A stretch of 64,000 nucleotides of DNA from an uncultured Gemmatimonadales bacterium (GTDB lineage Bacteria; Gemmatimonadota; Gemmatimonadetes; Gemmatimonadales; GWC2-71-9): assembly GCA_963730185.1 (NCBI GenBank), contig CAVSQW010000012.1:192001-256000 (forward strand). The letters are read 5' to 3'. The notes below the pieces were generated by a model that saw only the letters and a list, made by a program, of their open reading frames with translations, did not search any database and was not told the origin of the DNA. Position numbers and translations under genes: made by a program. Below are positions 1 through 64,000 of the stretch, one piece after another. How positions within the stretch are numbered: the first letter of the stretch is position 1; each line of letters begins with the position of its first letter.

Positions 1-172
1 GCCCGACGCCCTGAGTGCGGGGCCGGTCCGGACCGTCGCCGGGTTCGAGGACATCTCGAAGCTGGGGAACCTCGTGGCCGGGCTCCGGCGACGGGGGTGG
101 AGCGAGACGGAGCTCGACCAGGTGCTGGGCGGGAGCTGGCTTCGGGTCTACCAGGCAGCCTGGGGCGAGTGA
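1..172 (+). CDS. Membrane dipeptidase (M19-like), C-terminal part; 5' end outside the window
   Basis: Frame from nt 2 reads ...GFEDISKLGNLVAGLRRRGWSETELDQVLGGSWLRVYQAAWGE*, the typical end of renal-dipeptidase-family proteins; not in the ORF track. Confidence 0.75.
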   Translation, partial: PDALSAGPVRTVAGFEDISKLGNLVAGLRRRGWSETELDQVLGGSWLRVYQAAWGE

Positions 173-282
173 GCACCGATCCCCCGCCCGCCGGCTGGCC
201 CCGCGGCCGATTCGGCGATATCGTAGGCTACGTCCGCGTCGGCGGGCGACTTACCCCGCACATCGGTTCGAGGAGGTTGGCG

Positions 283-789
283 ATGCGTTCGGCGACGATC
301 GTAGGCGTGGCACTGGTGCTGGCAGCTTGTCAGGCGAAGGAGACGGCCGAGCAGGCTCAGGCTCGGATGGCCACCGAGTCGGCGGCGGCCAAGACCGCGA
401 TCGAGGCGGTCAACGCCGAGTTCACGAGCCACATGAATCAGGGTCACGCCAGCGTGGTGGCCGGATACTACACCGACGACGCGGTCTTCATGGGGCCCAA
501 CGAGCCGGCCGCGAACGGCAAGGCTGCCGTCCAGGCCGCGGTCGAGGGGCTGGTGACGATGAAGCCTCAGCTGACCCTGACGACCGCGTCGGTCACCGCC
601 AACGGGCCTCTCGCGGTCGAGCGAGGCACCTACGTCATGACGCTGACGCCGCCGGGCGCGCCCGCCGCCGTTGCCGACACCGGCAAGTACCTGGTCCACT
701 GGCGCCAAGTCGACGGCAAGTGGCTCCTGGCAGAGGACATCTTCAACAGCGACCTCCCGCCCGCGCCCGCCCCGCCCCCGGCCAAGTAG
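283..789 (+). CDS. SnoaL/NTF2-like (DUF4440) lipoprotein
   Basis: AGGAGG at 271-276 before ATG 283; lipobox LAAC; YTDDAVFM and DTGKYLVHWRQ-DGKW motifs. Confidence 0.85.
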   Translation: MRSATIVGVALVLAACQAKETAEQAQARMATESAAAKTAIEAVNAEFTSHMNQGHASVVAGYYTDDAVFMGPNEPAANGKAAVQAAVEGLVTMKPQLTLTTASVTANGPLAVERGTYVMTLTPPGAPAAVADTGKYLVHWRQVDGKWLLAEDIFNSDLPPAPAPPPAK

Positions 790-813
790 CGCCCTGCCGA
801 ACGGGTCCGCCGG

Positions 814-1284
814 TCAGCAGACGGCCCCGTTCGGCAGGGCGGAGACCCAGAGATAGAGACTGTCGCCGGCGAAGCCGGTCAGCGGGGTCACACTGGGCGG
901 ACGGTGGCAGAATCCCCGGGTATCGGGATTGACGCCGCCCGCCTGGAAGGAAACGTGGTAGGCCCAGTCGGCCTCGACCTGGAAAGAGCCGGTCGCCACC
1001 GCGACCTCGTGGCCGGCCTGGTCGCGGGCGACGGCGCGGAGCACCACGGTCTGGCCAGGCGAAGCCTCGAAGGAAGGAAACGACTCGGGCTGACTCGGCG
1101 ACGCGCCGGACGTCCCGACCCGCGTTAGATGCAGGGAGCCGGCGTCGACCGTCAGCTCGGCCGTCGCGGTGGAGAGGGTCGGGGCATAGCCCAGGAAATC
1201 CACCCCGATGGATACGCTCCCACCGGAATCGGCCATCCCGCAGCCCGCAAGCCCCAGCGTCAGCACCAGCCATCCCTTGGTCAT
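814..1284 (-). CDS. Hypothetical lipoprotein
   Basis: MTKGWLVLTLGLAGC signal/lipobox; protein-like composition. Confidence 0.6.
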   Translation of the reverse strand: MTKGWLVLTLGLAGCGMADSGGSVSIGVDFLGYAPTLSTATAELTVDAGSLHLTRVGTSGASPSQPESFPSFEASPGQTVVLRAVARDQAGHEVAVATGSFQVEADWAYHVSFQAGGVNPDTRGFCHRPPSVTPLTGFAGDSLYLWVSALPNGAVC

Positions 1285-1342
1285 CTCGGTAGGATATGCC
1301 GGGTCAGGAAGGCCCGCCGTGATCCGGATCACACCGGGCCGC

Positions 1343-1540
1343 CTACCCCTTCCAGATCGCGGCGTCGATGATCGACCAGAGGTGGACCAGCCATCCCAGC
1401 AAGAAGATCCAGAGAACGGCCGCCAGCGCGAACATGATGGCGGCCTTGATCCACCGCCCCTGGATCAGCTGGCCCAGACCGGGAATGAAGAAGCTGGCGA
1501 GCGCGGCGATGACGTTGCCGGTGGAGCCGGCTCCAGACAT
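1343..1540 (-). CDS. Small membrane protein (S-F-F-I-P-G-L-G-Q family)
   Basis: MSGAGSTGNVIAALASFFIPGLGQLIQG... with two hydrophobic segments; GAGG upstream. Confidence 0.8.
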   Translation of the reverse strand: MSGAGSTGNVIAALASFFIPGLGQLIQGRWIKAAIMFALAAVLWIFLLGWLVHLWSIIDAAIWKG

Positions 1541-1604
1541 GACGACCTCTCGAGCGGTGGAATCGAGAAGATACGTCGGCGAGCGGGGAGGGTCGACCGC
1601 CCCC

Positions 1605-2759
1605 TCAGGAGCCCCCCGCGCGGCCGGGCCGGGCCCCGCCGGTCGGCAGCCAGTCACAGCCGCGGTCGTCGATCAGATAGGAATGGAGCACGGTCCGGAG
1701 CCGCCCGTCGCCGCCCACGGTCCGGGGCAGGAAGTACAACGTGTCGCCCCGGAAGAACGGGGCGATCATCTCGTCCGAGCCGATCGGCGCCAGGCCGTCG
1801 ACGCAGGCTCGGCTCAGGTCCGCCGAGATCAGGCTCACCCAGTACCGGAGGTTCGAGAGAAGGAGCCGGCCGCCGCCGGACGCCGGCGAGACCAGCGAGT
1901 CCAACCGCGCCTCGGCATCGAGGTGGACGACGACATAGTCGCCGCTCGACTGCCGATGAACCGCCATGGCGAGTGACTGCACGTAGTGAAACGACGTCAG
2001 GTGGGCGAGCGAGTCGGCCAGCCCCTGAGGCACCCCCTTCCGACGCCGGGCCGGCAGCGCGACCGTGCCCTCGATCCGGCCGGCCCGGTCCAGGAGGTAG
2101 AGGGGCGCCTCGGCGGGAAAGAGCGCGAGCCACCCCTCGTCGCGCCGGGCGATCGACGGCTCTCCCTGCGAGTACGCCGCCATGACCTCGTGGAAGACGG
2201 GTGGCACGTCGCCCCACGACCAGACGCTGTCGGTCGCCGGCACCCATGAGGTGAACGGGGTCGGGCTCAGCTTGCCGGGCATCACCACCGTGTCGGCCCG
2301 GAGCCGCCACTGCTGGTCGGGGAAGAACGGCCGAACGATCACCTCGCGTCTGAGCCGGCCGTCGTCGAGTCCGAACACCACGATTCTGGCCCGGCGAGCG
2401 TCGACCGCGGCCACCAGAGAGTCGCCCGGCGGAACGAGGATGGTCGAAATCCGGACGAACTCGCCGGGACCATTGCCCAGCCGGCCCATGACCCGGACCA
2501 ACCCTCCCGAACGGTCGAATTGGAGAATGGAGGTGCCGGTCTCGATCAGGAGATCGCCCCGACCGGTCAAGGCCTGGGTACGGAGCGCCAGGAAGGACTC
2601 GAGGCTGTCCGGCTCGGCCAGGACGAGCGAGTCCAGGGCACGGACGGCCGGCCCGGCACCCGAGCGACCGCCGCACGCCGCGGCGAGGGCCACCCCCAGG
2701 AGAGCGAACCACCGACCGACGCGGCGGTCCCGGGACCGCCCGCGTCGGGTCCCGATCAT
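1605..2759 (-). CDS. 6-bladed beta-propeller lipoprotein
   Basis: Lipobox-like LAAAC; GRLGNGPGEF motif; ATG overlaps the upstream stop (TGATG). Confidence 0.75.
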   Translation of the reverse strand: MIGTRRGRSRDRRVGRWFALLGVALAAACGGRSGAGPAVRALDSLVLAEPDSLESFLALRTQALTGRGDLLIETGTSILQFDRSGGLVRVMGRLGNGPGEFVRISTILVPPGDSLVAAVDARRARIVVFGLDDGRLRREVIVRPFFPDQQWRLRADTVVMPGKLSPTPFTSWVPATDSVWSWGDVPPVFHEVMAAYSQGEPSIARRDEGWLALFPAEAPLYLLDRAGRIEGTVALPARRRKGVPQGLADSLAHLTSFHYVQSLAMAVHRQSSGDYVVVHLDAEARLDSLVSPASGGGRLLLSNLRYWVSLISADLSRACVDGLAPIGSDEMIAPFFRGDTLYFLPRTVGGDGRLRTVLHSYLIDDRGCDWLPTGGARPGRAGGS

Positions 2760-3076
2760 CAGACCGGGGTCACGACCGGCGAATCGTCGGGCAGCGCCCG
2801 GCCGGCGTCGGACGATGCCGGGGTCGCCGGGCGCGCCAGCCGCCGCTCCGCGAAGTCGAGCCGCTCCTCCACCTCGATCAGCTCGGCCCGAAGCCGCTCG
2901 ACCTCCCCGGTGAGCTCGGCGGCCCGCCCCCGGTTGATGTGCCCCTTGAGCCAGCTGATCGCGGCCCGGCCGAGGGGTGTGACCGACAGGAGCGTGATGC
3001 CGAGCGCGCCGACGATCCAGGGAATGAGCAGGTTGATCGAGTGGTTGATCCACCAGTTGATCTGATCCGGATTCAT
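2759..3076 (-). CDS. Hypothetical membrane protein with coiled coil
   Basis: TM segment followed by EVEERLDFAERRL; GGAGGAAGG upstream. Confidence 0.75.
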   Translation of the reverse strand: MNPDQINWWINHSINLLIPWIVGALGITLLSVTPLGRAAISWLKGHINRGRAAELTGEVERLRAELIEVEERLDFAERRLARPATPASSDAGRALPDDSPVVTPV

Positions 3077-3316
3077 TGCCTTCCTCCTCGTCCGGGGTCC
3101 CGGCGTCTGCTCCTCAGCGAATGTAGAAGGGTTCCGCCACGCGAGGCCCTCGCCGAAAACCGAGGTCGGGCCACGAGGTTGAAGATGGGAAGTGCGGTCG
3201 CTCGGCGCCACGCACCCAGCCGACCGGCAACCGAGAGATCCACTGGTTGGCGGCGGCTTGTATTTCGGGGTTTGTTCGGTATCTTGAGATCCCGCCCCAC
3301 CGGAGCACGATCCACG

Positions 3317-4594
3317 ATGAAGCGCCCCGCCGACCTCGAAGCCAAGGTCTCGCTCCTGATGTCGCTTGCCCAGGACGATCGCGAGGGGCTTCCGGGCGCC
3401 CGGCCGTCGCCCCCCCGGCTCCGGAACGCGAACCGGGCCGGCGTCCTCGGTCCGGCCACCATCCGCCAGGTTCGGCCGGCCGGCGGTCCGGCGACCTCAC
3501 TGCTCCGGATCTTGATGACGAACGCGTGCAGCTTCAACTGTCACTACTGCCCGATGCGGCGCGACCGGAATCTGCCTCGGACTCTCCTCAAGCCGGAGGA
3601 GCTGGTCCGGGTCTTCATCGGCGCGCTGGAGCGCGGGTGGTGCTCGGGACTCTTCATCACGACCGGGATTCCGGGCCGTCCGACCAAGGTGATGGACGAC
3701 CTGATCGCGGTCCTGGAGCTGCTCCGCGAGCGGCACCGTTTCCGGGGTTACGTCCACACCAAGATCGTGCCGGGCGGCGATGCCGCGCAGGTGGAGCGTC
3801 TGACGTCGCTGGCCTCCCGGGTGTCGGTCAACGTCGAGGCACCCTGCGGCCGGCACCTGGCCCGGATCGCCCCCGAGAAGCGCCTGGACACCACGCTCGA
3901 GACCTTCGAGCAGGCGCGGGCGCTGGTCAACCACACCCGCCGGGCGGAGCGGGCCGGCCGGCCCCGCGATCTGCTGCATCCCGGCGGCGTGGCGGGCATG
4001 ACGATGCAGTTCGTGGTGGGCGCGACGCCCGACAGCGACCGGGCCATCATGGACAAGGTCACCGAGCTCAACCGGGCGGGCGGGGTCCACCACACCCACT
4101 TCAGCGCCTTTCGGCCGATCCGCGACACACCGATGGAGCAGGTCCCGGCCACGCCGGCTCTCCGGGAGCATCGCCTCTATCAGGTGGACCACCTGGTTCG
4201 CGACTACGGCTTCGCTCCGACCGAGATCCCATACGATGCTCGCGGGAACGTGCCGCTGGCCCGCGACCCCAAGATCACCTGGGCCCTGGCCGAGCCCGAT
4301 CGGTTCCCGGTCGAGCTCAGGACGGCGGGCTACGACGAACTGGTTCGGGTGCCCGGTATCGGGCCGGGAACGGCGCGACGGATCGTGGCCGAGCGCCGAA
4401 CGACCACCATTCGGGGGCTGAACGACCTGAAACGGCTCGGGGCCAAGACCAATCGGGCCGCCGGATTCCTCACCATCGGTGGCCGGCGGCTCCAGCACGA
4501 GCGCTGGGCCGAGCAGCTCGGATTTTGGAGCCCGGAGGAGGAGGCGGGAGCCCCGCAGCTCCTCTACGAGGTGAGTCCCGGCACGTTCCGCTGA
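3317..4594 (+). CDS. Putative DNA modification/repair radical SAM protein with C-terminal helix-hairpin-helix
   Basis: LLRILMTNACSFNCHYC (CxxxCxxC); REHRLYQ; RVPGIG HhH. Confidence 0.88.
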   Translation: MKRPADLEAKVSLLMSLAQDDREGLPGARPSPPRLRNANRAGVLGPATIRQVRPAGGPATSLLRILMTNACSFNCHYCPMRRDRNLPRTLLKPEELVRVFIGALERGWCSGLFITTGIPGRPTKVMDDLIAVLELLRERHRFRGYVHTKIVPGGDAAQVERLTSLASRVSVNVEAPCGRHLARIAPEKRLDTTLETFEQARALVNHTRRAERAGRPRDLLHPGGVAGMTMQFVVGATPDSDRAIMDKVTELNRAGGVHHTHFSAFRPIRDTPMEQVPATPALREHRLYQVDHLVRDYGFAPTEIPYDARGNVPLARDPKITWALAEPDRFPVELRTAGYDELVRVPGIGPGTARRIVAERRTTTIRGLNDLKRLGAKTNRAAGFLTIGGRRLQHERWAEQLGFWSPEEEAGAPQLLYEVSPGTFR

Positions 4595-4766
4595 CGCCGG
4601 ACGGATTCCGCCGCACCGGGCAAAGGCTTAGACTGGCTCGGTCCTGTCAAGCCGACCAGCCCTTGGGAGCGCGGGTGGTCCTCGGGACGACGCGTGAGCC
4701 TCCCGGATGGTTGACTCCGAAGGCCTCCGAGCGGAGGTTGCCCAACCCCGTGACCGCCGAGCGTCA

Positions 4767-6122
4767 ATGAAGAGTTCCACAATCGGGATCGCCATCGTTG
4801 GGCTGGCCCTGGTTGGGCCGGTCTCCGTCGCCGGAGCGCAGCAGGCGTCGATGGGGGAGTTCCCGTTGCCGATGGGCGAGCCCCGTTCGACGCCGCACGC
4901 CGGTTTCATGACGTCAGCCGGCGGTTGGCAGATCCGCGTCCACGGGTTCGCCTTCCTTGGGACGACCTCGGCGACCGGGCCTCGAGGCGAGAGCCACTCC
5001 CTGACGCCGAGCATGGCATCGGTCGCAGCGATGCGGCCGCTCGGACGAGGCCGCCTCAGTCTCCGCCTCGGCGTGAGCGCCGACCCCACGATGGGGGCGA
5101 GAGGCTACCCGCTCCTGCTCCAGACCGGAGAGACGGCCGACGGTCTCACCCCGCTTCACGATCGCCAGCACCCGCACGACCTCCTGACCGAGCTGGGTCT
5201 GGCGTACCGTCAGCAGGTCGGGGATTCGCTCGACGGATTTCTCTATCTGGCGGCCGTCGGTCAGCCGGCCTTCGGTCCGGTGGCGTTCATGCATCGGGCC
5301 TCCGGCCGCGAGCTGCCCGAGGCGCCGCTCGGCCACCACCTCCAGGACGCAACCCACATCACCAACGGCGTGCTCCGCTTCGGCGTCGTGAGCCGCGGTA
5401 TCGTCACCCTCGAAGCCTCGCTTTTCAACGGGCGGGAGCCGGACCCGGACCGTTGGACGCCCGACCCGATCCGGCTCGACTCCTATTCGCTTCGGGCCCT
5501 GGTGAACCTGAAGGCGGATTGGGCCCTGCAGGCGAGTGTGGCGCACGTCGCCCAGCCGGAGCGGCTCCACCCGACCATCGACGAGACCCGGCTGTCGTTT
5601 TCGGCCACCTACAACCGCCCGCTTCGGAGCGGCAACTGGCAGACCACCTTCGCTTGGGGCCGGAACCTCACCATGCGGCGGATCATTCCGTTCACCGAGG
5701 CGCGGGCGATCTTCCCCGCCCCGGTGCTGGCGCACTACCTCGCGCTGGCCGAGCTTACGGGGCTGCCGGCCGACTCACTGGACCTGGTCTTTCCGAGCCA
5801 GCCGACCTCGGGATTGCTCCTGGAAAGCGCACTCGAGACGGGTCCGGCGATCGTGACGGCTCGGGCCGAGTATCTGGGCAAGCGAGAGATCTTCGACCCG
5901 ACCGACCTTCGGCACAGCGAGCTCTTCCACGTCGGCAAGGTCTCGGCGGGGGCGATGTGGCAGGTGGAGCTCAGTTCGCAGCTGTCGCTCGGCGTGGGAG
6001 CCGAGGGGAGCCTTCATGTCGTCCCAACGTCGATCCAGCCGGACTATGGGACGATGCCGCTATCGGGGCAGCTCTTTGCCCGGCTCCGGATTCGGACTCG
6101 GATGCAGGGAGACGGCCACTGA
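4767..6122 (+). CDS. Secreted/outer-membrane hypothetical protein (DRQHPHD family)
   Basis: Signal peptide; GYPLLLQTGET, DRQHPHDL, APLGHHLQDATHI, FNGREPD motifs. Confidence 0.8.
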   Translation: MKSSTIGIAIVGLALVGPVSVAGAQQASMGEFPLPMGEPRSTPHAGFMTSAGGWQIRVHGFAFLGTTSATGPRGESHSLTPSMASVAAMRPLGRGRLSLRLGVSADPTMGARGYPLLLQTGETADGLTPLHDRQHPHDLLTELGLAYRQQVGDSLDGFLYLAAVGQPAFGPVAFMHRASGRELPEAPLGHHLQDATHITNGVLRFGVVSRGIVTLEASLFNGREPDPDRWTPDPIRLDSYSLRALVNLKADWALQASVAHVAQPERLHPTIDETRLSFSATYNRPLRSGNWQTTFAWGRNLTMRRIIPFTEARAIFPAPVLAHYLALAELTGLPADSLDLVFPSQPTSGLLLESALETGPAIVTARAEYLGKREIFDPTDLRHSELFHVGKVSAGAMWQVELSSQLSLGVGAEGSLHVVPTSIQPDYGTMPLSGQLFARLRIRTRMQGDGH

Positions 6123-6146
6123 ACCGGCGCGGAAACGGATGTGGCG

Positions 6147-7412
6147 TCAGCGCCGATCGACCACCACCCTCCCGCCCTTCATGACCCACCGGACCCCGCC
6201 GATCACGACGTCGATGTCGGCCGTCGGATCGCCGTCCACCGCCACGATGTCGGCATAATAGCCGGGCGCCACCCGGCCGAGGTCGCTCTCGTGGCCGAGG
6301 AGCGCGGCACCGACCGTGGTCGCGGAGGCGAGCGCCTGGACCGGCGTCATCCCGGCCTTCACGAACCACTCCAGCTCGCGGGTGTTCTCGCCGAAACCGG
6401 TGAAGACGGCATCCGAGCCCATCGCGATCTTGACGCCGGCCCGGAACGCCTTCTGGAGGGTGACGAAGTTGCGCTGGACGTAGTCCTGGAGCCGGTCGAC
6501 CACGGCCTGGCTGTACCCATACTCGTCGCGGTGGGCGACGTAATAGCGGTTGTGGTCGACGGTGGGCACGTAGACCGTGCCTCGCCGGACCATCTCGGCG
6601 ATGGTGGCGTCGTCCAGGTCGGTGGCGTGCTCGACCGACTCGGCCCCCGCCCGGACCGCGTCGCGGGCGCCGTCCGGCCCGTAGGAATGGATGGCGATCC
6701 GCTTCCCGGCCCGGTGGGCCACGTCCGCGGCCGCCTTCATCTCCTCATACGAGAAGGTCTGAAAGCCGGAGACGTCCTGATCGCTCCCGGTGGAGCCGTA
6801 CATCTTGACCCAGTCGGCGCCGGCCCCGATCTGCTCCCGCGCCACCCGCATGACCTCGGCCACGCCATCGGCCCGGCCGGGATCGGGCCGGGTCACGCCC
6901 GGCGGCGGTGCGGCCCGGCTGATGTGGAGACCGTAGCCCGCGACGAACATCCGCGGCCCGGGAATGGCGCCCCGCTCGATCAGCGCCTTGAGCGCCAGGT
7001 CGGTGTACTGCCACGACCCGAGGTCGCGCACCGTGGTGACGCCGGTTTCGAGGGTCGTCCGGGCGTTCTCCTGAGCCAGGAACACCGTGACCGGCGCGCC
7101 GAGGCTGCCGAGCTGGCTCCAGGGACGGGTGCCCGGGGTCCGGTCCCAGTAATACGACATGTGGGTGTGGACGTCGATCATTCCCGGGATGCCGGTGTAA
7201 CGGCGGAGATCGATCACCGTTGCGCCGGGCGGCACCGCGCCGTCGCCCGAGCCCACCGTGGCGATTCGCTCGCCGTCCACGACCACCACGGCGTCGGCCG
7301 TGACCGCCCCGGTACCATCCACCAGGCGACCGAACCGGATCGCGGTGACCTGGGCGGCGACCGGCGGCGCCGTCAGAACGGCCAGCGCGACCGCGAGCGC
7401 TCGGCGGGTCAT
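6147..7412 (-). CDS. Secreted metal-dependent amidohydrolase (prolidase-like)
   Basis: Signal peptide; PGMIDVHTH, GVTTVRDLG, GADWVK, VEHA, GSDA, G..APG..AD; ATGA overlap with the upstream gene. Confidence 0.9.
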   Translation of the reverse strand: MTRRALAVALAVLTAPPVAAQVTAIRFGRLVDGTGAVTADAVVVVDGERIATVGSGDGAVPPGATVIDLRRYTGIPGMIDVHTHMSYYWDRTPGTRPWSQLGSLGAPVTVFLAQENARTTLETGVTTVRDLGSWQYTDLALKALIERGAIPGPRMFVAGYGLHISRAAPPPGVTRPDPGRADGVAEVMRVAREQIGAGADWVKMYGSTGSDQDVSGFQTFSYEEMKAAADVAHRAGKRIAIHSYGPDGARDAVRAGAESVEHATDLDDATIAEMVRRGTVYVPTVDHNRYYVAHRDEYGYSQAVVDRLQDYVQRNFVTLQKAFRAGVKIAMGSDAVFTGFGENTRELEWFVKAGMTPVQALASATTVGAALLGHESDLGRVAPGYYADIVAVDGDPTADIDVVIGGVRWVMKGGRVVVDRR

Positions 7413-8863
7413 GACATCCAGTTGGTGCCCGCCTCGCGGGCCCACTTGATGGTGGTCTTCCGGCTTCGGGTCCAGAACTCGATCGAGCCCCGGCCGGTCA
7501 CGTCGCCCACGCCGAACTTGGACTCGTTCCACCCGCCGAACGAGAAGGGCTCCCGGGGCACCGGGACGCCCACGTTGACGCCCACCATCCCGGCGTGGAC
7601 CCGGGACGCCACGTAGCGCGCGACCCCGCCCCGCTCGGTGTAGACCGACGCGGCGTTGCCGTAAGGCGAGCGATTCTCGACCTCGATCGCGCGGTCGACG
7701 TCGGGCACCCGGACGATCGCCAAGACCGGTCCGAACACCTCGTCCTGCGCGATCCGCATGTCGGGGCTGACGTGATCGACGATCGTGGGACCGACGTAGT
7801 AGCCCTGCTCCCGGCCGGGCACGTGAGCCTTCCGCCCGTCGAGGATGACCGTGGCGCCGGCCGCTTCGGCTTCGTCGATGTAGCCGATGATCCGGTCGCG
7901 CGCCTCGGCCGAGATGACCGGTCCGAGGGTCTGGCCGGGAACGAGGGCCTTGGCGATCTCCACCATCCGGGCGACGATCGGATCGACGTCGTCGACCGCG
8001 ACCATCACCGACGCCGCCATGCAGCGCTGGCCGGCGCAGCCCGCCATCGACGCCACGATGTTGCCGGCCGCCATTTCCCGGTCGGCGTCGGGCAGCACGA
8101 TCAGATGGTTCTTGGCTCCACCTAACGCCAGACAACGCTTCAGGTTCTGGGTTGCCCGGCGGTAGACCACCTTGGCCGTCCGGGTCGAGCCGACGAAGCT
8201 GATCGCCTCGATCCCGGGATGGTCGCAGATGGCCTCGACCGCTTCGCGGCCGCCGTGGACCACGTTGAACACCCCCTTCGGGAGCCCCGCCTCCTCCAGG
8301 AGCTCGCCGATCCGGACGGCCGAGAGCGGCACCAGCTCCGAGGGCTTGAGGACCATCGCGTTGCCTAACGCGATGGCGTTCGGAATGGTCCAGTGGGGCA
8401 CCATGTTCGGGAAGTTGAACGGGGTGATCGACGCCACCACCCCGAGTGCCAGGCGGTCGATCCGGCAGTCCACGCCCCGGCTCACCTCGAGGATCTCGCC
8501 CGGCGCCGTCTGCGGCAGGGCGCAGGCGAATTCGACCACCTCGATCGCCTTCTCCACTTCCGCCCGGGCCTCGGACTCGATCTTTCCGTTCTCCTCCGTC
8601 ACCAACGCGGCGAGCTCGGGGAGATGGCGCTCGAGCAGCGTCTTGTAGCGGTAGAAGACCTGGACCCGCTCCTTGATCGGGAGCGCGGACCAGTCGGGGA
8701 ACGCCGCCTTGGCCACCTGCACGGCCCGGTCGACCTCGGCGGAGCCGCCGAGGGGCACTTGGGAGATGACCTCGCCGACTCCGGGATCGAAGACGTCGAG
8801 GACGGCGGCCCCGCCGGAAATCGGCTGGCCCCCGATATAGTGCGAAACGGCAGGATATCTCAT
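7409..8863 (-). CDS. mmsA: CoA-acylating methylmalonate-semialdehyde dehydrogenase
   Basis: ITPFNFP, SFVGST, LGGAKNH, AGQRCMA, EVFGPV, GMVGVNVGVPVP. Confidence 0.9.
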   Translation of the reverse strand: MRYPAVSHYIGGQPISGGAAVLDVFDPGVGEVISQVPLGGSAEVDRAVQVAKAAFPDWSALPIKERVQVFYRYKTLLERHLPELAALVTEENGKIESEARAEVEKAIEVVEFACALPQTAPGEILEVSRGVDCRIDRLALGVVASITPFNFPNMVPHWTIPNAIALGNAMVLKPSELVPLSAVRIGELLEEAGLPKGVFNVVHGGREAVEAICDHPGIEAISFVGSTRTAKVVYRRATQNLKRCLALGGAKNHLIVLPDADREMAAGNIVASMAGCAGQRCMAASVMVAVDDVDPIVARMVEIAKALVPGQTLGPVISAEARDRIIGYIDEAEAAGATVILDGRKAHVPGREQGYYVGPTIVDHVSPDMRIAQDEVFGPVLAIVRVPDVDRAIEVENRSPYGNAASVYTERGGVARYVASRVHAGMVGVNVGVPVPREPFSFGGWNESKFGVGDVTGRGSIEFWTRSRKTTIKWAREAGTNWMS

Positions 8864-8977
8864 TGGCGTCGGGGTAGTTGGCTCCTCAAAGTGCACTGCC
8901 GACCCGGGCGGGCGCCAGCCGGGCCCGGCCGGCTCGCGCCAACCTCGCCGATCGGCAGTAGCTTCTCTCCCAGAGCC

Positions 8978-9613
8978 CTACCGCTCGCGCCGCCGCCCGG
9001 CCGGGCGGGGTCGGGCGCCGCGCCCGGCGCGCGGGACCAGGGTCGTCATCGCCGCGAGCACCTCGTCGAACGAGGGCATGGCGCCGACCACCGGCGTCAT
9101 GGTGGCCACCTCGAATCCGGGGCCGGGATCGAGGACGTGACGGCCGTCCGCCCTGAGCCGGGCGACGTTCCGGCACACGGCCGGCTGGGCCCACATGGCA
9201 GGATTCATCGCGGGCACGAAGAGCACCGGGCACGAGGCCGCCAGGATGGCGGCCGTCGGTCCGTCGTCGGCCAGGCCGTGCGCCGCGCGAGCCAGCAAGT
9301 TGGCGGTGGCGGGAAGCGCCACCACCAGATCGGCCCCGGCGACCGCTTCGACATGAGGCACCAGGAGATCGGCGGGCGCGTCGAAGAGGTCGAGCACCGG
9401 CTCGAGCCCGGTGACGACCCGGACGGCGTACGGCGTGACGAACCGGCGGGCGGCGGCCGAGAGGAAGACCCGCACGGTCGGCGCGAAGGTACGCCGCACC
9501 AGGAAGAGAAAAGCCGGCAACATGACGGCCGCGACGGCGCCCGACGCCGCCACGACCACCGACTCGCAGACCTTCGCCTCGGGAAGCGGATCGGGCGGGG
9601 ACTTTCTGGGCAT
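8978..9613 (-). CDS. Stand-alone HFCD flavoprotein, LanD/EpiD-like peptidyl-cysteine decarboxylase
   Basis: ASGAVAA, PHV (catalytic His position), PATANLLA, PAMNPAMW; no CoaB domain; no LACG Cys motif of CoaC. Confidence 0.8.
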   Translation of the reverse strand: MPRKSPPDPLPEAKVCESVVVAASGAVAAVMLPAFLFLVRRTFAPTVRVFLSAAARRFVTPYAVRVVTGLEPVLDLFDAPADLLVPHVEAVAGADLVVALPATANLLARAAHGLADDGPTAAILAASCPVLFVPAMNPAMWAQPAVCRNVARLRADGRHVLDPGPGFEVATMTPVVGAMPSFDEVLAAMTTLVPRAGRGARPRPAGRRRER

Positions 9614-9665
9614 GGGCGGCTCGGAGCGGAGTGAGCCCCAATCTAACGATCGAGCGAGGTGAGCG

Positions 9666-11088
9666 ATGCTGGGAATCCCGTACCCGACCCGCCGGCTCAG
9701 GGCCCGTCACCACCACCAGCTGCTCGTCCGGTTCCGCGACGAGGCGATCGAGAGCGCCGGCAGTCGCATTCTCGCGCGCGAGCATCCCGGCCTGGCGCTC
9801 TTGCACCAGCACGATCGGGCGGGAAGGCTCCGGCGCTTCGTCTCACTGCATCCCCGGGTGCAGTGCGATCTCTCGGCCGATCGCGGCGCCCGGGTGACCG
9901 GCGGGTTCCAAGCCGCGGCGCGCTTCCACCGCCGCGAGGACCTGCTGGGTCACCACGCCCGGGCCTTCCTGGTGGAAGTCGAGTCGAGGACCGCAGACGC
10001 CGTGAGCGACCTCCGGCGAGCCCTGGCGGCCGACCCGAACGTGGAGCACGTGGAGATCGCTCCGATGCGATATCTCTGGGCGGCGCCACCGACGCGCGCG
10101 CCGGACGGGCTTCCCCCGACCCGCCATTGGAACCTGGACCGGATCCACTTCTGGGCCGCCGTCAACCGGAAGGGCTTCAAGAACGCGGACGGGATTCCGG
10201 TGGCGGTGCTCGACTCGGGCGTCCAGACCGACCACCCGGCGCTTCGTCATTCCGTCCACCGCTACATCGTCTCGCGGCACGCCGCGCCGGGACTGGGGCG
10301 CCACGACCTGATCGGCCACGGGACCCACGTGTCGGGCATCATCGCGGCCCGCCGGCGCCGCGCCATGGACCCCCGGGGAATCTGCCAGTGCGACCTCCGG
10401 GTCTGGAAGATCTTCGACGACGAGCCGAGCTACGACGACCAGATCAAGGTCTTCTATTACACCGTGGACATGGCGCTCTACCTCCAGGCGATGGTGGACT
10501 GCCTCCTTCAGCGGGTGAAGGTGATCAACCTGAGCCTCGGTGGACCGGCCAAGCCGGGGCGAAAGAGCCAGGAGCGGATCCTGTACGACGACCTCATCGC
10601 CCAGGGAGCCACCCTGGTGGCCGCGATGGGCAACGCGCGGGCGGCGGGGAGCCCGCCGTCGTATCCGGCCGCGCTGCCGGGGGTGGTGGCGGTCGGGGCC
10701 GTGGGCCTCGACGATCGGGTGGCGCCCTTCTCGAGCCGGGGGCGGCACATCGCGCTCGCGGCGCCGGGGGTCTCGATCTGGTCGACCTTGCCCAACTACG
10801 CCGGGCAAATCGGCTTCCACCCCCGGCGCGGGGTCCGGGGCACCCCCGGGTCGGGGCGGCGATGCCCAGGAACACCGGGGGAGACGCCTGGCCCGGCACG
10901 TCGATGGCGACCCGCACGTGACCGCCGCCGCCGCGCTGCTCCTGGCCAATCGAGGCACCATGAGCGGTTCCGACGTTCGCCAGGCCTTGATGAAGAGCGC
11001 GGGACCGCTGGCCGGCATGAAGCGGAGCCGCTGGACCCCCGATCACGGCGCCGGCATGCTCGATCTCGCCAAGCTGCTCGCCCCCTGA
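9666..11088 (+). CDS. S8 subtilisin-like peptidase, no signal peptide; two frameshifts near the 3' end
   Basis: VAVLDSG, GHGTHVSG, AAMGN in frame 9666; GTSMAT in a second frame (about 10893-10912); PHVTAAAALL...GAGMLD* in a third frame ending 11088. Confidence 0.85.
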
Positions 11089-11122
11089 CTCCAATCCCGC
11101 CGCATCGACCCGGAGTGATCCC

Positions 11123-12623
11123 TTGAGCGCTCCCCAGAAGCCAACCGTCCCGGTCCCGCAGGGCATGCTGTCCGATCTCGATCCGCTCGCGACCCCCGGC
11201 CCGAAGAAGACGGTGGTGGTGCTCGGGGCGGGGCTGGCCGGGCTCTCCGCCGCCTACCAGCTGGTGCGAGCCGGCCACCAGGTCACCGTCGTCGAGGCGC
11301 GCGACCGGGTGGGAGGGCGGATCGAGACCATCCGGACGCCGTTCACGGACGGCCAGTACGCGGAAGCGGGCGCCCTGTTCCTTCCGGCGCACCATCCGCT
11401 CACGATGGGATATGCCCAGCAGTTCAAGCTGCCGCTGGTCACGATCTCAACCTCCAAGGATCCCTGCCTCTGGTACGTGAACGGAGCCCGGATCGCGAAC
11501 CCGACCGACCCCGCCGCGGCCTGGCCGTTCCCGCTCTGGCCCGAGGAACAGAGGGGCGGAATCATCGGGATGATGACCCAGTACGTGCTCGGGCCGGTCG
11601 GGTCGGTCGGCGATCCGCGAGCCGCCGGATGGCCGCCGGCGACCGTGGCCCAGTACGACACCATGTCGCTCTGGGAGCTGCTCCGCTCCCGCGGGGCGTC
11701 ACCGGGCGCGATCAGCATCGTCCGCCGGGGTTACCTCGACCTCTCGGGCGACGGCATCGAAGCCTGCTCGGCGCTGGCCATCCTCCGCGACCTGGCCTCG
11801 CAGAGTGGCGGGATGCCGCCCCACCACCGGATCAAGCCGCCCCCCAACCCGGACGCCGACGATCCCTTGCTCGAGCACAGCATCACCGGCGGGAACGACG
11901 CCTTGCCTCGCGCCTTCGCGGCCCAGCCCGAGCTGGCGGGCAAGATCACCTTGAGCACACCGATCGCCCGGCTCGAAGCCGGCGCCGGCGGCCGGGTGGC
12001 CTGCGTGGCCGCCGACGGCCGGCGGTTCGAGGGCGATCAGGTGATCTGCACCATTCCCTTCTCGGTCCTTCGCACCCTGGACCTGGCCGTGCCCCTCTCC
12101 GACGCCAAGCGCCGGGCGATCGCCCGGCTGGAGCACACGTCCGTAACCCGCACCTTCCTGCAGTGTTCGCGTCGGCTCTGGCGGGAGCGGCAGATGCCGT
12201 GGGTGGCGAACACCGACCTCGACGTGATGTGGCTCAACGAACCGACCGCCGATCAGACCGGCACCCCCGGGATCCTCGAGTCGTTTGCGGCCGGGCCGGC
12301 CGCCCGCCGGTTCGCCGCGATGGCCGAGGCCGACCGGCACCAAGCGGTGGCGGAGGAGATGGATCAGCGTCTATCCCGGGGTCAAGGCGCTGATGCAATG
12401 CGGCGCCTCGAAGTGCTGGGACCAGGATCCCTGGGCCCGAGGCGATTACTGCTGGTTCCTGCCCGGCGACATGCGGGCCCTGGGACCGACCTTGCCGGCG
12501 GCGGAAGGAAACGTGCACTTCGCCGGGGACCACACGTCGGTGATGCCGGGATGGATTCAGGGCGCGTTCGAGAGCGGACACCGGGCGGCGCAGGAGGTCA
12601 ACGCCGCCCCGGCCGGGTCGTGA
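11123..12623 (+). CDS. Flavin monoamine oxidase / L-amino-acid oxidase family protein; one frameshift near 12368
   Basis: GAGLAGL...EARDRVGGR, AEAGA, GGND.LP; C-terminal WDQDPWARG and FAGDHTS..PGWIQGAFESG in a shifted frame; GGAG before TTG. Confidence 0.85.
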
Positions 12624-12630
12624 CGGCGGG

Positions 12631-14016
12631 TCAGTCGGCCGGAGTTCCCAGGAGGAACTCGCCCACCGGCGACTCCGCTTCGTAGCGGGTTCCGATGGCC
12701 TCGAGCAGGAGATCGGCCGGGCCCGAGCCGAGGGCGCAGGGCGCCAGGTTCATGGCGGTGGCGACGAGGTACATGGTCTGGAGCAGCACCCCGACGTCCT
12801 TGAGGACCACCGCGTAGGTGATGCCTTCGTATTTCCAGGACACCCGGCGAAAGCGAGCGGTCAGGACCAGCAGCACCTGGTGTTCGTGGGTCCCGTACTC
12901 GCCCACGTTCACGTGGGCGAGTAGCCGGCGGACCAGCGACGGGTGGCCCAGCGACTCGAGCCCGTGCCGGCCCGGGTCGTAGTGGTAGATCCCCCGAGCC
13001 AGCCCGCGGCACCGGTTCACGGCAAGGTAGATCTCCAGCTCGTAGCAGGCGCCGCCGCCGGGATAGGGCCGGCGGCTGGCCGGATAGAGGAGCTCCTTGC
13101 CGTCGGCGGGGATCGCGGTGTCGAGCCGGGCCGCGCGATGGAGGAACTCGCCTAGCATGTCGCGATCGATCGCGCGACGGGCGTGGCGGCGCCGACTCCG
13201 TCGCGCCTCGAGGACCTCGGTGAAGGAACGGTCGCGACGGCGAAGTCGGGCCAGGTCGGCTCGGGGCAGCGCGATGAAGGCGCCGGCCGCCGGTGGACGG
13301 GTGACTGGCGCGGGCGCCACGTCGCGGAAGGGATAGGTGGCGCCGGTCGGACCGTCGCGGCGGCCGGGCCGGCTCCGGGCGTGAAAGAGGAGATCCACCG
13401 GGCTCCACCCTACCAGATCGGGATCGAGCGCCTCGGCCGCCCTTCCTTCCGGGCACCGGCTCACCAGCTCGGCCGCGGCCAGCAGCTGGACCAGCTCGCC
13501 CGCGACGCGAACGCTCACGCCGGCCGCCGCCGCCAGCTCGGCGACGGTGCCGGGCCGGCTCAGATGCGACACCAGCGCCATGCCCGCCGGCGTGGGCAGC
13601 TCCACTCGAAGGCCGGAGCGCGGGGTCTCGAGCGACCAGCCATCGTCGCGCCGGGTCAGGACGGCGAAGCGGGAGAGCACCATCGGGCCGTCGAGCGGCG
13701 GAGCCGGCGCCACCGGCGCGCCGGCCATCGGGGTGAGCCGAGCCAGCACCCGACGCCGGTGCCGGAGACTGACCACGACGGCGCCGGCCCGGCGGAGCCG
13801 ATGCAGGAAGTGGATCCAGGCCGCCAGCGCGATCGGATCATCGGCGGCTCGCGCCGCCGCCAGCTCGGCCTCGGAGCCGCCGACCGCCAGAACGCGCAAC
13901 GCGCGCCGGACCCCCTGGTCCGGCGCGCGCCACGTGACCGTACGACGGCCCGATCGGACTGCGACGGCCCGCGGCGTCTCGATCGCTCGAGTGCCGGAGG
14001 CCAGTGTGAAGATCAG
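12631..14016 (-). CDS. SagB/ThcOx-family FMN-dependent azoline dehydrogenase with N-terminal extension (start codon uncertain)
   Basis: RRSRR, RRPYPGGGACYELE, GIYHYDP, SWKYE (KY motif), YLVATAMNLAPCALG. Confidence 0.9.
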   Translation of the reverse strand: MIFTLASGTRAIETPRAVAVRSGRRTVTWRAPDQGVRRALRVLAVGGSEAELAAARAADDPIALAAWIHFLHRLRRAGAVVVSLRHRRRVLARLTPMAGAPVAPAPPLDGPMVLSRFAVLTRRDDGWSLETPRSGLRVELPTPAGMALVSHLSRPGTVAELAAAAGVSVRVAGELVQLLAAAELVSRCPEGRAAEALDPDLVGWSPVDLLFHARSRPGRRDGPTGATYPFRDVAPAPVTRPPAAGAFIALPRADLARLRRRDRSFTEVLEARRSRRRHARRAIDRDMLGEFLHRAARLDTAIPADGKELLYPASRRPYPGGGACYELEIYLAVNRCRGLARGIYHYDPGRHGLESLGHPSLVRRLLAHVNVGEYGTHEHQVLLVLTARFRRVSWKYEGITYAVVLKDVGVLLQTMYLVATAMNLAPCALGSGPADLLLEAIGTRYEAESPVGEFLLGTPAD

Positions 14017-14378
14017 CAGACGAGTGTCGCGGTGAACTGCGCCGCGAGCTTTCGGTGGCTCCCCTTGTTCGACTCGCGAATCCCGCGGGGCTTGGGCGGC
14101 ACCACCAGATGGTAGTGGCCCTTCCCTTCCTCGTGAATGTGCACCTTGGCGCCGGGCGGCAAGGTGATGCCTTCCTCCTTGAGCACCTTCTTGGGGTTGG
14201 CCTTGACCCGCTTCCGGTATTCCGGATCGCCCCACATCCCGGCGATGAACCGAGCGTAGCGCTTCTGGTCGCGCGGGGAGCTCTTCTTCGCCTTCTTCGC
14301 GGTCGACCGCTTGGCCGAGGCCTTTCTGGCCGGCCGCTTCGCGGTCTTCTTTGCCGACTTTCTAGTCGTCTTTTTCAT
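14013..14378 (-). CDS. NHLP-leader RiPP precursor peptide, 121 aa, Lys/Arg-rich N-terminus, C-terminal Cys
   Basis: AGGAG 7 nt upstream; FIAGMWGDPEYRKRVKANPKKVLKEEGITLPPGAKVHIHEE...HLVVPPKP fits the nitrile-hydratase-like leader pattern; lies between YcaO and SagB genes. Confidence 0.85.
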   Translation of the reverse strand: MKKTTRKSAKKTAKRPARKASAKRSTAKKAKKSSPRDQKRYARFIAGMWGDPEYRKRVKANPKKVLKEEGITLPPGAKVHIHEEGKGHYHLVVPPKPRGIRESNKGSHRKLAAQFTATLVC

Positions 14379-14439
14379 CCGCCCGCTCCTTGCTGTATGA
14401 GTTGAAGAGCTACGGCATGCGACGGGACCGACGCCGGGG

Positions 14440-14468
14440 GATATAGGCGCATTGCGGATGCGGCGCAA
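14440..14468 (-). promoter_or_regulatory. Possible sigma70 promoter for the precursor
   Basis: TTGCGC-N17-TATATC in the YcaO-precursor spacer; the -10 is imperfect. Confidence 0.3.
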
Positions 14469-14470
14469 GC

Positions 14471-16681
14471 TCAGACGAAGAGCGGCACCGGGTTGAGTAA
14501 CCGCTCCGCGCTCCGTCGACGCCGGTGGCCGAGCCGCACCGGCACGTCGTAGAGACGGCCGGCGCCGAACCGGGCCCAGAAGTGACGGAGCCCCGGTACG
14601 ATCGCCTTGACGACGGGGACCCCGATGTCGGGACGGGTCTGATCGAGGACCAACAGATCGAGTCCGAGCCGCTCGAGCCGCGCCCGACAGGTGCTCAGGT
14701 CGGCCGCGACGCCGCCGCGTGCCAGCGCCAACGAAGTCGGCAACCCAACCCGCCGACCCGGGCGAGGCGAGAGGTGGGGATGCTCGCGAAGGACGGCGTG
14801 CCGGAGCCAACGACCGACCGCGCTCCGCGCCGCTCCAGGCTCGCGGTCCAACTCGAGCGCGGCGGCCAGGAGCTGCCCCATCTCGGCGAGGCTCCGGCGG
14901 AGGGCGACCGCCGGGTCGAGATGGGCGCCCATCCCGAACACGATCCGATCGGCGCCTCGCCCGTTCTCACCCGACAGCGCGACGTAGGTCGGAACGCCAA
15001 CGTCGCTGGTGGCGTCCAGCACCCAGATCCGGCGACCCAGGGTCCGGTACGCGGCGATGAGCCCTCGCACCCAGGGATCGTCGATCCGACCGAGATCCAC
15101 GCCCGGCAGCCGAAGTCGGTTGTACCACCAGATTGCCACGCCATCGCGCTCGATCAGCTCGAGCAGCCCCGCCAGCACCGCGTCTTCGAAAGTCTCGCCA
15201 GCGGCACAGCCGTTGGAGTCAGCCCAGCCGAAGCCGTCGGGCGCGGCCTCCGGATGGCCGAAATAGAGGAGCGCCGTCGGCAGGTAGCGAGGAGCCCGGC
15301 GGGTAAGCGACCAGACCGGGGTCCAGTCGAGGACCGACTCGGGGTCGAACGGCGTGGGCACCCGCGCGGTCGGACCCACGCGCGCGTTCCATCGGCGGCG
15401 GCCGCGATACTGCGCCGGGCTGAAGAGGAGACACTCGTTGGGATGGATGGCGCGATCGCCCAGGGCGCGGAACGTGCTTCGGATCCGGGGCTCGTCGCCT
15501 TGGAACACGCCCGAGTAGCGCTCGATCGCCTCGGCCATGGCGCTGGCCCGCGCTTCCGCGTCGGTGGTTCCCTTCCCGCCGCACTGCATTCGGAGATCGA
15601 CCGACCGCCAGCCGGTTCCGCCCCAGACCCGGGCGCTGTTGGCGCCGGCGGCGTAGGCGTGGACGCCCAACCCGGCCCCGACCTCGAGCGGCGCAAGGTC
15701 CCGGATCACGCCGGTCACGTCATCGACCAGCGCGTCGTGCCGGGCCACGAACACCTCCGGCGGGTCCCGGCGCCGGCCGGTGCCCCAGGACCGGAGCCGC
15801 GGCGCGATGCGAGCGGCGCTCAGGGGGGGCGCGACCCCGACCCGTTCGGCGTAGAGGCCGGCGTCGCCGCAGGCCGGGCATTGCGGCCGGCGGTCCACCC
15901 GATGGCGGCGCACGGACGCGTCGACGAGATCGAAGGTCAGCAGGTGGCGGCTCAGCAGCCCGCCGTCGCCCGTGGCCCACCGCTCGAGCTGCACCGCGAA
16001 GAGACCGATCGCCGCCCGAAGCGAGGCGCCGGTCCACCCGCGGGGCACCGGCCGGTCGCCGGCCTCGATTCGCTCGTCGTCGCGATTGCGGCGCACCCGA
16101 TGGGCCAGGCATTCCCAACAGGCCGTCTCTCCGGGACGAAAGACCGGTCCGAGCCAGGCCACCGTGCCCGTGGCCGCCAGCGGAACCCAGGAGCGCCCGG
16201 TCGTGAGCGCCCGGCGATTATGGGCCGCGAGGCGATCGTCCAGGTAGTCGTCCACGGCCACCAGGTCGAGCGCCGTGGCCCGCTGCCCGACCCGGATCCC
16301 GGCGGCCGCCAGCGCCTTCCGGTACCGGGCTCGTCCAGCCCGGGACCAGAACCGAAGGGTAACCCGGCACGGCACCGCCGCCGCCGACCCGGCGGCGTCG
16401 CGGAACACCTCGGCGGGGCCGACCATCCGTCCCTCCCGGAGATAGCCTCCCGCCTCGAGCCGGATCAGGGCGTAGTACACCTCGGCCGGATCGAAGCGGT
16501 CGGCCAGGCGGTCCACGATCCGGTCGACGGAGCGCCGACCGTCGAGCAGGGGGACCAGGGCGGCGTGGACCGCGCCGTGCCAGACCGCGCTCTCACGCTC
16601 CGACCTGAGCACGACCCGGTCGGGCGCGACCACCCGGGCCCGGAAGCGCGGGGCGAGCCGGGGATGCCGAACCGCCGTCAC
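14471..16681 (-). CDS. Fused TOMM leader-binding/C-protein + YcaO cyclodehydratase
   Basis: N-terminal RRE-like region, GPVFRPGETACWECL and PQCPACG; GKG, EAIERYS, SNGCAAG, ELIERD; C-terminal NPVPLFV (PxP). Confidence 0.93.
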   Translation of the reverse strand: MTAVRHPRLAPRFRARVVAPDRVVLRSERESAVWHGAVHAALVPLLDGRRSVDRIVDRLADRFDPAEVYYALIRLEAGGYLREGRMVGPAEVFRDAAGSAAAVPCRVTLRFWSRAGRARYRKALAAAGIRVGQRATALDLVAVDDYLDDRLAAHNRRALTTGRSWVPLAATGTVAWLGPVFRPGETACWECLAHRVRRNRDDERIEAGDRPVPRGWTGASLRAAIGLFAVQLERWATGDGGLLSRHLLTFDLVDASVRRHRVDRRPQCPACGDAGLYAERVGVAPPLSAARIAPRLRSWGTGRRRDPPEVFVARHDALVDDVTGVIRDLAPLEVGAGLGVHAYAAGANSARVWGGTGWRSVDLRMQCGGKGTTDAEARASAMAEAIERYSGVFQGDEPRIRSTFRALGDRAIHPNECLLFSPAQYRGRRRWNARVGPTARVPTPFDPESVLDWTPVWSLTRRAPRYLPTALLYFGHPEAAPDGFGWADSNGCAAGETFEDAVLAGLLELIERDGVAIWWYNRLRLPGVDLGRIDDPWVRGLIAAYRTLGRRIWVLDATSDVGVPTYVALSGENGRGADRIVFGMGAHLDPAVALRRSLAEMGQLLAAALELDREPGAARSAVGRWLRHAVLREHPHLSPRPGRRVGLPTSLALARGGVAADLSTCRARLERLGLDLLVLDQTRPDIGVPVVKAIVPGLRHFWARFGAGRLYDVPVRLGHRRRRSAERLLNPVPLFV

Positions 16682-19317
16682 CTCGCGACGCTGGTCTGGA
16701 ACGGCACGTCGAGCCGGGGGTCGTCGCGGATGGCGGCGAACGCCGGGTGGGCTCGGAACCAGGCTGGCGAGAGGGTGGAGGGGACGCTCGGCACCGCCCT
16801 GATCTGGTCGATCGCGCCGGCCCGATCGCCGAGGATCAGATCGATCTCGGCCTGCTGGACGACCCAGGCCACCCCCTGGACCGCATCGCGCGCGACCGGC
16901 TGGATCGTCATCGCCGCCTGGCCTTCCTCCATGGCCCGGGCTGAGTCGCCCTCCACGGCGTACACCAGGCCGAGGTCGGCGTGATAGGCCGGCGATCCCT
17001 GATAGACATCGTGACGGGGAAGCAGCACCGCGCGCGACGAATCGAAGTACGGCCGGGCCCGGTCGGGCTGCCCCTTCCAGCGATAGTACTCGCCCTTCGC
17101 CAGGTAGAAGGCCGCGGAGTCTACCGGCAGATGGGCCAGCGAGAGACGCTCGAAGGCACCACCCAACTGCCGGTCCAGGAAGGCCAGGTGCCAGCGAAGT
17201 CGCGGGATCAGGGCCACGAACAGCGCGGTGGTGTCCGAGTGCGCCACCGCCTCGTGCATCGCTTCGTGCGCCTTGGCGGTGTCGCCATCCCGGGCCATGG
17301 CCAGGTGCGACAGCGAGTGGTAGGCCGCCACGAAGCCCGGCGCCAGGCTCGCGGCCCGCCGGTACGACTCCTCCGCCGCGTCGTACTGGCGGAGCATCTG
17401 TTCGGTCGCGCCGACTTCCATGGCGTAAGCGGGCGAGAGCGGATCGAGCTGGGCCGCCCGCTTGGCATAGTCGAGCGACTGCTCCACCTGGCCGCGCCGG
17501 CGGACCACCGAGCCCATCAGCCAGAGCAGCTCGCTGTTGTTCGGCTGGGCCGACTTCGCCTCCGAGAACTCCACCAGGGCCCGGGCCAAGTCGCCCTGCA
17601 CCCAGTAGTAGAGATAGCCGCGGGCCAATCGCGCCTCGGCGGCGGTGGAATCGAGCGCCAAGGCATGATCCACCGCCTGGCTCGCCAGCCGCTGCCGCTC
17701 CGGCGAGCGGTCGAAGAGGTAGAAGTACATCGACTGGAGCTCGCCCAGCTTGGCGAACGCGTCGAGAAAGGTCGGATCCAGGGTCGTGGCCCGGGAGAAC
17801 TCCGCGATCGCCTGGCGCATCGGGCCTTCGGCGTAGCGCTGGTTGTCGAGCGCCTCGCCCCGGAGGAAGGCCTCGTAGGCGGACATGTCGTGGGTGAGCG
17901 CCGTCTGCCGGGTGGCCCGCTCGGAGCCGACCAGGCGGACGTTGAGCTGGGCGGCCACCTGCTCCGCGATCGAGGCCTGCACTTTGAAGATCTCGCCCGG
18001 GGCGAGCGCCACGGTGTAGCTCTGGGTCCAGAGATCGTGGCCGTCGCTCACCTGGACCAGGTGAGGCACGACCCGGACCTCGCCGGAGCCGTCCGGGTGC
18101 CGCTCGGTCTGGACCGATCCGGTCAGCACGTACCCGACCCCGAGCTCCTGTCCGACCTCCCGAAGGGAGCGATCGCGGCCGGCAAAGTGGGCGGCGCTGG
18201 CCCGGGAGATGGTGCCGAGCCCGTTGATGCTCCCGATCCGGCTGGTGATCTCGTCGGTGAGCCCGTCGGCGAAGTGCTGGTCGTCCGGCGTGCCCAGGTT
18301 CTCGAGCGGCAGGACCGCGATCATCGGCGTGGCCTCGACCGCGGGCCGGGCGGGGCGAAGCAGGATGTAGCCGGCTCCGCCCCCCAGCACCACCAGGGCC
18401 CCCGCGGCGAGGAGCCAGCGGCGTCCCAAGCTCCGGCCGGCCGCCGGCGGGGCCGCGACCTCGACCGTGACCGGCCCGGCGGACGCCCGGGCCAGGGCGT
18501 CGGCGAACTCGAGCGCCGACTCGTAGCGGTCGGCCGGCACCTTGGCCATCGCCTTCTCGAGCACGCCCTGCACGGCCGTCGGGATCGCGCTCCGCACGGT
18601 GCGGACGCTCGGCACCGGATCCAGCGAGTGCCGGGCCAGCACGGCCATCGCCGACGGACCGCGAAACGGCGGCTCGCCGACCAGCATCTCGTAGGTCACG
18701 CAGCCCAGGCTGTAGACGTCGCTTCGGGCGTCGATCTGATCGACGCTGCTGGCCTGCTCCGGACTCATGTACTCGGGCGTGCCGATCGCCACGCCGGTTT
18801 GCGTCATCCGGTCGCCGCCGGCGGCCGAGACCGCCTTGGCGATCCCGAAGTCGGTGACGACCGCGGTCCCGCCGCTCAGGAGGATGTTCTCCGGCTTGAT
18901 GTCGCGATGGATCAGACCCTGGCCGTGCGCGTGGCTCAGCGCCAAGGCCACCTCGCGAGTGATCCGGCTGGTCTCGTCGAGCGTCAACGGACCGGTCCGG
19001 GCCAGCCGTTCGCGCAGGGTCTCGCCTTCGACGAACGGCATCACGTAGTAGAGGAGCCCTTGGGACTCGCCCGACTCGAAGAGCGGGACGATGTGCGGGT
19101 GCTGGAGTCCGGCGGCGATGCTGATCTCCCGGGCGAACCGGTCGGGCCCAAGCGCCGCCGCCAGCTCGGGCCGGAGCACCTTGACCGCCACCCGTCGGCC
19201 GAGGCGGACGTCCTCGGCGAGGTAGACGGTCGCCATCCCGCCGCGGCCGAGCTCGCGCTCGACCCGGTAGCGCCCGCTCAGGGCCTCGGTGACGCGGGTC
19301 TGGGCGTCGGACGACAT
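16678..19317 (-). CDS. Hanks-type Ser/Thr protein kinase with TM segment, TolB-N-like and TPR regions
   Basis: LGRGGMATV, VAVK, HRDIKPEN, DFG, GTPEYMSPEQ; IAVLPLENL. Confidence 0.93.
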   Translation of the reverse strand: MSSDAQTRVTEALSGRYRVERELGRGGMATVYLAEDVRLGRRVAVKVLRPELAAALGPDRFAREISIAAGLQHPHIVPLFESGESQGLLYYVMPFVEGETLRERLARTGPLTLDETSRITREVALALSHAHGQGLIHRDIKPENILLSGGTAVVTDFGIAKAVSAAGGDRMTQTGVAIGTPEYMSPEQASSVDQIDARSDVYSLGCVTYEMLVGEPPFRGPSAMAVLARHSLDPVPSVRTVRSAIPTAVQGVLEKAMAKVPADRYESALEFADALARASAGPVTVEVAAPPAAGRSLGRRWLLAAGALVVLGGGAGYILLRPARPAVEATPMIAVLPLENLGTPDDQHFADGLTDEITSRIGSINGLGTISRASAAHFAGRDRSLREVGQELGVGYVLTGSVQTERHPDGSGEVRVVPHLVQVSDGHDLWTQSYTVALAPGEIFKVQASIAEQVAAQLNVRLVGSERATRQTALTHDMSAYEAFLRGEALDNQRYAEGPMRQAIAEFSRATTLDPTFLDAFAKLGELQSMYFYLFDRSPERQRLASQAVDHALALDSTAAEARLARGYLYYWVQGDLARALVEFSEAKSAQPNNSELLWLMGSVVRRRGQVEQSLDYAKRAAQLDPLSPAYAMEVGATEQMLRQYDAAEESYRRAASLAPGFVAAYHSLSHLAMARDGDTAKAHEAMHEAVAHSDTTALFVALIPRLRWHLAFLDRQLGGAFERLSLAHLPVDSAAFYLAKGEYYRWKGQPDRARPYFDSSRAVLLPRHDVYQGSPAYHADLGLVYAVEGDSARAMEEGQAAMTIQPVARDAVQGVAWVVQQAEIDLILGDRAGAIDQIRAVPSVPSTLSPAWFRAHPAFAAIRDDPRLDVPFQTSVAR

Positions 19318-19320
19318 CGG

Positions 19321-22300
19321 TCAGGGCACCGCCGAGCGGCTGGGCACGATCACGTATTCGATCCCGAGCCGCCGGGCCAGGGCGTTGATCGCTCCCAGGT
19401 TCTCGTCGAGCAGGCGCCGGAGCTCACCCAGGTCACCATCGAGCTCCTTCCCCTGCTCGGCGAACACCTCCCGCATCCCCTGGGTCGGCGCGCCGTCGCC
19501 CTCGAGGGCCCAGGAGTAGAGCGGCACCAGCCGCGAGTAGAGCTGCGTGCCCCCCTTCATCGCCAGGATGTCGTAGGTCACTTCCGCAGCCGGGTTGTGC
19601 ATCCGGCTCTCGAGCGAATCGAGCCGGACGATCAGGTCGGCCCCCTGCTTGACCAGCTCCTTGGCCGCCGCGTTGTCGGCCAGGGTCTCGTTCCGGGCCT
19701 CGAGCTCGGCCCGCACCTCGCGGAGCCGCTCGACGCCGTCGGCGAGTCGGTTCAGCGCATCGCGGAGCTCCCGCGCGAAGGCCAGCTGCGCGGCCCGCGT
19801 CTCGGCCGTGACCTCCACCCGGGGGTCGGGCTTGACCGTGACCGTGACCGACCGGGACACGCTGTCGGTGGAGAGACGCAGGGTATAGACGCCCGGGAGG
19901 GCCGAGGCGCGATCGGCGGGGTCGCCGGTGTCGATCATGCCGTTCTTGATCCGCTGGGCGCCTTCGACTCGGAGGTCCCACGCCACCCGCTGGAGGCCGG
20001 GATCGGTCTTGAGCTCGGGCTTGGGCTCCTCCTCGTACTCGCTGTAGCCGACCTTGGGCTTGGCCACGCTGCTCAGGGTGCGGATCACCCGACCGGTCGG
20101 GTCGAGCACCTCGAGCTTGAGCTCGCCCTTGGGCTGATCCTTCAGGTAGTAGGTGAGCAGGGCGCCGTAGGGCGGGTTGTCTCCGGCCGGGCCGTTACCG
20201 GCCCGCTCCCGGAGCCGCCACTGGATCGCCTCCCGAGGCGCGAACAAGTGCATCGGCTCGGCGGCCAGGGCGGGCGACCACTCGCGGATCGGGGTCAGGT
20301 CGTCGAGGATCCAGAGCCCCCGGCCGTGGGTGGCGAGCACCAGGTCGGGACCCTTCACCACCAGATCGTGCACGGCGACGGTCGGCAGGTTGAGCTTGAG
20401 GGGGAGCCAGGTGGCGCCGCCGTCGGCCGAGAACATCACCCCCCGCTCGGTCCCGAGATAGAGGAGCCCGCGCTTGGCCGGGTCCTCCCGGACGGCGTGA
20501 AGGTAGACGTCCTTCGGGAGGCCGCCGTCGAGCCGCTTCCAGCTGGCGCCGTAGTCGGTGGTCCGGTAGAGGTAGGGGCGCATGTCGTCGAGCCGGTGGG
20601 CGTCGACCACCACGTAGGCGGTGGCGGCGTCGAACGGCGAGGGCTCGATCAGGCTGACGGTGCCCCACTCGGGGAAGCCCGGCATCGCCCCGGTCACGTT
20701 CTTCCAGCTGGCGCCGCCATCCCGGGTTACGTGAACCAAGCCGTCGTCGCTCCCCGCCCAGATCAGCCCCTTTTGCGCCGGCGACTCGGCCACGGCGAAG
20801 ATGGTCCCGTAGAACTCGACCCCGGTATTGTCGCCGGTGATCGGGCCGCCGGCCCACTGCTGCTTGGACTTGTCGTTCCGGGTCAGGTCGCCGCTGATGG
20901 CGGTCCAGGTCTGGCCGCCGTCGGCGGTGCGGAAGAGCACGTTGCTGCCGTGGTAGATCACGTTCGGGTCGAACGGCGAGGCGGCGATCGGCGCCGTCCA
21001 CTGGAACCGGTACTTGGCGTCCTCGGCTCCGTGCCCGCTCGGGTTCTCGGGATAGGCCGAGACGTTCCGGGCCTGGCCGGTCCGGTCGTCGTAGCGGGTG
21101 ATGATCCCCAGGTACTCGCCGGCGAACACGATGTTCGGATCGTCGGCCCGGGCGACGATGTATCCGGCCTCGCCGCCGCCCACGCCCCGCCAGAGGGCGT
21201 TCGTGATCCCGCCCCGGCGGAGGCTGTTGCTGGGCCCCTCGGTGGTTCCGATGTCCTGGAGCGCACAGGCCACCTGGTAGGGCACCCGGTTGTCCGCCAT
21301 CACGTGATAGCACTGGCCGATCGGGAGCGGAGGCATCAGCCAGGTTTCGCCGCCGTTCACCGAGATCGGGGCCCCGCCGTCGTTGGCGACGATGATCCGG
21401 CGGGGGTCGAGCGGGTCGATCCAGACGTCGTGGTTGTCGCCGTGGGGGACGTTCTCGACGAAGGTGAGCGTCTGACCGCCATCGATGGTCTTGACCATCG
21501 GGACCTGAGGGAACCAGACCACGTCGGGGTTCTTCGGATCGACGGTCAGGGTCGAGTAGTACCAGGCCCGTTGGCGGACCTTGTGCGACCGGTTGATCCG
21601 GGTCCAGGAGTCGCCGCCATCGTCGGAGCGGAAGAGGCCGCCGCTGTCGGCCTCGATCAGGGCGTAGACCCGTCGCCCGTCGGACGGCGCCACGGCCACG
21701 CCCACCTTGCCCCAGATGCCGTCCGGCAGCCCGCCCCCGGTGAGCTTCTTCCAGGTGTCGCCGCCGTCTCGGGAGAGATAGAGGCCGCTGCCGGGGCCGC
21801 CGCTCTTCAGGTCCCAGGGACTCCGCTTGGCCTCCCAGAACCCGGCGAAGACGATGTTCGGATTGGACGGGTCGAGCGCCACGTCCGAGGCGCCGGTGCT
21901 GTCGTTCTCGAACAGCACTTGTTGCCAGGTCTTGCCGCCGTCCTTGGTGCGGTAAACCCCGCGCTCGTGATTGGGCCCGAAGGCGTGGCCGAGCACCGCC
22001 GCGAAGGCGACGTCGGGGTTGGTCGGATCCACGACCATCGTCCCGATCTGCCCCTCCTGCTTCCACACGTGGGTCCAGGTCTTCCCGGCGTCGGTGGACT
22101 TGTAGATCCCGTTCCCGGCGGCCACGTTGCCGCGAATGTTGGCCTCACCGGAGCCGACGTAGACCACGTTCGGGTTGGACCGCGCCACCGCGATCGACCC
22201 GATCGACGAGATCGGCTGGTCGTCCCAGACCGACTTCCAGGTCTGGCCGCCGTCGGTGGTCTTCCAGACACCGCCCGAGGCGCTCGCGGCGTAGTAGGTG

Positions 22301-22491
22301 GTGGGATCGCCGGCCACACCCGCCACCCGACTTACCCGCCCACCCCAGTAGGGGCCCACCAGCCGATACGACAGTCCCTTGAAGGCCGCCGGCTGCTCCG
22401 GCGGAGGAGCAGGGACGGGCGATTTGGCTTGCGCGACGAGCAGGCTGGGAACGAAGAGACACGCGACGACGAGTGACGGACGGCGGATCAT
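19321..22491 (-). CDS. Secreted VPS10/BNR-repeat (sortilin/xyloglucanase-like) glycosyl hydrolase
   Basis: Signal peptide; many S/T-x-DGG-x-TW Asp-box repeats; C-terminal helical region. Confidence 0.9.
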   Translation of the reverse strand: MIRRPSLVVACLFVPSLLVAQAKSPVPAPPPEQPAAFKGLSYRLVGPYWGGRVSRVAGVAGDPTTYYAASASGGVWKTTDGGQTWKSVWDDQPISSIGSIAVARSNPNVVYVGSGEANIRGNVAAGNGIYKSTDAGKTWTHVWKQEGQIGTMVVDPTNPDVAFAAVLGHAFGPNHERGVYRTKDGGKTWQQVLFENDSTGASDVALDPSNPNIVFAGFWEAKRSPWDLKSGGPGSGLYLSRDGGDTWKKLTGGGLPDGIWGKVGVAVAPSDGRRVYALIEADSGGLFRSDDGGDSWTRINRSHKVRQRAWYYSTLTVDPKNPDVVWFPQVPMVKTIDGGQTLTFVENVPHGDNHDVWIDPLDPRRIIVANDGGAPISVNGGETWLMPPLPIGQCYHVMADNRVPYQVACALQDIGTTEGPSNSLRRGGITNALWRGVGGGEAGYIVARADDPNIVFAGEYLGIITRYDDRTGQARNVSAYPENPSGHGAEDAKYRFQWTAPIAASPFDPNVIYHGSNVLFRTADGGQTWTAISGDLTRNDKSKQQWAGGPITGDNTGVEFYGTIFAVAESPAQKGLIWAGSDDGLVHVTRDGGASWKNVTGAMPGFPEWGTVSLIEPSPFDAATAYVVVDAHRLDDMRPYLYRTTDYGASWKRLDGGLPKDVYLHAVREDPAKRGLLYLGTERGVMFSADGGATWLPLKLNLPTVAVHDLVVKGPDLVLATHGRGLWILDDLTPIREWSPALAAEPMHLFAPREAIQWRLRERAGNGPAGDNPPYGALLTYYLKDQPKGELKLEVLDPTGRVIRTLSSVAKPKVGYSEYEEEPKPELKTDPGLQRVAWDLRVEGAQRIKNGMIDTGDPADRASALPGVYTLRLSTDSVSRSVTVTVKPDPRVEVTAETRAAQLAFARELRDALNRLADGVERLREVRAELEARNETLADNAAAKELVKQGADLIVRLDSLESRMHNPAAEVTYDILAMKGGTQLYSRLVPLYSWALEGDGAPTQGMREVFAEQGKELDGDLGELRRLLDENLGAINALARRLGIEYVIVPSRSAVP

Positions 22492-22691
22492 GAGCGCTGG
22501 CCTCGCAAGTGAAGCTCCAGCCATGGATTGACGAGCTGGGATGTGATAGGCGCGCCGGGCGCGCGGAGGGAATATACCGGATGGTCGCGTGGGGCATGGG
22601 CCGCTTCGCCGGCGGGCTCCCCGACTCTGGCCGGAGGGGTCGGCTGAGCCAGCCTGCGACGCCGGCTAGTCGCCCCGCATCCAGGCCGAAT

Positions 22692-23400
22692 ATGCCCAGG
22701 CGCGCCCCCGTCGTTGCCGCGACCCTCGCCCTCCTCGTGCTGGCCGCCCGGCCGCCGGCCTCGGCCGCCCAGGCCATTGGGGAGCGCCGACTCGCCCACC
22801 CGGACGCGGTCTTCCCCGAGCCCTTCTCCCTCATTCGGGGTCTGCGCGAACTGTCCGACGGCCGGGTCCTGGTCGCGGACTGGATCGACGAGCGGGTCGC
22901 CGTCGTCGATTTCGCCCGGGGCACCGCCACCACCATCGGGCGGACCGGCCGGGGTCCGGCGGAATACCGGCTGCCGTCGAGGCTGATCGCCCTTCCCGCC
23001 GACACCACGCTCCTGATCGACGAAGGCAACCAGCGTCTGACGCTGATCGGTCCTGATCTCAAGATCGGCGCTGCGCTCGGGCGTCCCCAGGACGCCTGGT
23101 CGGTGGCCCCGGACGGCGCCCTGCTGCTGCTCCGCTCGCTCGACTACCACCTGGAGCGAAAGGGCCCCGGCGGATCGCGATCGGGCCAATCGAACCCCTA
23201 CCCGACTCGGGCGGTCTCCGACGCCGACAAGACTTGGTTCGTCCGTCGCTTTCTCGCCACCAGTGCAATGAGCGGCCGGGGAGGCGACGGCGGCATGGGA
23301 CACACGCCGAGCGAGTTGCAGACCGCGGAAGCCGTGGCGCGAATCGTCCGGACCAACGAGTTCGCGCCAGAACTCGCTCGAGCGTTATCGGCTCTGAAAC
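22692..23400 (+). pseudogene. Degraded 6-bladed beta-propeller gene (3' end approximate)
   Basis: Signal peptide, RELSDGRVLVAD, GRTGRGPAEY; jumps to QDAWSVAPDG and loses protein-like character after FAPE. Confidence 0.5.
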
Positions 23401-23460
23401 CGCCCCACCCAGGCGATCGTCGGGTGAGGAACACCGCTCTCTCGCCGACGACGAGTCCCA

Positions 23461-24000
23461 ATGCACTTTGTCACTCTATTGCTCATCTGGCTCGCGATGG
23501 CACCGACCGTCGGGGTCCAACGGCCGGCGCCGCCCGCCTGTGCCGACGACCCTGCGTTCCATCGGCTGGACTTCTGGCTCGGCAGCTGGCTCGTGACCAG
23601 CGGCGGCCAGCAGGTCGGCACCAACCGGATCGAAGCAGTGCTCTCCGGCTGCGCCGTTACCGAGTCTTGGCGCGCGGCCGACGGGAGCGAAGGCCGGAGC
23701 CTCTTCTACTATCTCCCGTCGGCCAAGCAATGGCGCCAGGTGTGGGTCACCGGTGCCGCCACGGTGCCGGGCGGGGTCAAGGAAAAGCGGATGATCGCCA
23801 CCTTGCCGGACGGCTCGGTCCGGTTCCAAGGTGAGATTGGCCTGCCCGACGGACGGAGCTACCTGGACCGGACGACGCTCACCCCCCTGCCCGACGGCCG
23901 GGTCCGCCAGCTGATCGAGGTGTCGCATGACGGCACGGCGTGGAAGGTGGGGTTCGACGCGATCTACACCCGGGCCAACGGCGCGACGCCGCCCGGCTGA
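23461..24000 (+). CDS. Secreted hypothetical protein (DUF1579-like)
   Basis: Signal peptide; C...LDFWLGSW, GCAVTESW, WRQVWV, S.DG..W...FD..Y. Confidence 0.8.
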   Translation: MHFVTLLLIWLAMAPTVGVQRPAPPACADDPAFHRLDFWLGSWLVTSGGQQVGTNRIEAVLSGCAVTESWRAADGSEGRSLFYYLPSAKQWRQVWVTGAATVPGGVKEKRMIATLPDGSVRFQGEIGLPDGRSYLDRTTLTPLPDGRVRQLIEVSHDGTAWKVGFDAIYTRANGATPPG

Positions 24001-24080
24001 ACCTCAGGACCGCTCGGGGCGGGCGTCGGGGAGCCGACGCCGGGTCAGGCGGAACGAGGCGTCGCGGAGTCGGTGCCGGG

Positions 24081-24941
<861 letters not shown>

Positions 24942-24955
24942 GGGGTCGACTCCCG

Positions 24956-27757
24956 TCAGCCGAGGTTACGGCGGTGGAGGGCTTCCTGGACCACCCGGAG
25001 CGCGCCCGGCCGGACGCGAAAGCCCGGCCGGATCGGATCGGGCTCGATGATCTCCCGGGCCAGCAGATCGTCGAGCTCGGCCCGGCTCGCGGCTCGGGTC
25101 CACTGGAAAACCGTGGCGTGCTCGTCCGCGGTCAGGCTGCCGTGCTGCATGATGGCCACCAGAGTGAAGAGGTCGTCCTGGTCCATCCCGGCGATCACCG
25201 CGCCGATATCCGGCGCCGAGATGGCTTTCATCACCAGGGTGCCCGCCTCGACGGCCTCGATCTGTCCCAGCCAGATCTCGAAGGCGGTCCGGAACACGCC
25301 GGCGGATTCCCGGGCCAGCCGGGCGAAGAAGATCTCCTCGGGGTCGCCGGCCCGTTTGAGCCGGCGGCGCAGGGCCGCCCCGATCGAGCGGTCGGCCAGG
25401 GCCGGCGTGAACCGGAGCCGGAGTCCCGAGAGGTTGTGCCGGACCAGGATGGCCTGGCGGATCGCGGCCGCCGGTGTCATCGCGACGTCGATCCGGTGGG
25501 AGAAGAGGTCGCCCAGCCGGACCGCCGCGTCGAGCAGCCGGAACGCCTGCTGGTTGGTCACCAGGACCCAGAGCGTGCTCCCCGAGGTGGCGGCGATGAT
25601 CCGCTCCAGCTCCCGGACGCCGTCGAACCCGCCCACCGAACGGAGGAAGGCCCGTTCCATCTCCTCCAACACCAGCACCCGGCGGGTGCCGCTCATCTCC
25701 GCTTCGAGCCGGGCCGGATCGCCCACCCCGAGGAGCTCGGCCAGAAACGAGCGCACCCCCGCCGGCGATGCCAGCCGACCGTTGAGCTCACCCCGGACCA
25801 CGTCGAGCCCGGCGAGCGGCCGCTGGAGAGCGCAGTTGATCAGGCTGGTCTTGCCGCTCCCCCGCTCGCCCACCACCAGGATCGCGACCGGCCGGTCGGC
25901 CTCCCAGAGCGTTCGGGCCTCGGCCAGGGCCCGCATCTCCAGGTCGCGACCCACCAGAAAGCGGGGATCGTCCACCGCGTCGATCCGGAACAGCCGGCGA
26001 TAGATGGCCGGAAGCTCCTTCTCGCGCGGGTCGAGGATGAACTCGCGGGGCAGATAGGCCCGCCGGACGACGTCGGTCGCCTCGCCGGTCTCCTCGGGCA
26101 TCCACTCGATCGCGATCAGAAAGCGGCGATAGAGGGCGCCCAGCCCCTGGCGCCCGAGCCGGAGACCCTGCCTCGCCCCCGCGACCACCGCCGCCGTCCC
26201 GGCCACGACGGCCTGCCGGAGCCCCAGCCGGCCCAGGTGCGCGAACACGCCGAGCCGGCTCCGGCTCAGCAGGAGTCGGTTCTCGTGGAAGAGCCCGGCC
26301 AGCGTCCTGGCGATCCGCTCCCGCTCGCCGACCAGCTCCGCCGGCACGGTTTGCCGCTCCACCTCGAGGAGGGAGCGGGCATTCTCCAGCGCCTCGCGGG
26401 CCACCGACGCATCGGGGGCGTCCGACGCGCCCCGGTCCACGCCGGCGCCGAATTCCACCACCTGCCGGGCCCGCTCGATCTGCTGGAGCAGGCTCACGTC
26501 GACCGCCTCGGCGTCGGTGAACAACCGTTCCAGCCCGGCCCGCCCGGCCTCGTCGAAGGCCTCGCGGGCCATCCGCCGGGGCTCGAGCACCCGCCAGGGG
26601 ATCTTCCGGAACGGCGCTTCCTCGAGCCGACGGAGGACCCGGACCTCGGCCGGCATCGCGTCGACCAGCGAGTTGGCGCCCGACGCCAGGTCGTTCAGGC
26701 GGCTCAGCGCCGGCACCACTTCGGGCACCGGCCGGGGTGGGGTCTGGTCGTCACCGGCCAGCGAGGCGCGGAGCCACCCCAGGAAGGCATCCATCCCCTC
26801 GAGCAGACCCCGTCGCTCCGTCTCGAGCGCGCCCGCGGCCCGCTCGCCCTGCGCCAGCATCCCGCGCTCCAGCTGGTCGATCGCGGCCTCCAGCCGAAGC
26901 TCCGCCTCGACCGACCCGAGTTGGGCCGACCAGTGCTCGAAGTGACGGGTTCGATCCGACCGCTTGGCGCGGGGTGTCCGGCCCCAGGCCACCGCGACCG
27001 CGATCCGCCGCTCGACCACGCCGGCCACCATCCGGCACCAGTCGCCCAAGTCGCCCAGCGCCGCGGCGACCTCCCGATCGAGCTCCTCGAGAGTCGGGAT
27101 CGGCTCGCCCTCGATGGGACGAATCGTAGGCTCGCGCACCCCGGCGTCGAGCCCGTCGCGGACCCGATCCCAGTGTCGCCGCACCAGCTGCGCGGCCCGG
27201 GTGAACGCCATCGCGCACCGATCCTCGACGTCGAGCTGGCGGGGCTCCGAGCGGTGAAGTCCATCGGCGACCAACGCCTGGAGAGCCACCGAGCGGGGCG
27301 CCTTCCGCCAGCCGACCACTCGTCCGCTCAATCCCCGGAGTGCCGGCGGGGTCAGGACGCCTCCCACCTCGGGTCCGCGGGTCATGAGTCGGGTGGGAAG
27401 CCGCCGGATCAGGTCGTCCAGGCCCCGGTGATAGCCCTCCATGGCGAGAATCGTCCGGCGGAGCGGACCGAGGCGCTCCCAGCGGGCGACCGCCTCCTGG
27501 AACGCCCGGCGGCTGGCATCCTCCCGCTCCCGGATGAACCGGGCGAGGACCGAGCCCGTCCCGTCGGCGGTCGGGGCCGGCGCCGCCTGCTGCTCCTCCA
27601 GAATCAGCCGGAGGCGCCGCCAGCTCTCCGCCAGCTCGCGCTCGAGCAGGGCATGCAGGGAGCCGAGCCCGGCGGTGAACTGCGACCACTCGCGGGCGAA
27701 CTCCGACGGGGACGGCGGGGTCTCGGACGAATCGGCCATCGACTCCGGGAGGGTCAT
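24956..27757 (-). CDS. Large helical protein with C-terminal P-loop (AAA-type) ATPase
   Basis: FLVGRD.E, Walker [10 protein letters not shown], Walker B-like LVLEE; long helical N-terminus. Confidence 0.8.
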
Positions 27758-27768
27758 GGGGTCGGAAG

Positions 27769-29115
27769 CTATGGGCGGGAGCGAGCCGGCTCAACCTGGC
27801 GGCGCCCGGTCGAGGTTTCGTCCTTGACGACCCGGCCACCCTGCATCACGAACGGGATCGACGCCAACCGATCCAGGTCGGCCCAGTCCGATCCTGGAAC
27901 GGCGACCAGGTCCGCCAGCTTGCCCGGCGCGATCGACCCCACTCGCTCGGCCCAGCCCATCAGCCGGGCCGCCTCGATCGTGGCCGATCGAATGGCCTGC
28001 ATCGGCGTCATGCCGTACCGAACCATGTAAGGGAGCTGGCGGGCGTTCCAGCCGTGGGGATAGACACCGGCGTCGGTCCCGTACGCGATCTTGAGGCCCG
28101 CCTGGACCGCCTTCCGGAAGGCTTCCCGCTGGGTCTCGGTCGTCTCGTCGTTCTTACGGAGCGTCTCAGCCGGCCAGCCGTCGCGCCGGCCCTGCGCGGC
28201 GATGTAGTCGCCGTTGTAGATGTCGGCCACCAGCCAGGTGCCGTGGGCCTTCATCGAGGCGATGCCGGCGTCGTCGAGAAGCGAGCCGTGCTCGATGGCC
28301 CGAACCCCGGCCCGGACGGCGTTCGCGATGCCCTCGGCGCCGTGCGCGTGGGCGGTGACGTAGGTGCCCCGCGCCGCGGCGACCTCGACCGCCGCGCGGA
28401 TCTCCGCCTCGGTGAGCTCCGGCTCGCCCGGCTCGGTGCCGACGGTGAGCACCGCGCCGGTGGCGATGACCTTGATGAAGTCGGCCCCGCCGTCGAGGAT
28501 CGCCGCGACTCGCTCGCGGGTCTCGGCCGGATTCCGCACCACGCCGAACCGCATCTCCGCCGGCACCGCGACGGTGGTGTCGCCCGTGACTTCGCCGCCC
28601 CCGCCCGGCACGGTGACGTAGGCCCCGGCCACGCTCATTCGTGGTCCGGGCACGAGCCCTTTGTCGATCGCGTTCCGGAGCGCCACGTCGATGAAGGCCC
28701 GGTAGGTGCCGACGTCGCGCACCGTGGTGAACCCGGCCATCAGGGTGGCCCGGGCGTTGGCCGCGCCGAGCAGCGCGTCGTCCGCGGCGGAGGCGTGGAG
28801 GGGCGCCAGCGGGTCGGCCGCCTGAATGTCGCCGACCAGATGGGTGTGGACGTCGATCAGACCGGGATACACCGTCGCCCCGGAGAGATCGATGACCCGG
28901 GCCCCGGCCGGCGGCGCGGCCGAGCCGGGGAGCACGGCCGTGATCCGCTCGCCCCGGACCACGATCCACCGATCGGACAGTACCCGGCCCTGCTCCACAT
29001 CGACCAACCGGCCGGCCCGGAGCGCGACCACTTGAGCCCGGGCCGGCCGGGCCACCAGGAGGGCCGCGAGCGCCAGGCCGAGTCGGGGGACGAGGACGTG
29101 GAGCGGGGCGGGCAT
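27769..29115 (-). CDS. Secreted amidohydrolase (Xaa-Pro dipeptidase-like)
   Basis: PGLIDVHTH, GFTTVRDVG, AHAHG, IEHG, GTDAG. Confidence 0.9.
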   Translation of the reverse strand: MPAPLHVLVPRLGLALAALLVARPARAQVVALRAGRLVDVEQGRVLSDRWIVVRGERITAVLPGSAAPPAGARVIDLSGATVYPGLIDVHTHLVGDIQAADPLAPLHASAADDALLGAANARATLMAGFTTVRDVGTYRAFIDVALRNAIDKGLVPGPRMSVAGAYVTVPGGGGEVTGDTTVAVPAEMRFGVVRNPAETRERVAAILDGGADFIKVIATGAVLTVGTEPGEPELTEAEIRAAVEVAAARGTYVTAHAHGAEGIANAVRAGVRAIEHGSLLDDAGIASMKAHGTWLVADIYNGDYIAAQGRRDGWPAETLRKNDETTETQREAFRKAVQAGLKIAYGTDAGVYPHGWNARQLPYMVRYGMTPMQAIRSATIEAARLMGWAERVGSIAPGKLADLVAVPGSDWADLDRLASIPFVMQGGRVVKDETSTGRRQVEPARSRP

Positions 29116-29132
29116 CGCGCGCCAGCCGACGC

Positions 29133-30002
29133 CTAACGTCGGAGCAGAGGGCGGGTCAGGCAGGTCGGGCCGCCCTCCGCCTTGAACGAGATCTCCCGCC
29201 CCCGATAGGTCCTGACCCGGCAGCCGGCCGCTTCCAGCAAAGCCCGGGTCGCCGGGTTCTCCTCCAGCATGAGGCAGTCCCGCGGCCCCAGCGCCAGCAC
29301 GTTGCTGGCCTGGGTCGGAAACTCGTCGAGCGGGACCGGCACCAGCCCAACGCCCCGGTGCCGAAGCTCCTGGTGAAACGGAACCGGCAGGAGATCGAGG
29401 CGGACCACGGCGAGATCCTCGTCGAGCAGGCTGATCAGCGACTTGAGGTGGAGACAGGCATCGGGACCATCGCCGTACGGGAGCGGGACCGGCAGGATCG
29501 CGACCTCCGGGCCCAGGAGCTCGCCCAGCTGGCGGACCCCTTCGGCGTTGGTCCGGAAGCCGAGCCCCACGGCCAAGGTGTGCTCGTCGAGCCAGAGCGT
29601 ATCCCCCGCTTCGAGACTCGCGGCGCCCCCGAGCCGACCCAGGACCGCGACCCCGGCCGACTCGAGGGCGACACCCAGGGCCTCCGGCTCGGGCGCCCGA
29701 AGCGGCTTGCCCATCCGGAGCAGGACCGCGCCGCGATCGGTGATCAGGGCCGGATCGTAGACGTAGATGGCATCCGCCAGCCCCGCCAGCGGCGCGTCGT
29801 GGCGGACCACCTCGGCGCCCGCCTCCTCCAGCACGGCCACGAGCGCGTCGTGCTCCCGCCGGGCCCGCTCGAGGTCGGGCCGGCCGCGGTAGTGCCAGGC
29901 GAGCGGGTCGGCCGCCCCGAAGGCTTCGTCGGGGCGGCGGACCAGCACCCGGCGGAGCGGCAGGTACTCGCTCTGCCCTCCGTAGCCGGCCTCGCCGGTC
30001 AT
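29133..30002 (-). CDS. Amidinotransferase / dimethylargininase (arginine deiminase superfamily)
   Basis: YGGQSE, DAIYVYD, EAGD, RTN, CLHL, EGGPTCLTRP; ATGA overlap. Confidence 0.88.
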   Translation of the reverse strand: MTGEAGYGGQSEYLPLRRVLVRRPDEAFGAADPLAWHYRGRPDLERARREHDALVAVLEEAGAEVVRHDAPLAGLADAIYVYDPALITDRGAVLLRMGKPLRAPEPEALGVALESAGVAVLGRLGGAASLEAGDTLWLDEHTLAVGLGFRTNAEGVRQLGELLGPEVAILPVPLPYGDGPDACLHLKSLISLLDEDLAVVRLDLLPVPFHQELRHRGVGLVPVPLDEFPTQASNVLALGPRDCLMLEENPATRALLEAAGCRVRTYRGREISFKAEGGPTCLTRPLLRR

Positions 30003-32533
30003 CGGTCCTCCCGGGCCAGAGCCTCGAACCGCGCCTTGGCCGCCCTCATCTGAGCCAGCACCCGATCCCGCTCGGCCGGACTGTTCCAGCCGGGATGGGC
30101 ACTGGCCGCCTGCTCCAGCCGGTCGATCCAGGCGATGAAGTACCGGGCGTCGGCGGCCGAGCGGATCGGCCGGTCGCCGAGGGTGAGGTAGATCGGACTG
30201 GTGGTGGCGAAGGGGTAGAGATCGAGGGTCGGGTGCTGGGAATGCCGAGAGAAGGCCCGCAGAGTGAACCAGGCGCTCTCGGTGATCGGCAACGAAAAGC
30301 GGGCGTCCGCCCGGGTCCCGCCGCCCTCGACCGGGATCGACTTCACCACCCGTCCGTTGCTCACGATCTGGAGCGAGTCGACCGCCACGACGGACCGCAT
30401 CCAGACCGTGGCGGCGAGCGTCGTGGCAGCGGGCAGGTGCAGGCTGTCGCCCGGATCGAGATTGCCGAGGGTCAAGCCCAAGAGCGGGCCGTTGGTGGCA
30501 AAGGTATGGCCGGCCCGCAGGGCGTCGAGCCACTCGTGGTAGTCGAGCCGGGACCCGCTCTTCACGAACACCCGCCCCAGGCCGACCGGTCCCCGGAGCG
30601 AAGCGAAGTTGGCCATCGCGTCGGTCCCGGCCCCGGTCGGCATCCGGATCCCGGTGTTGAGCAGCCGGTACCAGACGGTGGCGGTGGAGAAGTGGTCGCT
30701 GAAGCCGACCACCTCGATGTAGTCCACCTTGCCCAGGGCGGCGTCGACCGGAAATTCGTCGGTGAGCGGCTCGCTCGACGCCGGGTCGGGCACGCTCTCG
30801 AACGGATGCACGTACCCCGAGAGGCCGCCCTGATCGTGAGTCAAGTCGGCGATCGCGGCGTTGGTGGGATAGAGGCTCGCCGCCGCCGTATTCACGTAGC
30901 CGGCGTAGTTGGGCTGCATGAAATACCGGGTCAGGCCGATCTGGCCGGTGTGCCCCCAGTACGAGGTGTGGTACTCCTCGTCGTGCTTGATCAGGGTCCG
31001 GCCCGGCACCGAGACCGGGTCGAGCCGCCCGCTGAAGTACCCGATGTCGGGGATCCGGGCCTCCTTGTTGACCACCAGATTCTCCACTACGTGGAGATCC
31101 TCGGCCTCGGCCTGGAGGCGAAGGTGGGCCGGGGTGTTCCGGTAGGTCCCGCCGTAGTTCATGTGGACGTGGAGGTCGCCGCTCCACCAGCCCTGGGCCG
31201 GCAGGTTGGCCAGCCGGGTCAGGGCGAAGGTGCGGCGCACCGGCGTGTCGGTCACGGTGAGGGTATCGACCTGGCGGGCATACTCGTAGCCCTTGGTCGC
31301 CTCGACGACGTAGCGGCCCGGGGGCAGGTCCACTCGCGCCTGGCGGACGACGTCGAAGTAGGTGAACTCGTAGCGGCGCTCGGTCCGGTCGAACCCGTCG
31401 TCGGCGGACATCCAGGCATCGCGCGGCCCGTACGCCCGGCCGCCCAGCGCCATCACCGAGACCCGCGCCGTGGCGCCCTGCCCCAACGAATCGGTGACCG
31501 TGAGGTCGAGCGTTTGCCGGGGGCGCTTCCAGTGAAGCCCGGTCGGCTCGACCGGGGTGATCGCGCCCCCGGGAACCTGGATGATCCGGAGCGCGGTGTT
31601 GCCGCCTTCGTTGGTCACGTAGACGATCCGGGTGCCGTCCGGCGACCACCGGGGGGCGGTGTTGTCGAAGTCGCCGTAGGTCAGCTCGAACGGGTCGCCG
31701 CCCTCGCTGGTCATCAGGAAGAGCTGGTTCCACTGGCGGCCCAGATAGGAGCTGTAGACGACCCGCTTGCCGTCGCGAGACCAATCGGGCCGGGCCTTCC
31801 AGGTCGTCTCCTCGTACCAGATCTGGTGGAGCTCGGCCCCGGGCCGGGCCTCCATCCGCCAGAACCCGCCGGTGCCCCAGATCCGGCCCCGGTTGGACAC
31901 CAGGATCAGCTCCTTCCCATCGGGCGACCAGGTGGGCGAGAGATAGTGATCCCAGGGGCTGTAGTAGTAGCGGGGCAGCTTGCTGTCGACGTCCGGCGTG
32001 ATCCGGGTCACGTTGGCGAGCTTCCCGTCGGCGAAGTCCGCGACGAACACGTGCCAGCGCCCCTCGAACGCGGTCGACACCCAGGCCAGCCGGCGGCCGT
32101 CGGGCGAAAACCGGGGCTCCACGTTCACGGCGCCGTCGGCCAGGAGGGCATGGGCGGCGCCGGTGGAGAGGTCGACGACCCAGAGCTCGATCGCGTCGTT
32201 CCGGTAGCTGGCATAGACCACCCAGCGTCCGTCCGACGACCAGTCGGGCTGGTAGTCGTAGGCGTCGTCGTCGGTGAGCTGAGCGGCCTCGGTGGTGCCG
32301 ACCCGCTGGCGCCAGAGATAGCCCTGCATCGAGTACACCAGATCGGCCCCGTCGGGGCTCCAGGCCGCCGCGCTCGGCCCCGAGGTCAGCTGGGGCAGAT
32401 ACATCTCGCGGTAGTAGTAGCTGTGGGGGACGGCGATCTGGGGGAGCACCGGCTCGCGTTGCGCGGCCAGCGCCCCGGCGCCGGCGGCCAGGAGCACGAC
32501 GCTCAGGGCCGCCGGATATCGAAACTGCATCAT
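29999..32533 (-). CDS. PD40/TolB-repeat protein fused to CehA/McbA-family (PHP-like) metallohydrolase
   Basis: Signal peptide; WSPDG repeats; WWSGDLHVH, GH, YVHP, GTD, TNGP. Confidence 0.85.
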   Translation of the reverse strand: MMQFRYPAALSVVLLAAGAGALAAQREPVLPQIAVPHSYYYREMYLPQLTSGPSAAAWSPDGADLVYSMQGYLWRQRVGTTEAAQLTDDDAYDYQPDWSSDGRWVVYASYRNDAIELWVVDLSTGAAHALLADGAVNVEPRFSPDGRRLAWVSTAFEGRWHVFVADFADGKLANVTRITPDVDSKLPRYYYSPWDHYLSPTWSPDGKELILVSNRGRIWGTGGFWRMEARPGAELHQIWYEETTWKARPDWSRDGKRVVYSSYLGRQWNQLFLMTSEGGDPFELTYGDFDNTAPRWSPDGTRIVYVTNEGGNTALRIIQVPGGAITPVEPTGLHWKRPRQTLDLTVTDSLGQGATARVSVMALGGRAYGPRDAWMSADDGFDRTERRYEFTYFDVVRQARVDLPPGRYVVEATKGYEYARQVDTLTVTDTPVRRTFALTRLANLPAQGWWSGDLHVHMNYGGTYRNTPAHLRLQAEAEDLHVVENLVVNKEARIPDIGYFSGRLDPVSVPGRTLIKHDEEYHTSYWGHTGQIGLTRYFMQPNYAGYVNTAAASLYPTNAAIADLTHDQGGLSGYVHPFESVPDPASSEPLTDEFPVDAALGKVDYIEVVGFSDHFSTATVWYRLLNTGIRMPTGAGTDAMANFASLRGPVGLGRVFVKSGSRLDYHEWLDALRAGHTFATNGPLLGLTLGNLDPGDSLHLPAATTLAATVWMRSVVAVDSLQIVSNGRVVKSIPVEGGGTRADARFSLPITESAWFTLRAFSRHSQHPTLDLYPFATTSPIYLTLGDRPIRSAADARYFIAWIDRLEQAASAHPGWNSPAERDRVLAQMRAAKARFEALAREDR

Positions 32534-32550
32534 GTGCGATGCCTCGGAGA

Positions 32551-33885
32551 TCAGTCGGGTCGGAGCTCGGAGAGACACTCCCGGATGATCCGCTCGGCGA
32601 TGGCGACGTCTTCCTCGTCGATCACCAGCGGGGGCGCGAGCCGAAGTGAGCTCTTGCCGGCGCCCAGCAGCAGGAGCCCTTTGCCGAAGGCGCGCTGCAC
32701 CAGCTCGTGCACCAGGTCGCCGGCCGGCTCCCGGGTGGCGCGGTCCTTCACGAACTCGAGCCCCAGCATCAGGCCGAGGCCGCGGACGTCGCCGATCACC
32801 GGGAAGTCGCGGGCCAGCCCCCGGGCCGCCTCCATCAGCACCGGACCCACCCGGGCCGCCTGGGGCAGGTACTCCCGCTCCACCAGGTCGAGGGTGGCCA
32901 GCGCGGCGGCGCAGCACACCGGGTTCCCGCCAAAGGTGCTCCCGTGGGAGCCCGAGCCCCAGGTCGAGACCGACTCCTTGGCGATGAAGGCGCCGATCGG
33001 CATGCCGCTGCCCAGCCCCTTGGCGACCGTCAGGATGTCGGGCTCCACCTCGGTGTGCTCGCAGGCGAACATCTTCCCGGTCCGGCCCACGCCGCTTTGG
33101 ACCTCGTCGGCGATGAGCAGGATGCCGTACTTGTCGCACAGAGTCCGCAGGGCCGGGAGATAGTCGGCCGGCGGAACGATGTAGCCGCCCTCTCCCTGGA
33201 CCGGCTCGACCACGATCGCGGCGACCTGCTCGGGATCGACCTGCCGGGCGAAGAGATCGCGCTCGATGACGTCGACGCAGTGGAGCCCGCAGGACGGATA
33301 GGTCTTCCCGTACTCGCAGCGGTAGCAGTTGCCGTAGGCGACGTGGTACACCTCCGGCAGGAGGGGGGCGAAGCGGGCGTGCTGCCGGACCTTGCTCGAG
33401 GTGAGGCTCAGGGCGCCCATCGTCCGGCCGTGGAACGACCCCTTGAAAGCGATGAAGGCCGGCCGGCGGGTGTGATAGCGGGCCAGCTTCATGGCGCCCT
33501 CCACCGCCTCGGTACCCGAGTTGCTCAGGAACACCCGCTTCCGCGACGGGCCGGGCGCCAGCTTGGCCAGCCGCTCGGCCAGGGCCGCCATGCCGGGGTA
33601 GTAGAAGTCGGAGCCGCAGATGTGGAGGAACTTCTCCGAAGCCTCGCGGATGGCGCGGACCACCTCGGGATGGGCGTGCCCGGTGGCGGCGACGCCGATC
33701 CCGGCCATGAAATCGAGGAAGCGGTTGCCGTCGACGTCCTCGATCATCGCGCCCCGGCCCCGTTCCACGACCAGCGGGTACTCCTTGATGTAGCAGGTGG
33801 AGGTCCAGGCCTGGTCCTGCTCGAGGACGGCGCGGGCCCGGGGTCCGGGCGGGGTGCTTTCGATGCGGGGGTAGTCCTTGGCCAT
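32551..33885 (-). CDS. Class III PLP aminotransferase (GabT/acetylornithine AT family)
   Basis: EPVQGEGG, ADEVQSGVGRTG, AKGLGSG, STFGGNP. Confidence 0.92.
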   Translation of the reverse strand: MAKDYPRIESTPPGPRARAVLEQDQAWTSTCYIKEYPLVVERGRGAMIEDVDGNRFLDFMAGIGVAATGHAHPEVVRAIREASEKFLHICGSDFYYPGMAALAERLAKLAPGPSRKRVFLSNSGTEAVEGAMKLARYHTRRPAFIAFKGSFHGRTMGALSLTSSKVRQHARFAPLLPEVYHVAYGNCYRCEYGKTYPSCGLHCVDVIERDLFARQVDPEQVAAIVVEPVQGEGGYIVPPADYLPALRTLCDKYGILLIADEVQSGVGRTGKMFACEHTEVEPDILTVAKGLGSGMPIGAFIAKESVSTWGSGSHGSTFGGNPVCCAAALATLDLVEREYLPQAARVGPVLMEAARGLARDFPVIGDVRGLGLMLGLEFVKDRATREPAGDLVHELVQRAFGKGLLLLGAGKSSLRLAPPLVIDEEDVAIAERIIRECLSELRPD

Positions 33886-33925
33886 GGCACGTCGGGCGGC
33901 CGTCGGCCGTCCGCCTCTTGGGGTC

Positions 33926-35497
33926 TCAGCCTTCGATGTAGGTTCGGCTCTGCTCGCGGGTGAACTGTTGCACGTAGTACGGGCCGCAGCCTCCCTTGCC
34001 GGTCGACCCGCTGCCCTTCCAGCCGCAGAACGGCTGCGAGCCCGGCCAGGCGCCCGTGGTCGCTCCGGTTCGCTTGTTCACGTAGCAGACGCCGGCTTGC
34101 ACTTCGTCGACGAATTGGTCGATCTCACCCTGCTGCCGGCTGAAGATCCCGGCCGTGAGCCCGTACTCGGCCAGGTTGGTCTGGTCGATCGCCTCGGCCA
34201 GCGAGCCGACCTCGCCGACCGCCAGGAATGGCACGAAGAACTCGTCGAAGAAGAGCCGGTTCTCGAGCGGCAGCGCCGCCACGGTCGGCGCCACGTAGTA
34301 GCCGCGGTCGAAGATCCCGCCCCGGAGCCGCTCGCCGCCGATCGCCACGGGTCCGGTCGCGCGGGCCTCCTCCACGACCTGAAGGTACCGGTCCACCGCT
34401 CGCTGGTTGATCACCGGACCCAGGTACACGTCGCGGTGGGTCGGGTCGCCCACGGCGATGCCCCGGGTCCGCTCGACGATTCGCTCCAGCAGCGCCGGCC
34501 GGATCTCGCGGTGGGCGTAGACCCGCGAGGTGGCGCTGCACTTCTGGTTCTGCAGCCCGAACGCCGACTTGACGATGCCCTCCGCGGCGGCGTCGAGGTC
34601 GGCGGTCGGCATCACCACGGTCGCGTTCTTCCCGCCCAGCTCCATCAGGCAGGGCTTGACGTAGCGGGTCGAGAGCCCCTTGAAGATCTTCATCCCGACG
34701 GCCTTCGAGCCGGTGAACACCACCCCGTCCACCAGGTGGTGCTGCCAGAGCGGGTCGCCGATGTCCTCCCGATGCCCGGTGAGCACGTTGAACACCCCGG
34801 CCGGGACCCCAGCGTCCCGGTACACCTCGTAGAGACGGAGCCCGGTCCAGGGAGCGTCTTCGGCCGGCTTGTAGACCACCGCGTTGCCGGTCACCAGGGC
34901 CGCCGACGACATCCCTGCGGAGAGGGCCAGCGGAAAGTTGAAAGGCGAGATGCAGGCGAAGACCCCGTAGGGACGGAGAACGTCGACGTTCCGCTCCGTC
35001 GCCGTCAGGTTCTTCATTGGCCGGACGAAGCCGTCGGCCGCCTCGACCTGATCGCAGTAGTAGTCGATCAGGTCGGCGGCCTCCTCGGCGTCACCCATCG
35101 ACTCGAGCCGGTTCTTGCCGACCTCGAGCGCCATGACCGCCGCCAGCACGAACTTCCGCTCCCGAATCAGGCCGGCCGCGTGACGGAGCACCTCCACCCG
35201 GGTCCGCCAGGGAAGCCGGGCCCACGAGCGCTGGGCCTGCCTGGCCGTCTCGACCGCCCGGTCTACGTGCTCGGCCGTGGCGGCCGAGAACCGTCCCAGC
35301 TCCCACGAGGTGTCGATCGGCGAGGTGTCGACGATCGCGTTCCGGGGCGCCTCGACGGCGCGCCCGCCGAGATAGAAGGGATGGAGCCGGCCCATCTCCG
35401 AGCGGACCAGGTCGAGCGCCCGGTCGAATTCGGCGTGGAACGCCTCCAGATCGACGTTGGTGGTGGTATAGGTGATCTTGCCAACCGTCATCGCCAC
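33926..35497 (-). CDS. Aldehyde dehydrogenase (P5C dehydrogenase-like)
   Basis: ISPFNFP, FTGSKAVG, ELGGKN, QKCSA, YGLTAG, QPFCGWK. Confidence 0.9.
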   Translation of the reverse strand: MAMTVGKITYTTTNVDLEAFHAEFDRALDLVRSEMGRLHPFYLGGRAVEAPRNAIVDTSPIDTSWELGRFSAATAEHVDRAVETARQAQRSWARLPWRTRVEVLRHAAGLIRERKFVLAAVMALEVGKNRLESMGDAEEAADLIDYYCDQVEAADGFVRPMKNLTATERNVDVLRPYGVFACISPFNFPLALSAGMSSAALVTGNAVVYKPAEDAPWTGLRLYEVYRDAGVPAGVFNVLTGHREDIGDPLWQHHLVDGVVFTGSKAVGMKIFKGLSTRYVKPCLMELGGKNATVVMPTADLDAAAEGIVKSAFGLQNQKCSATSRVYAHREIRPALLERIVERTRGIAVGDPTHRDVYLGPVINQRAVDRYLQVVEEARATGPVAIGGERLRGGIFDRGYYVAPTVAALPLENRLFFDEFFVPFLAVGEVGSLAEAIDQTNLAEYGLTAGIFSRQQGEIDQFVDEVQAGVCYVNKRTGATTGAWPGSQPFCGWKGSGSTGKGGCGPYYVQQFTREQSRTYIEG

Positions 35498-36831
35498 GAC
35501 TCCCTGCTCTCCAGAATCGACCGACGGAGCAGCGACACCAGCTCGTCGATCTCACCCTCGGTGATGATGAAAGGCGGCGCCAGGCAGACCAGGTCTCCGT
35601 CGACGCCGTTGGCCTGCCCCGTGTTGGGCCAGACCACCAGGCCGTTGCGCTGGGCCCGGTCGGTGAGCGTCTCGGCCACCTTGGCGGCTCGCGGGAACGG
35701 CGCCTTGCTGGCGCGGTCCGCAACCAGCTCCACCCCCGCCAGGAGGCCCCGGCCCCGGACGTCGCCCACCTCCGGCAGGTCCTCGAGCTCCGCCAACCGG
35801 GCCTGGAGCACGAGGCCCATTTCGCGGCATCGCTCGACCAGCCCGTGCCGTCGAATGTACCGCACCGCGGCCAGCCCCGCGGCGCACGCCATCGGCGTGT
35901 GCGAGAAGGTCTGGGCGTGCAGCAGCGCCCCGCTCCCGGCGGCGATCGGATCGAGGATCCGACGACTGGTGGCCACGGCGGCGAGGGGGGCGTAGCCGCC
36001 GCTCAACCCCTTGCCCATCACCAGGATGTCGGGCTGCGCCTGGTACTGCTCGATGGCGGTCCACGATCCGGTCCGGCCGGCGCCCACCAGCACCTCGTCG
36101 GCGATCCAGAGGATGTCGTGCCGGCTCAGGATCTCGCGAATCGTCTTCCAGTATTCGGCCCGGGGCACCGAGGCGCCGGTCGAGGAGCCGCCGACCGGTT
36201 CGGCGATGAACGCCGCGATCGTGTCGGCCCCTTCGCGGGCGATCACGGTCTCCAACATCCGCCCGGTGCACCGGGGACAGTCCGGGGCCGACCCGCCGCA
36301 CTCGCAGCGATAGCGGTACGGCGCCGGCATCTGGACCACCGGGATCAGCCACTCTCGGAAGTAGGTCTTGTACTGCTCCCGGGCCGAGACCGAGAGCGCC
36401 AGCATGGTGTTGCCGTGGTAGGCCGGAGCGAGGGCGACGATCCGGTGCTTGCCCGGGCGACCGACCTCGACCCAGTACTGGCGAGCCAGCTTGAGGGCCG
36501 CTTCGTTGGCGTCGGATCCGCTGGTCAGGAAGTAGAACCGGTCCAAGTCGCCAGGACAGAGCTCGGCCAGCTCGTCGGACAGGGATTCGACCGCGTCGTT
36601 GGTGAAGGCGGCGCCGCTCACGTACGCGACCTGGGAGATCTGGCGGGCGACCTCGTCGACCACCTCGCGGACCCCGTGGCCGAGGTTCGCGACATAGGCC
36701 CCGCCGGAGCCGTCGAGGTAGCGGTTGCCCTCGTCGTCGAACAGGTAGCACCCCTCGCCACGGACGATCTTGGGGAAGCTCCGGTTGAGCTTCCGGTAGA
36801 ACACGTGAGTCGCGGGGTAGCGGTGGGTCAT
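35488..36831 (-). CDS. Class III PLP aminotransferase (BioA-like subgroup)
   Basis: SGSDANE, YHGNT, AEPVGG, ADEVLVGAGRTG, GKGLSGGY. Confidence 0.92.
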   Translation of the reverse strand: MTHRYPATHVFYRKLNRSFPKIVRGEGCYLFDDEGNRYLDGSGGAYVANLGHGVREVVDEVARQISQVAYVSGAAFTNDAVESLSDELAELCPGDLDRFYFLTSGSDANEAALKLARQYWVEVGRPGKHRIVALAPAYHGNTMLALSVSAREQYKTYFREWLIPVVQMPAPYRYRCECGGSAPDCPRCTGRMLETVIAREGADTIAAFIAEPVGGSSTGASVPRAEYWKTIREILSRHDILWIADEVLVGAGRTGSWTAIEQYQAQPDILVMGKGLSGGYAPLAAVATSRRILDPIAAGSGALLHAQTFSHTPMACAAGLAAVRYIRRHGLVERCREMGLVLQARLAELEDLPEVGDVRGRGLLAGVELVADRASKAPFPRAAKVAETLTDRAQRNGLVVWPNTGQANGVDGDLVCLAPPFIITEGEIDELVSLLRRSILESRESWR

Positions 36832-36908
36832 GGAGACGCTCTAGCTTAATCCGGTCCCCCCATCGCCCGACAGCCTCAGCGCACCACCGTTCCCAGGGAG
36901 TCGCCCGG

Positions 36909-38654
36909 ATGCGCGGCAGAGCCCTCCTATTCACGTGGAGCCTGGTCGGAATTGTCCCGGCCGCCGCCCAAACGGTCGATACCACGGTGTCGGTTCCGCT
37001 CCGCGACGGCGTCCGGCTCGGCGCCACGCTCCTGCTCCCGGCGGCCGGCGGGCGGTTCCCGACCCTGGTGTACCGGACCCCGTACGGCCAGGAGACCGCG
37101 GTCCGGACCTACTCCACCTTCCGGGCCGCCGTGGCCCACGGCTACGCCGTGCTGGCGGTCGACGTGCGGGGGCGCTACACCAGCGAGGGTGAGTTCGACC
37201 CCTATAGGCAGGAGGGGCGGGACGGGTACGACACCATCGAGTGGGCCGCCGGGCAGGCCTGGTCGGATGGAGCGGTGGGAACGTTCGGCCTGTCCTACCC
37301 CGGCGCCGTCCAATGGCTCGCCGCGGTGGAGCACCCGCCCCATCTCCGGGCCATGGTGCCGGCGATGACCTTTTCGCGGCCCACCAACTTCTGGTACGCC
37401 GGCGGCCTGACCGATCTGTCGTGGCCGGCCTGGATCTGGCTCAACATCGCGCCCGACGTGAGGGCTCGTAAGAACCTGCCGGGCCCCCGAACCCGGGCGG
37501 AGGCCCGGACCACCTGGGGCCAGCTGGGTCGGGAGCTCACGGACCGGCTCCCCGTCACCGACGCCCCCGAGCTCCGCGACGTGGCGCCCTGGTACTTCGA
37601 GTGGCTCTCCCACCCGCCGACCGATCCCTGGTGGCGCTGGGCGGACCTGACCTCGAGGTACGATCGGGTCGGCGCCGCGGTCCTCAATCTGAGCGGCTGG
37701 CACGACGACAACTACGGCCCCGAAGGCGCGGTCACCAACCATCTGGGACTGATGAGCGCCCGGCGCGGCGCGGACGATCCGAGATCGTTTCTGATCGTCG
37801 GCCCCTGGGTCCACGGCACCGCCGGGATGAACGACCGGACCTCCCAGGCCCACGCGGGCGAACGGGTCTTCGGTGCCGAGGCGGGGATCGACTACGACGC
37901 CGAGATCCTCCGGTTCATGGACCGGTACGTGCGCGGCCTGGGTAACGGGGTGGAGCGGGGACCGCGGATCCGGGTGTTCGTCATGGGCGAAAACGTCTGG
38001 CGCACCGCCGACCGCTGGCCCCTGCCCGGCACCGAGCGGGTCTCGTTCTATCTTTCCCGGACCACGCCGGCCGGCCCGGGTGCGCTGACCACCCGGGCGC
38101 CGAGCGCGGCGGGACGGGCCGTGCTCCGCTCGGACCCGGCCCATCCGGTGGTCGACCCGTACGACGCGGCCGGCGGCCACGACTACCGGTCGCTCACCGC
38201 GCGGGACGACGTCCTGGTCTTCGAGACCGAGCCCCTGACCCGAGACCTCCGGGTCGTCGGCAACATCGAGGCGTCGCTCGCCGTGTCGGTCGACGCGCCC
38301 GATGCGGACGTCTGGGTCAAGCTGCTCGACGTCGCGCCCAACGGCACCGCCTGGAACCTGATGAGTCCCGGCCTCGACGCCCTGCGGCTGAGCTACCGCG
38401 ACGGCCGGACTCATTCGCTCCTCGAACCGGGTCGGATCTACCAGGTGTCGCTCCCGAACCTGCTCACCGGCAACCGGTTCGCCGCGGGGCACCGAATCCG
38501 GGTCGTGATCATGCCGTCGTTCATGCCCTGGTTCGGCCGGAATCTCCAGACCGGCCTCTCCGAGACCGAGTCGGCCGAGACGCGGCCGGCCCGGATCAGC
38601 CTTCACTGGGGGCCCGACCACCCGTCGCGGATCGTGCTCCCCATCGTCCCCTGA
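36909..38654 (+). CDS. CocE/NonD-family hydrolase (peptidase S15)
   Basis: RDGVRL, RTPY, DVRGRYTSEG, GLSY, GWHD, GPWVH. Confidence 0.92.
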   Translation: MRGRALLFTWSLVGIVPAAAQTVDTTVSVPLRDGVRLGATLLLPAAGGRFPTLVYRTPYGQETAVRTYSTFRAAVAHGYAVLAVDVRGRYTSEGEFDPYRQEGRDGYDTIEWAAGQAWSDGAVGTFGLSYPGAVQWLAAVEHPPHLRAMVPAMTFSRPTNFWYAGGLTDLSWPAWIWLNIAPDVRARKNLPGPRTRAEARTTWGQLGRELTDRLPVTDAPELRDVAPWYFEWLSHPPTDPWWRWADLTSRYDRVGAAVLNLSGWHDDNYGPEGAVTNHLGLMSARRGADDPRSFLIVGPWVHGTAGMNDRTSQAHAGERVFGAEAGIDYDAEILRFMDRYVRGLGNGVERGPRIRVFVMGENVWRTADRWPLPGTERVSFYLSRTTPAGPGALTTRAPSAAGRAVLRSDPAHPVVDPYDAAGGHDYRSLTARDDVLVFETEPLTRDLRVVGNIEASLAVSVDAPDADVWVKLLDVAPNGTAWNLMSPGLDALRLSYRDGRTHSLLEPGRIYQVSLPNLLTGNRFAAGHRIRVVIMPSFMPWFGRNLQTGLSETESAETRPARISLHWGPDHPSRIVLPIVP

Positions 38655-38667
38655 GATCGAGTCCACC

Positions 38668-40392
38668 ATGCGACGTCCCGCATTCGTCTCCCTCCTGCCC
38701 GTCCTGGCCGGCGCCTCCGCTCTGACCCTCTCGTCGGCCTGCCGTCCCCGACAGCCGGCCGACTGGGTGCTCCGGAACGCAGCCGTCTACACCATGGCCG
38801 ACCCCGCGGCCGACACCACGCCGGTCCAGGCGATCGCGATCCGGGCAGGCAAGATCGTGTTCGTCGGGGCCGATTCCGGCGCCGACCGCTTCATCGGCGA
38901 CAGCACCAACGTTCTCGATCTGGGCGGACGGATGGTGCTCCCTGGATTCCACGACACCCACGTCCATCCGTCGTCGGGCGGGCTCACGATGGCGGAGTGC
39001 AACATCGAGGGGCTCTCGACCCGGGCCGCGATCCTGGATTCGGTCCGGTCGTGCGCGGCCCAGGACCCGAACGGCACCTGGGTCCGCGGTCGCGGGTGGG
39101 AGCTCCCCCTCTTCCCTCAGGCGAACCCCCGGAAGGAATGGCTCGATCAGGTGGTGCCCGACCGGCCGGTCTACCTCGCCGCCGCCGACGGCCATTCGGC
39201 GTGGGTCAACTCGAAGGCGCTGGCGCTGGCCGGGATCACCAAGAGCACCCCGAACCCGCCCAACGGCCGGATCGAGCACGACCCGGCCACCGGTGAACCG
39301 TCCGGGACCCTCCGGGAGAGCGCCACGGCCCTGGTGTCGACCCACCTGCCGCCCTATACCCTGGCGCAACGGAAGGAAGGGATCACCCGAGCGCTCGCCC
39401 TGGCCAACCGGCTGGGGATCACCACCGTGCACGACGCCCGGACCCGGCCCGCGACCCTCGAGGCCTACGCCGAGCTGGACCGGGAGGGGGCGCTGACGGC
39501 GCGGGTGGTGGCGGCCATGTACGTCGATCCCGACCTGGGGATGGATCAGGTGGACTCGCTGGTGGCCTGGCGGGAACGCTACCACGGGACCACCTACTTC
39601 CGGCCCAATACCGCCAAGCTCTTCGCCGACGGGGTGATCGAGGCCCACACCGCGGCGCTCCTGGAACCCTACACCGGCACCACCGATCCCGGCACGCCGA
39701 ACTTCCGGACCGGCCAGATGGACTCCCTGGTTACCGCGCTGGACCAGTCCGGGATCCAGATCCACATCCACGCGATCGGCGACAAGGCCATCCGGATGTC
39801 GCTCGACGCGATCCAGGGCGCCGAGGCGGCCAACGGGGCCCGGGCCTCGCGCCGCCCGATCATCGCCCACCTGGAGCTGATCGATCCCGCCGACATTCCC
39901 CGCTTCAAAGCGCTCGGCGTCGTCGCCTGCTTCCAGCCGCTCTGGGCCTTCGCCGACTCCTACATCACCGACCTGACCGAGCCGGTGCTCGGGCCGGCGA
40001 GGTCGCGGTGGCTCTACCCGATCGGCTCGGTCGAGAAGAGCGGCGCCGTGGTCTCGGCCGGGAGCGATTGGACGGTGTCGTCCATGAATCCGTTGGAGGC
40101 AATCCAGGTTGCGCTCACCCGCCGCGCCCCGGAAGACACGACGGCCGGCCCCGCCTGGATCCCCGAAGAGGTGGTGGGCCTGCCGGCGATGCTCGAGGCC
40201 TACACCAGGAACGGAGCCTGGGCGGCCGGCGACGAAACGACCAACGGCACCCTGGAGGTCGGCAAGGACGCTGACCTGGTGGTGCTGGACGAGAACCTGT
40301 ACCGGATTCCGGTCCCGAGGATCCACCAGGCGAAGGTCCTGCTCACCATCATGGACGGGAAGGAGGTCTACCGGGACCGAGTGCTCCGCTGA
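38668..40392 (+). CDS. Amidohydrolase-3 (YtcJ-like) lipoprotein
   Basis: PGFHDTHVH, DGHSAWVNS, KLFADG, HAIGD, GSDW. Confidence 0.92.
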   Translation: MRRPAFVSLLPVLAGASALTLSSACRPRQPADWVLRNAAVYTMADPAADTTPVQAIAIRAGKIVFVGADSGADRFIGDSTNVLDLGGRMVLPGFHDTHVHPSSGGLTMAECNIEGLSTRAAILDSVRSCAAQDPNGTWVRGRGWELPLFPQANPRKEWLDQVVPDRPVYLAAADGHSAWVNSKALALAGITKSTPNPPNGRIEHDPATGEPSGTLRESATALVSTHLPPYTLAQRKEGITRALALANRLGITTVHDARTRPATLEAYAELDREGALTARVVAAMYVDPDLGMDQVDSLVAWRERYHGTTYFRPNTAKLFADGVIEAHTAALLEPYTGTTDPGTPNFRTGQMDSLVTALDQSGIQIHIHAIGDKAIRMSLDAIQGAEAANGARASRRPIIAHLELIDPADIPRFKALGVVACFQPLWAFADSYITDLTEPVLGPARSRWLYPIGSVEKSGAVVSAGSDWTVSSMNPLEAIQVALTRRAPEDTTAGPAWIPEEVVGLPAMLEAYTRNGAWAAGDETTNGTLEVGKDADLVVLDENLYRIPVPRIHQAKVLLTIMDGKEVYRDRVLR

Positions 40393-40430
40393 CCCGGATC
40401 GCTTGTCCGGAACCAACCCTCGCCCTCTCG
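40388..40430 (+). repeat. Imperfect direct repeat, copy 1
   Basis: gctgacccggatcgcttg exact (18 bp), 36/43 identical to 41252-41294. Confidence 0.8.
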
Positions 40431-40525
40431 AGCCCGGCGGAACGATGTAGGCCGGCACGGCCATTCGATGGACGGACGCCCGCTGACGGTCAACGAGGCA
40501 ATTTCCCCGGGGGTCTCTGCACTAG

Positions 40526-40578
40526 ATGACAAGCGAGCTTGACATTGCTCAGGCTGCCATGTAAAGTCAGCTTGTCAT
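40526..40578 (+). promoter_or_regulatory. sigma70 promoter with two overlapping palindromic operators
   Basis: TTGACA(40539-44)-N17-TAAAGT(40562-67); ATGACAAG-N4-CTTGACAT (40526-45) and ATGTAAAG-N4-CTTGTCAT (40559-78). Confidence 0.75.
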
Positions 40579-40786
40579 GGTCAAGGTCCGCAATCAGATC
40601 CGGAAACTGCGCCTCGATCGAGGCTGGACGCAGCAGGAGCTGGCCAACGCGGTTGGCGTCTCGCGCCAGAGCATCAACTCGATCGAGTGCGACCGCTACG
40701 TCCCGAGCCTGGAGTTGGCGTTGACCTTCGCAAGAGTCTTCGCCCACTCCACCGATGCGATCTTCACGCTGGAGGAAAAACGATGA
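40577..40786 (+). CDS. XRE/Cro-family HTH transcriptional regulator
   Basis: TQQELANAVGVSRQSINSIE...YVPSLELA. Confidence 0.92.
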   Translation: MVKVRNQIRKLRLDRGWTQQELANAVGVSRQSINSIECDRYVPSLELALTFARVFAHSTDAIFTLEEKR

Positions 40787-40998
40787 GCGATGTGCGCGGC
40801 CGGGTGGACGAACGCTTTCTCGCCCATCGGCTCAGGTCCACGAGTATCGCCGGTACCGCGGGCGGAGTTCTCGCCATCGCGTTGTTCATATACCACAACA
40901 CGTTCGATCACGTCTGGAACTGGGAGCTGCTCTCGATCGGCGCCACGATGGCGGTGATCAAGGTCTCACTCATGACGTGGTATCGCTTCACCCACTGA
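40783..40998 (+). CDS. Small membrane protein
   Basis: GGAGG RBS, ATGA overlap; DERF motif plus two TM segments. Confidence 0.8.
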   Translation: MSDVRGRVDERFLAHRLRSTSIAGTAGGVLAIALFIYHNTFDHVWNWELLSIGATMAVIKVSLMTWYRFTH

Positions 40999-41017
40999 CT
41001 CCGACCGGAGGATCTTC

Positions 41018-41230
41018 ATGCTGTTCCGCCATGCCTCGCAGCACCCAGACGCGCTGTTTCTTGCCGGGACGTCGTTTTTGGCCCTCGGGCTCGTCTCGCT
41101 CAACCTCCTCGGCAGGTGGACCCACTTGTCGCCGGACCTCACCGACGGCATGGGCGGGCTCTTCCTGGGAATCGCGATCAGTCTGCTGCTGCTGAGCCTG
41201 CGTATGCGCCGACGCCGGCAGGCTTCGTAG
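41018..41230 (+). CDS. Small membrane protein
   Basis: GGAGG RBS; two TM segments, basic C-terminus. Confidence 0.75.
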   Translation: MLFRHASQHPDALFLAGTSFLALGLVSLNLLGRWTHLSPDLTDGMGGLFLGIAISLLLLSLRMRRRRQAS

Positions 41231-41251
41231 TGCAAAGATCGAATACGTCCT

Positions 41252-41294
41252 GCTGACCCGGATCGCTTGCCCCGAGCCGACACCCGCCCTATCG
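41252..41294 (+). repeat. Imperfect direct repeat, copy 2
   Basis: Matches 40388-40430. Confidence 0.8.
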
Positions 41295-41338
41295 TACCAA
41301 GGTCGGAGTCGCGCCTCTTTCGCTGGGGAGGTTCGGTC

Positions 41339-42181
41339 ATGCCCCGGAGGCACCTCGAGGTTCGGCCCGTCCGCCAGGCGTTGCTTGGCGCCCTCGCGTT
41401 GGCCGGTTTCCTCCTCGTTCCGTCCTCGATCGTCGCTCAGAAGTCGGAGCCCGTGGTCAAGGGCGTCGTCCAGGACAGCGCCGGCAATCCGCTCGAAGGG
41501 GCCCACGTCCAGCTCTACGGCTCGCCCCGGTTCGAGGCCACCACCGGACCGGACGGGGCCTTCCAGTTCAGCGGGGCGCGCAACGCCCGGTACTGGCTCC
41601 TGGTCCGGCGGATCGGATTCCTGCCCCACCAGGAGAGCCTCACCCTCCAGGACGGCGAGGTCCGCGACGCGCTGGTCACCATGCAGGCGGCGCCGGTCAG
41701 CCTGCCCGAGGTGGTGGTCAAGGCCGCAGGGTCGCGGTACGACCGCCGGATGCGAGACTTCATGTGGCGGTCGCGCTCGTCGTTCGGGGGCCACTTCCTG
41801 ACCCGCGACGACATCGCCCGCTATGACCCCGCCCGGCTCGGCGACCTGGTGATCCGCTACCTCCCCTTCAAGCGAAGCTGGACGCTCGACTACCCCGGCG
41901 GCTGGGGCAACAACGGGCTCACCGGAACCGTCATGGACGTGGGCCGCTTCACCCGGCACCGGAACTACCAGCCCGACTGCTCGCCGGCCGTTGCCCTGAA
42001 CGGAGGTCCGGTGAGCCTGGGCGTGGCGGTCAACGACTTCCAGCCCGAAAACATCGAGGCCCTGGAGGTCTACAAGGAGGGGTCCGACCTGCCGATCGAA
42101 TACACCTTCGGCAACCGAACCAGCTGCGGCCTGGTAGTGATCTGGCTCCGGTCCTACGCTCAGGTCACGCCGGACAGCTGA
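41339..42181 (+). CDS. Secreted protein with carboxypeptidase-regulatory-like domain and plug-like C-terminus
   Basis: GVVQDSAGNPLEGA, RRIGF, LPEVVV, IEALEVY, CGLVVIW; GGAGG RBS. Confidence 0.8.
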   Translation: MPRRHLEVRPVRQALLGALALAGFLLVPSSIVAQKSEPVVKGVVQDSAGNPLEGAHVQLYGSPRFEATTGPDGAFQFSGARNARYWLLVRRIGFLPHQESLTLQDGEVRDALVTMQAAPVSLPEVVVKAAGSRYDRRMRDFMWRSRSSFGGHFLTRDDIARYDPARLGDLVIRYLPFKRSWTLDYPGGWGNNGLTGTVMDVGRFTRHRNYQPDCSPAVALNGGPVSLGVAVNDFQPENIEALEVYKEGSDLPIEYTFGNRTSCGLVVIWLRSYAQVTPDS

Positions 42182-42299
42182 GCGCCGCCGGCCGGCCCAG
42201 CTGGAGAACCCGAGGAGACCTCGGTGCCGCCGGCCCCCGCTGGCCTCCAGGTACCGACCGGATTACCCTCCGTGCTGGCCCTGCTTCTAGGAGTGAACC

Positions 42300-42758
42300 G
42301 TGTCCATTTCTCGCCGCCAATTCCTGGTCGATGCCGCCCTCGCCGGCGTGGCGACCGCGGTGCTGCCCCGCCTGCTCGTGGCTCAAAGTCAGCCAACGCT
42401 GCTGGTCTACAAGGACCCGAGCTGCGGCTGCTGCACCAAGTGGGTCGACCACATGAAGGAGAATGGCTTCGCGGTGTCGGTTCAGCACACCACGAACATG
42501 GGGCAGATCAAGGCGCGCTACCACGTCGCCGACCGGCTCCAAAGCTGCCACACCGCCATCAGCGGCGGGTACGTCATCGAGGGACACGTCCCGGCCGACG
42601 ACGTGAAGCGGCTCCTCAAGGAAAAGCCGAAAGTCACCGGCCTCACGATTCCCGGGATGCCGGCCAGCGCCCCCGGCATGGACATGACGCCCCACCAGCC
42701 GTTCACGGTCCTGGCGTTCGACGCGTCGGGCAAGACCTCAGTCTACGCCAAGCACTAG
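42300..42758 (+). CDS. DUF411 metal-binding protein with Tat signal
   Basis: SRRQFL; KDPSCGCC, SCHT, EGHVPA, PGMP. Confidence 0.9.
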   Translation: MSISRRQFLVDAALAGVATAVLPRLLVAQSQPTLLVYKDPSCGCCTKWVDHMKENGFAVSVQHTTNMGQIKARYHVADRLQSCHTAISGGYVIEGHVPADDVKRLLKEKPKVTGLTIPGMPASAPGMDMTPHQPFTVLAFDASGKTSVYAKH

Positions 42759-42770
42759 GCCCCGCCAGCA

Positions 42771-45239
42771 TCACTCCGCCCGGAGTGCGGTAACCGGATC
42801 GATCCCGGCGGCGCGCCGGGCGGGGAGATAGCTCGCCAGCAGGACCACGCCCGCGATGATCGCGGCGACGCCGCCGTAGGTCAGCGGATCGAACGGGCGA
42901 ACCCCGTAGAGCAGCGACGCCATCAGTCGGCTCAGGACGAAGGCCGCCACCAGCCCGACGGCGAGCCCGATCGCGGCGACGACCGCCGCCTGGCGCACGA
43001 CCATGCCGCGCACCTCACCGGGGCGAGCCCCGAGCGCGATTCGGACCCCGATTTCCCGAGTCCGCTGCGCCACGATATACGAGATCACCCCGTAGATCCC
43101 CACCAGCCCCAGGATCAGGGCGACCAGCGCGGCGATCGCCAGCATCACCATCGCGAACGACGCCCGGGCCATCGAGTGTCGCACCAGGGCGCCCAGCGTG
43201 GTCACCCGAGCAATGGCCAGGTCCCGGTTCACCGACCAGACCGCGCTCCGGATCTCGGGCAGGAGGCTCGGCACTCGCTCCCGGGACGCTCGGACCACCA
43301 CGTTGAAGCCGCGCGGCACGAACAAGCTCTCGTCCCAGAAGTGTGCCAGCGCCATCGGCCAGTAGATCAGCGGCGGAGCGGGCTGGCTCACCCCGGCGTC
43401 GCGCACGTCGGCTACGACCCCGACGACTTGGTACCAGACCGGCGTCGCCCCGATGAAGTCGCGGATCCGCCGGCCGATGGCCGCGGTCGGGTCGCCCCAG
43501 TACTGCCGAGCCACGCGCTCGCTCACCACCACCACCTTGGCCCGCTGGGACACGTCGTCCCAGGTGAGCATCCGGCCGGCCAGGAGGGGCGTCCCCAGCG
43601 TCTCCAGGTAACCCGGCGAGCTGAAGACGAACCGCATCAGGGGCGGGAGCTTCTCCTGCGCGGCCTCCTGGTCTTCGACCAGAATGGGGCTGTTCGATCC
43701 GGTGCCGCCGTCGAGGGCTAGCTTCGAGGAGCCACCCGCGGAGGTGACGCCCGGGATCTGCTCCAAGCGGGCGAGCAGCGTCCGCTCCAGCTCGGCCACG
43801 TCGCCCGACTGGGCGACTTCGGCCGAGGGGACGTCGACCCGGAAGGTCAGGACCTCGTCGGGACGCCGCACACCGGGATCCACGTGACGAAGCGCCAGAA
43901 CGCTCCGGACCATGAGCCCCGAGCCAATCAGGAGCACCAGCGCGAGGGCGACCTGCACCACCACCAGGCCATTTCGGATTCGATGACGTTCCCGGCCGCC
44001 GCTCGAGCCGCGACCGCCTTCCTTGAGCCCGGCGATCAGGTTGGGGCGGCCGTAGCGCAGCGCCGGCATCAGCCCGAAGAGGAGCCCCGCCAGGAGCGAC
44101 ACGGCGGCGGTGAAGCCCAAGACCGGGCCGTCGATGCCGATCGCCCCGAGACGCGGGAGGTCCGGCCCCAGCGTGAGGAGGAGCCGGAGCCCGCCATAGG
44201 CCAGCCCCACGCCGACCGTGCCGGCAATGAGACCGAGCACCAGACTCTCGGTCACGAACCCGCCGACGATCCGACCGCGGCTGGCCCCGAGCGCCGTCCT
44301 CACGGCCATCTCACGCTGGCGCCCCTCGGCCTGGACCATGAAGAGGTTGGCGACGTTGGCGCAGGCCAACAACAGCACGATCCCCACCGTGCCGAGCAGC
44401 ACCCAGAGCATCGGCCCAACGTCGCCCACCACATCGTCCTTGAGGGGACGAACCGCCGACCGGAATCCCGCCTGGTGGAACTGATCGAGCGACACCGGCC
44501 CGGGATAGCGGGCGACCTCGCGCGGCAGGATCCGGTCGAGCTCCTGATTAGCCTGCTCGATGGTCACGCCCGGGGCCAGTCGCGCCATGCCGGGGTAGTT
44601 GAAGCCGGCCATGATGGCGTGGGCCGGGTCCAGCTGGGCGGCGAGATAGAGATCGGCACGGTGCTCCAGGATCTGGAAACTTTCGGGCAGGACGCCGATG
44701 ACCTCGAAGGCGCGGCCATCGATGGTGAGGCTCCTGCCCACCACATCCTTTCGTCCCGCGAACCGGCGCTGCCAGTACCCGTAGCTCAGCACGGTAGTGA
44801 GCGGGCCGCCGGGCACGTCGTCGGCCGGGCCAAACACCCGGCCGATCAACGGAACGGCGCCGAGAAGCGGAAGGGTCCGCTCGGTCACAGCGATGGCCGG
44901 CACCCGCTCCGGCTCACCCGATCCGGTGATGGTGACCTCGTCGTCTTCCATCAGCCCGAGGTCCTGGATGGTGTGCGCTTCCGCTCGGTAGGTGAAGTAA
45001 TCGCCTGGCGAGAGATTGAGCCGGTCGGAGGACAGGTTGGGCGCCAGGTGTCCCACTCCGACCAGCCGCTCGGCATTGGGATAGGGCAACCCCCGAAGAA
45101 GCACGCCGTCGACCACGCTGAAAATCGCGGCGTTGGCGCCGATCCCCACGGCCAGGGTGATCACGGCGATCGTGGTAAAGACCGGCGCGCGGCGGAGCCG
45201 CCGAACCGCCAGGCGGATCTGGCTCCTCAGCTCGGACAT
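42771..45239 (-). CDS. ADOP-type duplicated ABC permease (MacB-PCD/FtsX)
   Basis: TLAVGIGANAAIFS, ACANVANL, REMAVRTALGA, RTREIGVRIALGA, DPVTALRAE. Confidence 0.92.
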   Translation of the reverse strand: MSELRSQIRLAVRRLRRAPVFTTIAVITLAVGIGANAAIFSVVDGVLLRGLPYPNAERLVGVGHLAPNLSSDRLNLSPGDYFTYRAEAHTIQDLGLMEDDEVTITGSGEPERVPAIAVTERTLPLLGAVPLIGRVFGPADDVPGGPLTTVLSYGYWQRRFAGRKDVVGRSLTIDGRAFEVIGVLPESFQILEHRADLYLAAQLDPAHAIMAGFNYPGMARLAPGVTIEQANQELDRILPREVARYPGPVSLDQFHQAGFRSAVRPLKDDVVGDVGPMLWVLLGTVGIVLLLACANVANLFMVQAEGRQREMAVRTALGASRGRIVGGFVTESLVLGLIAGTVGVGLAYGGLRLLLTLGPDLPRLGAIGIDGPVLGFTAAVSLLAGLLFGLMPALRYGRPNLIAGLKEGGRGSSGGRERHRIRNGLVVVQVALALVLLIGSGLMVRSVLALRHVDPGVRRPDEVLTFRVDVPSAEVAQSGDVAELERTLLARLEQIPGVTSAGGSSKLALDGGTGSNSPILVEDQEAAQEKLPPLMRFVFSSPGYLETLGTPLLAGRMLTWDDVSQRAKVVVVSERVARQYWGDPTAAIGRRIRDFIGATPVWYQVVGVVADVRDAGVSQPAPPLIYWPMALAHFWDESLFVPRGFNVVVRASRERVPSLLPEIRSAVWSVNRDLAIARVTTLGALVRHSMARASFAMVMLAIAALVALILGLVGIYGVISYIVAQRTREIGVRIALGARPGEVRGMVVRQAAVVAAIGLAVGLVAAFVLSRLMASLLYGVRPFDPLTYGGVAAIIAGVVLLASYLPARRAAGIDPVTALRAE

Positions 45240-45320
45240 CGGGACCTCGGGGGCGGAGACCCCGTGCTGTACGTCGATCGCGCCCGCCCGGTTTCGACCT
45301 CAAACCGGGGTAACGACGAA

Positions 45321-45344
45321 GAAGGCGGCCGGTCGGCCGCCTTC
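45321..45344 (-). terminator. Hairpin downstream of the LVIVD gene, probable terminator
   Basis: gaaggcggcc/ggccgccttc 10-bp stem; weak U tail. Confidence 0.55.
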
Positions 45345-45370
45345 TCGTTCGGACTGATTGCCGCGCGAGG

Positions 45371-46780
45371 TCAGCGCCCGCCCGCTCCGGTCGCCATCCG
45401 GCCGCCGGCCCCGCCGGTCGGGCCGTTGTTCCAATCCTGCGAGCTGGAGAGGTTGGGCATTCCCCAGTCGTTGCCGTTCCAGCCGTCGAAGCCCTCGAGC
45501 TTGAAGGCCCAGAAGCCGGTGTTCGAGTCGCTGATCACGATCAGGCCGTCGTAGTCGCGGACCTTGATCCCGAAGGCGCCGTTGAAGACGCTCTCGCCTT
45601 CCCAGGCCGGAACGCCGCCGAAGCCCTTGTTGTGGATGCACTGGCAGGTGAAGTACCAGCCCATCGTGAAGGGATTCTCGGGATCGGTCATGTTGAAGAC
45701 CTGGAGCCCGTCCTCGTAAGCGGAGACGAAGACGTAGGGCCACTTGATCTCGTGGTTGTGTGAGAGCGCGTGCCAGTCGGCGGTCCAGGCGCCGACCGGG
45801 CGTCCGATCGAGTTGACCCGGCCCTCGAGCCCCGGCCGGAGGTCGAACAGCCGGAGCGGCGCGTACTGATACTCGGCCTCGGTCACCGCGAACTTACCGT
45901 CGGGGGTCGGAGTGAAGGTGTGGCCGTTGGTGACGCCCGACGCGCCCACGATCTGGGTGACCAGCTTGGGCTCTTCCTTGCCGATGTTGGTCACGTCGTA
46001 GATGAAGTACCCGCCCCGGCCCGCGCCGTAGAACTTGTCCTGGTGGGTCGAGGGGTCGTACTGCACCTGGAAGTCGTGGAAACCGTAGTTGCCGAGGGCG
46101 GTGTTGGCGTTCCGGGGAATCGGCACCCGCCCGATCATCCAGGTGTTCTCCGGGGCGCCCGAGACCACTTTCTCCATGTCGTACACGTTGGCGTAAGGTC
46201 CGCCGATCGTGGTGAAGAGCAGGACCCGGCCGTCGGAGTGCTTGTAGGTGAAGATGTTGTGGAACCCGCCCAGGTACTCCTTCTCCCGAATCCGGGCCAC
46301 GATCCGGATCTTGCTGGTGTCCGGCAGGCTGGTGACGTCGGCCACCACCGCGCCCAGGTCGGAGTCGGGGCCGCTCTGGCCGAACTGGAGCGACTGCACG
46401 TAGTAGTACTTGCCCTTGAGCTTGAAGTACTTCCCGTCCATGCCGCCGGTCCCGCCGTGCAGCTCGGGGTTCTCGATCACCCAGCTGTAGATCTTCTTGA
46501 ACTGGTAGTCCTTGGTCGAGATGATGGTGAAGCCTTGGCGGTCCCGGCTCTGGGACACGTAGGTGTACGGCCGGCCCGGCTCCTGCTCGATCTCGTTGTC
46601 CATCACCCGGAAGAAGCCGCCGAGGGGGATGTGCGCGAGGACCTTGAGGTTGGGACTACCGCCCACCTTGTACTGGACCGGCTGCTGGGTCCATTGAGCG
46701 GAAGCGCTCGCACCGCCCAGCAGGGCGCCCAGCAGGGCCAGCCCGAGCGCGCGGGCAGCAGTTCGACTGCGCGTGACCAT
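45371..46780 (-). CDS. Secreted LVIVD-repeat beta-propeller protein
   Basis: Signal peptide; GFHNIF, GFHDFQ, NGHT, SHNHE, SAYEDGLQVF, SDSNTGFW. Confidence 0.8.
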   Translation of the reverse strand: MVTRSRTAARALGLALLGALLGGASASAQWTQQPVQYKVGGSPNLKVLAHIPLGGFFRVMDNEIEQEPGRPYTYVSQSRDRQGFTIISTKDYQFKKIYSWVIENPELHGGTGGMDGKYFKLKGKYYYVQSLQFGQSGPDSDLGAVVADVTSLPDTSKIRIVARIREKEYLGGFHNIFTYKHSDGRVLLFTTIGGPYANVYDMEKVVSGAPENTWMIGRVPIPRNANTALGNYGFHDFQVQYDPSTHQDKFYGAGRGGYFIYDVTNIGKEEPKLVTQIVGASGVTNGHTFTPTPDGKFAVTEAEYQYAPLRLFDLRPGLEGRVNSIGRPVGAWTADWHALSHNHEIKWPYVFVSAYEDGLQVFNMTDPENPFTMGWYFTCQCIHNKGFGGVPAWEGESVFNGAFGIKVRDYDGLIVISDSNTGFWAFKLEGFDGWNGNDWGMPNLSSSQDWNNGPTGGAGGRMATGAGGR

Positions 46781-46856
46781 GACGTGTCCTCGTCGGAATG
46801 TGGTTGGGATTCGGAATTGTATACCTACCGTCCGGCCCAGCGACTGTCAAGCAGCC

Positions 46857-48572
46857 TCAGGGGTCCACCTGGAAGGCCATCATCATCCCGGCCTCGAGGT
46901 GCTCGGCGATGTGACAATGGGCCATCCACCGCCCCGGATTGGTCAGCTCCAACAGGAAGTCGACCGTCTGGCCCACCGGGAGGAGGATGGTATCGCGCCA
47001 GGCCAGGTTCTCCTCGGGGATCCCGTTCCGGGCCAGGATCAGGAGCCGCTGGCCGTGGAAGTGGATCGGGTGGCTCATCGGGTGCATCGAGAGGGCGTCG
47101 TTGGTCATCCGGATCTTGACCACATCGCCCTTCTTGAAGTGCCACCCGATGTCCATGTTCTCCTCCTTGGTGTCCTGGTCCCGCATGATCCAGTGCACAT
47201 CGGCGGCGGTGGACACCCAGTTCATCTCCGGCATCCCGTCGGCCCACTCCTGGGGCGGGAAGTACATCGTGTCCACCGACATGAACGCGGTGATCAAAAT
47301 GGGGAGCCCCTGGATGTTCACTGTGAGCAGCAGGTGCTTGTCCGGGGCCTTGTCGAAATACTTCCGGTAGGGCTCCACCTCGTCGGACACCGCTTTCACG
47401 GCACGCAGGGCGGTGAACTCCTTGGCGTAGCTCTTGGGGCCGGCCGACCTGCCCACCGTCACCAGCCCCAGGGTGTCGACCGAGGACTGGAACTCGCCGA
47501 AGAAGTTGTTCAAGGCCTGAACCTGGTTCACGATCGCGTAGGTGCCGGGTTGATCGAACTTCACCTCGGCCACGTACCGCTGGGCCGGCGCGATCACCAC
47601 CGAGGGCACCATCTGCTCCTGCTCGAACCGGCTGATGTCGGCGGCGATCAGCTTGATCGGGTTCCCCCCGAAGCTCAGGTTCATGGTCCGGGCGTTGGCC
47701 ACGTTGGTGAGGAGAAACCGCACCACGTCGCCCTTGTTCACCGACAGTTGGTAGTTCGGCTCGCCGTTCACCAGGAAGACGTTCCCGAACCGGCCCATGA
47801 TCGAGTAGTTGCCGACATTCTGCCCGTAAGGCAGGACGCCGTGGTCGTCCATCAGGAGGTCGTCCAGCATCAGGACCTCCTCCCGGTTGACCGGGCTGTA
47901 GTACCCGGGATCGGGGGAGTCGACCATCAGGTTGCCGTAGAGACCCTGGTCCTGCTGGATGTCCTCCCGCACGTGCGGGTGATACCAGTAGATCCCGGCG
48001 TCGGGGAACCTGATGTGGTAGACGAACGAGCCGCCGGGCGGCACCGGATCCTGGGTGACCCCGGGCACGCCGTCGGAGCGGTTGTCGATCCGGATGCCGT
48101 GCCAGTGAACGGTGGACGGCTGGTCGATCCTGTTGAGAAACCGCACGGTGATCTGGGATGCCTGCTTCACCCGGAACAGCGGGCCGGGATACTGCCCGTC
48201 GAAGCCGTACATCACATAGGTCTTACCGTTGATGGTGCGGCGGACGAAGCCGGCCGTGAGGTCGACCGAGTCGCCGTCGGCCACCTCCACCAGCTTGCGA
48301 GGTACGGCTGCCGGCACCGACGCGGGATCCATTCCGTCGCCGGGGAGGTAGGGCTTGATCCTCGGGGCGATCCCTGCCATGCCCGGGATCATCGGCATCT
48401 TCATGCCCTTGGGCATGGGTGGCATCCGGTCGGGGCCGGCGCCGTGATCCATGTGCTGCATGTCGTGCTGCCGATGGGTGGTATCGGCCTGCGCCGCCAC
48501 CTGGCCCGCGCCCATCAGCGTCGCGACGACCAGCATCGCCGCGGTCGAGGGCCCGCGGCCCGCTCGCCTCAC
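46857..48572 (-). CDS. Multicopper oxidase
   Basis: HWHG, WYHPH, HPIHFHG, HCHIAEHLEAGMM; His/Met-rich N-terminus. Confidence 0.93.
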   Translation of the reverse strand: MRRAGRGPSTAAMLVVATLMGAGQVAAQADTTHRQHDMQHMDHGAGPDRMPPMPKGMKMPMIPGMAGIAPRIKPYLPGDGMDPASVPAAVPRKLVEVADGDSVDLTAGFVRRTINGKTYVMYGFDGQYPGPLFRVKQASQITVRFLNRIDQPSTVHWHGIRIDNRSDGVPGVTQDPVPPGGSFVYHIRFPDAGIYWYHPHVREDIQQDQGLYGNLMVDSPDPGYYSPVNREEVLMLDDLLMDDHGVLPYGQNVGNYSIMGRFGNVFLVNGEPNYQLSVNKGDVVRFLLTNVANARTMNLSFGGNPIKLIAADISRFEQEQMVPSVVIAPAQRYVAEVKFDQPGTYAIVNQVQALNNFFGEFQSSVDTLGLVTVGRSAGPKSYAKEFTALRAVKAVSDEVEPYRKYFDKAPDKHLLLTVNIQGLPILITAFMSVDTMYFPPQEWADGMPEMNWVSTAADVHWIMRDQDTKEENMDIGWHFKKGDVVKIRMTNDALSMHPMSHPIHFHGQRLLILARNGIPEENLAWRDTILLPVGQTVDFLLELTNPGRWMAHCHIAEHLEAGMMMAFQVDP

Positions 48573-49078
48573 CGCGGCACCCCGCCGTTGAACATCTCTT
48601 CACTGGAGAAGTTGGAGAGATAGCTCGACGGAGACCGGCCCCGCAGCACGATCGGCCCCGCCCACTTCTCGCCGTCCGGTGTCGCCTCGGCCGTCACGAT
48701 CACCATGTACTTGTTCATCGCCACCTTGCCCTTGACGGACCCGCCGGCCTGGAAGGCGCCGATCCGGACGACCTTGCTCAAGTCGTTCGAGGTGATCCAG
48801 GCGACGTACGTATGATAGGCCGGGCCGAACGCGGCGACCGGCGGCAGCGTGGCGGCCTCGACCTCGATGTTGAAGATGAAGTACCCGTCTTCGGTCATCG
48901 CCAGCCCGAACGGCGAGCGGGCGGGGGTGAGCTTGGCCTTGCCCTCCATCCGAGAAGAAGGCCCCACACCTTCGAGCGGGATCTCGTAGAGATCGGGGCG
49001 GAAGGCGCCGGTCAGGGTTACCAGACCGACCATGAGCACGACTCGTCTGGCGAGCCGGCCGAACACGAGGATTGTCAT
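48569..49078 (-). CDS. Hypothetical exported protein
   Basis: N-terminal hydrophobic segment; stop overlaps the oxidase start (GTGA). Confidence 0.75.
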   Translation of the reverse strand: MTILVFGRLARRVVLMVGLVTLTGAFRPDLYEIPLEGVGPSSRMEGKAKLTPARSPFGLAMTEDGYFIFNIEVEAATLPPVAAFGPAYHTYVAWITSNDLSKVVRIGAFQAGGSVKGKVAMNKYMVIVTAEATPDGEKWAGPIVLRGRSPSSYLSNFSSEEMFNGGVPR

Positions 49079-49460
49079 GTGGGAAACCCTGCTCGGAGAA
49101 GCCGGAAAGGTGTACCGTACCCAGGAAAACGCCGGGGTGTCAAGCGAGGCTGGCCGGACCCCGGTGGTCAGACCCGGGCCGGCCGGTCTTGCACCCCGGC
49201 AACCGGCGACGAACTGCAGTCCTGCCCGTCCGGATGAGGCGAAGGCTGGGGATGATGACCGCCGCCGGCGACGCGGCGAAACCTCGTTCCTGATCGTTAG
49301 GCATCATAGCCGAGGGAACCGGGCAGGCTCAAGGAATTCAAGTCGGGTCGCAGACGCCACGTCTCGAGTGCTTCGTCCCGAGCCTCGTCGCGAGGCTGCT
49401 CGTGGCGTGCCGTACGAGGAGCGGCCCTGCCCAGCCGAACCGAGGCGGCGGGCCGCGGCG

Positions 49461-50540
49461 TCAGGCGGATGGGGCTGCTGCCGGCGCCGAGGCGAGCACC
49501 ACTTTGCCCGTCCTGCCGCCCCGGCGCTGCGCCCCGAGCGCCCGCCTGAACTCGTTCAACCGGAACCGGGCAGCGACCGGCAGGAGCTCTGGCTCCGACG
49601 CCAGCAGCGCCCAGCATTCGGCCATGGCAGCGGCGAGCGTCTCGGGCGAGGTGCCTGCGGTCCAGGCGTCGATGCCGAAGCCCTGCCAGAGGAGGTGGCG
49701 ATCCAGCACGGTCGCCGCCCGGAACTCGAAGGGACGGTCGTCGAGCACGCCGTACGAGATCAACCGGCCGCCCGGCGTTGCCGCCGCGATCAGATCGAGC
49801 GTCGTCGGCCCGCCCACCGCATCCAGCACCAGGTCGAAGCCGGGCTGGCCCTGCAGCGCTTCGGCCACGGTTGCGCCGTGCGCAACTGGCTCGTCGCGCT
49901 CGCCATCGAGTAGGGCGTAGCCGCCTGCTTCGCGCGCCAGGCGATGCAACGCCAGGCCCCGGCGTCGCGCGAGGGCGGCCAGGATCCTGACGACGGTGGA
50001 GCGCCCGGCCGTCGCGAGGATCCGCGCGCCGCGAACCGGCCGGCCCATGTCGAGCAGGCCCCATGCCGTCGGCGGGTTGAGGGCGAACTGGCATGCCAGC
50101 TCGTCGGGAATGCTGGCCGAGAGGGAGGCCGGAACGGGATGGGCTCGGGCGGCCGGAACCACCGCGAACTCCGCCCAGGCACCTGGCGACCGAAAGGCCA
50201 CGCGCTGACCGCGTGCCAGGCCCTTCACGTCTTCGCCCACCTCGGTCACCACCCCGACGCCATCGAAGCCGGCGATCTGGGGAAAGCGCGGCTGCACACG
50301 GTAGCGGCCGGCGATGAACATCAGATCCGCGGGCTGCAGGCAGCGGGCGAGCACGTTGACCATCGCCTCGCCGGCACCGGGGCTGGGAATCGGCAGGTCG
50401 CGAAGGGCGAGCACCTGCTCGGCCGGACCCGTCCGCTCGAAGACGACGGCTTCCATGCCTGGATTTCCATCCGGGGTTGCGATCGCGCCGGCGACCCGGT
50501 GCACGGTCTTCCGGTTGTGGGTGTCGGGCACGAACGTCAC
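49461..50540 (-). CDS. MDR-family (quinone/enoyl) oxidoreductase; alternative start 50456
   Basis: PGAGE, AGFDGVGVV, GAWAE, NPPTA, LDAVGG, GKVVL. Confidence 0.88.
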   Translation of the reverse strand: MTFVPDTHNRKTVHRVAGAIATPDGNPGMEAVVFERTGPAEQVLALRDLPIPSPGAGEAMVNVLARCLQPADLMFIAGRYRVQPRFPQIAGFDGVGVVTEVGEDVKGLARGQRVAFRSPGAWAEFAVVPAARAHPVPASLSASIPDELACQFALNPPTAWGLLDMGRPVRGARILATAGRSTVVRILAALARRRGLALHRLAREAGGYALLDGERDEPVAHGATVAEALQGQPGFDLVLDAVGGPTTLDLIAAATPGGRLISYGVLDDRPFEFRAATVLDRHLLWQGFGIDAWTAGTSPETLAAAMAECWALLASEPELLPVAARFRLNEFRRALGAQRRGGRTGKVVLASAPAAAPSA

Positions 50541-50541
50541 G

Positions 50542-51006
50542 TCACGTGGCGACGAACGGCTGGTCCGGCAATGGCGTCTGGAAACTCACGTTCAGCATGT
50601 TGAACGCGCGGATCGCGGCAACCGCGCAGCTGAGCTCCGTGATCTCCGGTTCCTGGAAATGCTCGCGCAGGTCGCGGAACTCGGCGTCGCTCGGAACCCG
50701 CTGCGGAATCGCGTTGACGGATTCGGCCCAGGCGAGTGCCGCACGCTCCCGCTCACTGAAGAAGCGGGGCGCGTCACGCCACCCCGCCACCGCATGGAGG
50801 TGGCGGACGTCGACGCCCAGGCGCGTGAGCGCCGCCGCGTGCATGTCGATGCAGAAGGCACATCCGTTGATCTGGGAGATGCGCAGCCTCGTCAACTCCA
50901 GCAGTCGCAGATCGAGCGACGGCGCGGCCGCGGCCGAGAAGGCGACGAGGGACTGCACCGACGCGGGGGCAGCGGCATAATAGTTCATGCGAGGTTCGTG
51001 GGTCAT
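50542..51006 (-). CDS. Carboxymuconolactone decarboxylase / AhpD-like protein
   Basis: RISQINGCAFCIDMH, FSERERAAL; AGGAG RBS. Confidence 0.92.
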   Translation of the reverse strand: MTHEPRMNYYAAAPASVQSLVAFSAAAAPSLDLRLLELTRLRISQINGCAFCIDMHAAALTRLGVDVRHLHAVAGWRDAPRFFSERERAALAWAESVNAIPQRVPSDAEFRDLREHFQEPEITELSCAVAAIRAFNMLNVSFQTPLPDQPFVAT

Positions 51007-51258
51007 GGAACGACTCCTGGGTGGTGGTCGATGTCGGGAGCAGGCCGCCCGATTCGGAATGCACTTGCCCGGGGTCTGGATTGCCGCCGCGCCAAGACGT
51101 GCGCCGGGCGTCTTGGGCCGCCGCTGGGGCGGGCACCCCACGCCTGAGGAACGGATCAGGATCGTGAGGCGGCGTGAGGTAGTCATTCGAGTCATCGTCC
51201 CTGGCGTGGTCATCGGGGCGTCGGCGGCCGACGCCCGGGCCGTGCATCTGCTGACTCA

Positions 51259-51284
51259 GACGCCGGAGGCCGTGGGGTGTGACA
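51259..51284 (-). promoter_or_regulatory. ECF41-type promoter upstream of the CMD/oxidoreductase genes
   Basis: TGTCACA-N15-CGTC. Confidence 0.7.
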
Positions 51285-51386
51285 TCCCCCCGCCTCGCTG
51301 CGCCGGTCGGCGGCCGCCCTCGAGGTACCCGCCGGGTGCTACGACGTGGCCGACGACCGGCCCGTCGGGGCGGCGCCCGGCGCTTC

Positions 51387-52265
51387 CTAGGTCACGTGCC
51401 GCAGCTTGTCGGGATTGAGGACTGCATAGAAGGCGTGGATGCTCTCACCGTCGGTAGCGATCGAGGTGGTGCAGAAGACCCGGCCGTCGAGATAGCGAAC
51501 CCAGGTCGGCTCGCCGTTGAGCCGGACGATCCGGTGCGTCACCAGCCCGCGGCCCTTCCGTTCGTACCCCAGCACCATCCGGGCGACCGACCGGGCGCCA
51601 CGCACGACCCGGCGCACCGCCCGCGTCTTGCCCCCCCCATCCGAGGTCCAGCTGACGTCCTCGGTGACGAGGCCGAGGACCGCGTCCTGGTCGTCCGTCT
51701 GGATCGCCACGAGGAATCGCCTGAGGAGCCGGCCGGCCGTGGCTTCGTCCACCGTGAACCGCTGGCGATCTTGCCGGACCCGCCCTCGCGCCCGGTGCAC
51801 GATCTGCCGGCAGGCGGGCTCGCTCCTCTCCAGCGCGTCGGCGATCGTCGCGTAGTCGCTGTCGAAGACGTCGCGCAGCAACAGGGCGGCGCGTTCCTCC
51901 GGGGCCAGCCGCTCGAGCATCAGCAGGAACGCCATGGACAGATCGGAGTCGAGCTCCGCCCGCTCATCCGACCGGGCCCACCGCGCGGTGGCGACTGGTT
52001 CGGGCAGCCACTCGCCGGGATAGGCCCCCCGCTCCGTGCGCGCCCGGCGGAGCCGGTCGATCGCGAGCCGGGTCGCCACCGTGACCAACCACCCCTCCGG
52101 CTCACGGATGGTCGCGGCATCGACGTCATGCCAGCGCAGGAACGCGTCCTGGACCACGTCCTCGCCGTCCTGGACCGAGCCGAGCATCCGGTAGGCGATC
52201 CCGAAAAGCCGGGGCCGGACGCGCTCGAAGGCGGCGGTGCGGTCGAGGAGCGAGGCCATCGTCAT
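51387..52265 (-). CDS. ECF sigma factor with SnoaL-like extension (ECF41/SigJ type)
   Basis: AYRMLGS, EDVVQD, YPGEWLPEP, SDGGGK, NPDKL. Confidence 0.92.
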   Translation of the reverse strand: MTMASLLDRTAAFERVRPRLFGIAYRMLGSVQDGEDVVQDAFLRWHDVDAATIREPEGWLVTVATRLAIDRLRRARTERGAYPGEWLPEPVATARWARSDERAELDSDLSMAFLLMLERLAPEERAALLLRDVFDSDYATIADALERSEPACRQIVHRARGRVRQDRQRFTVDEATAGRLLRRFLVAIQTDDQDAVLGLVTEDVSWTSDGGGKTRAVRRVVRGARSVARMVLGYERKGRGLVTHRIVRLNGEPTWVRYLDGRVFCTTSIATDGESIHAFYAVLNPDKLRHVT

Positions 52266-52273
52266 GCAGTATA

Positions 52274-52299
52274 GACGGGGCACACCGCGTCGTGTGACA
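52274..52299 (-). promoter_or_regulatory. ECF41-type promoter immediately upstream of the sigma gene
   Basis: TGTCACA-N15-CGTC, 8 nt before ATG 52265. Confidence 0.7.
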
Positions 52300-52509
52300 G
52301 CGGGCGACGGCGGGCACAACTGCCCGGGATTGCGGCACCTTTGCCCGGCCGTTCACCGGTCTGCCCGGATGAACCGGCGGGCGACCGCGGGGTCCTCGCG
52401 TGGCCCGATGAGACCGCCTCGGGGAGGATTGCTCATCGACGGTCCGGCGGCCTGGTCAACGCCCCGGTCCTGAGGGACGGGCATGGCGCGAGGACCGTCC
52501 AAGTCGGCG

Positions 52510-53774
52510 TCATGTCGCGCGGGTGAGACGGCATCGTCCGCGCTGACGCCGATGACTACGCCTTGAGGGCGCGAAAGCAACCTGGAGGGCCGCTTCGCGG
52601 GCCATGTACTGCTTCGTGAGCGAGCCGCCGAGGAGCCGCGCGAGCGGCGTCAGCGGGCCGGAGAACCGGATCTCCAGCGTCAGGCGGGTGAACCCATAGG
52701 GCGAGTGAGTCGGTGGTCGGCCAGCACGCGGACCCCGGACGAGCGCGTCACCCATGAGAAGGCGCGAAGCGGCTCCAACCCGACCACCGTCCAGACGGCG
52801 GGCCGAAACTTGGGCTGGGTGATCCGGTAGCTCGCGCCCGGTGCCAGCTCCGCCGGGCCCAGCGGCTCGACCGAAATCATGGTCGGAAGCCAGTCCGGCC
52901 AATGCTGAACGTCCGCCAGCATTGGCCAGATCCGCTTCGGCGGCGCGGCGATCAGGTCGCTCGCGATGTACGGGGCGTTCCGGCTCGGGGCGTAGGCGGT
53001 CGGCACCAGCGCCGGCACCCGTTCCCGGTAGCGCTCGTAGACCTCGCCCAGCTGGCGCCGGAGCGCCCGCTCCTCGAAGTACACGCCGACCAGCACGTAG
53101 GCCGAGAGCCCCGCGTTGAAGAGCAGCCGTCCCACCGTCAGGTCGGGCGTGGCCCAGAGACCGACCAGGACGCCGGTCATGATCGGGTGGCGGTCGAACC
53201 GGTACATCCAGCGCTCGCGGAACGGCACCGGGACGGGCGGCCGGTCCCGAAAGCCGCGCCAGCTCTGCTGGAGCCCGAAGAGCTCGAAGTGGTCGATGGC
53301 GAACGTCGCCAGGAACAGGTAGGCCCACCCCAGGAGGGCGAGGCCGGTCAACACTCCCCGCGCCACCGGCGAGCGCACCGACCACACCGCCGCCGGGAGC
53401 GGCTGCCAGAGCAAGATCAGCGGCAGCAGCACCAGACCGGTCGCAAGCAGGAAGGTCGAGCGCTCCATCGACGGATGGATGATCCGGGTCCAGCGCTCCT
53501 TGAACCCCGCCCGCGCCATCACGCTGTGCTGAAGGCCGAACAGCGCCAGCAACCCGAGGTTGGAGAGCACCGCGCCGACCGGGTTGGCGACGCGGACCGG
53601 GCCGCCGGTGAAGGGCACGACACCGAGGCTGACCAGGATCAGCAGCAGCAAGGTCGCGAAGCCCACCGCGTACGACCCGATCCCATAGGCCAGGATCCCG
53701 ATCCGGGGGAAGAGTCGGGTACTTGATAATACCGACCGGTCGGTATGGGTGGCAGCAAGACCACGGGCAGTCAT
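52510..53774 (-). CDS. MddA-like membrane methyltransferase fused to an SRPBCC domain; frameshift near 52705
   Basis: FGLQHSVMAR..FK..WT, ERST, IDHFELFGL, RHP, EER; then APPKRIW...DVQHWPDW; tail TRLTLEIRFSGPL in a shifted frame. Confidence 0.78.
53729..53746. promoter_or_regulatory. Palindromic TetR-type operator inside the 5' coding region
   Basis: Perfect 18-bp palindrome ataccgaccggtcggtat. Confidence 0.7.
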
Positions 53775-53789
53775 GCGAATTCTCTCCTT

Positions 53790-54404
53790 CTAGTCCCGGC
53801 GGGACCGTTTGGGGGAAGCGCCCGGCGGCCCGGCCTGGGCGCGGAGCATGGCAGCGTAGCGGCGAAGCCGGGGGCCGAGGCGCCCGGGATCGCGGTGAGC
53901 CCGAGCGAGCACCACCGCGCCCTCGATGAACGCGAGCAGATCCTCGGCCACCGAGGTCGGGCTCAGGCCCGACATGGGAAGGGCGCGCACGTAGGGCTCG
54001 GCCAGCGACCCCACCATCCCGGCAAGCTCGTCGAACTGCCGGGCGACGTGGCTCTGCAGCTCATCGCTCGCCAGGGCCATCTCGGTGGCCAGCGCGCCGA
54101 TCAGGCAGCCGTTCTCCCAGAGCTGCTCGGCCCGATCGGCCAGGCGCTCCACGAAGAGCGGCAGCCGCTCGGCCGGCGGGGCCTCGGCGACGTCGATCGA
54201 CTGAATCACCTCGAGGCCACGGTGGTAGAAGCGCTCCAGCGCGGCGACGGCCAGCTCTTCCTTGCTCCGGAAGGAGTGGTAGAAGGCACCCTTGCTGACG
54301 CCCGCCTCGGCGCAGATGGCGTCGATGCCCGTCGCCGAGTAGCCCTGGCGGAGCATCAGCTCCATCCCGGCGGAAACCAGTCGTCCCTGCACGTCGCTCG
54401 CCAT
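53790..54404 (-). CDS. TetR/AcrR-family regulator
   Basis: GYSATGIDAICAEAGVSKGAFYHSFRSKEEL; GCLIG. Confidence 0.92.
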   Translation of the reverse strand: MASDVQGRLVSAGMELMLRQGYSATGIDAICAEAGVSKGAFYHSFRSKEELAVAALERFYHRGLEVIQSIDVAEAPPAERLPLFVERLADRAEQLWENGCLIGALATEMALASDELQSHVARQFDELAGMVGSLAEPYVRALPMSGLSPTSVAEDLLAFIEGAVVLARAHRDPGRLGPRLRRYAAMLRAQAGPPGASPKRSRRD

Positions 54405-54411
54405 GGCCATC

Positions 54412-54456
54412 ACTCTAGCGCCGGCCAGGCGGAATGTCAAACCGACCGGTCGGTAT
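54412..54456 (-). promoter_or_regulatory. tetR promoter and adjacent operator
   Basis: TTGACA(54440-35)-N17-TAGAGT(54417-12); accgaccggtcggt at 54441-54454. Confidence 0.75.
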
Positions 54457-54655
54457 GGTATGTTGAACGCCCGTTCAAGGCTTCCCCGCCCGGGGCGGAT
54501 CCTCGGGCGGCGGGAGTCCGCCAAGTACGTCCGCCAGTAGTCTCGACCTGGCGCCCGACGATGGCCTCATCCTGCGGCACCTCCGGACGAACCTCGTACC
54601 GGAACGAGGGTCGTGTCATCACGGGGATTCCTGCTCGGAGAAACGGGGGGTAGTG

Positions 54656-54913
54656 TCAAGCGAGGCCCGGGTCGGCGGTGGCGCCGCAGCCCTGGCAGAA
54701 CTTGTCGCCCGGAAAGACCGCCCCGCCGCACCCCGGACAGCTGGTGATCCGGGCGTGGGCGCCGGTCCGGACGGCCATCATCATCCGGGTCTCGCGCCGC
54801 GGAGCATCCGTCGGAGGCGGTGGGGCGGCGCCCACCGGCTCGCCGCATCCGACGCAGTAGACGTCATCAGCGTAGAGCGGCGTCCCGCAATGAGCGCAAG
54901 GCACGGCGGTCAT
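54656..54913 (-). CDS. Double zinc-ribbon protein
   Basis: CAHCG...YCVGCG and CPGCG...FCQGCG. Confidence 0.8.
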   Translation of the reverse strand: MTAVPCAHCGTPLYADDVYCVGCGEPVGAAPPPPTDAPRRETRMMMAVRTGAHARITSCPGCGGAVFPGDKFCQGCGATADPGLA

Positions 54914-55061
54914 GGGCGGTCGACCTGTCTCGAGGAACGATGTCGCGATTGACGACAAGATAGCCCGTTCGGTGGGGCGCCGAGTTGGCGCCGCGTCAGG
55001 ATCAGCGCTGCGACGGGTCGGGAGCGTAGCGGACGGCCGGCCAACGGGAGTACCCTATGCG

Positions 55062-56093
55062 ATGCTTCCTATCGCCCTGGCGACCGCCTTGCTGGCGCTC
55101 TCGTCCACCGGATCCGGCCCGGCCTGCCCGAGCTGCACCCTCGAGCTCCGGCACATGACCACGCTCGGGGCCGACCGGCGGCTGGCGCTGGCCGATCCGT
55201 CGTACGTGTTCCTCCGGGACGGACGGGGCCACTACCTGGTGGGAGACGGCCACTACGTAACCGAGCTCCTGGAGTTCGACGCCGCCGGCCGATTCGTCGC
55301 CGTCCGGGCGGGCGGCGGCCCCGGGGCGTTCGAGGGCGTCCGGGCTCTCTACCGCTGGCGGGCCGACAGCGTGCTGGCGTTGGACCAGACGATAGGCCGG
55401 CTACTGGTGTTGACGCCGGAGTTGGGCGTCGCCCGATCGGCCCCGTTTCCCGAGCCGAGCATTGGCGACCCCGCCCTGCTCGCCGACGGGCGCCTTCTGG
55501 TCTGGGAGCTGGGCCGCGAGGGCAATCGGGTCCGGACGGTGCCGGTCGACGGCCAGGCCGGGGCGACCATCGACAGCCTCCCGGCCCGGCTCGGGATGGC
55601 TCCCCGACTCCTGGCTCCGGCGTCGGAGGGAGGCTTCTGGCTAGGGCGGATGGATCGCTACGACTTCGAGCTCCGGCAGGCCGACGGGCCGGTGGCCCGC
55701 CGGGTGACCCGGGCGGCGCCGTGGATGGAGGGCGCCGACGGGCCGATCGGCCTGCCCACCACCATCCGGCCCAACCCCAGGATCGTGGCCCTTCAGGACG
55801 ACGGCGAGCGCCTCTGGGTCTGGGGCTTCGTCGCGGCGCCGGGTTGGGCCCCGACCGCCACCTCGGCCGAGCCGTTGGGCGGGTCAGGGCTCCCGAGCGC
55901 CACCGAGCTGACCCAGCTGTTCGACACGATCGTGGAGGTGCTCGATCGAGGCACCGGCGAACTGGTGGCCTCGACCCGGCTGGCGGGCGCCTATCTCGCC
56001 ACGGAGGAGCCCGGGTGGGCGACGAGGGCCGTGCGGGCCTCGGGCGGACGAAGCGAGATCGAGGTCGTGCGCCTCGGACTGACGATTCCCTGA
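55062..56093 (+). CDS. Secreted 6-bladed beta-propeller-type protein
   Basis: Signal peptide; CPSC; GGGPGAFE; FDTIVEVLD. Confidence 0.75.
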   Translation: MLPIALATALLALSSTGSGPACPSCTLELRHMTTLGADRRLALADPSYVFLRDGRGHYLVGDGHYVTELLEFDAAGRFVAVRAGGGPGAFEGVRALYRWRADSVLALDQTIGRLLVLTPELGVARSAPFPEPSIGDPALLADGRLLVWELGREGNRVRTVPVDGQAGATIDSLPARLGMAPRLLAPASEGGFWLGRMDRYDFELRQADGPVARRVTRAAPWMEGADGPIGLPTTIRPNPRIVALQDDGERLWVWGFVAAPGWAPTATSAEPLGGSGLPSATELTQLFDTIVEVLDRGTGELVASTRLAGAYLATEEPGWATRAVRASGGRSEIEVVRLGLTIP

Positions 56094-56182
56094 CACATTA
56101 GCCCGGGAGGCCTGTAGCAGTAGCGGTTTAGACTGCACGGGAGGCTCGACAACGATGCGTCCGACCGCATCCGGGCAGAACG

Positions 56183-56236
56183 GTCTTCTTCGTCGAGACC
56201 CCGGTCTTCACGGCGGAGATCCGTGCCCTGCTGCCG
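56183..56236 (+). pseudogene. N-terminal remnant of a RelE/HigB-type toxin
   Basis: VFFVETPVFTAEIRALLP resembles the HigB2-like start F-I/V-E-T-P-x-F. Confidence 0.5.
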
Positions 56237-56891
56237 GGGTGGCGCGATCGCGGCCGCGTTCTACAACGCCTATCCATCGCGGGTCCTCGGCCTGGTGCTG
56301 GAGGATGGCGGATCCTTGAGCTTCCAGAAGGTCAATGACCAAAAGCGCGACGACCAGCTCAGCGCCTGGCTGCCTCCCGACGACTCGGTTCGAAAGCCGG
56401 CTTCATTCGGGTCGGCTCGCGATGCGTTCGTCGCCGCAATCGACGGGAGTCCGGCGCTCGAACGGGACGACGCCGTGTGGGCACTGCAGACCTACGCTAC
56501 GCTCAGTCAAGGCGACGACGGCCGGTGGATGATCAATCGGGGTCTTTCGGAGTGGCTGGAACAGGACAGCCGCCCCCATCTGCTCAATCTCTTCAGGCGG
56601 CCCTCGCTCACGCCGCTCTTTCAGTGGTCGGTCGCGGCGGTCATCCCGGCGGTCATCTTCCGGAATCTCGACGTGCTCATGCTGATCATCGATCCGGTCC
56701 GGGACGGCGACGAGTTCCCGGCGACCGATCAGAATCAGCAACTCCAACGCGCCCATCCCTCGCTGGTGACGCATCGGACCTACCAGAACACCAGTCACGC
56801 GGCAAAGCTGGAGCGCCCCGAATGGTTTCTGCGGGACGTAGGGGAGTTCATCGACCGGATCAAGGGAGGGGGCCACCTGCGGCCCAAGTAG
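56223..56891 (+). pseudogene. 5'-truncated alpha/beta hydrolase
   Basis: Begins at GGAIAA..Y..YP.RV.GLVLEDG (just after the nucleophile elbow); ends TSH...ERPEWF. Confidence 0.65.
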
Positions 56892-57437
56892 CCACATCGG
56901 GAGTTTGCTGGACCGCTTCACCCGGCCTGGCGTTGTCGTCGCCATCCAGTAGCAGAGAGGCGGCCGCTCGATGTTCCTCGCCGCGGCCCGTTCCCGGCGT
57001 TAGGCGTCATCGTCCGTCTGTGGGGCGATCTCCCGCCCGGGCTCTCGCCGGCTCCCGCGGACCGGGCACCGTTCCCGGCGTATCGAAGCTGGTGGGTCCG
57101 ATGGTTCTGGCCGACCGCGATCCCCACGCCCCCTACCGAGGCGGAGCTCAGAGACATCAGCCGGGCCGACGGTGCGGGCACCAGCTCCCGCCAAGGGATC
57201 CCTCAAATGGCTCGCGATCCCATCGTCAGGGTTGATGGTAGCCGCGACCCGGGCGGTGCCCGTGCTCCCGTCCGTGTCGCGCTGATGCTGGGCCTAGGTG
57301 GTTGCCCGGGGGCCGGGCGATCTTCTGCAGGAAGTAGCCGATTACCCGGCGGACAGATAGGGTTTAAGGGAGGCAGGCCGTCGGCAGGGGGTGTCACCTG
57401 CGGGCCCAATACTTGTTAGGCGAATAAGAGACAGGAT

Positions 57438-58421
57438 ATGCTGACCATTTTCACCACCTTGGCCGATTGGCTTGCGTTTGCGCTCCTTGGCTTGGTGCCG
57501 GGCTCAAAGCTAGGTGGTGCAGTCCACTTTTTCATCGAGGATACGACCAAGATATTCTTTCTCTTGGTCGCGATGATCTACGTCATTGCCCTTGTTCGTG
57601 CATCTCTAGACATTGAAAGAGTTCGCAACTATCTGGCCAGGAAGAACAAGTTTATCGGCTATTTCATGGGGTCGATATTCGGAGCGCTAACACCGTTTTG
57701 CTCGTGTTCAAGTATTCCGGTCTTCCTTGGTTTTACATCGGGAGGCATTCCCGTTGGGATAACGATGTCGTTTCTCTTGACGTCGCCGCTGATCAATGAA
57801 GTGGCCGTCCTGCTCTTGTTGAGCTTGGTGGGATGGCACATAACCCTCATCTATGTACTCGTTGGGATGGTGGTCGGCATCACAGGCGGCATATTTCTTG
57901 ACCTTATCCATGCCGAAAGACTCCTACAACCCTTTGCGCTCAAGGCCTATCAATCGGCAAAGCCCGCAGTCGGCAATGACGCAAGCGGACCAACCATTTC
58001 CTTGAGAGATCGGCACGCCTTCGCCAAACGAGAGTTGCTGGACATCTTGAGTCGTGTGTGGAAATGGGTCTTCATAGGTGTGGGCCTTGGCGCTGCATTA
58101 CACGGCTTTGTGCCGGTTTCCTGGATCCAGGCGAACCTTGGAAGCGGGCAATGGTGGTCTGTTCCTTTGGCCGTCCTCCTCGGTATTCCGCTCTACTCAA
58201 ATGCCACCGGTGTCATTCCTGTCATGGAGAGCTTGATCGCCAAAGGCCTGCCGGTCGGCACCACCTTGGCATTCTGCATGAGCACCGTAGCCGCCAGTTT
58301 CCCGGAATTCATATTGCTGAAGCAGGTTATGACCTGGAGGTTGCTTGCGACTATTTTTGTGCTCCTGCTTGCATCCTTTACCGTGGTGGGGTGGACCCTG
58401 AATGCCATTCATTTCAATTAG
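57438..58421 (+). CDS. ArsP/DUF318-family permease
   Basis: TPFCSCSSIP, PLINE, IPLYSNA; multiple TM segments. Confidence 0.9.
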   Translation: MLTIFTTLADWLAFALLGLVPGSKLGGAVHFFIEDTTKIFFLLVAMIYVIALVRASLDIERVRNYLARKNKFIGYFMGSIFGALTPFCSCSSIPVFLGFTSGGIPVGITMSFLLTSPLINEVAVLLLLSLVGWHITLIYVLVGMVVGITGGIFLDLIHAERLLQPFALKAYQSAKPAVGNDASGPTISLRDRHAFAKRELLDILSRVWKWVFIGVGLGAALHGFVPVSWIQANLGSGQWWSVPLAVLLGIPLYSNATGVIPVMESLIAKGLPVGTTLAFCMSTVAASFPEFILLKQVMTWRLLATIFVLLLASFTVVGWTLNAIHFN

Positions 58422-58430
58422 GAGATGCCA

Positions 58431-58664
58431 ATGAAGGAAATACTGGTGTTAGGCAGCGGTTGCGCCAAGTGCGTCAAGACGGCGGCATTCATTCAATCGG
58501 TTGCTACCGAATTCAGCATTCCCGTCAATGTGGTCAAGGAAACCAGTCCGGAAGTGATCATGAGCTATGGAGTAATGAGTACGCCAGCCGTCGTTGTCGA
58601 CAATACTTTAGTGTACTCGGGGTCCATTCCCGATAGAAAGACAGTGGAAGGTTGGCTGAAATAG
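58431..58664 (+). CDS. Small redox-active disulfide (thioredoxin-family) protein
   Basis: VLGSGCAKC, YGVMSTPA; GGAG RBS. Confidence 0.9.
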   Translation: MKEILVLGSGCAKCVKTAAFIQSVATEFSIPVNVVKETSPEVIMSYGVMSTPAVVVDNTLVYSGSIPDRKTVEGWLK

Positions 58665-58984
58665 GCAACAAGGCTCGTCGAGGTGATCAAACGCCTGCCG
58701 GACGAGGCGCCGCGCCGCCTGCTCCTGGTCGGTCCGGCCTGATAGCTCCCACCCCGCCCAGTCGGTATCTTTCCACCCAGGTGATCTGGTGGTACCGCAT
58801 GGTCGACGTCTTTCTTGGGGCGGAGACTCGAAGTCTTCGGTATCCTGGGTCACCCTTCCATTGCGCCTCGGTGTTGCACTGAGAAACATGAGCCGAGGTC
58901 CCGAGTTTCCCTTCCAAAGCCGCGGCCGCGGCTGACGGCACGTCGTTCGGCGGGCAAACATCTCGGGTCTGATGAGGGATCGCA

Positions 58985-60454
58985 ATGAACGGAAGGTTGG
59001 TGTGTGCTGCCGTTGCCGCCATGCTCGCGCCGCCGGCCCATGTCCCGGTGGCGATGGCGACGTGCGCGGTTTCGGGAAGTCGACAAGGCGCCTCGGTGAA
59101 CGACATCGTTGTGCTGCACGGCCGCGTCATGGATCCTGCGTCGGGGCTCGATGCCATCCGTTCCATCGGGATCTCTGGAGGGAGGATCTGCACGATCAGC
59201 GCCCGCGCACTCGTGGGCCGAGACACTGTTGATGCGCGTGGGATGGTGGTGGCGCCGGGCTTCATCGATCTGCATCAGCATGCGCAGGATGAGGCCGCCT
59301 ACCGAGTCGAGGCGCTGGATGGGACGACGACGGCGCTGGAGCTGGAAGGGGGAACAGCCGACGTCGCCGGGTGGTACCGGGAGCGGGAGGGTCGGTCGCT
59401 GATCAACTACGGCGTCAGCATTGGGCACGAGCAGGTAAGAATGCTGGTGATGGGCGACAGCGGCGTCAACGTGCCGATCGGGCCGGCCAAGCTGCGCGGC
59501 GCGACGGACGAGGAGCTTGCGGCCATCATCCAAAAGATGGCCCAGGGGATGAACGAAGGGGCGGTGGCCGCGGGGCTGCTGCTGGAGTCGACTCCGGCGG
59601 CGCGTCCGTGGGAGATCATCAAGATATTCCGCCTGGCGGCGGCGTACGGAGCGAGCGTGCATGTCCACCTGCGCGGGCTTGCGGAGCCATATTACTTCCT
59701 GGAGACCGAGGAAGTGATCGGCGCATCAGCCGCCACGGGAGCAGCTGCCCACATTGTGCATATCCAGAGCTCCGGCGGCGAGGACACCCCACGCATGCTC
59801 GAGCTCGTCCGCGGCGCTCGGCTCCGCGGGCTCGACATCACCACCGAGGTGTATCCGTACACCGCATCGATGGAGGAGATCGATGGGGCGGGAAACGACC
59901 GGTGGGAGTCGTGGTCCGACAAGCGATTTACCCGCTACGAATGGCCCGCCACGGGCGAGCGGCTGACCCGGGAGTCGTTTGGCCGGTACCGGAAGCTGGG
60001 CGGGTTCGTGGTGGACTACGACAATACCGAAGACGTGGTCACGGCGGCCGTGGCGGATCCGCTCACGATGATTGCGAGCGACGGGATTCTCCACGGCGAG
60101 ATCGGGCATCCGCGGGTCGCCGGGACATTTGCCCGGGTGCTGGGACACTACGTCCGTGAGACCCAGACGTTGACGCTGATGGATGCGCTGCGGAAGATGA
60201 CCATCGAGCCGGCACGCCGGTTGGAGAAGCGGGTGCCAGCGATGGTACGCAAAGGCCGGATCCAGGCCGGGGCCGATGCGGACTTGGTGATCTTCAACCC
60301 CGGCCAGATCATCGACCGCGCCACCTACCGCGAGCCGACGCTTCCTCCGCTGGGCCTCAGAGACGTATTGGTCAATGGCACCGCGGTTGTACGGGCTGGC
60401 AGGTTGCAGGCTGGCGTGCTCCCGGGCCGGGCGGTGCGCGCCCCCACACGATGA
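58985..60454 (+). CDS. D-aminoacylase-like amidohydrolase
   Basis: VAPGFIDLHQH, EVYPYTA, ASDG, HPR..GTF.RVLG, GADAD. Confidence 0.88.
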   Translation: MNGRLVCAAVAAMLAPPAHVPVAMATCAVSGSRQGASVNDIVVLHGRVMDPASGLDAIRSIGISGGRICTISARALVGRDTVDARGMVVAPGFIDLHQHAQDEAAYRVEALDGTTTALELEGGTADVAGWYREREGRSLINYGVSIGHEQVRMLVMGDSGVNVPIGPAKLRGATDEELAAIIQKMAQGMNEGAVAAGLLLESTPAARPWEIIKIFRLAAAYGASVHVHLRGLAEPYYFLETEEVIGASAATGAAAHIVHIQSSGGEDTPRMLELVRGARLRGLDITTEVYPYTASMEEIDGAGNDRWESWSDKRFTRYEWPATGERLTRESFGRYRKLGGFVVDYDNTEDVVTAAVADPLTMIASDGILHGEIGHPRVAGTFARVLGHYVRETQTLTLMDALRKMTIEPARRLEKRVPAMVRKGRIQAGADADLVIFNPGQIIDRATYREPTLPPLGLRDVLVNGTAVVRAGRLQAGVLPGRAVRAPTR

Positions 60455-61353
60455 GCCATCGAAGAATGACCATGCACCCGATACGGTTTATCGCAGTGTT
60501 GGTCATCGCTTCGCCCCTTCCAGCCGTCGGCCAAAGCAGCAAGGGAGAGCAGCAAGTACGCCGCTTCCTGGCCGAATACGACAAAGCCATCGCCAGTCGC
60601 GACATCGTTTTTCTCGAGGCGGTACTGCCGAGCGATTACACCTATACGGGAGCGAGCGGCAAGGAATCAGACCGAGCGCGGGTGTTGGCGTTTTTCACCC
60701 GGGAGAAAGACACACCGACGTACACGATGAACTCGCTCAAGCACGAGGACGTGCAGGTGCGCGTCGTCGGCAATATGGCGGTTGTGACGAACGACTATAC
60801 CTCGCAGACGACGCCGATCGATTCGCCGGAGGCCGAACCAGACATCGACAAGGGGCGCCACACCGGGGTCTTTGAAAGGCGTAACGGGCGTTGGATGGTT
60901 ATCGCCGAACAAGACACCGAACAGCCGCACGACGATCGATTGATGGAGCGGCAGGTTGTGAAAGCCGGGAGAGAATACAACGACTTGATGAAACGCCTCC
61001 AGAGCGGGGGCAGCCTCGCAGAGTTCGAAAAGGGCGGCGACATTGCGGTGCTCAAACGCCGACACGCCGAGGAGTATACCGGCACGAGCCCCGACGGTGA
61101 CATCTGTAGCAAGGCAGAAGAGGTGGAAGGCTACCAGAGCAATCAGATGAAGGTCGAGTCCGCCGAACTGTCCCAACAGCGAGTGCGCGCCATCGACAAC
61201 AACACCGCCGTCGAAACTGGGAGAATCAGGTACCTCGGGACCAGGGCCGGTCGTCCGGTCGACATTACCAAGCGTTTCACGAGAACCTGGGTTTTTCGGG
61301 AGCGGTGGCAAGTCCTGGCCGATCATGATTCACTAGTCAGGAAGAAGGACTAA
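60451..61353 (+). CDS. Secreted tandem DUF4440/NTF2-like protein
   Basis: Signal peptide; two domains ending ERRNGRW and TWVFRERW; ATGA overlap. Confidence 0.82.
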   Translation: MSHRRMTMHPIRFIAVLVIASPLPAVGQSSKGEQQVRRFLAEYDKAIASRDIVFLEAVLPSDYTYTGASGKESDRARVLAFFTREKDTPTYTMNSLKHEDVQVRVVGNMAVVTNDYTSQTTPIDSPEAEPDIDKGRHTGVFERRNGRWMVIAEQDTEQPHDDRLMERQVVKAGREYNDLMKRLQSGGSLAEFEKGGDIAVLKRRHAEEYTGTSPDGDICSKAEEVEGYQSNQMKVESAELSQQRVRAIDNNTAVETGRIRYLGTRAGRPVDITKRFTRTWVFRERWQVLADHDSLVRKKD

Positions 61354-61443
61354 GGGCCGGTCTCAATTGACGCGATCCGACTGCCTACGGTGATTCGTTA
61401 GTGTGAGCGTTGTCCGACCTATTCCCCGCCTTGGAGGTCCTCA

Positions 61444-61947
61444 TTGACCACCGTCTCCCCACTCCGGCGCGTTCGCGCCCGGGCGTCCCTAGCGTTGGTC
61501 GTCCTGGCCACGGCGCTCGTCAGTATCGCACGGGCGCAACCCCCCGGTGGACCAGTAGGGGGACCGTCCGCCGCTCCATTCGTAGTCGAGAGCTACTACC
61601 GGGTGCGGTGGGGCAGCCTCGACGAGTTCCAGCAGCTCTTCGAGAAGAACCACCTCCCGTTTCTTCAAGCGATGCTCCGGTCCGGCGTGCTGCTCGAGCT
61701 ACGGATTGAGGCACCCCGGGAGCATATGCCGGAAGCCGTCCGTTGGGACATGCGAACGACCCTTGTGTACCGAGATGCGGCGTCCGCCTACCTCGACGAG
61801 CCGGTGAGCGAGTCAGAATACACGGCGATCGTCAAGGACGACCAAGACGAGGCGCGCTTCAAGAGGGAGGAGCAGCGACGATTTGCCCTCCTCGAGGCGC
61901 ACTGGGACGTCAACGTCAAACGCCTTGCCATGCAAGTGCCCAAGTAG
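61444..61947 (+). CDS. Secreted hypothetical protein
   Basis: GGAGG before TTG; signal peptide; VESYYRVRWG, KNH.P, EEQRRF.LLEAHWD. Confidence 0.75.
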   Translation: MTTVSPLRRVRARASLALVVLATALVSIARAQPPGGPVGGPSAAPFVVESYYRVRWGSLDEFQQLFEKNHLPFLQAMLRSGVLLELRIEAPREHMPEAVRWDMRTTLVYRDAASAYLDEPVSESEYTAIVKDDQDEARFKREEQRRFALLEAHWDVNVKRLAMQVPK

Positions 61948-61968
61948 CAATCAGAGGGGCCGTCGCGT

Positions 61969-62079
61969 GTCGACGGGACCGGCGACCATGTCTACATGCT
62001 CATTCCCGCGAACTACACGTACCCGCAGAAGGGAACGACCGGGTGGCGCATCATTGACCGGTCCTGGGCCAAGAAGTAG
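61969..62079 (+). pseudogene. Remnant of an NTF2-like gene, C-terminus
   Basis: GDHVYMLIPANYTY.QKG..GWRI...WAKK*. Confidence 0.4.
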
Positions 62080-62166
62080 CCAAATGCGCATCCTCGGCGC
62101 GGGAGGGAGGGTCGGGAAGCCGCCGGTGAAGGATTACGACATTTCTGCCTCGCCCGAGGGCACCCC

Positions 62167-62342
62167 CGGCTGCTCCACCACGCCACCACCATCAACATCA
62201 AGGGCGATTCGTATCGCCTGAAGGACAAACGCCGCGCCGGGATGCTCCGCCCCGCTGCGACGCCGGAGCTCGCGGAGTAGACTCACCCTAGGTGGGGAGT
62301 TTCACATGTCGAATCCTGGGGAGTTTCGGAAGTCGCTTGACA
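62167..62342 (+). mobile_element. istB: IS21-family remnant: istB 3' end plus right end
   Basis: RLLHHATTINIKGDSYRLKDK...* (62167-62280); tggggagtttc at 62293 and 62317; terminal ...TTGACA. Confidence 0.85.
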
Positions 62343-62663
62343 GGTCGAGCGCTCCATCGACGGGTGGATGGATCCGGTTCCAGCGCTCCTTGAACCCCGC
62401 CCGCGCCATCACGCTGTGCTGCAGCCCGAACAGCAGGAGGAGCCCGAGGTCGAAGAGCGCCGCGGCGGCCCGGTTGGCGATGTGGACCGGGCCGCCCGTG
62501 AGCGCGAAGACGCCGAGGCTGACCAGGATCAAGAGCAGCAGGGTCGCGAAGCCCGCCGCGTACGACCCGATGCCGTAGGCCAGGATTCCGATCCGGGGGA
62601 GGAGTCGGGTAGTTGGAGTACCGCCCGGTCGGTATGCTCGATGGCAAGACCACGGGCAGTCAT
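62343..62663 (-). pseudogene. Truncated, frameshifted second copy of the MddA-like gene
   Basis: Clear DNA similarity to 53454-53774; FGLQHSVMARAGFKERW; ends at the IS21 terminus. Confidence 0.85.
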
Positions 62664-62709
62664 GCGAAAACTCTCCTTCTAGTCCCGGCGGGACCGTTTA
62701 GGGGAAGCG

Positions 62710-62766
62710 CTCGTGCCGGCCCGGCGGGCGAGCCGGGTCAGCCCGCTGGAGGCGCTCCGCTCCTGA
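62710..62766 (+). pseudogene. 3' tip of an ADOP ABC permease
   Basis: LVPARRASRVSPLEALRS*. Confidence 0.65.
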
Positions 62767-63119
62767 AACCGGCTGGGCGCGGCGCTGGCCACCGCCAGCC
62801 GGGTGGCAAAGCGGCGGACCAGCGCCCGGGTCCCGCAAGGGATCGAGAACTCCGTTGTCGGCCCTTGGCGACATGCATCGCGCGGTCTACCTCACAGCCC
62901 GGCACATACTGGCGAAGAAGGTGCTTTCGACGTCCACCGGGGCCGGTCATATGACGCCCTGCCGACGACGTGGGCTCGGCTCGAGACAGAACCGCTCGCA
63001 GCGGGTTGCCAGCAGGGGGCATTGCTGGACGCGTGTTGACATCGTGATCGCCGACGGCATCTTTGTCCTTGGCGGTCCAATAGCAACCTCGGCCCTCGCG
63101 GCCAATCCAGGAGGATGGT

Positions 63120-63716
63120 ATGCGCTTGATGTCCACGGTGGCGGTCGGCGTGGTGATGGCCGCGGCCCCACTTCCGTCAGGGGTGCAACGTAGCCGTCCG
63201 ACCGCCGATGTCCGGGCACCGCAACCGACGAGCGACATGAAAGGCCTGGTCAAAGCTCTCGCAGGGCGCTGGTCCTTGAAGGTGACATTCGAACCCTCCA
63301 AGGATGCGCCGGCCGGGTTTGAGGGGACCGGAGAGGAAACCTGGCACGCGGGTCCAGAGGGACTGACATTCACCGACGAAGAGGTCATGCACGCAGGGCC
63401 GCTAGCCATCATCCTGGTCGGGGTACTCTGGCAAGACCTGACAACCAAGGCCTTTCACGCGATGGATTGTAACAACCAGAATCCGCATAGCTGTGACCTC
63501 AAAGGTGCCGTCGACGGGATGGCTGTTCATTGGACCGGCAGTGAGCTGACAATCGACGAGCAGGAGCTGTCCCCCCAGGGTGAGAGGATGATCTCGCGGG
63601 TGCTGTGGTCCGATATCGGCTCGAACACCTTTACGGAGACTGGATATCTCGGTGCGCCGGGTGGCCCATTCCAAAAGGCCATGACGATTCACGCGACCCG
63701 CATTGCGGGCGAATAG
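63120..63716 (+). CDS. Secreted hypothetical protein (DUF1579-like)
   Basis: AGGAGG RBS; signal peptide; LAGRW, GTGEETW. Confidence 0.75.
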   Translation: MRLMSTVAVGVVMAAAPLPSGVQRSRPTADVRAPQPTSDMKGLVKALAGRWSLKVTFEPSKDAPAGFEGTGEETWHAGPEGLTFTDEEVMHAGPLAIILVGVLWQDLTTKAFHAMDCNNQNPHSCDLKGAVDGMAVHWTGSELTIDEQELSPQGERMISRVLWSDIGSNTFTETGYLGAPGGPFQKAMTIHATRIAGE

Positions 63717-64000
63717 ACGGTGTACAGCAGGGTTAGGACTGTCAATCATCCCGGATTGACTACCGTCCGGGGCCGCAGCCGCAAGAGCTACCGCGCGCGG
63801 GCGCCGTCACCAGCAGGTCCGCTGCGGTTTCATTTCAACGCATCGACGCAGAGACCCGACAGCGCCTCCTGCTGACCACCGCGAGCAATCGCCTTGGATC
63901 TGTTCGTCATCGCCATCGCCGCGGCCGCCATCTTCGGGGCCCTCCGGCTCCTGGCCGGGCCGGCCCGCCGGCTGCTCGCCCGACGAGCCACGGCGGACGC

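Follow-up and report, generated by a model that had tools for sequence, protein, structure and literature searches.

Azole proteusin systems, namely MprC/MprD/MprE (PMC12455567) and NstC/D/E of nostatin A (PMC11583998), and the wider NHLP TOMM family (PMC4603692), share an NHLP leader, a LynD-type RRE-YcaO and an FMN azoline oxidase with the locus described here. The available part of PMC4603692 describes NHLP families as devoid of PatA/G-like proteases, and the word 'decarboxylase' is absent from its main text as available. In the accessible portions of two reviews (PMC11350588, PMC8549060), aminovinyl-cysteine rings are the only outcome described for RiPP HFCDs, and the formation of terminal des-carboxy thiazoles is ascribed to P450 or diiron enzymes (PMC11350588).

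The window, the whole 64,000-nucleotide stretch of Gemmatimonadales DNA that we analysed, encodes an NHLP azole locus that, unlike the azole proteusins, has neither a double-Gly site nor a C39 transporter, carries a very short core and adds an S8 protease, an amine oxidase, an HFCD flavoprotein and a coupled kinase. Its genes display the features of LAP/TOMM systems: an azoline-forming YcaO with RRE and PxP terminus, and an FMN azoline dehydrogenase. An earlier note on this DNA had recognised no characterised class with such a combination. The literature searched yielded no characterised cluster of this composition, but NHLP, YcaO and an oxidase are already known together from MprC/MprD and nostatin, and the locus is therefore a variant of the NHLP azole RiPPs rather than a new class.

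Organisation of the locus

The six gene families named in the earlier note (HFCD, S8, amine oxidase, SagB, NHLP and YcaO) are all present according to profile matches (Table 1), and a conserved kinase-TPR gene, whose stop overlaps the YcaO start, had been missed. The description of the genes as tightly packed holds for the intergenic gaps of 7–92 bp but not for a single run, since six co-oriented genes are ruled out by the strand data. YcaO, precursor and SagB occupy the minus strand, S8 and amine oxidase converge on SagB from the plus strand, and the HFCD gene diverges from S8 across 52 bp; three transcription units thus result, with the HFCD in its own unit, 4.4 kb away from the precursor. 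No transporter was found among the ORFs neighbouring the locus.

Table 1. Features of the locus, with positions in the window.
Feature	Position	Strand	Profile matches
HFCD flavoprotein	8978..9613	-	PF02441
S8 subtilase	9666..11088	+	PF00082
FAD amine oxidase	11123..12623	+	PF01593, found in both pieces
SagB/ThcOx-type FMN azoline dehydrogenase	about 12631..14016	-	PF22767, PF00881, TIGR03605
NHLP-like precursor, 121 aa	14013..14378	-	PF02979 over cut-off
Fused RRE/C/D YcaO cyclodehydratase, 736 aa	14471..16681	-	PF21084, PF02624, TIGR03604, TIGR03882
Ser/Thr kinase-TPR protein, 879 aa	16678..19317	-	PF00069 + TPR

Two frameshifts interrupt the S8 gene in this assembly, so that its catalytic GTSMAT motif at 10895 falls outside the reading frame; a single one, near 12360, interrupts the amine oxidase gene. 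Both frames are kept open by single-base differences at 10842, 10910 and 12368 in close-strain contigs, so the frameshifts are probably assembly errors; these contigs, of depth 2–5, disfavour the view of the two genes as pseudogenes, though less firmly for this exact strain.

The S8 protein carries the Asp (AVLDSG) and His (GHGTHV) motifs in addition to the Ser motif. It is found in the same position in seven related loci and as a fragment in an eighth, and is a candidate leader protease. A PatA/PatG cyanobactin protease was rejected (TIGR03895, 21 bits versus a cut-off of 421). The best PDB matches of the amine oxidase are L-amino acid oxidases, and 15 of the 56 related regions encode such a protein.

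The fused C/YcaO with a PxP terminus was confirmed, the protein ending in NPVPLFV. With an RRE (PF21084) at residues 10–82, TIGR03604 at 273 bits (cut-off 219), TIGR03882 over cut-off, ATP-site motifs retained and best matches to LynD (E 2e-153), TruD and MusD, far better than to MJ1094, its sequence identifies it as an azoline-forming cyclodehydratase of the LynD/TruD type. SagB, likewise verified (TIGR03605, 148 bits versus 78), has about 460 aa. Its homologues align from about position 14016; the start codon is uncertain, a CTG that overlaps the stop of the precursor being the probable choice. The kinase-TPR protein most likely acts as a regulator or receptor, a role we assign tentatively. 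Among the kinases directly upstream of related YcaOs, 22 of 23 group with it, with weak support (0.56), and it has about 48 tblastn matches in the same genome.

The precursor peptide

The NHLP-type peptide with a FTATLVC end was recovered as an ORF terminating in AAQFTATLVC and preceded by AAGGAG. An N-terminal tail in which 19 of 40 residues are Lys or Arg leads into the NHLP domain, which scores 42.6 bits against TIGR03793, under the cut-off of 50.9; two sister precursors score 73.1 (L055, over cut-off) and 47.2 (L045, under). The terminal Cys is the only one in the protein. It is unchanged, together with the stop, in contigs from both sequencing runs that cover them, and is kept among strain differences of which five of six are synonymous. 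Such endings are rare: a sample of 1055 long ORFs of the same genome contained only three. The predicted core, FTATLVC, would follow a Gln that also precedes the core in several homologues, and no double-Gly site (GG/AG) stands before it. Cores are hypervariable across related loci. The search for precursor homologues, with 174 candidates, returned only the precursor itself.

The HFCD flavoprotein

The HFCD is a stand-alone protein of 211 aa that keeps His87 and PxMNxxMW and has neither a CoaB domain nor an RRE. Its structure model has a pLDDT of 89.6; SpaF (7cfu) and TvaF (6jls) are its best sequence matches, and SpaF is also its best fold match. Its best NCBIfam score, under cut-off, is that of CoaBC. 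In the tree it stands apart from CoaC and groups (SH-aLRT 99) with the HFCD of locus L094, which adjoins LanB, LanC and a Cys-ended peptide. L078, another member of this RiPP-like clade, showed no YcaO/NHLP match and no recognised precursor. HFCD clusters were reportedly mined in a study of lipoavitides. No DFP domain was found in the HFCD gene or anywhere in the assembly, and the second PF02441 match of the genome was rejected as CoaBC, being UbiX-like. The earlier proposal of a LanD-like enzyme aimed at the terminal Cys of an NHLP azole RiPP is thus supported by its clade, shared with RiPP Cys decarboxylases, and by the co-occurrence described below; we regard the protein as a candidate LanD-like Cys decarboxylase and probably not a CoaC.

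Co-occurrence of HFCD and terminal Cys in related loci

The locus is one member of a YcaO/NHLP family that recurs within its phylum, and the pairing of YcaO/NHLP with an HFCD and a Cys-ended precursor recurs in five related genomes. Cys-ended precursors occur in all six loci with an HFCD (7/7 peptides) and in 3 of 41 without one, or 3 of 29 when the ABC-transporter type is left out; the association has a Fisher p of 8e-6, or of 0.004 on three lineages, kin not being independent. Most homologues lack both the flavoprotein and the Cys, a pattern that the earlier note had held against its own reading, yet all six with the flavoprotein have the Cys. Of the neighbourhood it had proposed to search for (YcaO, SagB, PF02441 and NHLP), the five sister loci have YcaO, NHLP and HFCD together, but none has SagB within the stretch fetched.

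No other genome showed all six genes in this layout. Eight other loci have the S8, oxidase and SagB subtype, none with an HFCD or a terminal Cys, leaving the window as the sole exception of nine; the locus is a mosaic of this subtype and the HFCD/Cys trait of SagB-less loci. HFCD loci lie at three places on the YcaO tree and the window HFCD, at only 33–37% identity to the sister HFCDs, falls outside their five-member clade, which suggests that an HFCD was recruited at least twice. A scan of the genome collection with an HFCD alignment, dominated by CoaBC, found YcaO and NHLP in 1 of 80 loci (L114, left out of the above tallies). In ten genomes with HFCD-less loci, a whole-genome HFCD search gave six single matches in CoaBC-sized frames and four blanks, the latter indicating gaps in either the search or the assemblies. 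Metagenome YcaO loci, many of them short, contained an HFCD in 0 of 79 cases and the S8 and oxidase layout in none. Loci with precursors of the AG-LCCC type, accompanied by transporter-sized genes (named from sequence), form a separate clade in the YcaO tree. The wider family is built of kinase, YcaO, NHLP and SagB, with optional oxidase, S8, radical SAM or HFCD.

The sister HFCD loci have tiny cores. In L055, L060 and L070 (endings DDFAIC, GRLIC and EDFAVC), no Ser, Thr or Cys other than the terminal Cys follows the leader fold, so that this residue is the only evident substrate of the YcaO there. Minimal sister loci comprise three genes and one cyclisable residue. L055 also encodes a C25-type protease (PF01364), with a homologous gene in L070.

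Moreover, the sister HFCDs possess an extra N-terminal domain of 90 residues, modelled as strands and three helices (pLDDT 84–94), which is a candidate RRE-like domain. Its nearest Atlas clusters, a lead only, include PF21084 (14% of members, score 0.87), to which the RRE of the window YcaO also belongs, and MftB (0.83). The hhalign comparison of the domain with the YcaO RRE gave a probability of 0.3%, and a PDB profile search returned no RRE. Distant two-domain HFCD homologues from another phylum had a YcaO nearby in none of five cases.

Proposed pathway and alternative explanations

From these findings we infer a pathway in which the HFCD likely removes the C-terminal Cys carboxyl oxidatively, leaving an enethiol that the YcaO would cyclise with the amide before it to an aromatic des-carboxy thiazole (−64 Da) with no dehydrogenase. 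YcaO and SagB would turn both core Thr into methyloxazoles, and cleavage after Gln by the S8 protease would free Phe-MeOx-Ala-MeOx-Leu-Val-thiazole, whose N-terminal amine the amine oxidase might conceivably convert to a ketone. We give this predicted chemistry as a whole a probability of roughly 0.5. The earlier note had envisaged a decarboxylated C-terminus; the sister loci without SagB point instead to YcaO closure, as an enethiol would cyclise straight to a thiazole without a dehydrogenase. The L-V-C ending fits the EpiD tripeptide rule, as do five of the seven HFCD-locus peptides; AIC and AVC break it. EpiD is inactive on S-alkylated peptides, as reported in the part of PMC8549060 available, which suggests that decarboxylation precedes cyclisation, and in daptides a YcaO cyclises the C-terminal residue after decarboxylation (PMC12670281, available part).

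A broader claim, which we hold somewhat more tentatively than the pathway itself, is that HFCD and YcaO would constitute a two-enzyme route to des-carboxy thiazoles, with the enethiol as YcaO nucleophile and no dehydrogenase, follower or P450. The sister loci would run it with a YcaO and an RRE-fused, leader-guided HFCD on cores of 3–5 residues, and the window would add the S8/amine-oxidase part and a keto-oxazole N-terminus. Against the proposed pathway stand a window HFCD that has no RRE, shares little identity with the sister HFCDs and is separately transcribed at a distance; the SagB of the window, with which the usual thiazole route is possible; the three Cys-ended loci without an HFCD; the lack of a second genome with the six-gene layout; the metagenome YcaO loci without an HFCD; the negative RRE comparisons of the sister domain; the distant two-domain homologues and L078 without a YcaO; and the two peptides that break the EpiD rule.

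Were the YcaO not to close the decarboxylated Cys, the enethiol could persist or form AviMeCys from T-L-V-C, with the kinase phosphorylating Thr. This unlikely but leading alternative draws on the thioamitide enzymes SpaF and TvaF as best structural relatives, on the kinase coupled to the YcaO, and on the xLVC ending, which resembles that of cypemycin. An HFCD together with a C-terminal Cys is a feature that the locus shares with the Avi(Me)Cys classes (lanthipeptide, linaridin, thioamitide, lanthidin). The RiPP HFCDs covered in the available parts of the reviews all make Avi(Me)Cys (PMC11350588, PMC8549060). However, no lanthipeptide dehydratase (LanB/M/KC) or cyclase, Lin enzyme or HopA1-type lyase with its phosphotransferase exceeded its cut-off among the 10 proteins of 7409–19317, and thioamitide dehydration needs such a pair, as stated in the accessible text of PMC8153245; three sister cores contain no Ser/Thr to dehydrate, and the kinase comes from a large paralogous family and also occurs in HFCD-less loci. 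A little less probable still is that the window HFCD is a bystander or a displaced CoaC in an ordinary S8, oxidase and SagB azole locus that ends in Cys by chance. A separate divergent gene without RRE, with CoaBC as its best NCBIfam score, would fit this, as would the 3 of 41 HFCD-less loci with Cys-ended precursors and an assembly in which coaBC was not found and the other PF02441 match is UbiX-like. However, this assembly is 82% complete, and the search did not find gmk and rpoZ, neighbours of coaBC in relatives, either, which, with the absence of a CoaB domain, points to an assembly gap. A coaBC match over cut-off occurs in 18 of the genus's 21 other genomes and likewise in all five genomes with a sister HFCD locus, and the tree splits the HFCD from CoaC with support of 99. 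The LACG motif is lost in the window HFCD, weak evidence because the lineage's own CoaBC also lacks that Cys.

It is improbable that the modified NHLP protein acts in signalling or as a scaffold, with its modified tail recognised by the co-inherited kinase-TPR receptor, given that hypervariable cores, as in RiPPs, and an accompanying S8 (eight loci) or C25-type protease (L055, L070) suggest core release; the very short cores, the conserved kinase-TPR gene overlapping the YcaO start, a subtype with neither ABC/C39 transporter nor double-Gly site, and the precursors of L072, L248 and L249, which hold little beyond a Lys-rich tail, favour it. The reversed order, in which the YcaO would first make a thiazoline-carboxylate for the HFCD to decarboxylate, would yield a final product of identical mass and has precedents in the terminal des-carboxy thiazoles of bottromycin, barbamide and lyngbyapeptin (PMC11350588, available part). 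We consider it very improbable, since the HFCD mechanism begins from a free thiol, as described in the portions available (PMC11350588, PMC8549060), and direct YcaO action on a C-terminal residue is known only after decarboxylation, as of the accessible text of PMC12670281.

Comparison with known systems

The predicted thiazole-cap route through HFCD and YcaO was not found in the literature searched. If true, the LanD enethiol would have a new fate, and thiazole caps resembling those of marine peptide toxins could be reached ribosomally; both enzyme families would gain a reaction, and the flavoprotein-YcaO pair would offer a simple tool for peptide C-terminal modification. The wider kinase-YcaO-NHLP-SagB family is a source of uncharacterised chemistry in a mostly uncultured phylum.

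As far as the available parts of the sources describe them, LanD/LinD enzymes (EpiD, MrsD, CypD; PMC8549060) share the HFCD fold, the active-site His and a hydrophobic-X-Cys end with the window, but EpiD is leader-independent and feeds AviCys rings, whereas the sister HFCDs bear a candidate RRE-like domain and no lanthionine machinery was found in the window genes scanned. Thioamitides (TvaF, SpaF, TsaF; PMC8153245, available part) likewise encode a YcaO together with an HFCD and a Cys-ended precursor within the same cluster, and among RiPP HFCDs of solved structure SpaF and TvaF come closest to that of the window. Their YcaO, however, is a TfuA-dependent thioamide synthetase and that of the window is azoline-forming; their enethiol reacts with a dehydrated residue to Avi(Me)Cys, and neither a dehydratase pair nor TfuA was found among the window genes scanned. 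Bottromycin (BotCYP) and barbamide/lyngbyapeptin (LynB7) carry the des-carboxy C-terminal thiazole that we predict here, but, according to the accessible text of PMC11350588, a P450 or diiron enzyme acts there on a thiazoline-carboxylate that already exists, once the follower has been removed or NRPS release has taken place. In daptides with DapY (PMC12670281, available part), an NAD-dependent dehydrogenase decarboxylates a Thr, and three further steps lead to an imidazoline; for the window, with its Cys and HFCD, two steps to a thiazole are predicted.

Organization and integrity of the locus

Family scans confirmed each of the six gene identities named in the earlier note. Its description of six tightly packed genes stands as regards the genes, but not as regards a single unit, since both strands are used, the LanD-like flavoprotein (HFCD) gene diverges from the S8 protease gene, and the S8 and amine oxidase genes meet the SagB dehydrogenase gene tail to tail on opposite strands.

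Features of the window locus
Feature	Position	Strand	Basis
Kinase-TPR gene	19317-16678	minus	family scan
YcaO	16681-14471	minus	family scan
NHLP precursor	14378-14013	minus	family scan
SagB	about 14016-12631	minus	family scan
Amine oxidase	11123-12623	plus	family scan
S8 protease	9666-11088	plus	family scan
HFCD	9613-8978	minus, pointing away from S8	family scan

In the present assembly (contig C12 of a genome with 17 contigs, 82% complete), the S8 gene carries two frameshifts and the amine oxidase gene one. Contigs of public runs about 95–97% alike keep the frames open through single-base differences at 10842, 10910 and 12368, seen in two, three and two of four runs, respectively, at a depth of 2–5; these sequences thus favour assembly error as the cause. 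In both runs spanning them, the precursor's Cys codon and stop were unchanged, and five of six strain differences in the precursor were synonymous. Elsewhere in the window, an ORF at 22509-23834 is gene-like at its start and then drifts out of sense, possibly through another assembly indel, and at positions 56000-59000 the G+C content drops to 0.56–0.58, from about 0.70 in other parts, which may mark an acquired island.

Distribution of YcaO/NHLP loci in the phylum

The gene content suggests Gemmatimonadota as the phylum. Overlapping samples of the phylum, the order and families yielded YcaO matches in 33/401, 21/401, 12/401, 11/381, 1/27 and 7/61 genomes. Fifty-six wide regions (L-numbers) were retrieved; ten matches were set aside because they came from two families in which the fetched members had a single layout. 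One YcaO clade has AG-LCCC(W/G) cores next to long transporter-like genes; upstream of YcaO, the AG-LCCCW loci L038, L039, L041-L043 and L050 encode a protein of about 430 aa that joins an NHLP domain to an enzyme-like domain of 350 residues, and L050 also contains a tryptophan halogenase. A second layout, kinase-YcaO-NHLP-SagB, is that of the window; 22 of 23 upstream kinases cluster with the window kinase, with weak tree support. Within this layout a convergent amine oxidase occurs in 15 regions, preceded by S8 in seven and by a fragment of it in an eighth, and the cores of such relatives (…GPQFTIPL, …QPQITIPF) are similar to the AAQFTATLVC of the window.

Two S8-type loci carry a TIGR03975 B12 radical SAM methyltransferase between SagB and the amine oxidase (L065:6564-8621, L066:10059-12077). 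These two, together with L072:8647-8808, L248, L249 and L068, have basic leaders and a YcaO that corresponds to just the catalytic half of the window YcaO and lacks the RRE/C part; for three of this group the precursor gave no NHLP match and consists of a histone-H1-like Lys/Ala repeat that ends in a short tail (…AAFTIA, …ASFTMA, …SKTFA). L046, L047, L048 and L251 hold a full or partial YcaO with no precursor found inside the region; in three, a response-regulator-like gene follows the YcaO.

Co-occurrence of HFCD and a terminal Cys

In five sister loci (L045, L052, L055, L060, L070) an HFCD gene converges on the precursor, and 6/6 of their precursors end in Cys. Among HFCD-less regions with an assignable precursor only 3/41 do, a count that excludes ten regions lacking such a precursor, includes three Lys-rich ORFs assigned by position, and covers several regions stopping 1–3 kb downstream, where an HFCD could escape notice. 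Fisher's test gave 8e-6, or 0.004 with the HFCD loci taken as three lineages, the number in which the YcaO tree places them; relatedness inflates both values. The other S8 and oxidase loci had neither HFCD (0/8) nor terminal Cys (0/8), and none of 79 YcaO loci in a wider metagenome sample had an HFCD; the pairing is therefore rare.

Identity of the HFCD

The window HFCD retains His87 and PxMNxxMW. Among solved structures its best sequence matches are SpaF and TvaF, with CoaBC after them, and a fold comparison puts SpaF at the top, followed by CoaBC. In a quick 35-row tree the window HFCD groups, outside the sister clade, with the five sister enzymes and the HFCD of L094, and CoaC stands apart with a support of 99. 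(L094:2163-7713 is an actinomycete class I lanthipeptide locus with LanB, LanC, HFCD and a precursor ending …NAAYC.) The lack of coaBC in the 82% complete assembly left room for reading the window HFCD as a housekeeping CoaC-type enzyme. Against this, the genes next to coaBC in relatives, gmk and rpoZ, were likewise not found in the assembly, and all five sister genomes hold a separate full coaBC. We favour action of the HFCD on the window precursor, with a probability of about 0.75.

The five sister genomes carry two-domain HFCDs in minimal loci of YcaO and a Cys-ended NHLP precursor, without SagB. Their additional 90-residue N-terminal domain, common to about 48 database clusters, is absent from the window HFCD. 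A structural model gives this domain a predicted RRE topology, and RRE families are among its Atlas neighbours, with scores of lead level only; two sequence tests for an RRE were negative. The family of these HFCDs, about 290 aa long and with an RRE-like N-terminal domain, comprises L055:9237-10112, L070, L060, L052, L045 and P0123-P0171. In another phylum, 0/5 distant two-domain homologues had YcaO nearby. A C25 (gingipain-type) peptidase-domain gene, a candidate leader protease, diverges from YcaO in the SagB-less L055:5160-6638 and L070:5112-6560.

Two-domain HFCDs lengthened to about 500 aa occur without YcaO in L264:8889-10661, L265:8969-10750, L266 and L267; similar database proteins bear methyltransferase Pfams, and two of the four directly follow a small ORF that is Cys-rich and lipoprotein-like. 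These loci are possibly another modification system.

Proposed chemistry

In the HFCD reaction a free C-terminal Cys thiol is oxidised and CO2 is lost, so that an enethiol remains (PMC11350588, PMC8549060). Under YcaO catalysis this enethiol could attack the preceding amide with loss of water, giving an already aromatic product. Such direct closure would account for the sister loci, which lack SagB and three of which offer no cyclisable residue but the terminal Cys. Daptide YcaOs cyclise a C-terminal residue once it is decarboxylated (PMC12670281). Provided that the HFCD acts on the window precursor, we consider thiazole closure reasonably probable.

After S8 cleavage behind Gln, the predicted window product would be Phe-MeOx-Ala-MeOx-Leu-Val-thiazole (MeOx, methyloxazole from Thr). 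The xLVC ending resembles that of cypemycin, and the predicted cap is similar to marine thiazole caps. The amine oxidase is similar to L-amino acid oxidases and might conceivably turn the freed N-terminal amine into a ketone; a role for the kinase can be suggested only tentatively.

Comparison with known systems

In full-text searches of a mostly open-access literature, no title, abstract or consulted passage described an azoline-forming YcaO together with an HFCD, and the consulted passages of PMC4603692, PMC10849128, PMC13083261 and PMC10885120 contained no NHLP/YcaO/HFCD cluster. The combination of NHLP, YcaO and oxidase is already known (PMC12455567, PMC11583998), P450 and diiron enzymes give terminal des-carboxy thiazoles (PMC11350588), and thioamitides also combine YcaO with HFCD, although their chemistry differs (PMC8153245). 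The system is real and recurrent, and represents a variant among NHLP azole RiPPs.

Follow-up and report, generated by a model that had tools for sequence, protein, structure and literature searches.

A Gemmatimonadota NHLP-type precursor ending in cysteine, and a neighbouring decarboxylase gene as the main lead to its product

The window, the whole 64-kb stretch of DNA analysed here, encodes a strongly basic protein that we read, on balance, as the precursor of a short azole peptide: an NHLP leader that would carry a seven-residue core, FTATLVC, through cyclisation, with an S8 protease cutting after Gln114 and a flavoprotein of the HFCD type decarboxylating the terminal Cys121. The decarboxylase is the main lead, and more interesting than the basic N-terminal tail. 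More tentatively, we propose from sequence comparisons that there may be an undescribed Gemmatimonadota family of short azole peptides in which HFCD and then YcaO act on the same terminal Cys to give a des-carboxy thiazole without an azoline oxidase, P450 or diiron enzyme; the window cluster would be a hybrid in which this step has been added to an S8/amine-oxidase subtype, with a product capped at both ends. If true, this would give the enethiol made by an HFCD a new fate and open a new way to end groups of the bottromycin type; a flavin/YcaO route of two enzymes would be chemistry new to RiPPs and a compact means of capping peptides at the C-terminus. For a widespread phylum that is mostly uncultured, the family would also supply concrete targets for biosynthetic work, and the smallest related clusters, with three genes and a core of 3–4 residues, are cheap to test.

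Organization of the window cluster

The precursor gene (14378..14013, minus strand) is the 121-aa ORF quoted in an earlier note on this DNA, and it lies third in a run of four minus-strand genes. The first encodes a Ser/Thr kinase with TPR repeats (16678..19317, minus strand), likely regulatory, which overlaps the start of the YcaO gene; although the genome has dozens of kinase paralogs, this one is the best match in it for the kinases of all five related clusters tested. The YcaO is a fused RRE/E1-YcaO cyclodehydratase of 736 aa (14471..16681, minus strand; PF02624, PF21084, TIGR03604 and TIGR03882 above cut-off) with LynD, TruD and MusD as best PDB matches. Beyond the precursor is a SagB/ThcOx-type azoline oxidase gene (12631..14016, minus strand; TIGR03605 148.5 against a cut-off of 78.4; PF22767), which probably starts at a CTG overlapping the precursor stop codon: homologs align from residues 1–3, and the first standard in-frame start downstream is a TTG at 13899. 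Two plus-strand genes converge on these four, an S8 subtilase (9666..11088; PF00082, with D183, H218 and N323, and the Ser motif in a shifted frame) and an L-amino-acid-oxidase-like flavin amine oxidase (11123..12623; PF01593 in two frames, best PDB matches LAAO). Divergent from the S8 gene is that of a stand-alone HFCD flavoprotein (8978..9613, minus strand; PF02441), a LanD/SpaF-like cysteine decarboxylase by similarity. The window thus contains both an E1-YcaO with RRE and an azoline oxidase, the pair that marks TOMM clusters, and both a peptide-type HFCD and a C-terminal Cys, two of the marks of AviCys-type pathways.

Recounting the precursor gives exactly the composition claimed before, with 16 K/R among residues 1–32 and 35 K+R (23 K, 12 R) to 8 D+E (2 D, 6 E); the computed pI is 11.0. 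Also as claimed, it has no Gly-Gly, and its only Cys is the terminal one. The sequence around and within the ORF indicates that the basic tail is coding and translated, because a Shine-Dalgarno AAGGAG (14386..14391, minus strand) stands 7 nt 5' of the ATG, no in-frame ATG, GTG, TTG or CTG follows codon 1 until Met48, which falls within the first conserved helix, and the codon usage of the tail matches that of the rest (GC3 0.86 and 0.88, respectively). Two near-identical strain variants retain all 121 residues, with three of their five substitutions in the tail, none in the last 50 residues and an identical core, and contigs of related strains carry no indels in the ORF where they cover it. 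One copy of the precursor was found in the genome. A word-based homolog search with the whole precursor returned only the self match, and an ESM Atlas search no usable one; searches of the 64-kb window for Rfam families and tRNAs found nothing, and its promoter and terminator signals did not exceed chance.

An NHLP leader fold with a basic linker

Residues 35–97 (14088..14276, minus strand) are predicted to form an NHLP leader fold according to PF02979, TIGR03793, the AlphaFold (AF2) model and Foldseek, with three helices, a degenerate motif 1 and P94-x-x-P97, and without CxxCSC. The AF2 model, built on 58 sequences, has three helices at residues 35–68 and coil at 1–34, and does not resolve the strands; its top Foldseek match is the proteusin precursor 8TB1, with a probability of 1.0 but an E value of 0.013. 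W49, D51, P62, L66, G70, P94 and P97 are conserved in a 58-row alignment. Scoring against the leader HMMs, the check proposed in the earlier note, gave a divided answer: PF02979 matches residues 42–104 with 33.6 bits, above its cut-off of 27.2, but TIGR03793 reaches only 42.6 against a curated cut-off of 50.9, aligning positions 7–63 of 77, such that 57 precursor residues correspond to 57 model positions and everything except the acidic Gly-Gly segment is covered. Two syntenic relatives pass the TIGR03793 cut-off (L161, 55.1; L158, 52.1). Together, the profile and structural matches bear out the assignment of the leader to the NHLP clan, and the precursor would act as such a leader, although it falls short of the strict criteria of the family.

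The acidic motif 2 that ends in Gly-Gly is absent, and a basic linker, residues 98–114 (14037..14087, minus strand), stands in its place and ends at Gln114. The replacement of an acidic segment by a basic one was therefore correctly described, but the segment quoted as usual for NHLP, ELSDEELEAVAGG, is the Nif11 consensus in Haft Table 3 (PMC2887384), where the NHLP consensus is ELSDEQLDAVAGG. A profile search found no C39 match in the window, in agreement with the earlier reading that it encodes no C39 peptidase-transporter, and no peptidase-ABC transporter was found in the cluster or window; in the genome, which is 82% complete, PF03412 matches just one protein, of C39_2/TPR type and lacking an ABC domain. 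The strict motif-2 pattern is missing from 30 of 46 single-domain database homologs, a figure on which we place no weight because several of the 30 have degenerate sites.

Gly-Gly loss in NHLP leaders is already known from NHLP-Burk (TIGR03795), which as described in PMC2887384 resembles the window system in its NHase-like leader with motif 1 and PxxP, its lack of motif 2 and Gly-Gly, its terminal Cys, its fused cyclodehydratase and an adjoining large Ser/Thr kinase. However, the window precursor is not a member, because it gives no TIGR03795 match at E 0.1, lacks the 15-residue insert before PxxP and is encoded by one gene, not by two in tandem; genes for an S8 protease, an amine oxidase or an HFCD go unmentioned in that paper's account of the group. 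With classical NHLP/proteusin precursors (TIGR03793; the MprE NMR structure 8TB1, PMC12537861) it shares a folded N-terminal leader, a flexible C-terminal region, the top structural match and a YcaO partner, but differs in its sub-threshold HMM score, its basic rather than acidic linker, the lack of Gly-Gly and of a peptidase-ABC exporter, and its predicted core of only seven residues.

Related clusters and the predicted cleavage site

The searches covered 401 genomes from the phylum, 401 from the family, of which 21 have this YcaO type, and 22 from the genus, together with one scan of all species genomes. They yielded 27 distinct clusters for which a precursor was identified, counting the window, with conserved gene order; those with named records are in Gemmatimonadota. 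A locus that turned up repeatedly entered the count a single time, L045, which has an in-frame TAG, was scored on the residues that follow it, and the count leaves out L038, L260, L262, L264 and L265, which have no YcaO, and L132, L164 and L165, for which no precursor was found on the contig. The acidic Gly-Gly motif is present in none of the precursors of the 27 clusters.

Five clusters (L158–L161 and L163) have the full kinase-YcaO-precursor-oxidase / amine oxidase-S8 layout, and their precursors end in Q-[FI]-T-I-P-x; the linker is basic in three of them, as in the window, and neutral in two. The closest full-length database homolog, P0005, ends in MFTSPVIC, in which Met, not Gln, precedes the Phe, and Thr116 is invariant across a 10-row alignment. 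On the strength of these three observations we predict a cut with Gln114 as P1 that leaves the core FTATLVC (residues 115–121 and the stop codon, 14013..14036, minus strand), with S8 as the likely protease. These relatives lend support to a group of suggestions in the earlier note: that cleavage follows a rule other than Gly-Gly/C39, that it falls near AAQ/FTATLVC, and that the neighbouring S8 is the likely protease. NHLP leaders evidently swap Gly-Gly/C39 processing for several protease types, as other subtypes among the clusters have a kumamolisin-type protease (six clusters) or a C25 protease (two clusters).

There is a precedent in the dehydrazoles (carnazolamide, cca cluster), where the S8 protease CcaF removes an NHLP leader within four Ala, at a non-Gly-Gly site (PMC10676384). 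That system as described there has an NHLP precursor, YcaO and azoline oxidase in common with the window, which differs in having no LanM-type dehydratase, epimerase or methyltransferase, in its short core, and in the presence of HFCD and amine oxidase genes. A 2015 survey states that NHLP families are without PatA/G-like proteases (PMC4603692). No description of the Gemmatimonadota cluster family or of an HFCD-YcaO thiazole route was found in the literature searched, most subscription journals and all supplements lying outside that search. The supplements of PMC2887384, PMC4603692 and PMC10676384 may list such clusters.

The window also departs from the five S8-type clusters, which have a radical SAM methyltransferase match nearby that the window region lacks, and have neither an HFCD gene nor a terminal Cys. 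In a YcaO tree, the deep branching of which is unresolved, the window enzyme does not group with theirs.

The terminal cysteine tracks with a decarboxylase gene

The best PDB match of the window HFCD is 7CFU (E 4e-32), which is SpaF, a thioamitide cysteine decarboxylase (10.1101/2020.08.21.260323), and the conserved His and the PATAN and PxMNxxMW flavin motifs are kept. In an HFCD tree it groups with the peptide-type rows, apart from the CoaC/CoaBC rows, with support of 99/95. The five other cluster HFCDs included in this tree form a clade to which it does not belong, so the pairing of HFCD with a terminal Cys probably arose at least twice.

The precursor ends in Cys in all seven clusters with an HFCD gene (8/8 precursors) and in three of the 20 without one in the available DNA (L148, L150 and L263), counts that are not independent, the clusters being related, and that include several short contigs on the no-HFCD side. 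A Fisher test on 7/0 versus 2/17, made before the third exception, L263, was included, gave p = 5.5e-5, a value that overstates the association since related clusters do not give independent counts. As far as these sequences go, the terminal Cys is not a general feature of the family, but tracks with the cysteine decarboxylase gene.

The six other HFCD clusters are minimal, with YcaO, precursor and HFCD and no SagB; the oxidase model TIGR03605 matches in one of four of their genomes. No dehydratase or lyase was found among the scanned neighbours of the HFCD loci or in the window. Three of the six (L066, L094 and L157) have no Cys, Ser or Thr beyond the leader fold other than the terminal Cys, so that both enzymes have only this residue to act on.

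The window HFCD lies on the opposite strand from the S8 gene and lacks an extra N-terminal domain of the other cluster HFCDs; that domain can be aligned with the YcaO RRE over its full length, but not significantly (probability 0.3%, E 0.2). Scanning metagenomes with the HFCD alignment gave 80 loci, which we rejected as new clusters; the scan added none, because the loci look like CoaBC/CoaC in their C-terminal motifs and lengths and none has a YcaO or NHLP. The window HFCD is 42% identical over 150 aa to one CoaBC of the genus. No CoaBC was found in the window's own, incomplete assembly (82% complete), and a second PF02441 gene in this genome reads like UbiX rather than CoaBC, which makes it useless as proof that the HFCD is spare.

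A proposed pathway

YcaO enzymes use ATP to activate the preceding amide carbonyl. In the pathway that we propose, the leader fold would almost certainly dock on the adjacent YcaO, given the family and synteny observed. The YcaO and the SagB-type oxidase would likely convert Thr116, and perhaps Thr118, to methyloxazoles, and it is similarly likely, from family and co-occurrence, that the HFCD turns Cys121 into an enethiol by oxidation and decarboxylation. If so, there would be about an even chance that the YcaO then closes the enethiol on the preceding carbonyl, giving an aromatic des-carboxy thiazole with no further oxidation and a change of -64.016 Da at the terminus. The S8 protease would quite probably remove residues 1–114, the exact site being somewhat less sure. 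Finally, the amine oxidase might deaminate the freed N-terminal Phe to a keto-acyl cap; this step is doubtful, and the literature searched holds no RiPP precedent for N-terminal Phe deamination by an amine oxidase. For the window we thus predict Phe-methyloxazole-Ala-(methyloxazole)-Leu-Val-thiazole as the product, possibly with the Phe deaminated.

That decarboxylation precedes closure by the YcaO is suggested by the sequences of the related clusters, because an oxidase is missing from six HFCD clusters and the cores of three offer neither Ser nor Thr nor a second Cys. If the sulfur of the enethiol attacked the carbonyl and water were then lost, the aromatic thiazole would form directly, so that the minimal clusters would need neither an oxidase nor an acceptor. 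HFCDs convert a terminal Cys to an enethiol by a mechanism that requires a free thiol (PMC11350588). The dehydrazole YcaO CcaB leaves C-terminal Cys, Ser and Thr unmodified (PMC10676384), and prior decarboxylation would therefore be useful in skirting that reluctance. The predicted end group is the des-carboxy thiazole from a C-terminal Cys of bottromycin and of lyngbyapeptin/barbamide, which arises there from a carboxy-thiazoline through a P450 or diiron enzyme acting after cyclisation (PMC11350588), whereas a flavin decarboxylase acting before cyclisation is predicted here.

Several observations run against our best explanation. These are the HFCD's opposite strand, its missing N-terminal domain and its CoaBC identity, the kinship of the counted clusters and the shortness of several no-HFCD contigs, the presence of SagB, the Met before Phe in P0005, the placement in the YcaO tree, the frameshifts in the S8 and amine oxidase genes, the failure to find a CoaBC, and the spontaneous hydrolysis of enethiols (10.1101/2020.08.21.260323).

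Other fates of Cys121

With the same precursor and S8 cut, Cys121 could instead become a thiazole-4-carboxylate through YcaO and SagB, with the HFCD a bystander (e.g. a CoaC substitute) or acting later on the thiazoline. The window cluster has SagB, so a thiazole carboxylate would be possible without the HFCD; three clusters end in Cys without one, no CoaBC was found in this assembly, and P450 and diiron routes from carboxy-thiazolines to des-carboxy thiazoles are known (PMC11350588). We nevertheless regard this as unlikely: the closest solved relative of the HFCD is SpaF and the enzyme groups apart from the CoaC rows, the genus uses a fused CoaBC (above cut-off in 17 of 20 other genomes), the HFCD mechanism needs a free thiol, and neither the HFCD nor the terminal Cys occurs in the S8-type relatives.

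The HFCD enethiol could also add to a dehydrated Thr116 or Thr118 to form an AviMeCys ring, dehydration being due to the cluster kinase or to a synthetase encoded elsewhere. Aminovinyl-cysteine rings are the known fate of HFCD enethiols in RiPPs (PMC11350588), thioamitide dehydratases may lie outside the cluster (10.1101/2020.08.21.260323), the core has two Thr and the kinase is conserved in the cluster. The likeness extends to the proteins of the AviCys pathways described in these two sources (SpaF/TvaF of the thioamitides, EpiD, MrsD and CypD), which share a stand-alone HFCD with the His and the PATAN and PxMNxxMW motifs and a Cys-ending precursor. Here, however, the partner is an azoline-forming YcaO, neither the window nor the scanned HFCD loci have a lyase or dehydratase gene, and the cores of three HFCD clusters lack any acceptor residue. 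HopA1 was matched in none of five genomes while its positive control matched, and the one LanC-like protein in the genome is stand-alone; LanB and LanM searches were blank, but their controls were silent too, so they carry little weight, and the genome is incomplete. An AviMeCys ring therefore seems improbable in place of the des-carboxy thiazole, and as its mass can coincide with that of a des-carboxy thiazole plus an unmodified Thr, MS alone may not separate the two.

The basic N-terminal tail

The K/A/R/S/T-rich tail, residues 1–34 (14277..14378, minus strand), has no secondary structure in the model and is not found in the syntenic homologs. It is confined to the window precursor within the 27-cluster set and is absent from P0005. 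Ten ORFs of the genome, the precursor included, pass a lysine-rich (K/A/R) filter, and the only HMM match of the tail is a weak, low-complexity one to NF050153 (E 0.067). The tail was described as histone-like, but it is coil in the model, unconserved among orthologs and only weakly matched in composition. We think it probable that it leaves with the leader and is a dispensable, lineage-specific extension.

Of the observations that the earlier note named as counting against its reading, about half hold: an NHLP match exists, but the syntenic homologs and P0005 have no tail, and the terminal Cys follows the HFCD gene rather than the family. Its suggestion that the whole basic protein is the product and binds nucleic acid finds no support, because the tail is absent from the syntenic homologs and from P0005. 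More generally, the leader could be retained, or be active once released, with a histone-H1-like tail that binds DNA, RNA, ribosomes or polyphosphate. In keeping with this are the pI of 11, the retention of the tail in two strain variants, and a full-length NHLP protein reported from Pseudomonas Os17 lysates, as cited in PMC12636437. Basic charge also recurs elsewhere: three S8-type relatives are strongly basic overall (19–22 K+R versus 3–4 D+E), and a 25-residue segment with a net charge of at least +9 occurs at one end or the other of 5 of 149 database homologs, which together suggest that such charge recurs in the NHLP clan, most clearly in the S8 subtype, and that the tail may have a role. 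An active basic protein is still improbable, as no syntenic homolog has the tail, a dedicated protease is conserved beside the precursor gene and the tail is on the side it would remove, the tail has no fold in the model and only the weak NF050153 match, nine other ORFs of the genome contain similar stretches, and the EMSA shift proposed as a check would be expected of any protein of pI 11. By itself, the tail would matter little.

Frameshifts in the S8 and amine oxidase genes

The assembly carries a frameshift near 12368 in the amine oxidase gene, where contigs of two runs differ by one base, and frameshifts near 10842 and 10910 in the S8 gene, where contigs of two and three runs, respectively, have an extra base. 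The comparison used low-depth contigs from two or three independent runs and three studies. These frameshifts are most likely assembly errors, because each of the three is offset by a compensating base in contigs of independent runs, and the four homologs with which the S8 protein aligns are each in one frame. A decaying cluster, with genuine pseudogenes for S8 and amine oxidase and a drifted precursor, would explain the three frameshifts but is very hard to credit when, at every site, the difference seen in contigs of two to three independent runs is precisely the base that restores the frame, and the core is unchanged in the precursor variants. We also considered a precursor-oxidase fusion hidden by a frameshift, and rejected it: the covering contigs carry no indel, and the homologs are separate genes.

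Proteases and modifying enzymes in related clusters

The two related clusters with precursors ending in D-F-A-[VI]-C, L066 and L094, both carry a C25 (clan CD) peptidase gene, divergent from YcaO (L066:8373-9893 and L094:8320-9894). This pairing suggests that these precursors would be cut after the Asp. In L070, L045, L036, L148, L154, and L155 it is a kumamolisin-type protease that adjoins the cluster, and most precursors of this subtype have an H-[PA]-[DN]-[IL]-C-like motif followed by a Cys-rich core. The S8-type clusters contain matches to the TIGR03975 radical SAM C-methyltransferase, in L160 (5567-7627), L161 (11984-14074), and L163, with weaker matches in L158 and L159; no match to TIGR03975 is present in the window between 4000 and 26000.

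An additional domain is found in the flavoprotein cysteine decarboxylases (HFCDs) of the minimal clusters, at the N-terminus of the proteins encoded at L066:12267-13232, L094:12394-13269, L069:4106-4999, L037:8759-9673, and L157:1150-2022. This domain of approximately 110 residues is conserved among these HFCDs and corresponds to no Pfam family; it aligns end-to-end with the RRE of YcaO, but not significantly.

Unusual precursors and NHLP proteins

Four further NHLP proteins among the database homologs (P0066, P0107, P0126, and P0108), encoded on contigs of 1.3-6.9 kb, are without Gly-Gly and have K/R-rich tails, C-terminal in three and N-terminal in one. Other precursors (L008:1073-1456, L036:9859-10182, and L155) have repeated core cassettes containing Cys, as do cyanobactins. 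The L045 precursor (12223-12477) has an in-frame TAG immediately ahead of a normal-looking core with a CCTF end, which from the sequence could be an error, a mutation, or a site of read-through. An NHLP-like domain is also present as an N-terminal fusion on a conserved protein about 430 residues long (L006, L009-L013, L016-L018, L020-L022, L024, L025, and L027), and in many genomes, which belong to two families of the class, a separate stand-alone NHLP gene lies 4-11 kb away on the same contig.

Other features of the window and of G000

The likely start codon of the oxidase gene is a CTG overlapping the precursor stop codon (14013-14016), an arrangement with the appearance of translational coupling at a rare start codon. 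A radical SAM protein at 2939-4594 contains helix-hairpin-helix motifs, and at 24081-27790 a mechanosensitive-channel gene is paired with one for a protein of 933 residues that matches AAA weakly. Around an amidohydrolase and an ArsP-type permease (56000-62000) the G+C content falls to about 0.62 from 0.70, and this region is possibly acquired DNA. A near-identical segment (RIGILAYGIGSY...) is shared by two frames, 52683-53789 (-) and 62305-62697 (-), and suggests a gene duplication. In genome G000, contig C7 carries an array of twelve or more Ser/Thr kinase paralogs within approximately 65 kb (about 578000-642000).
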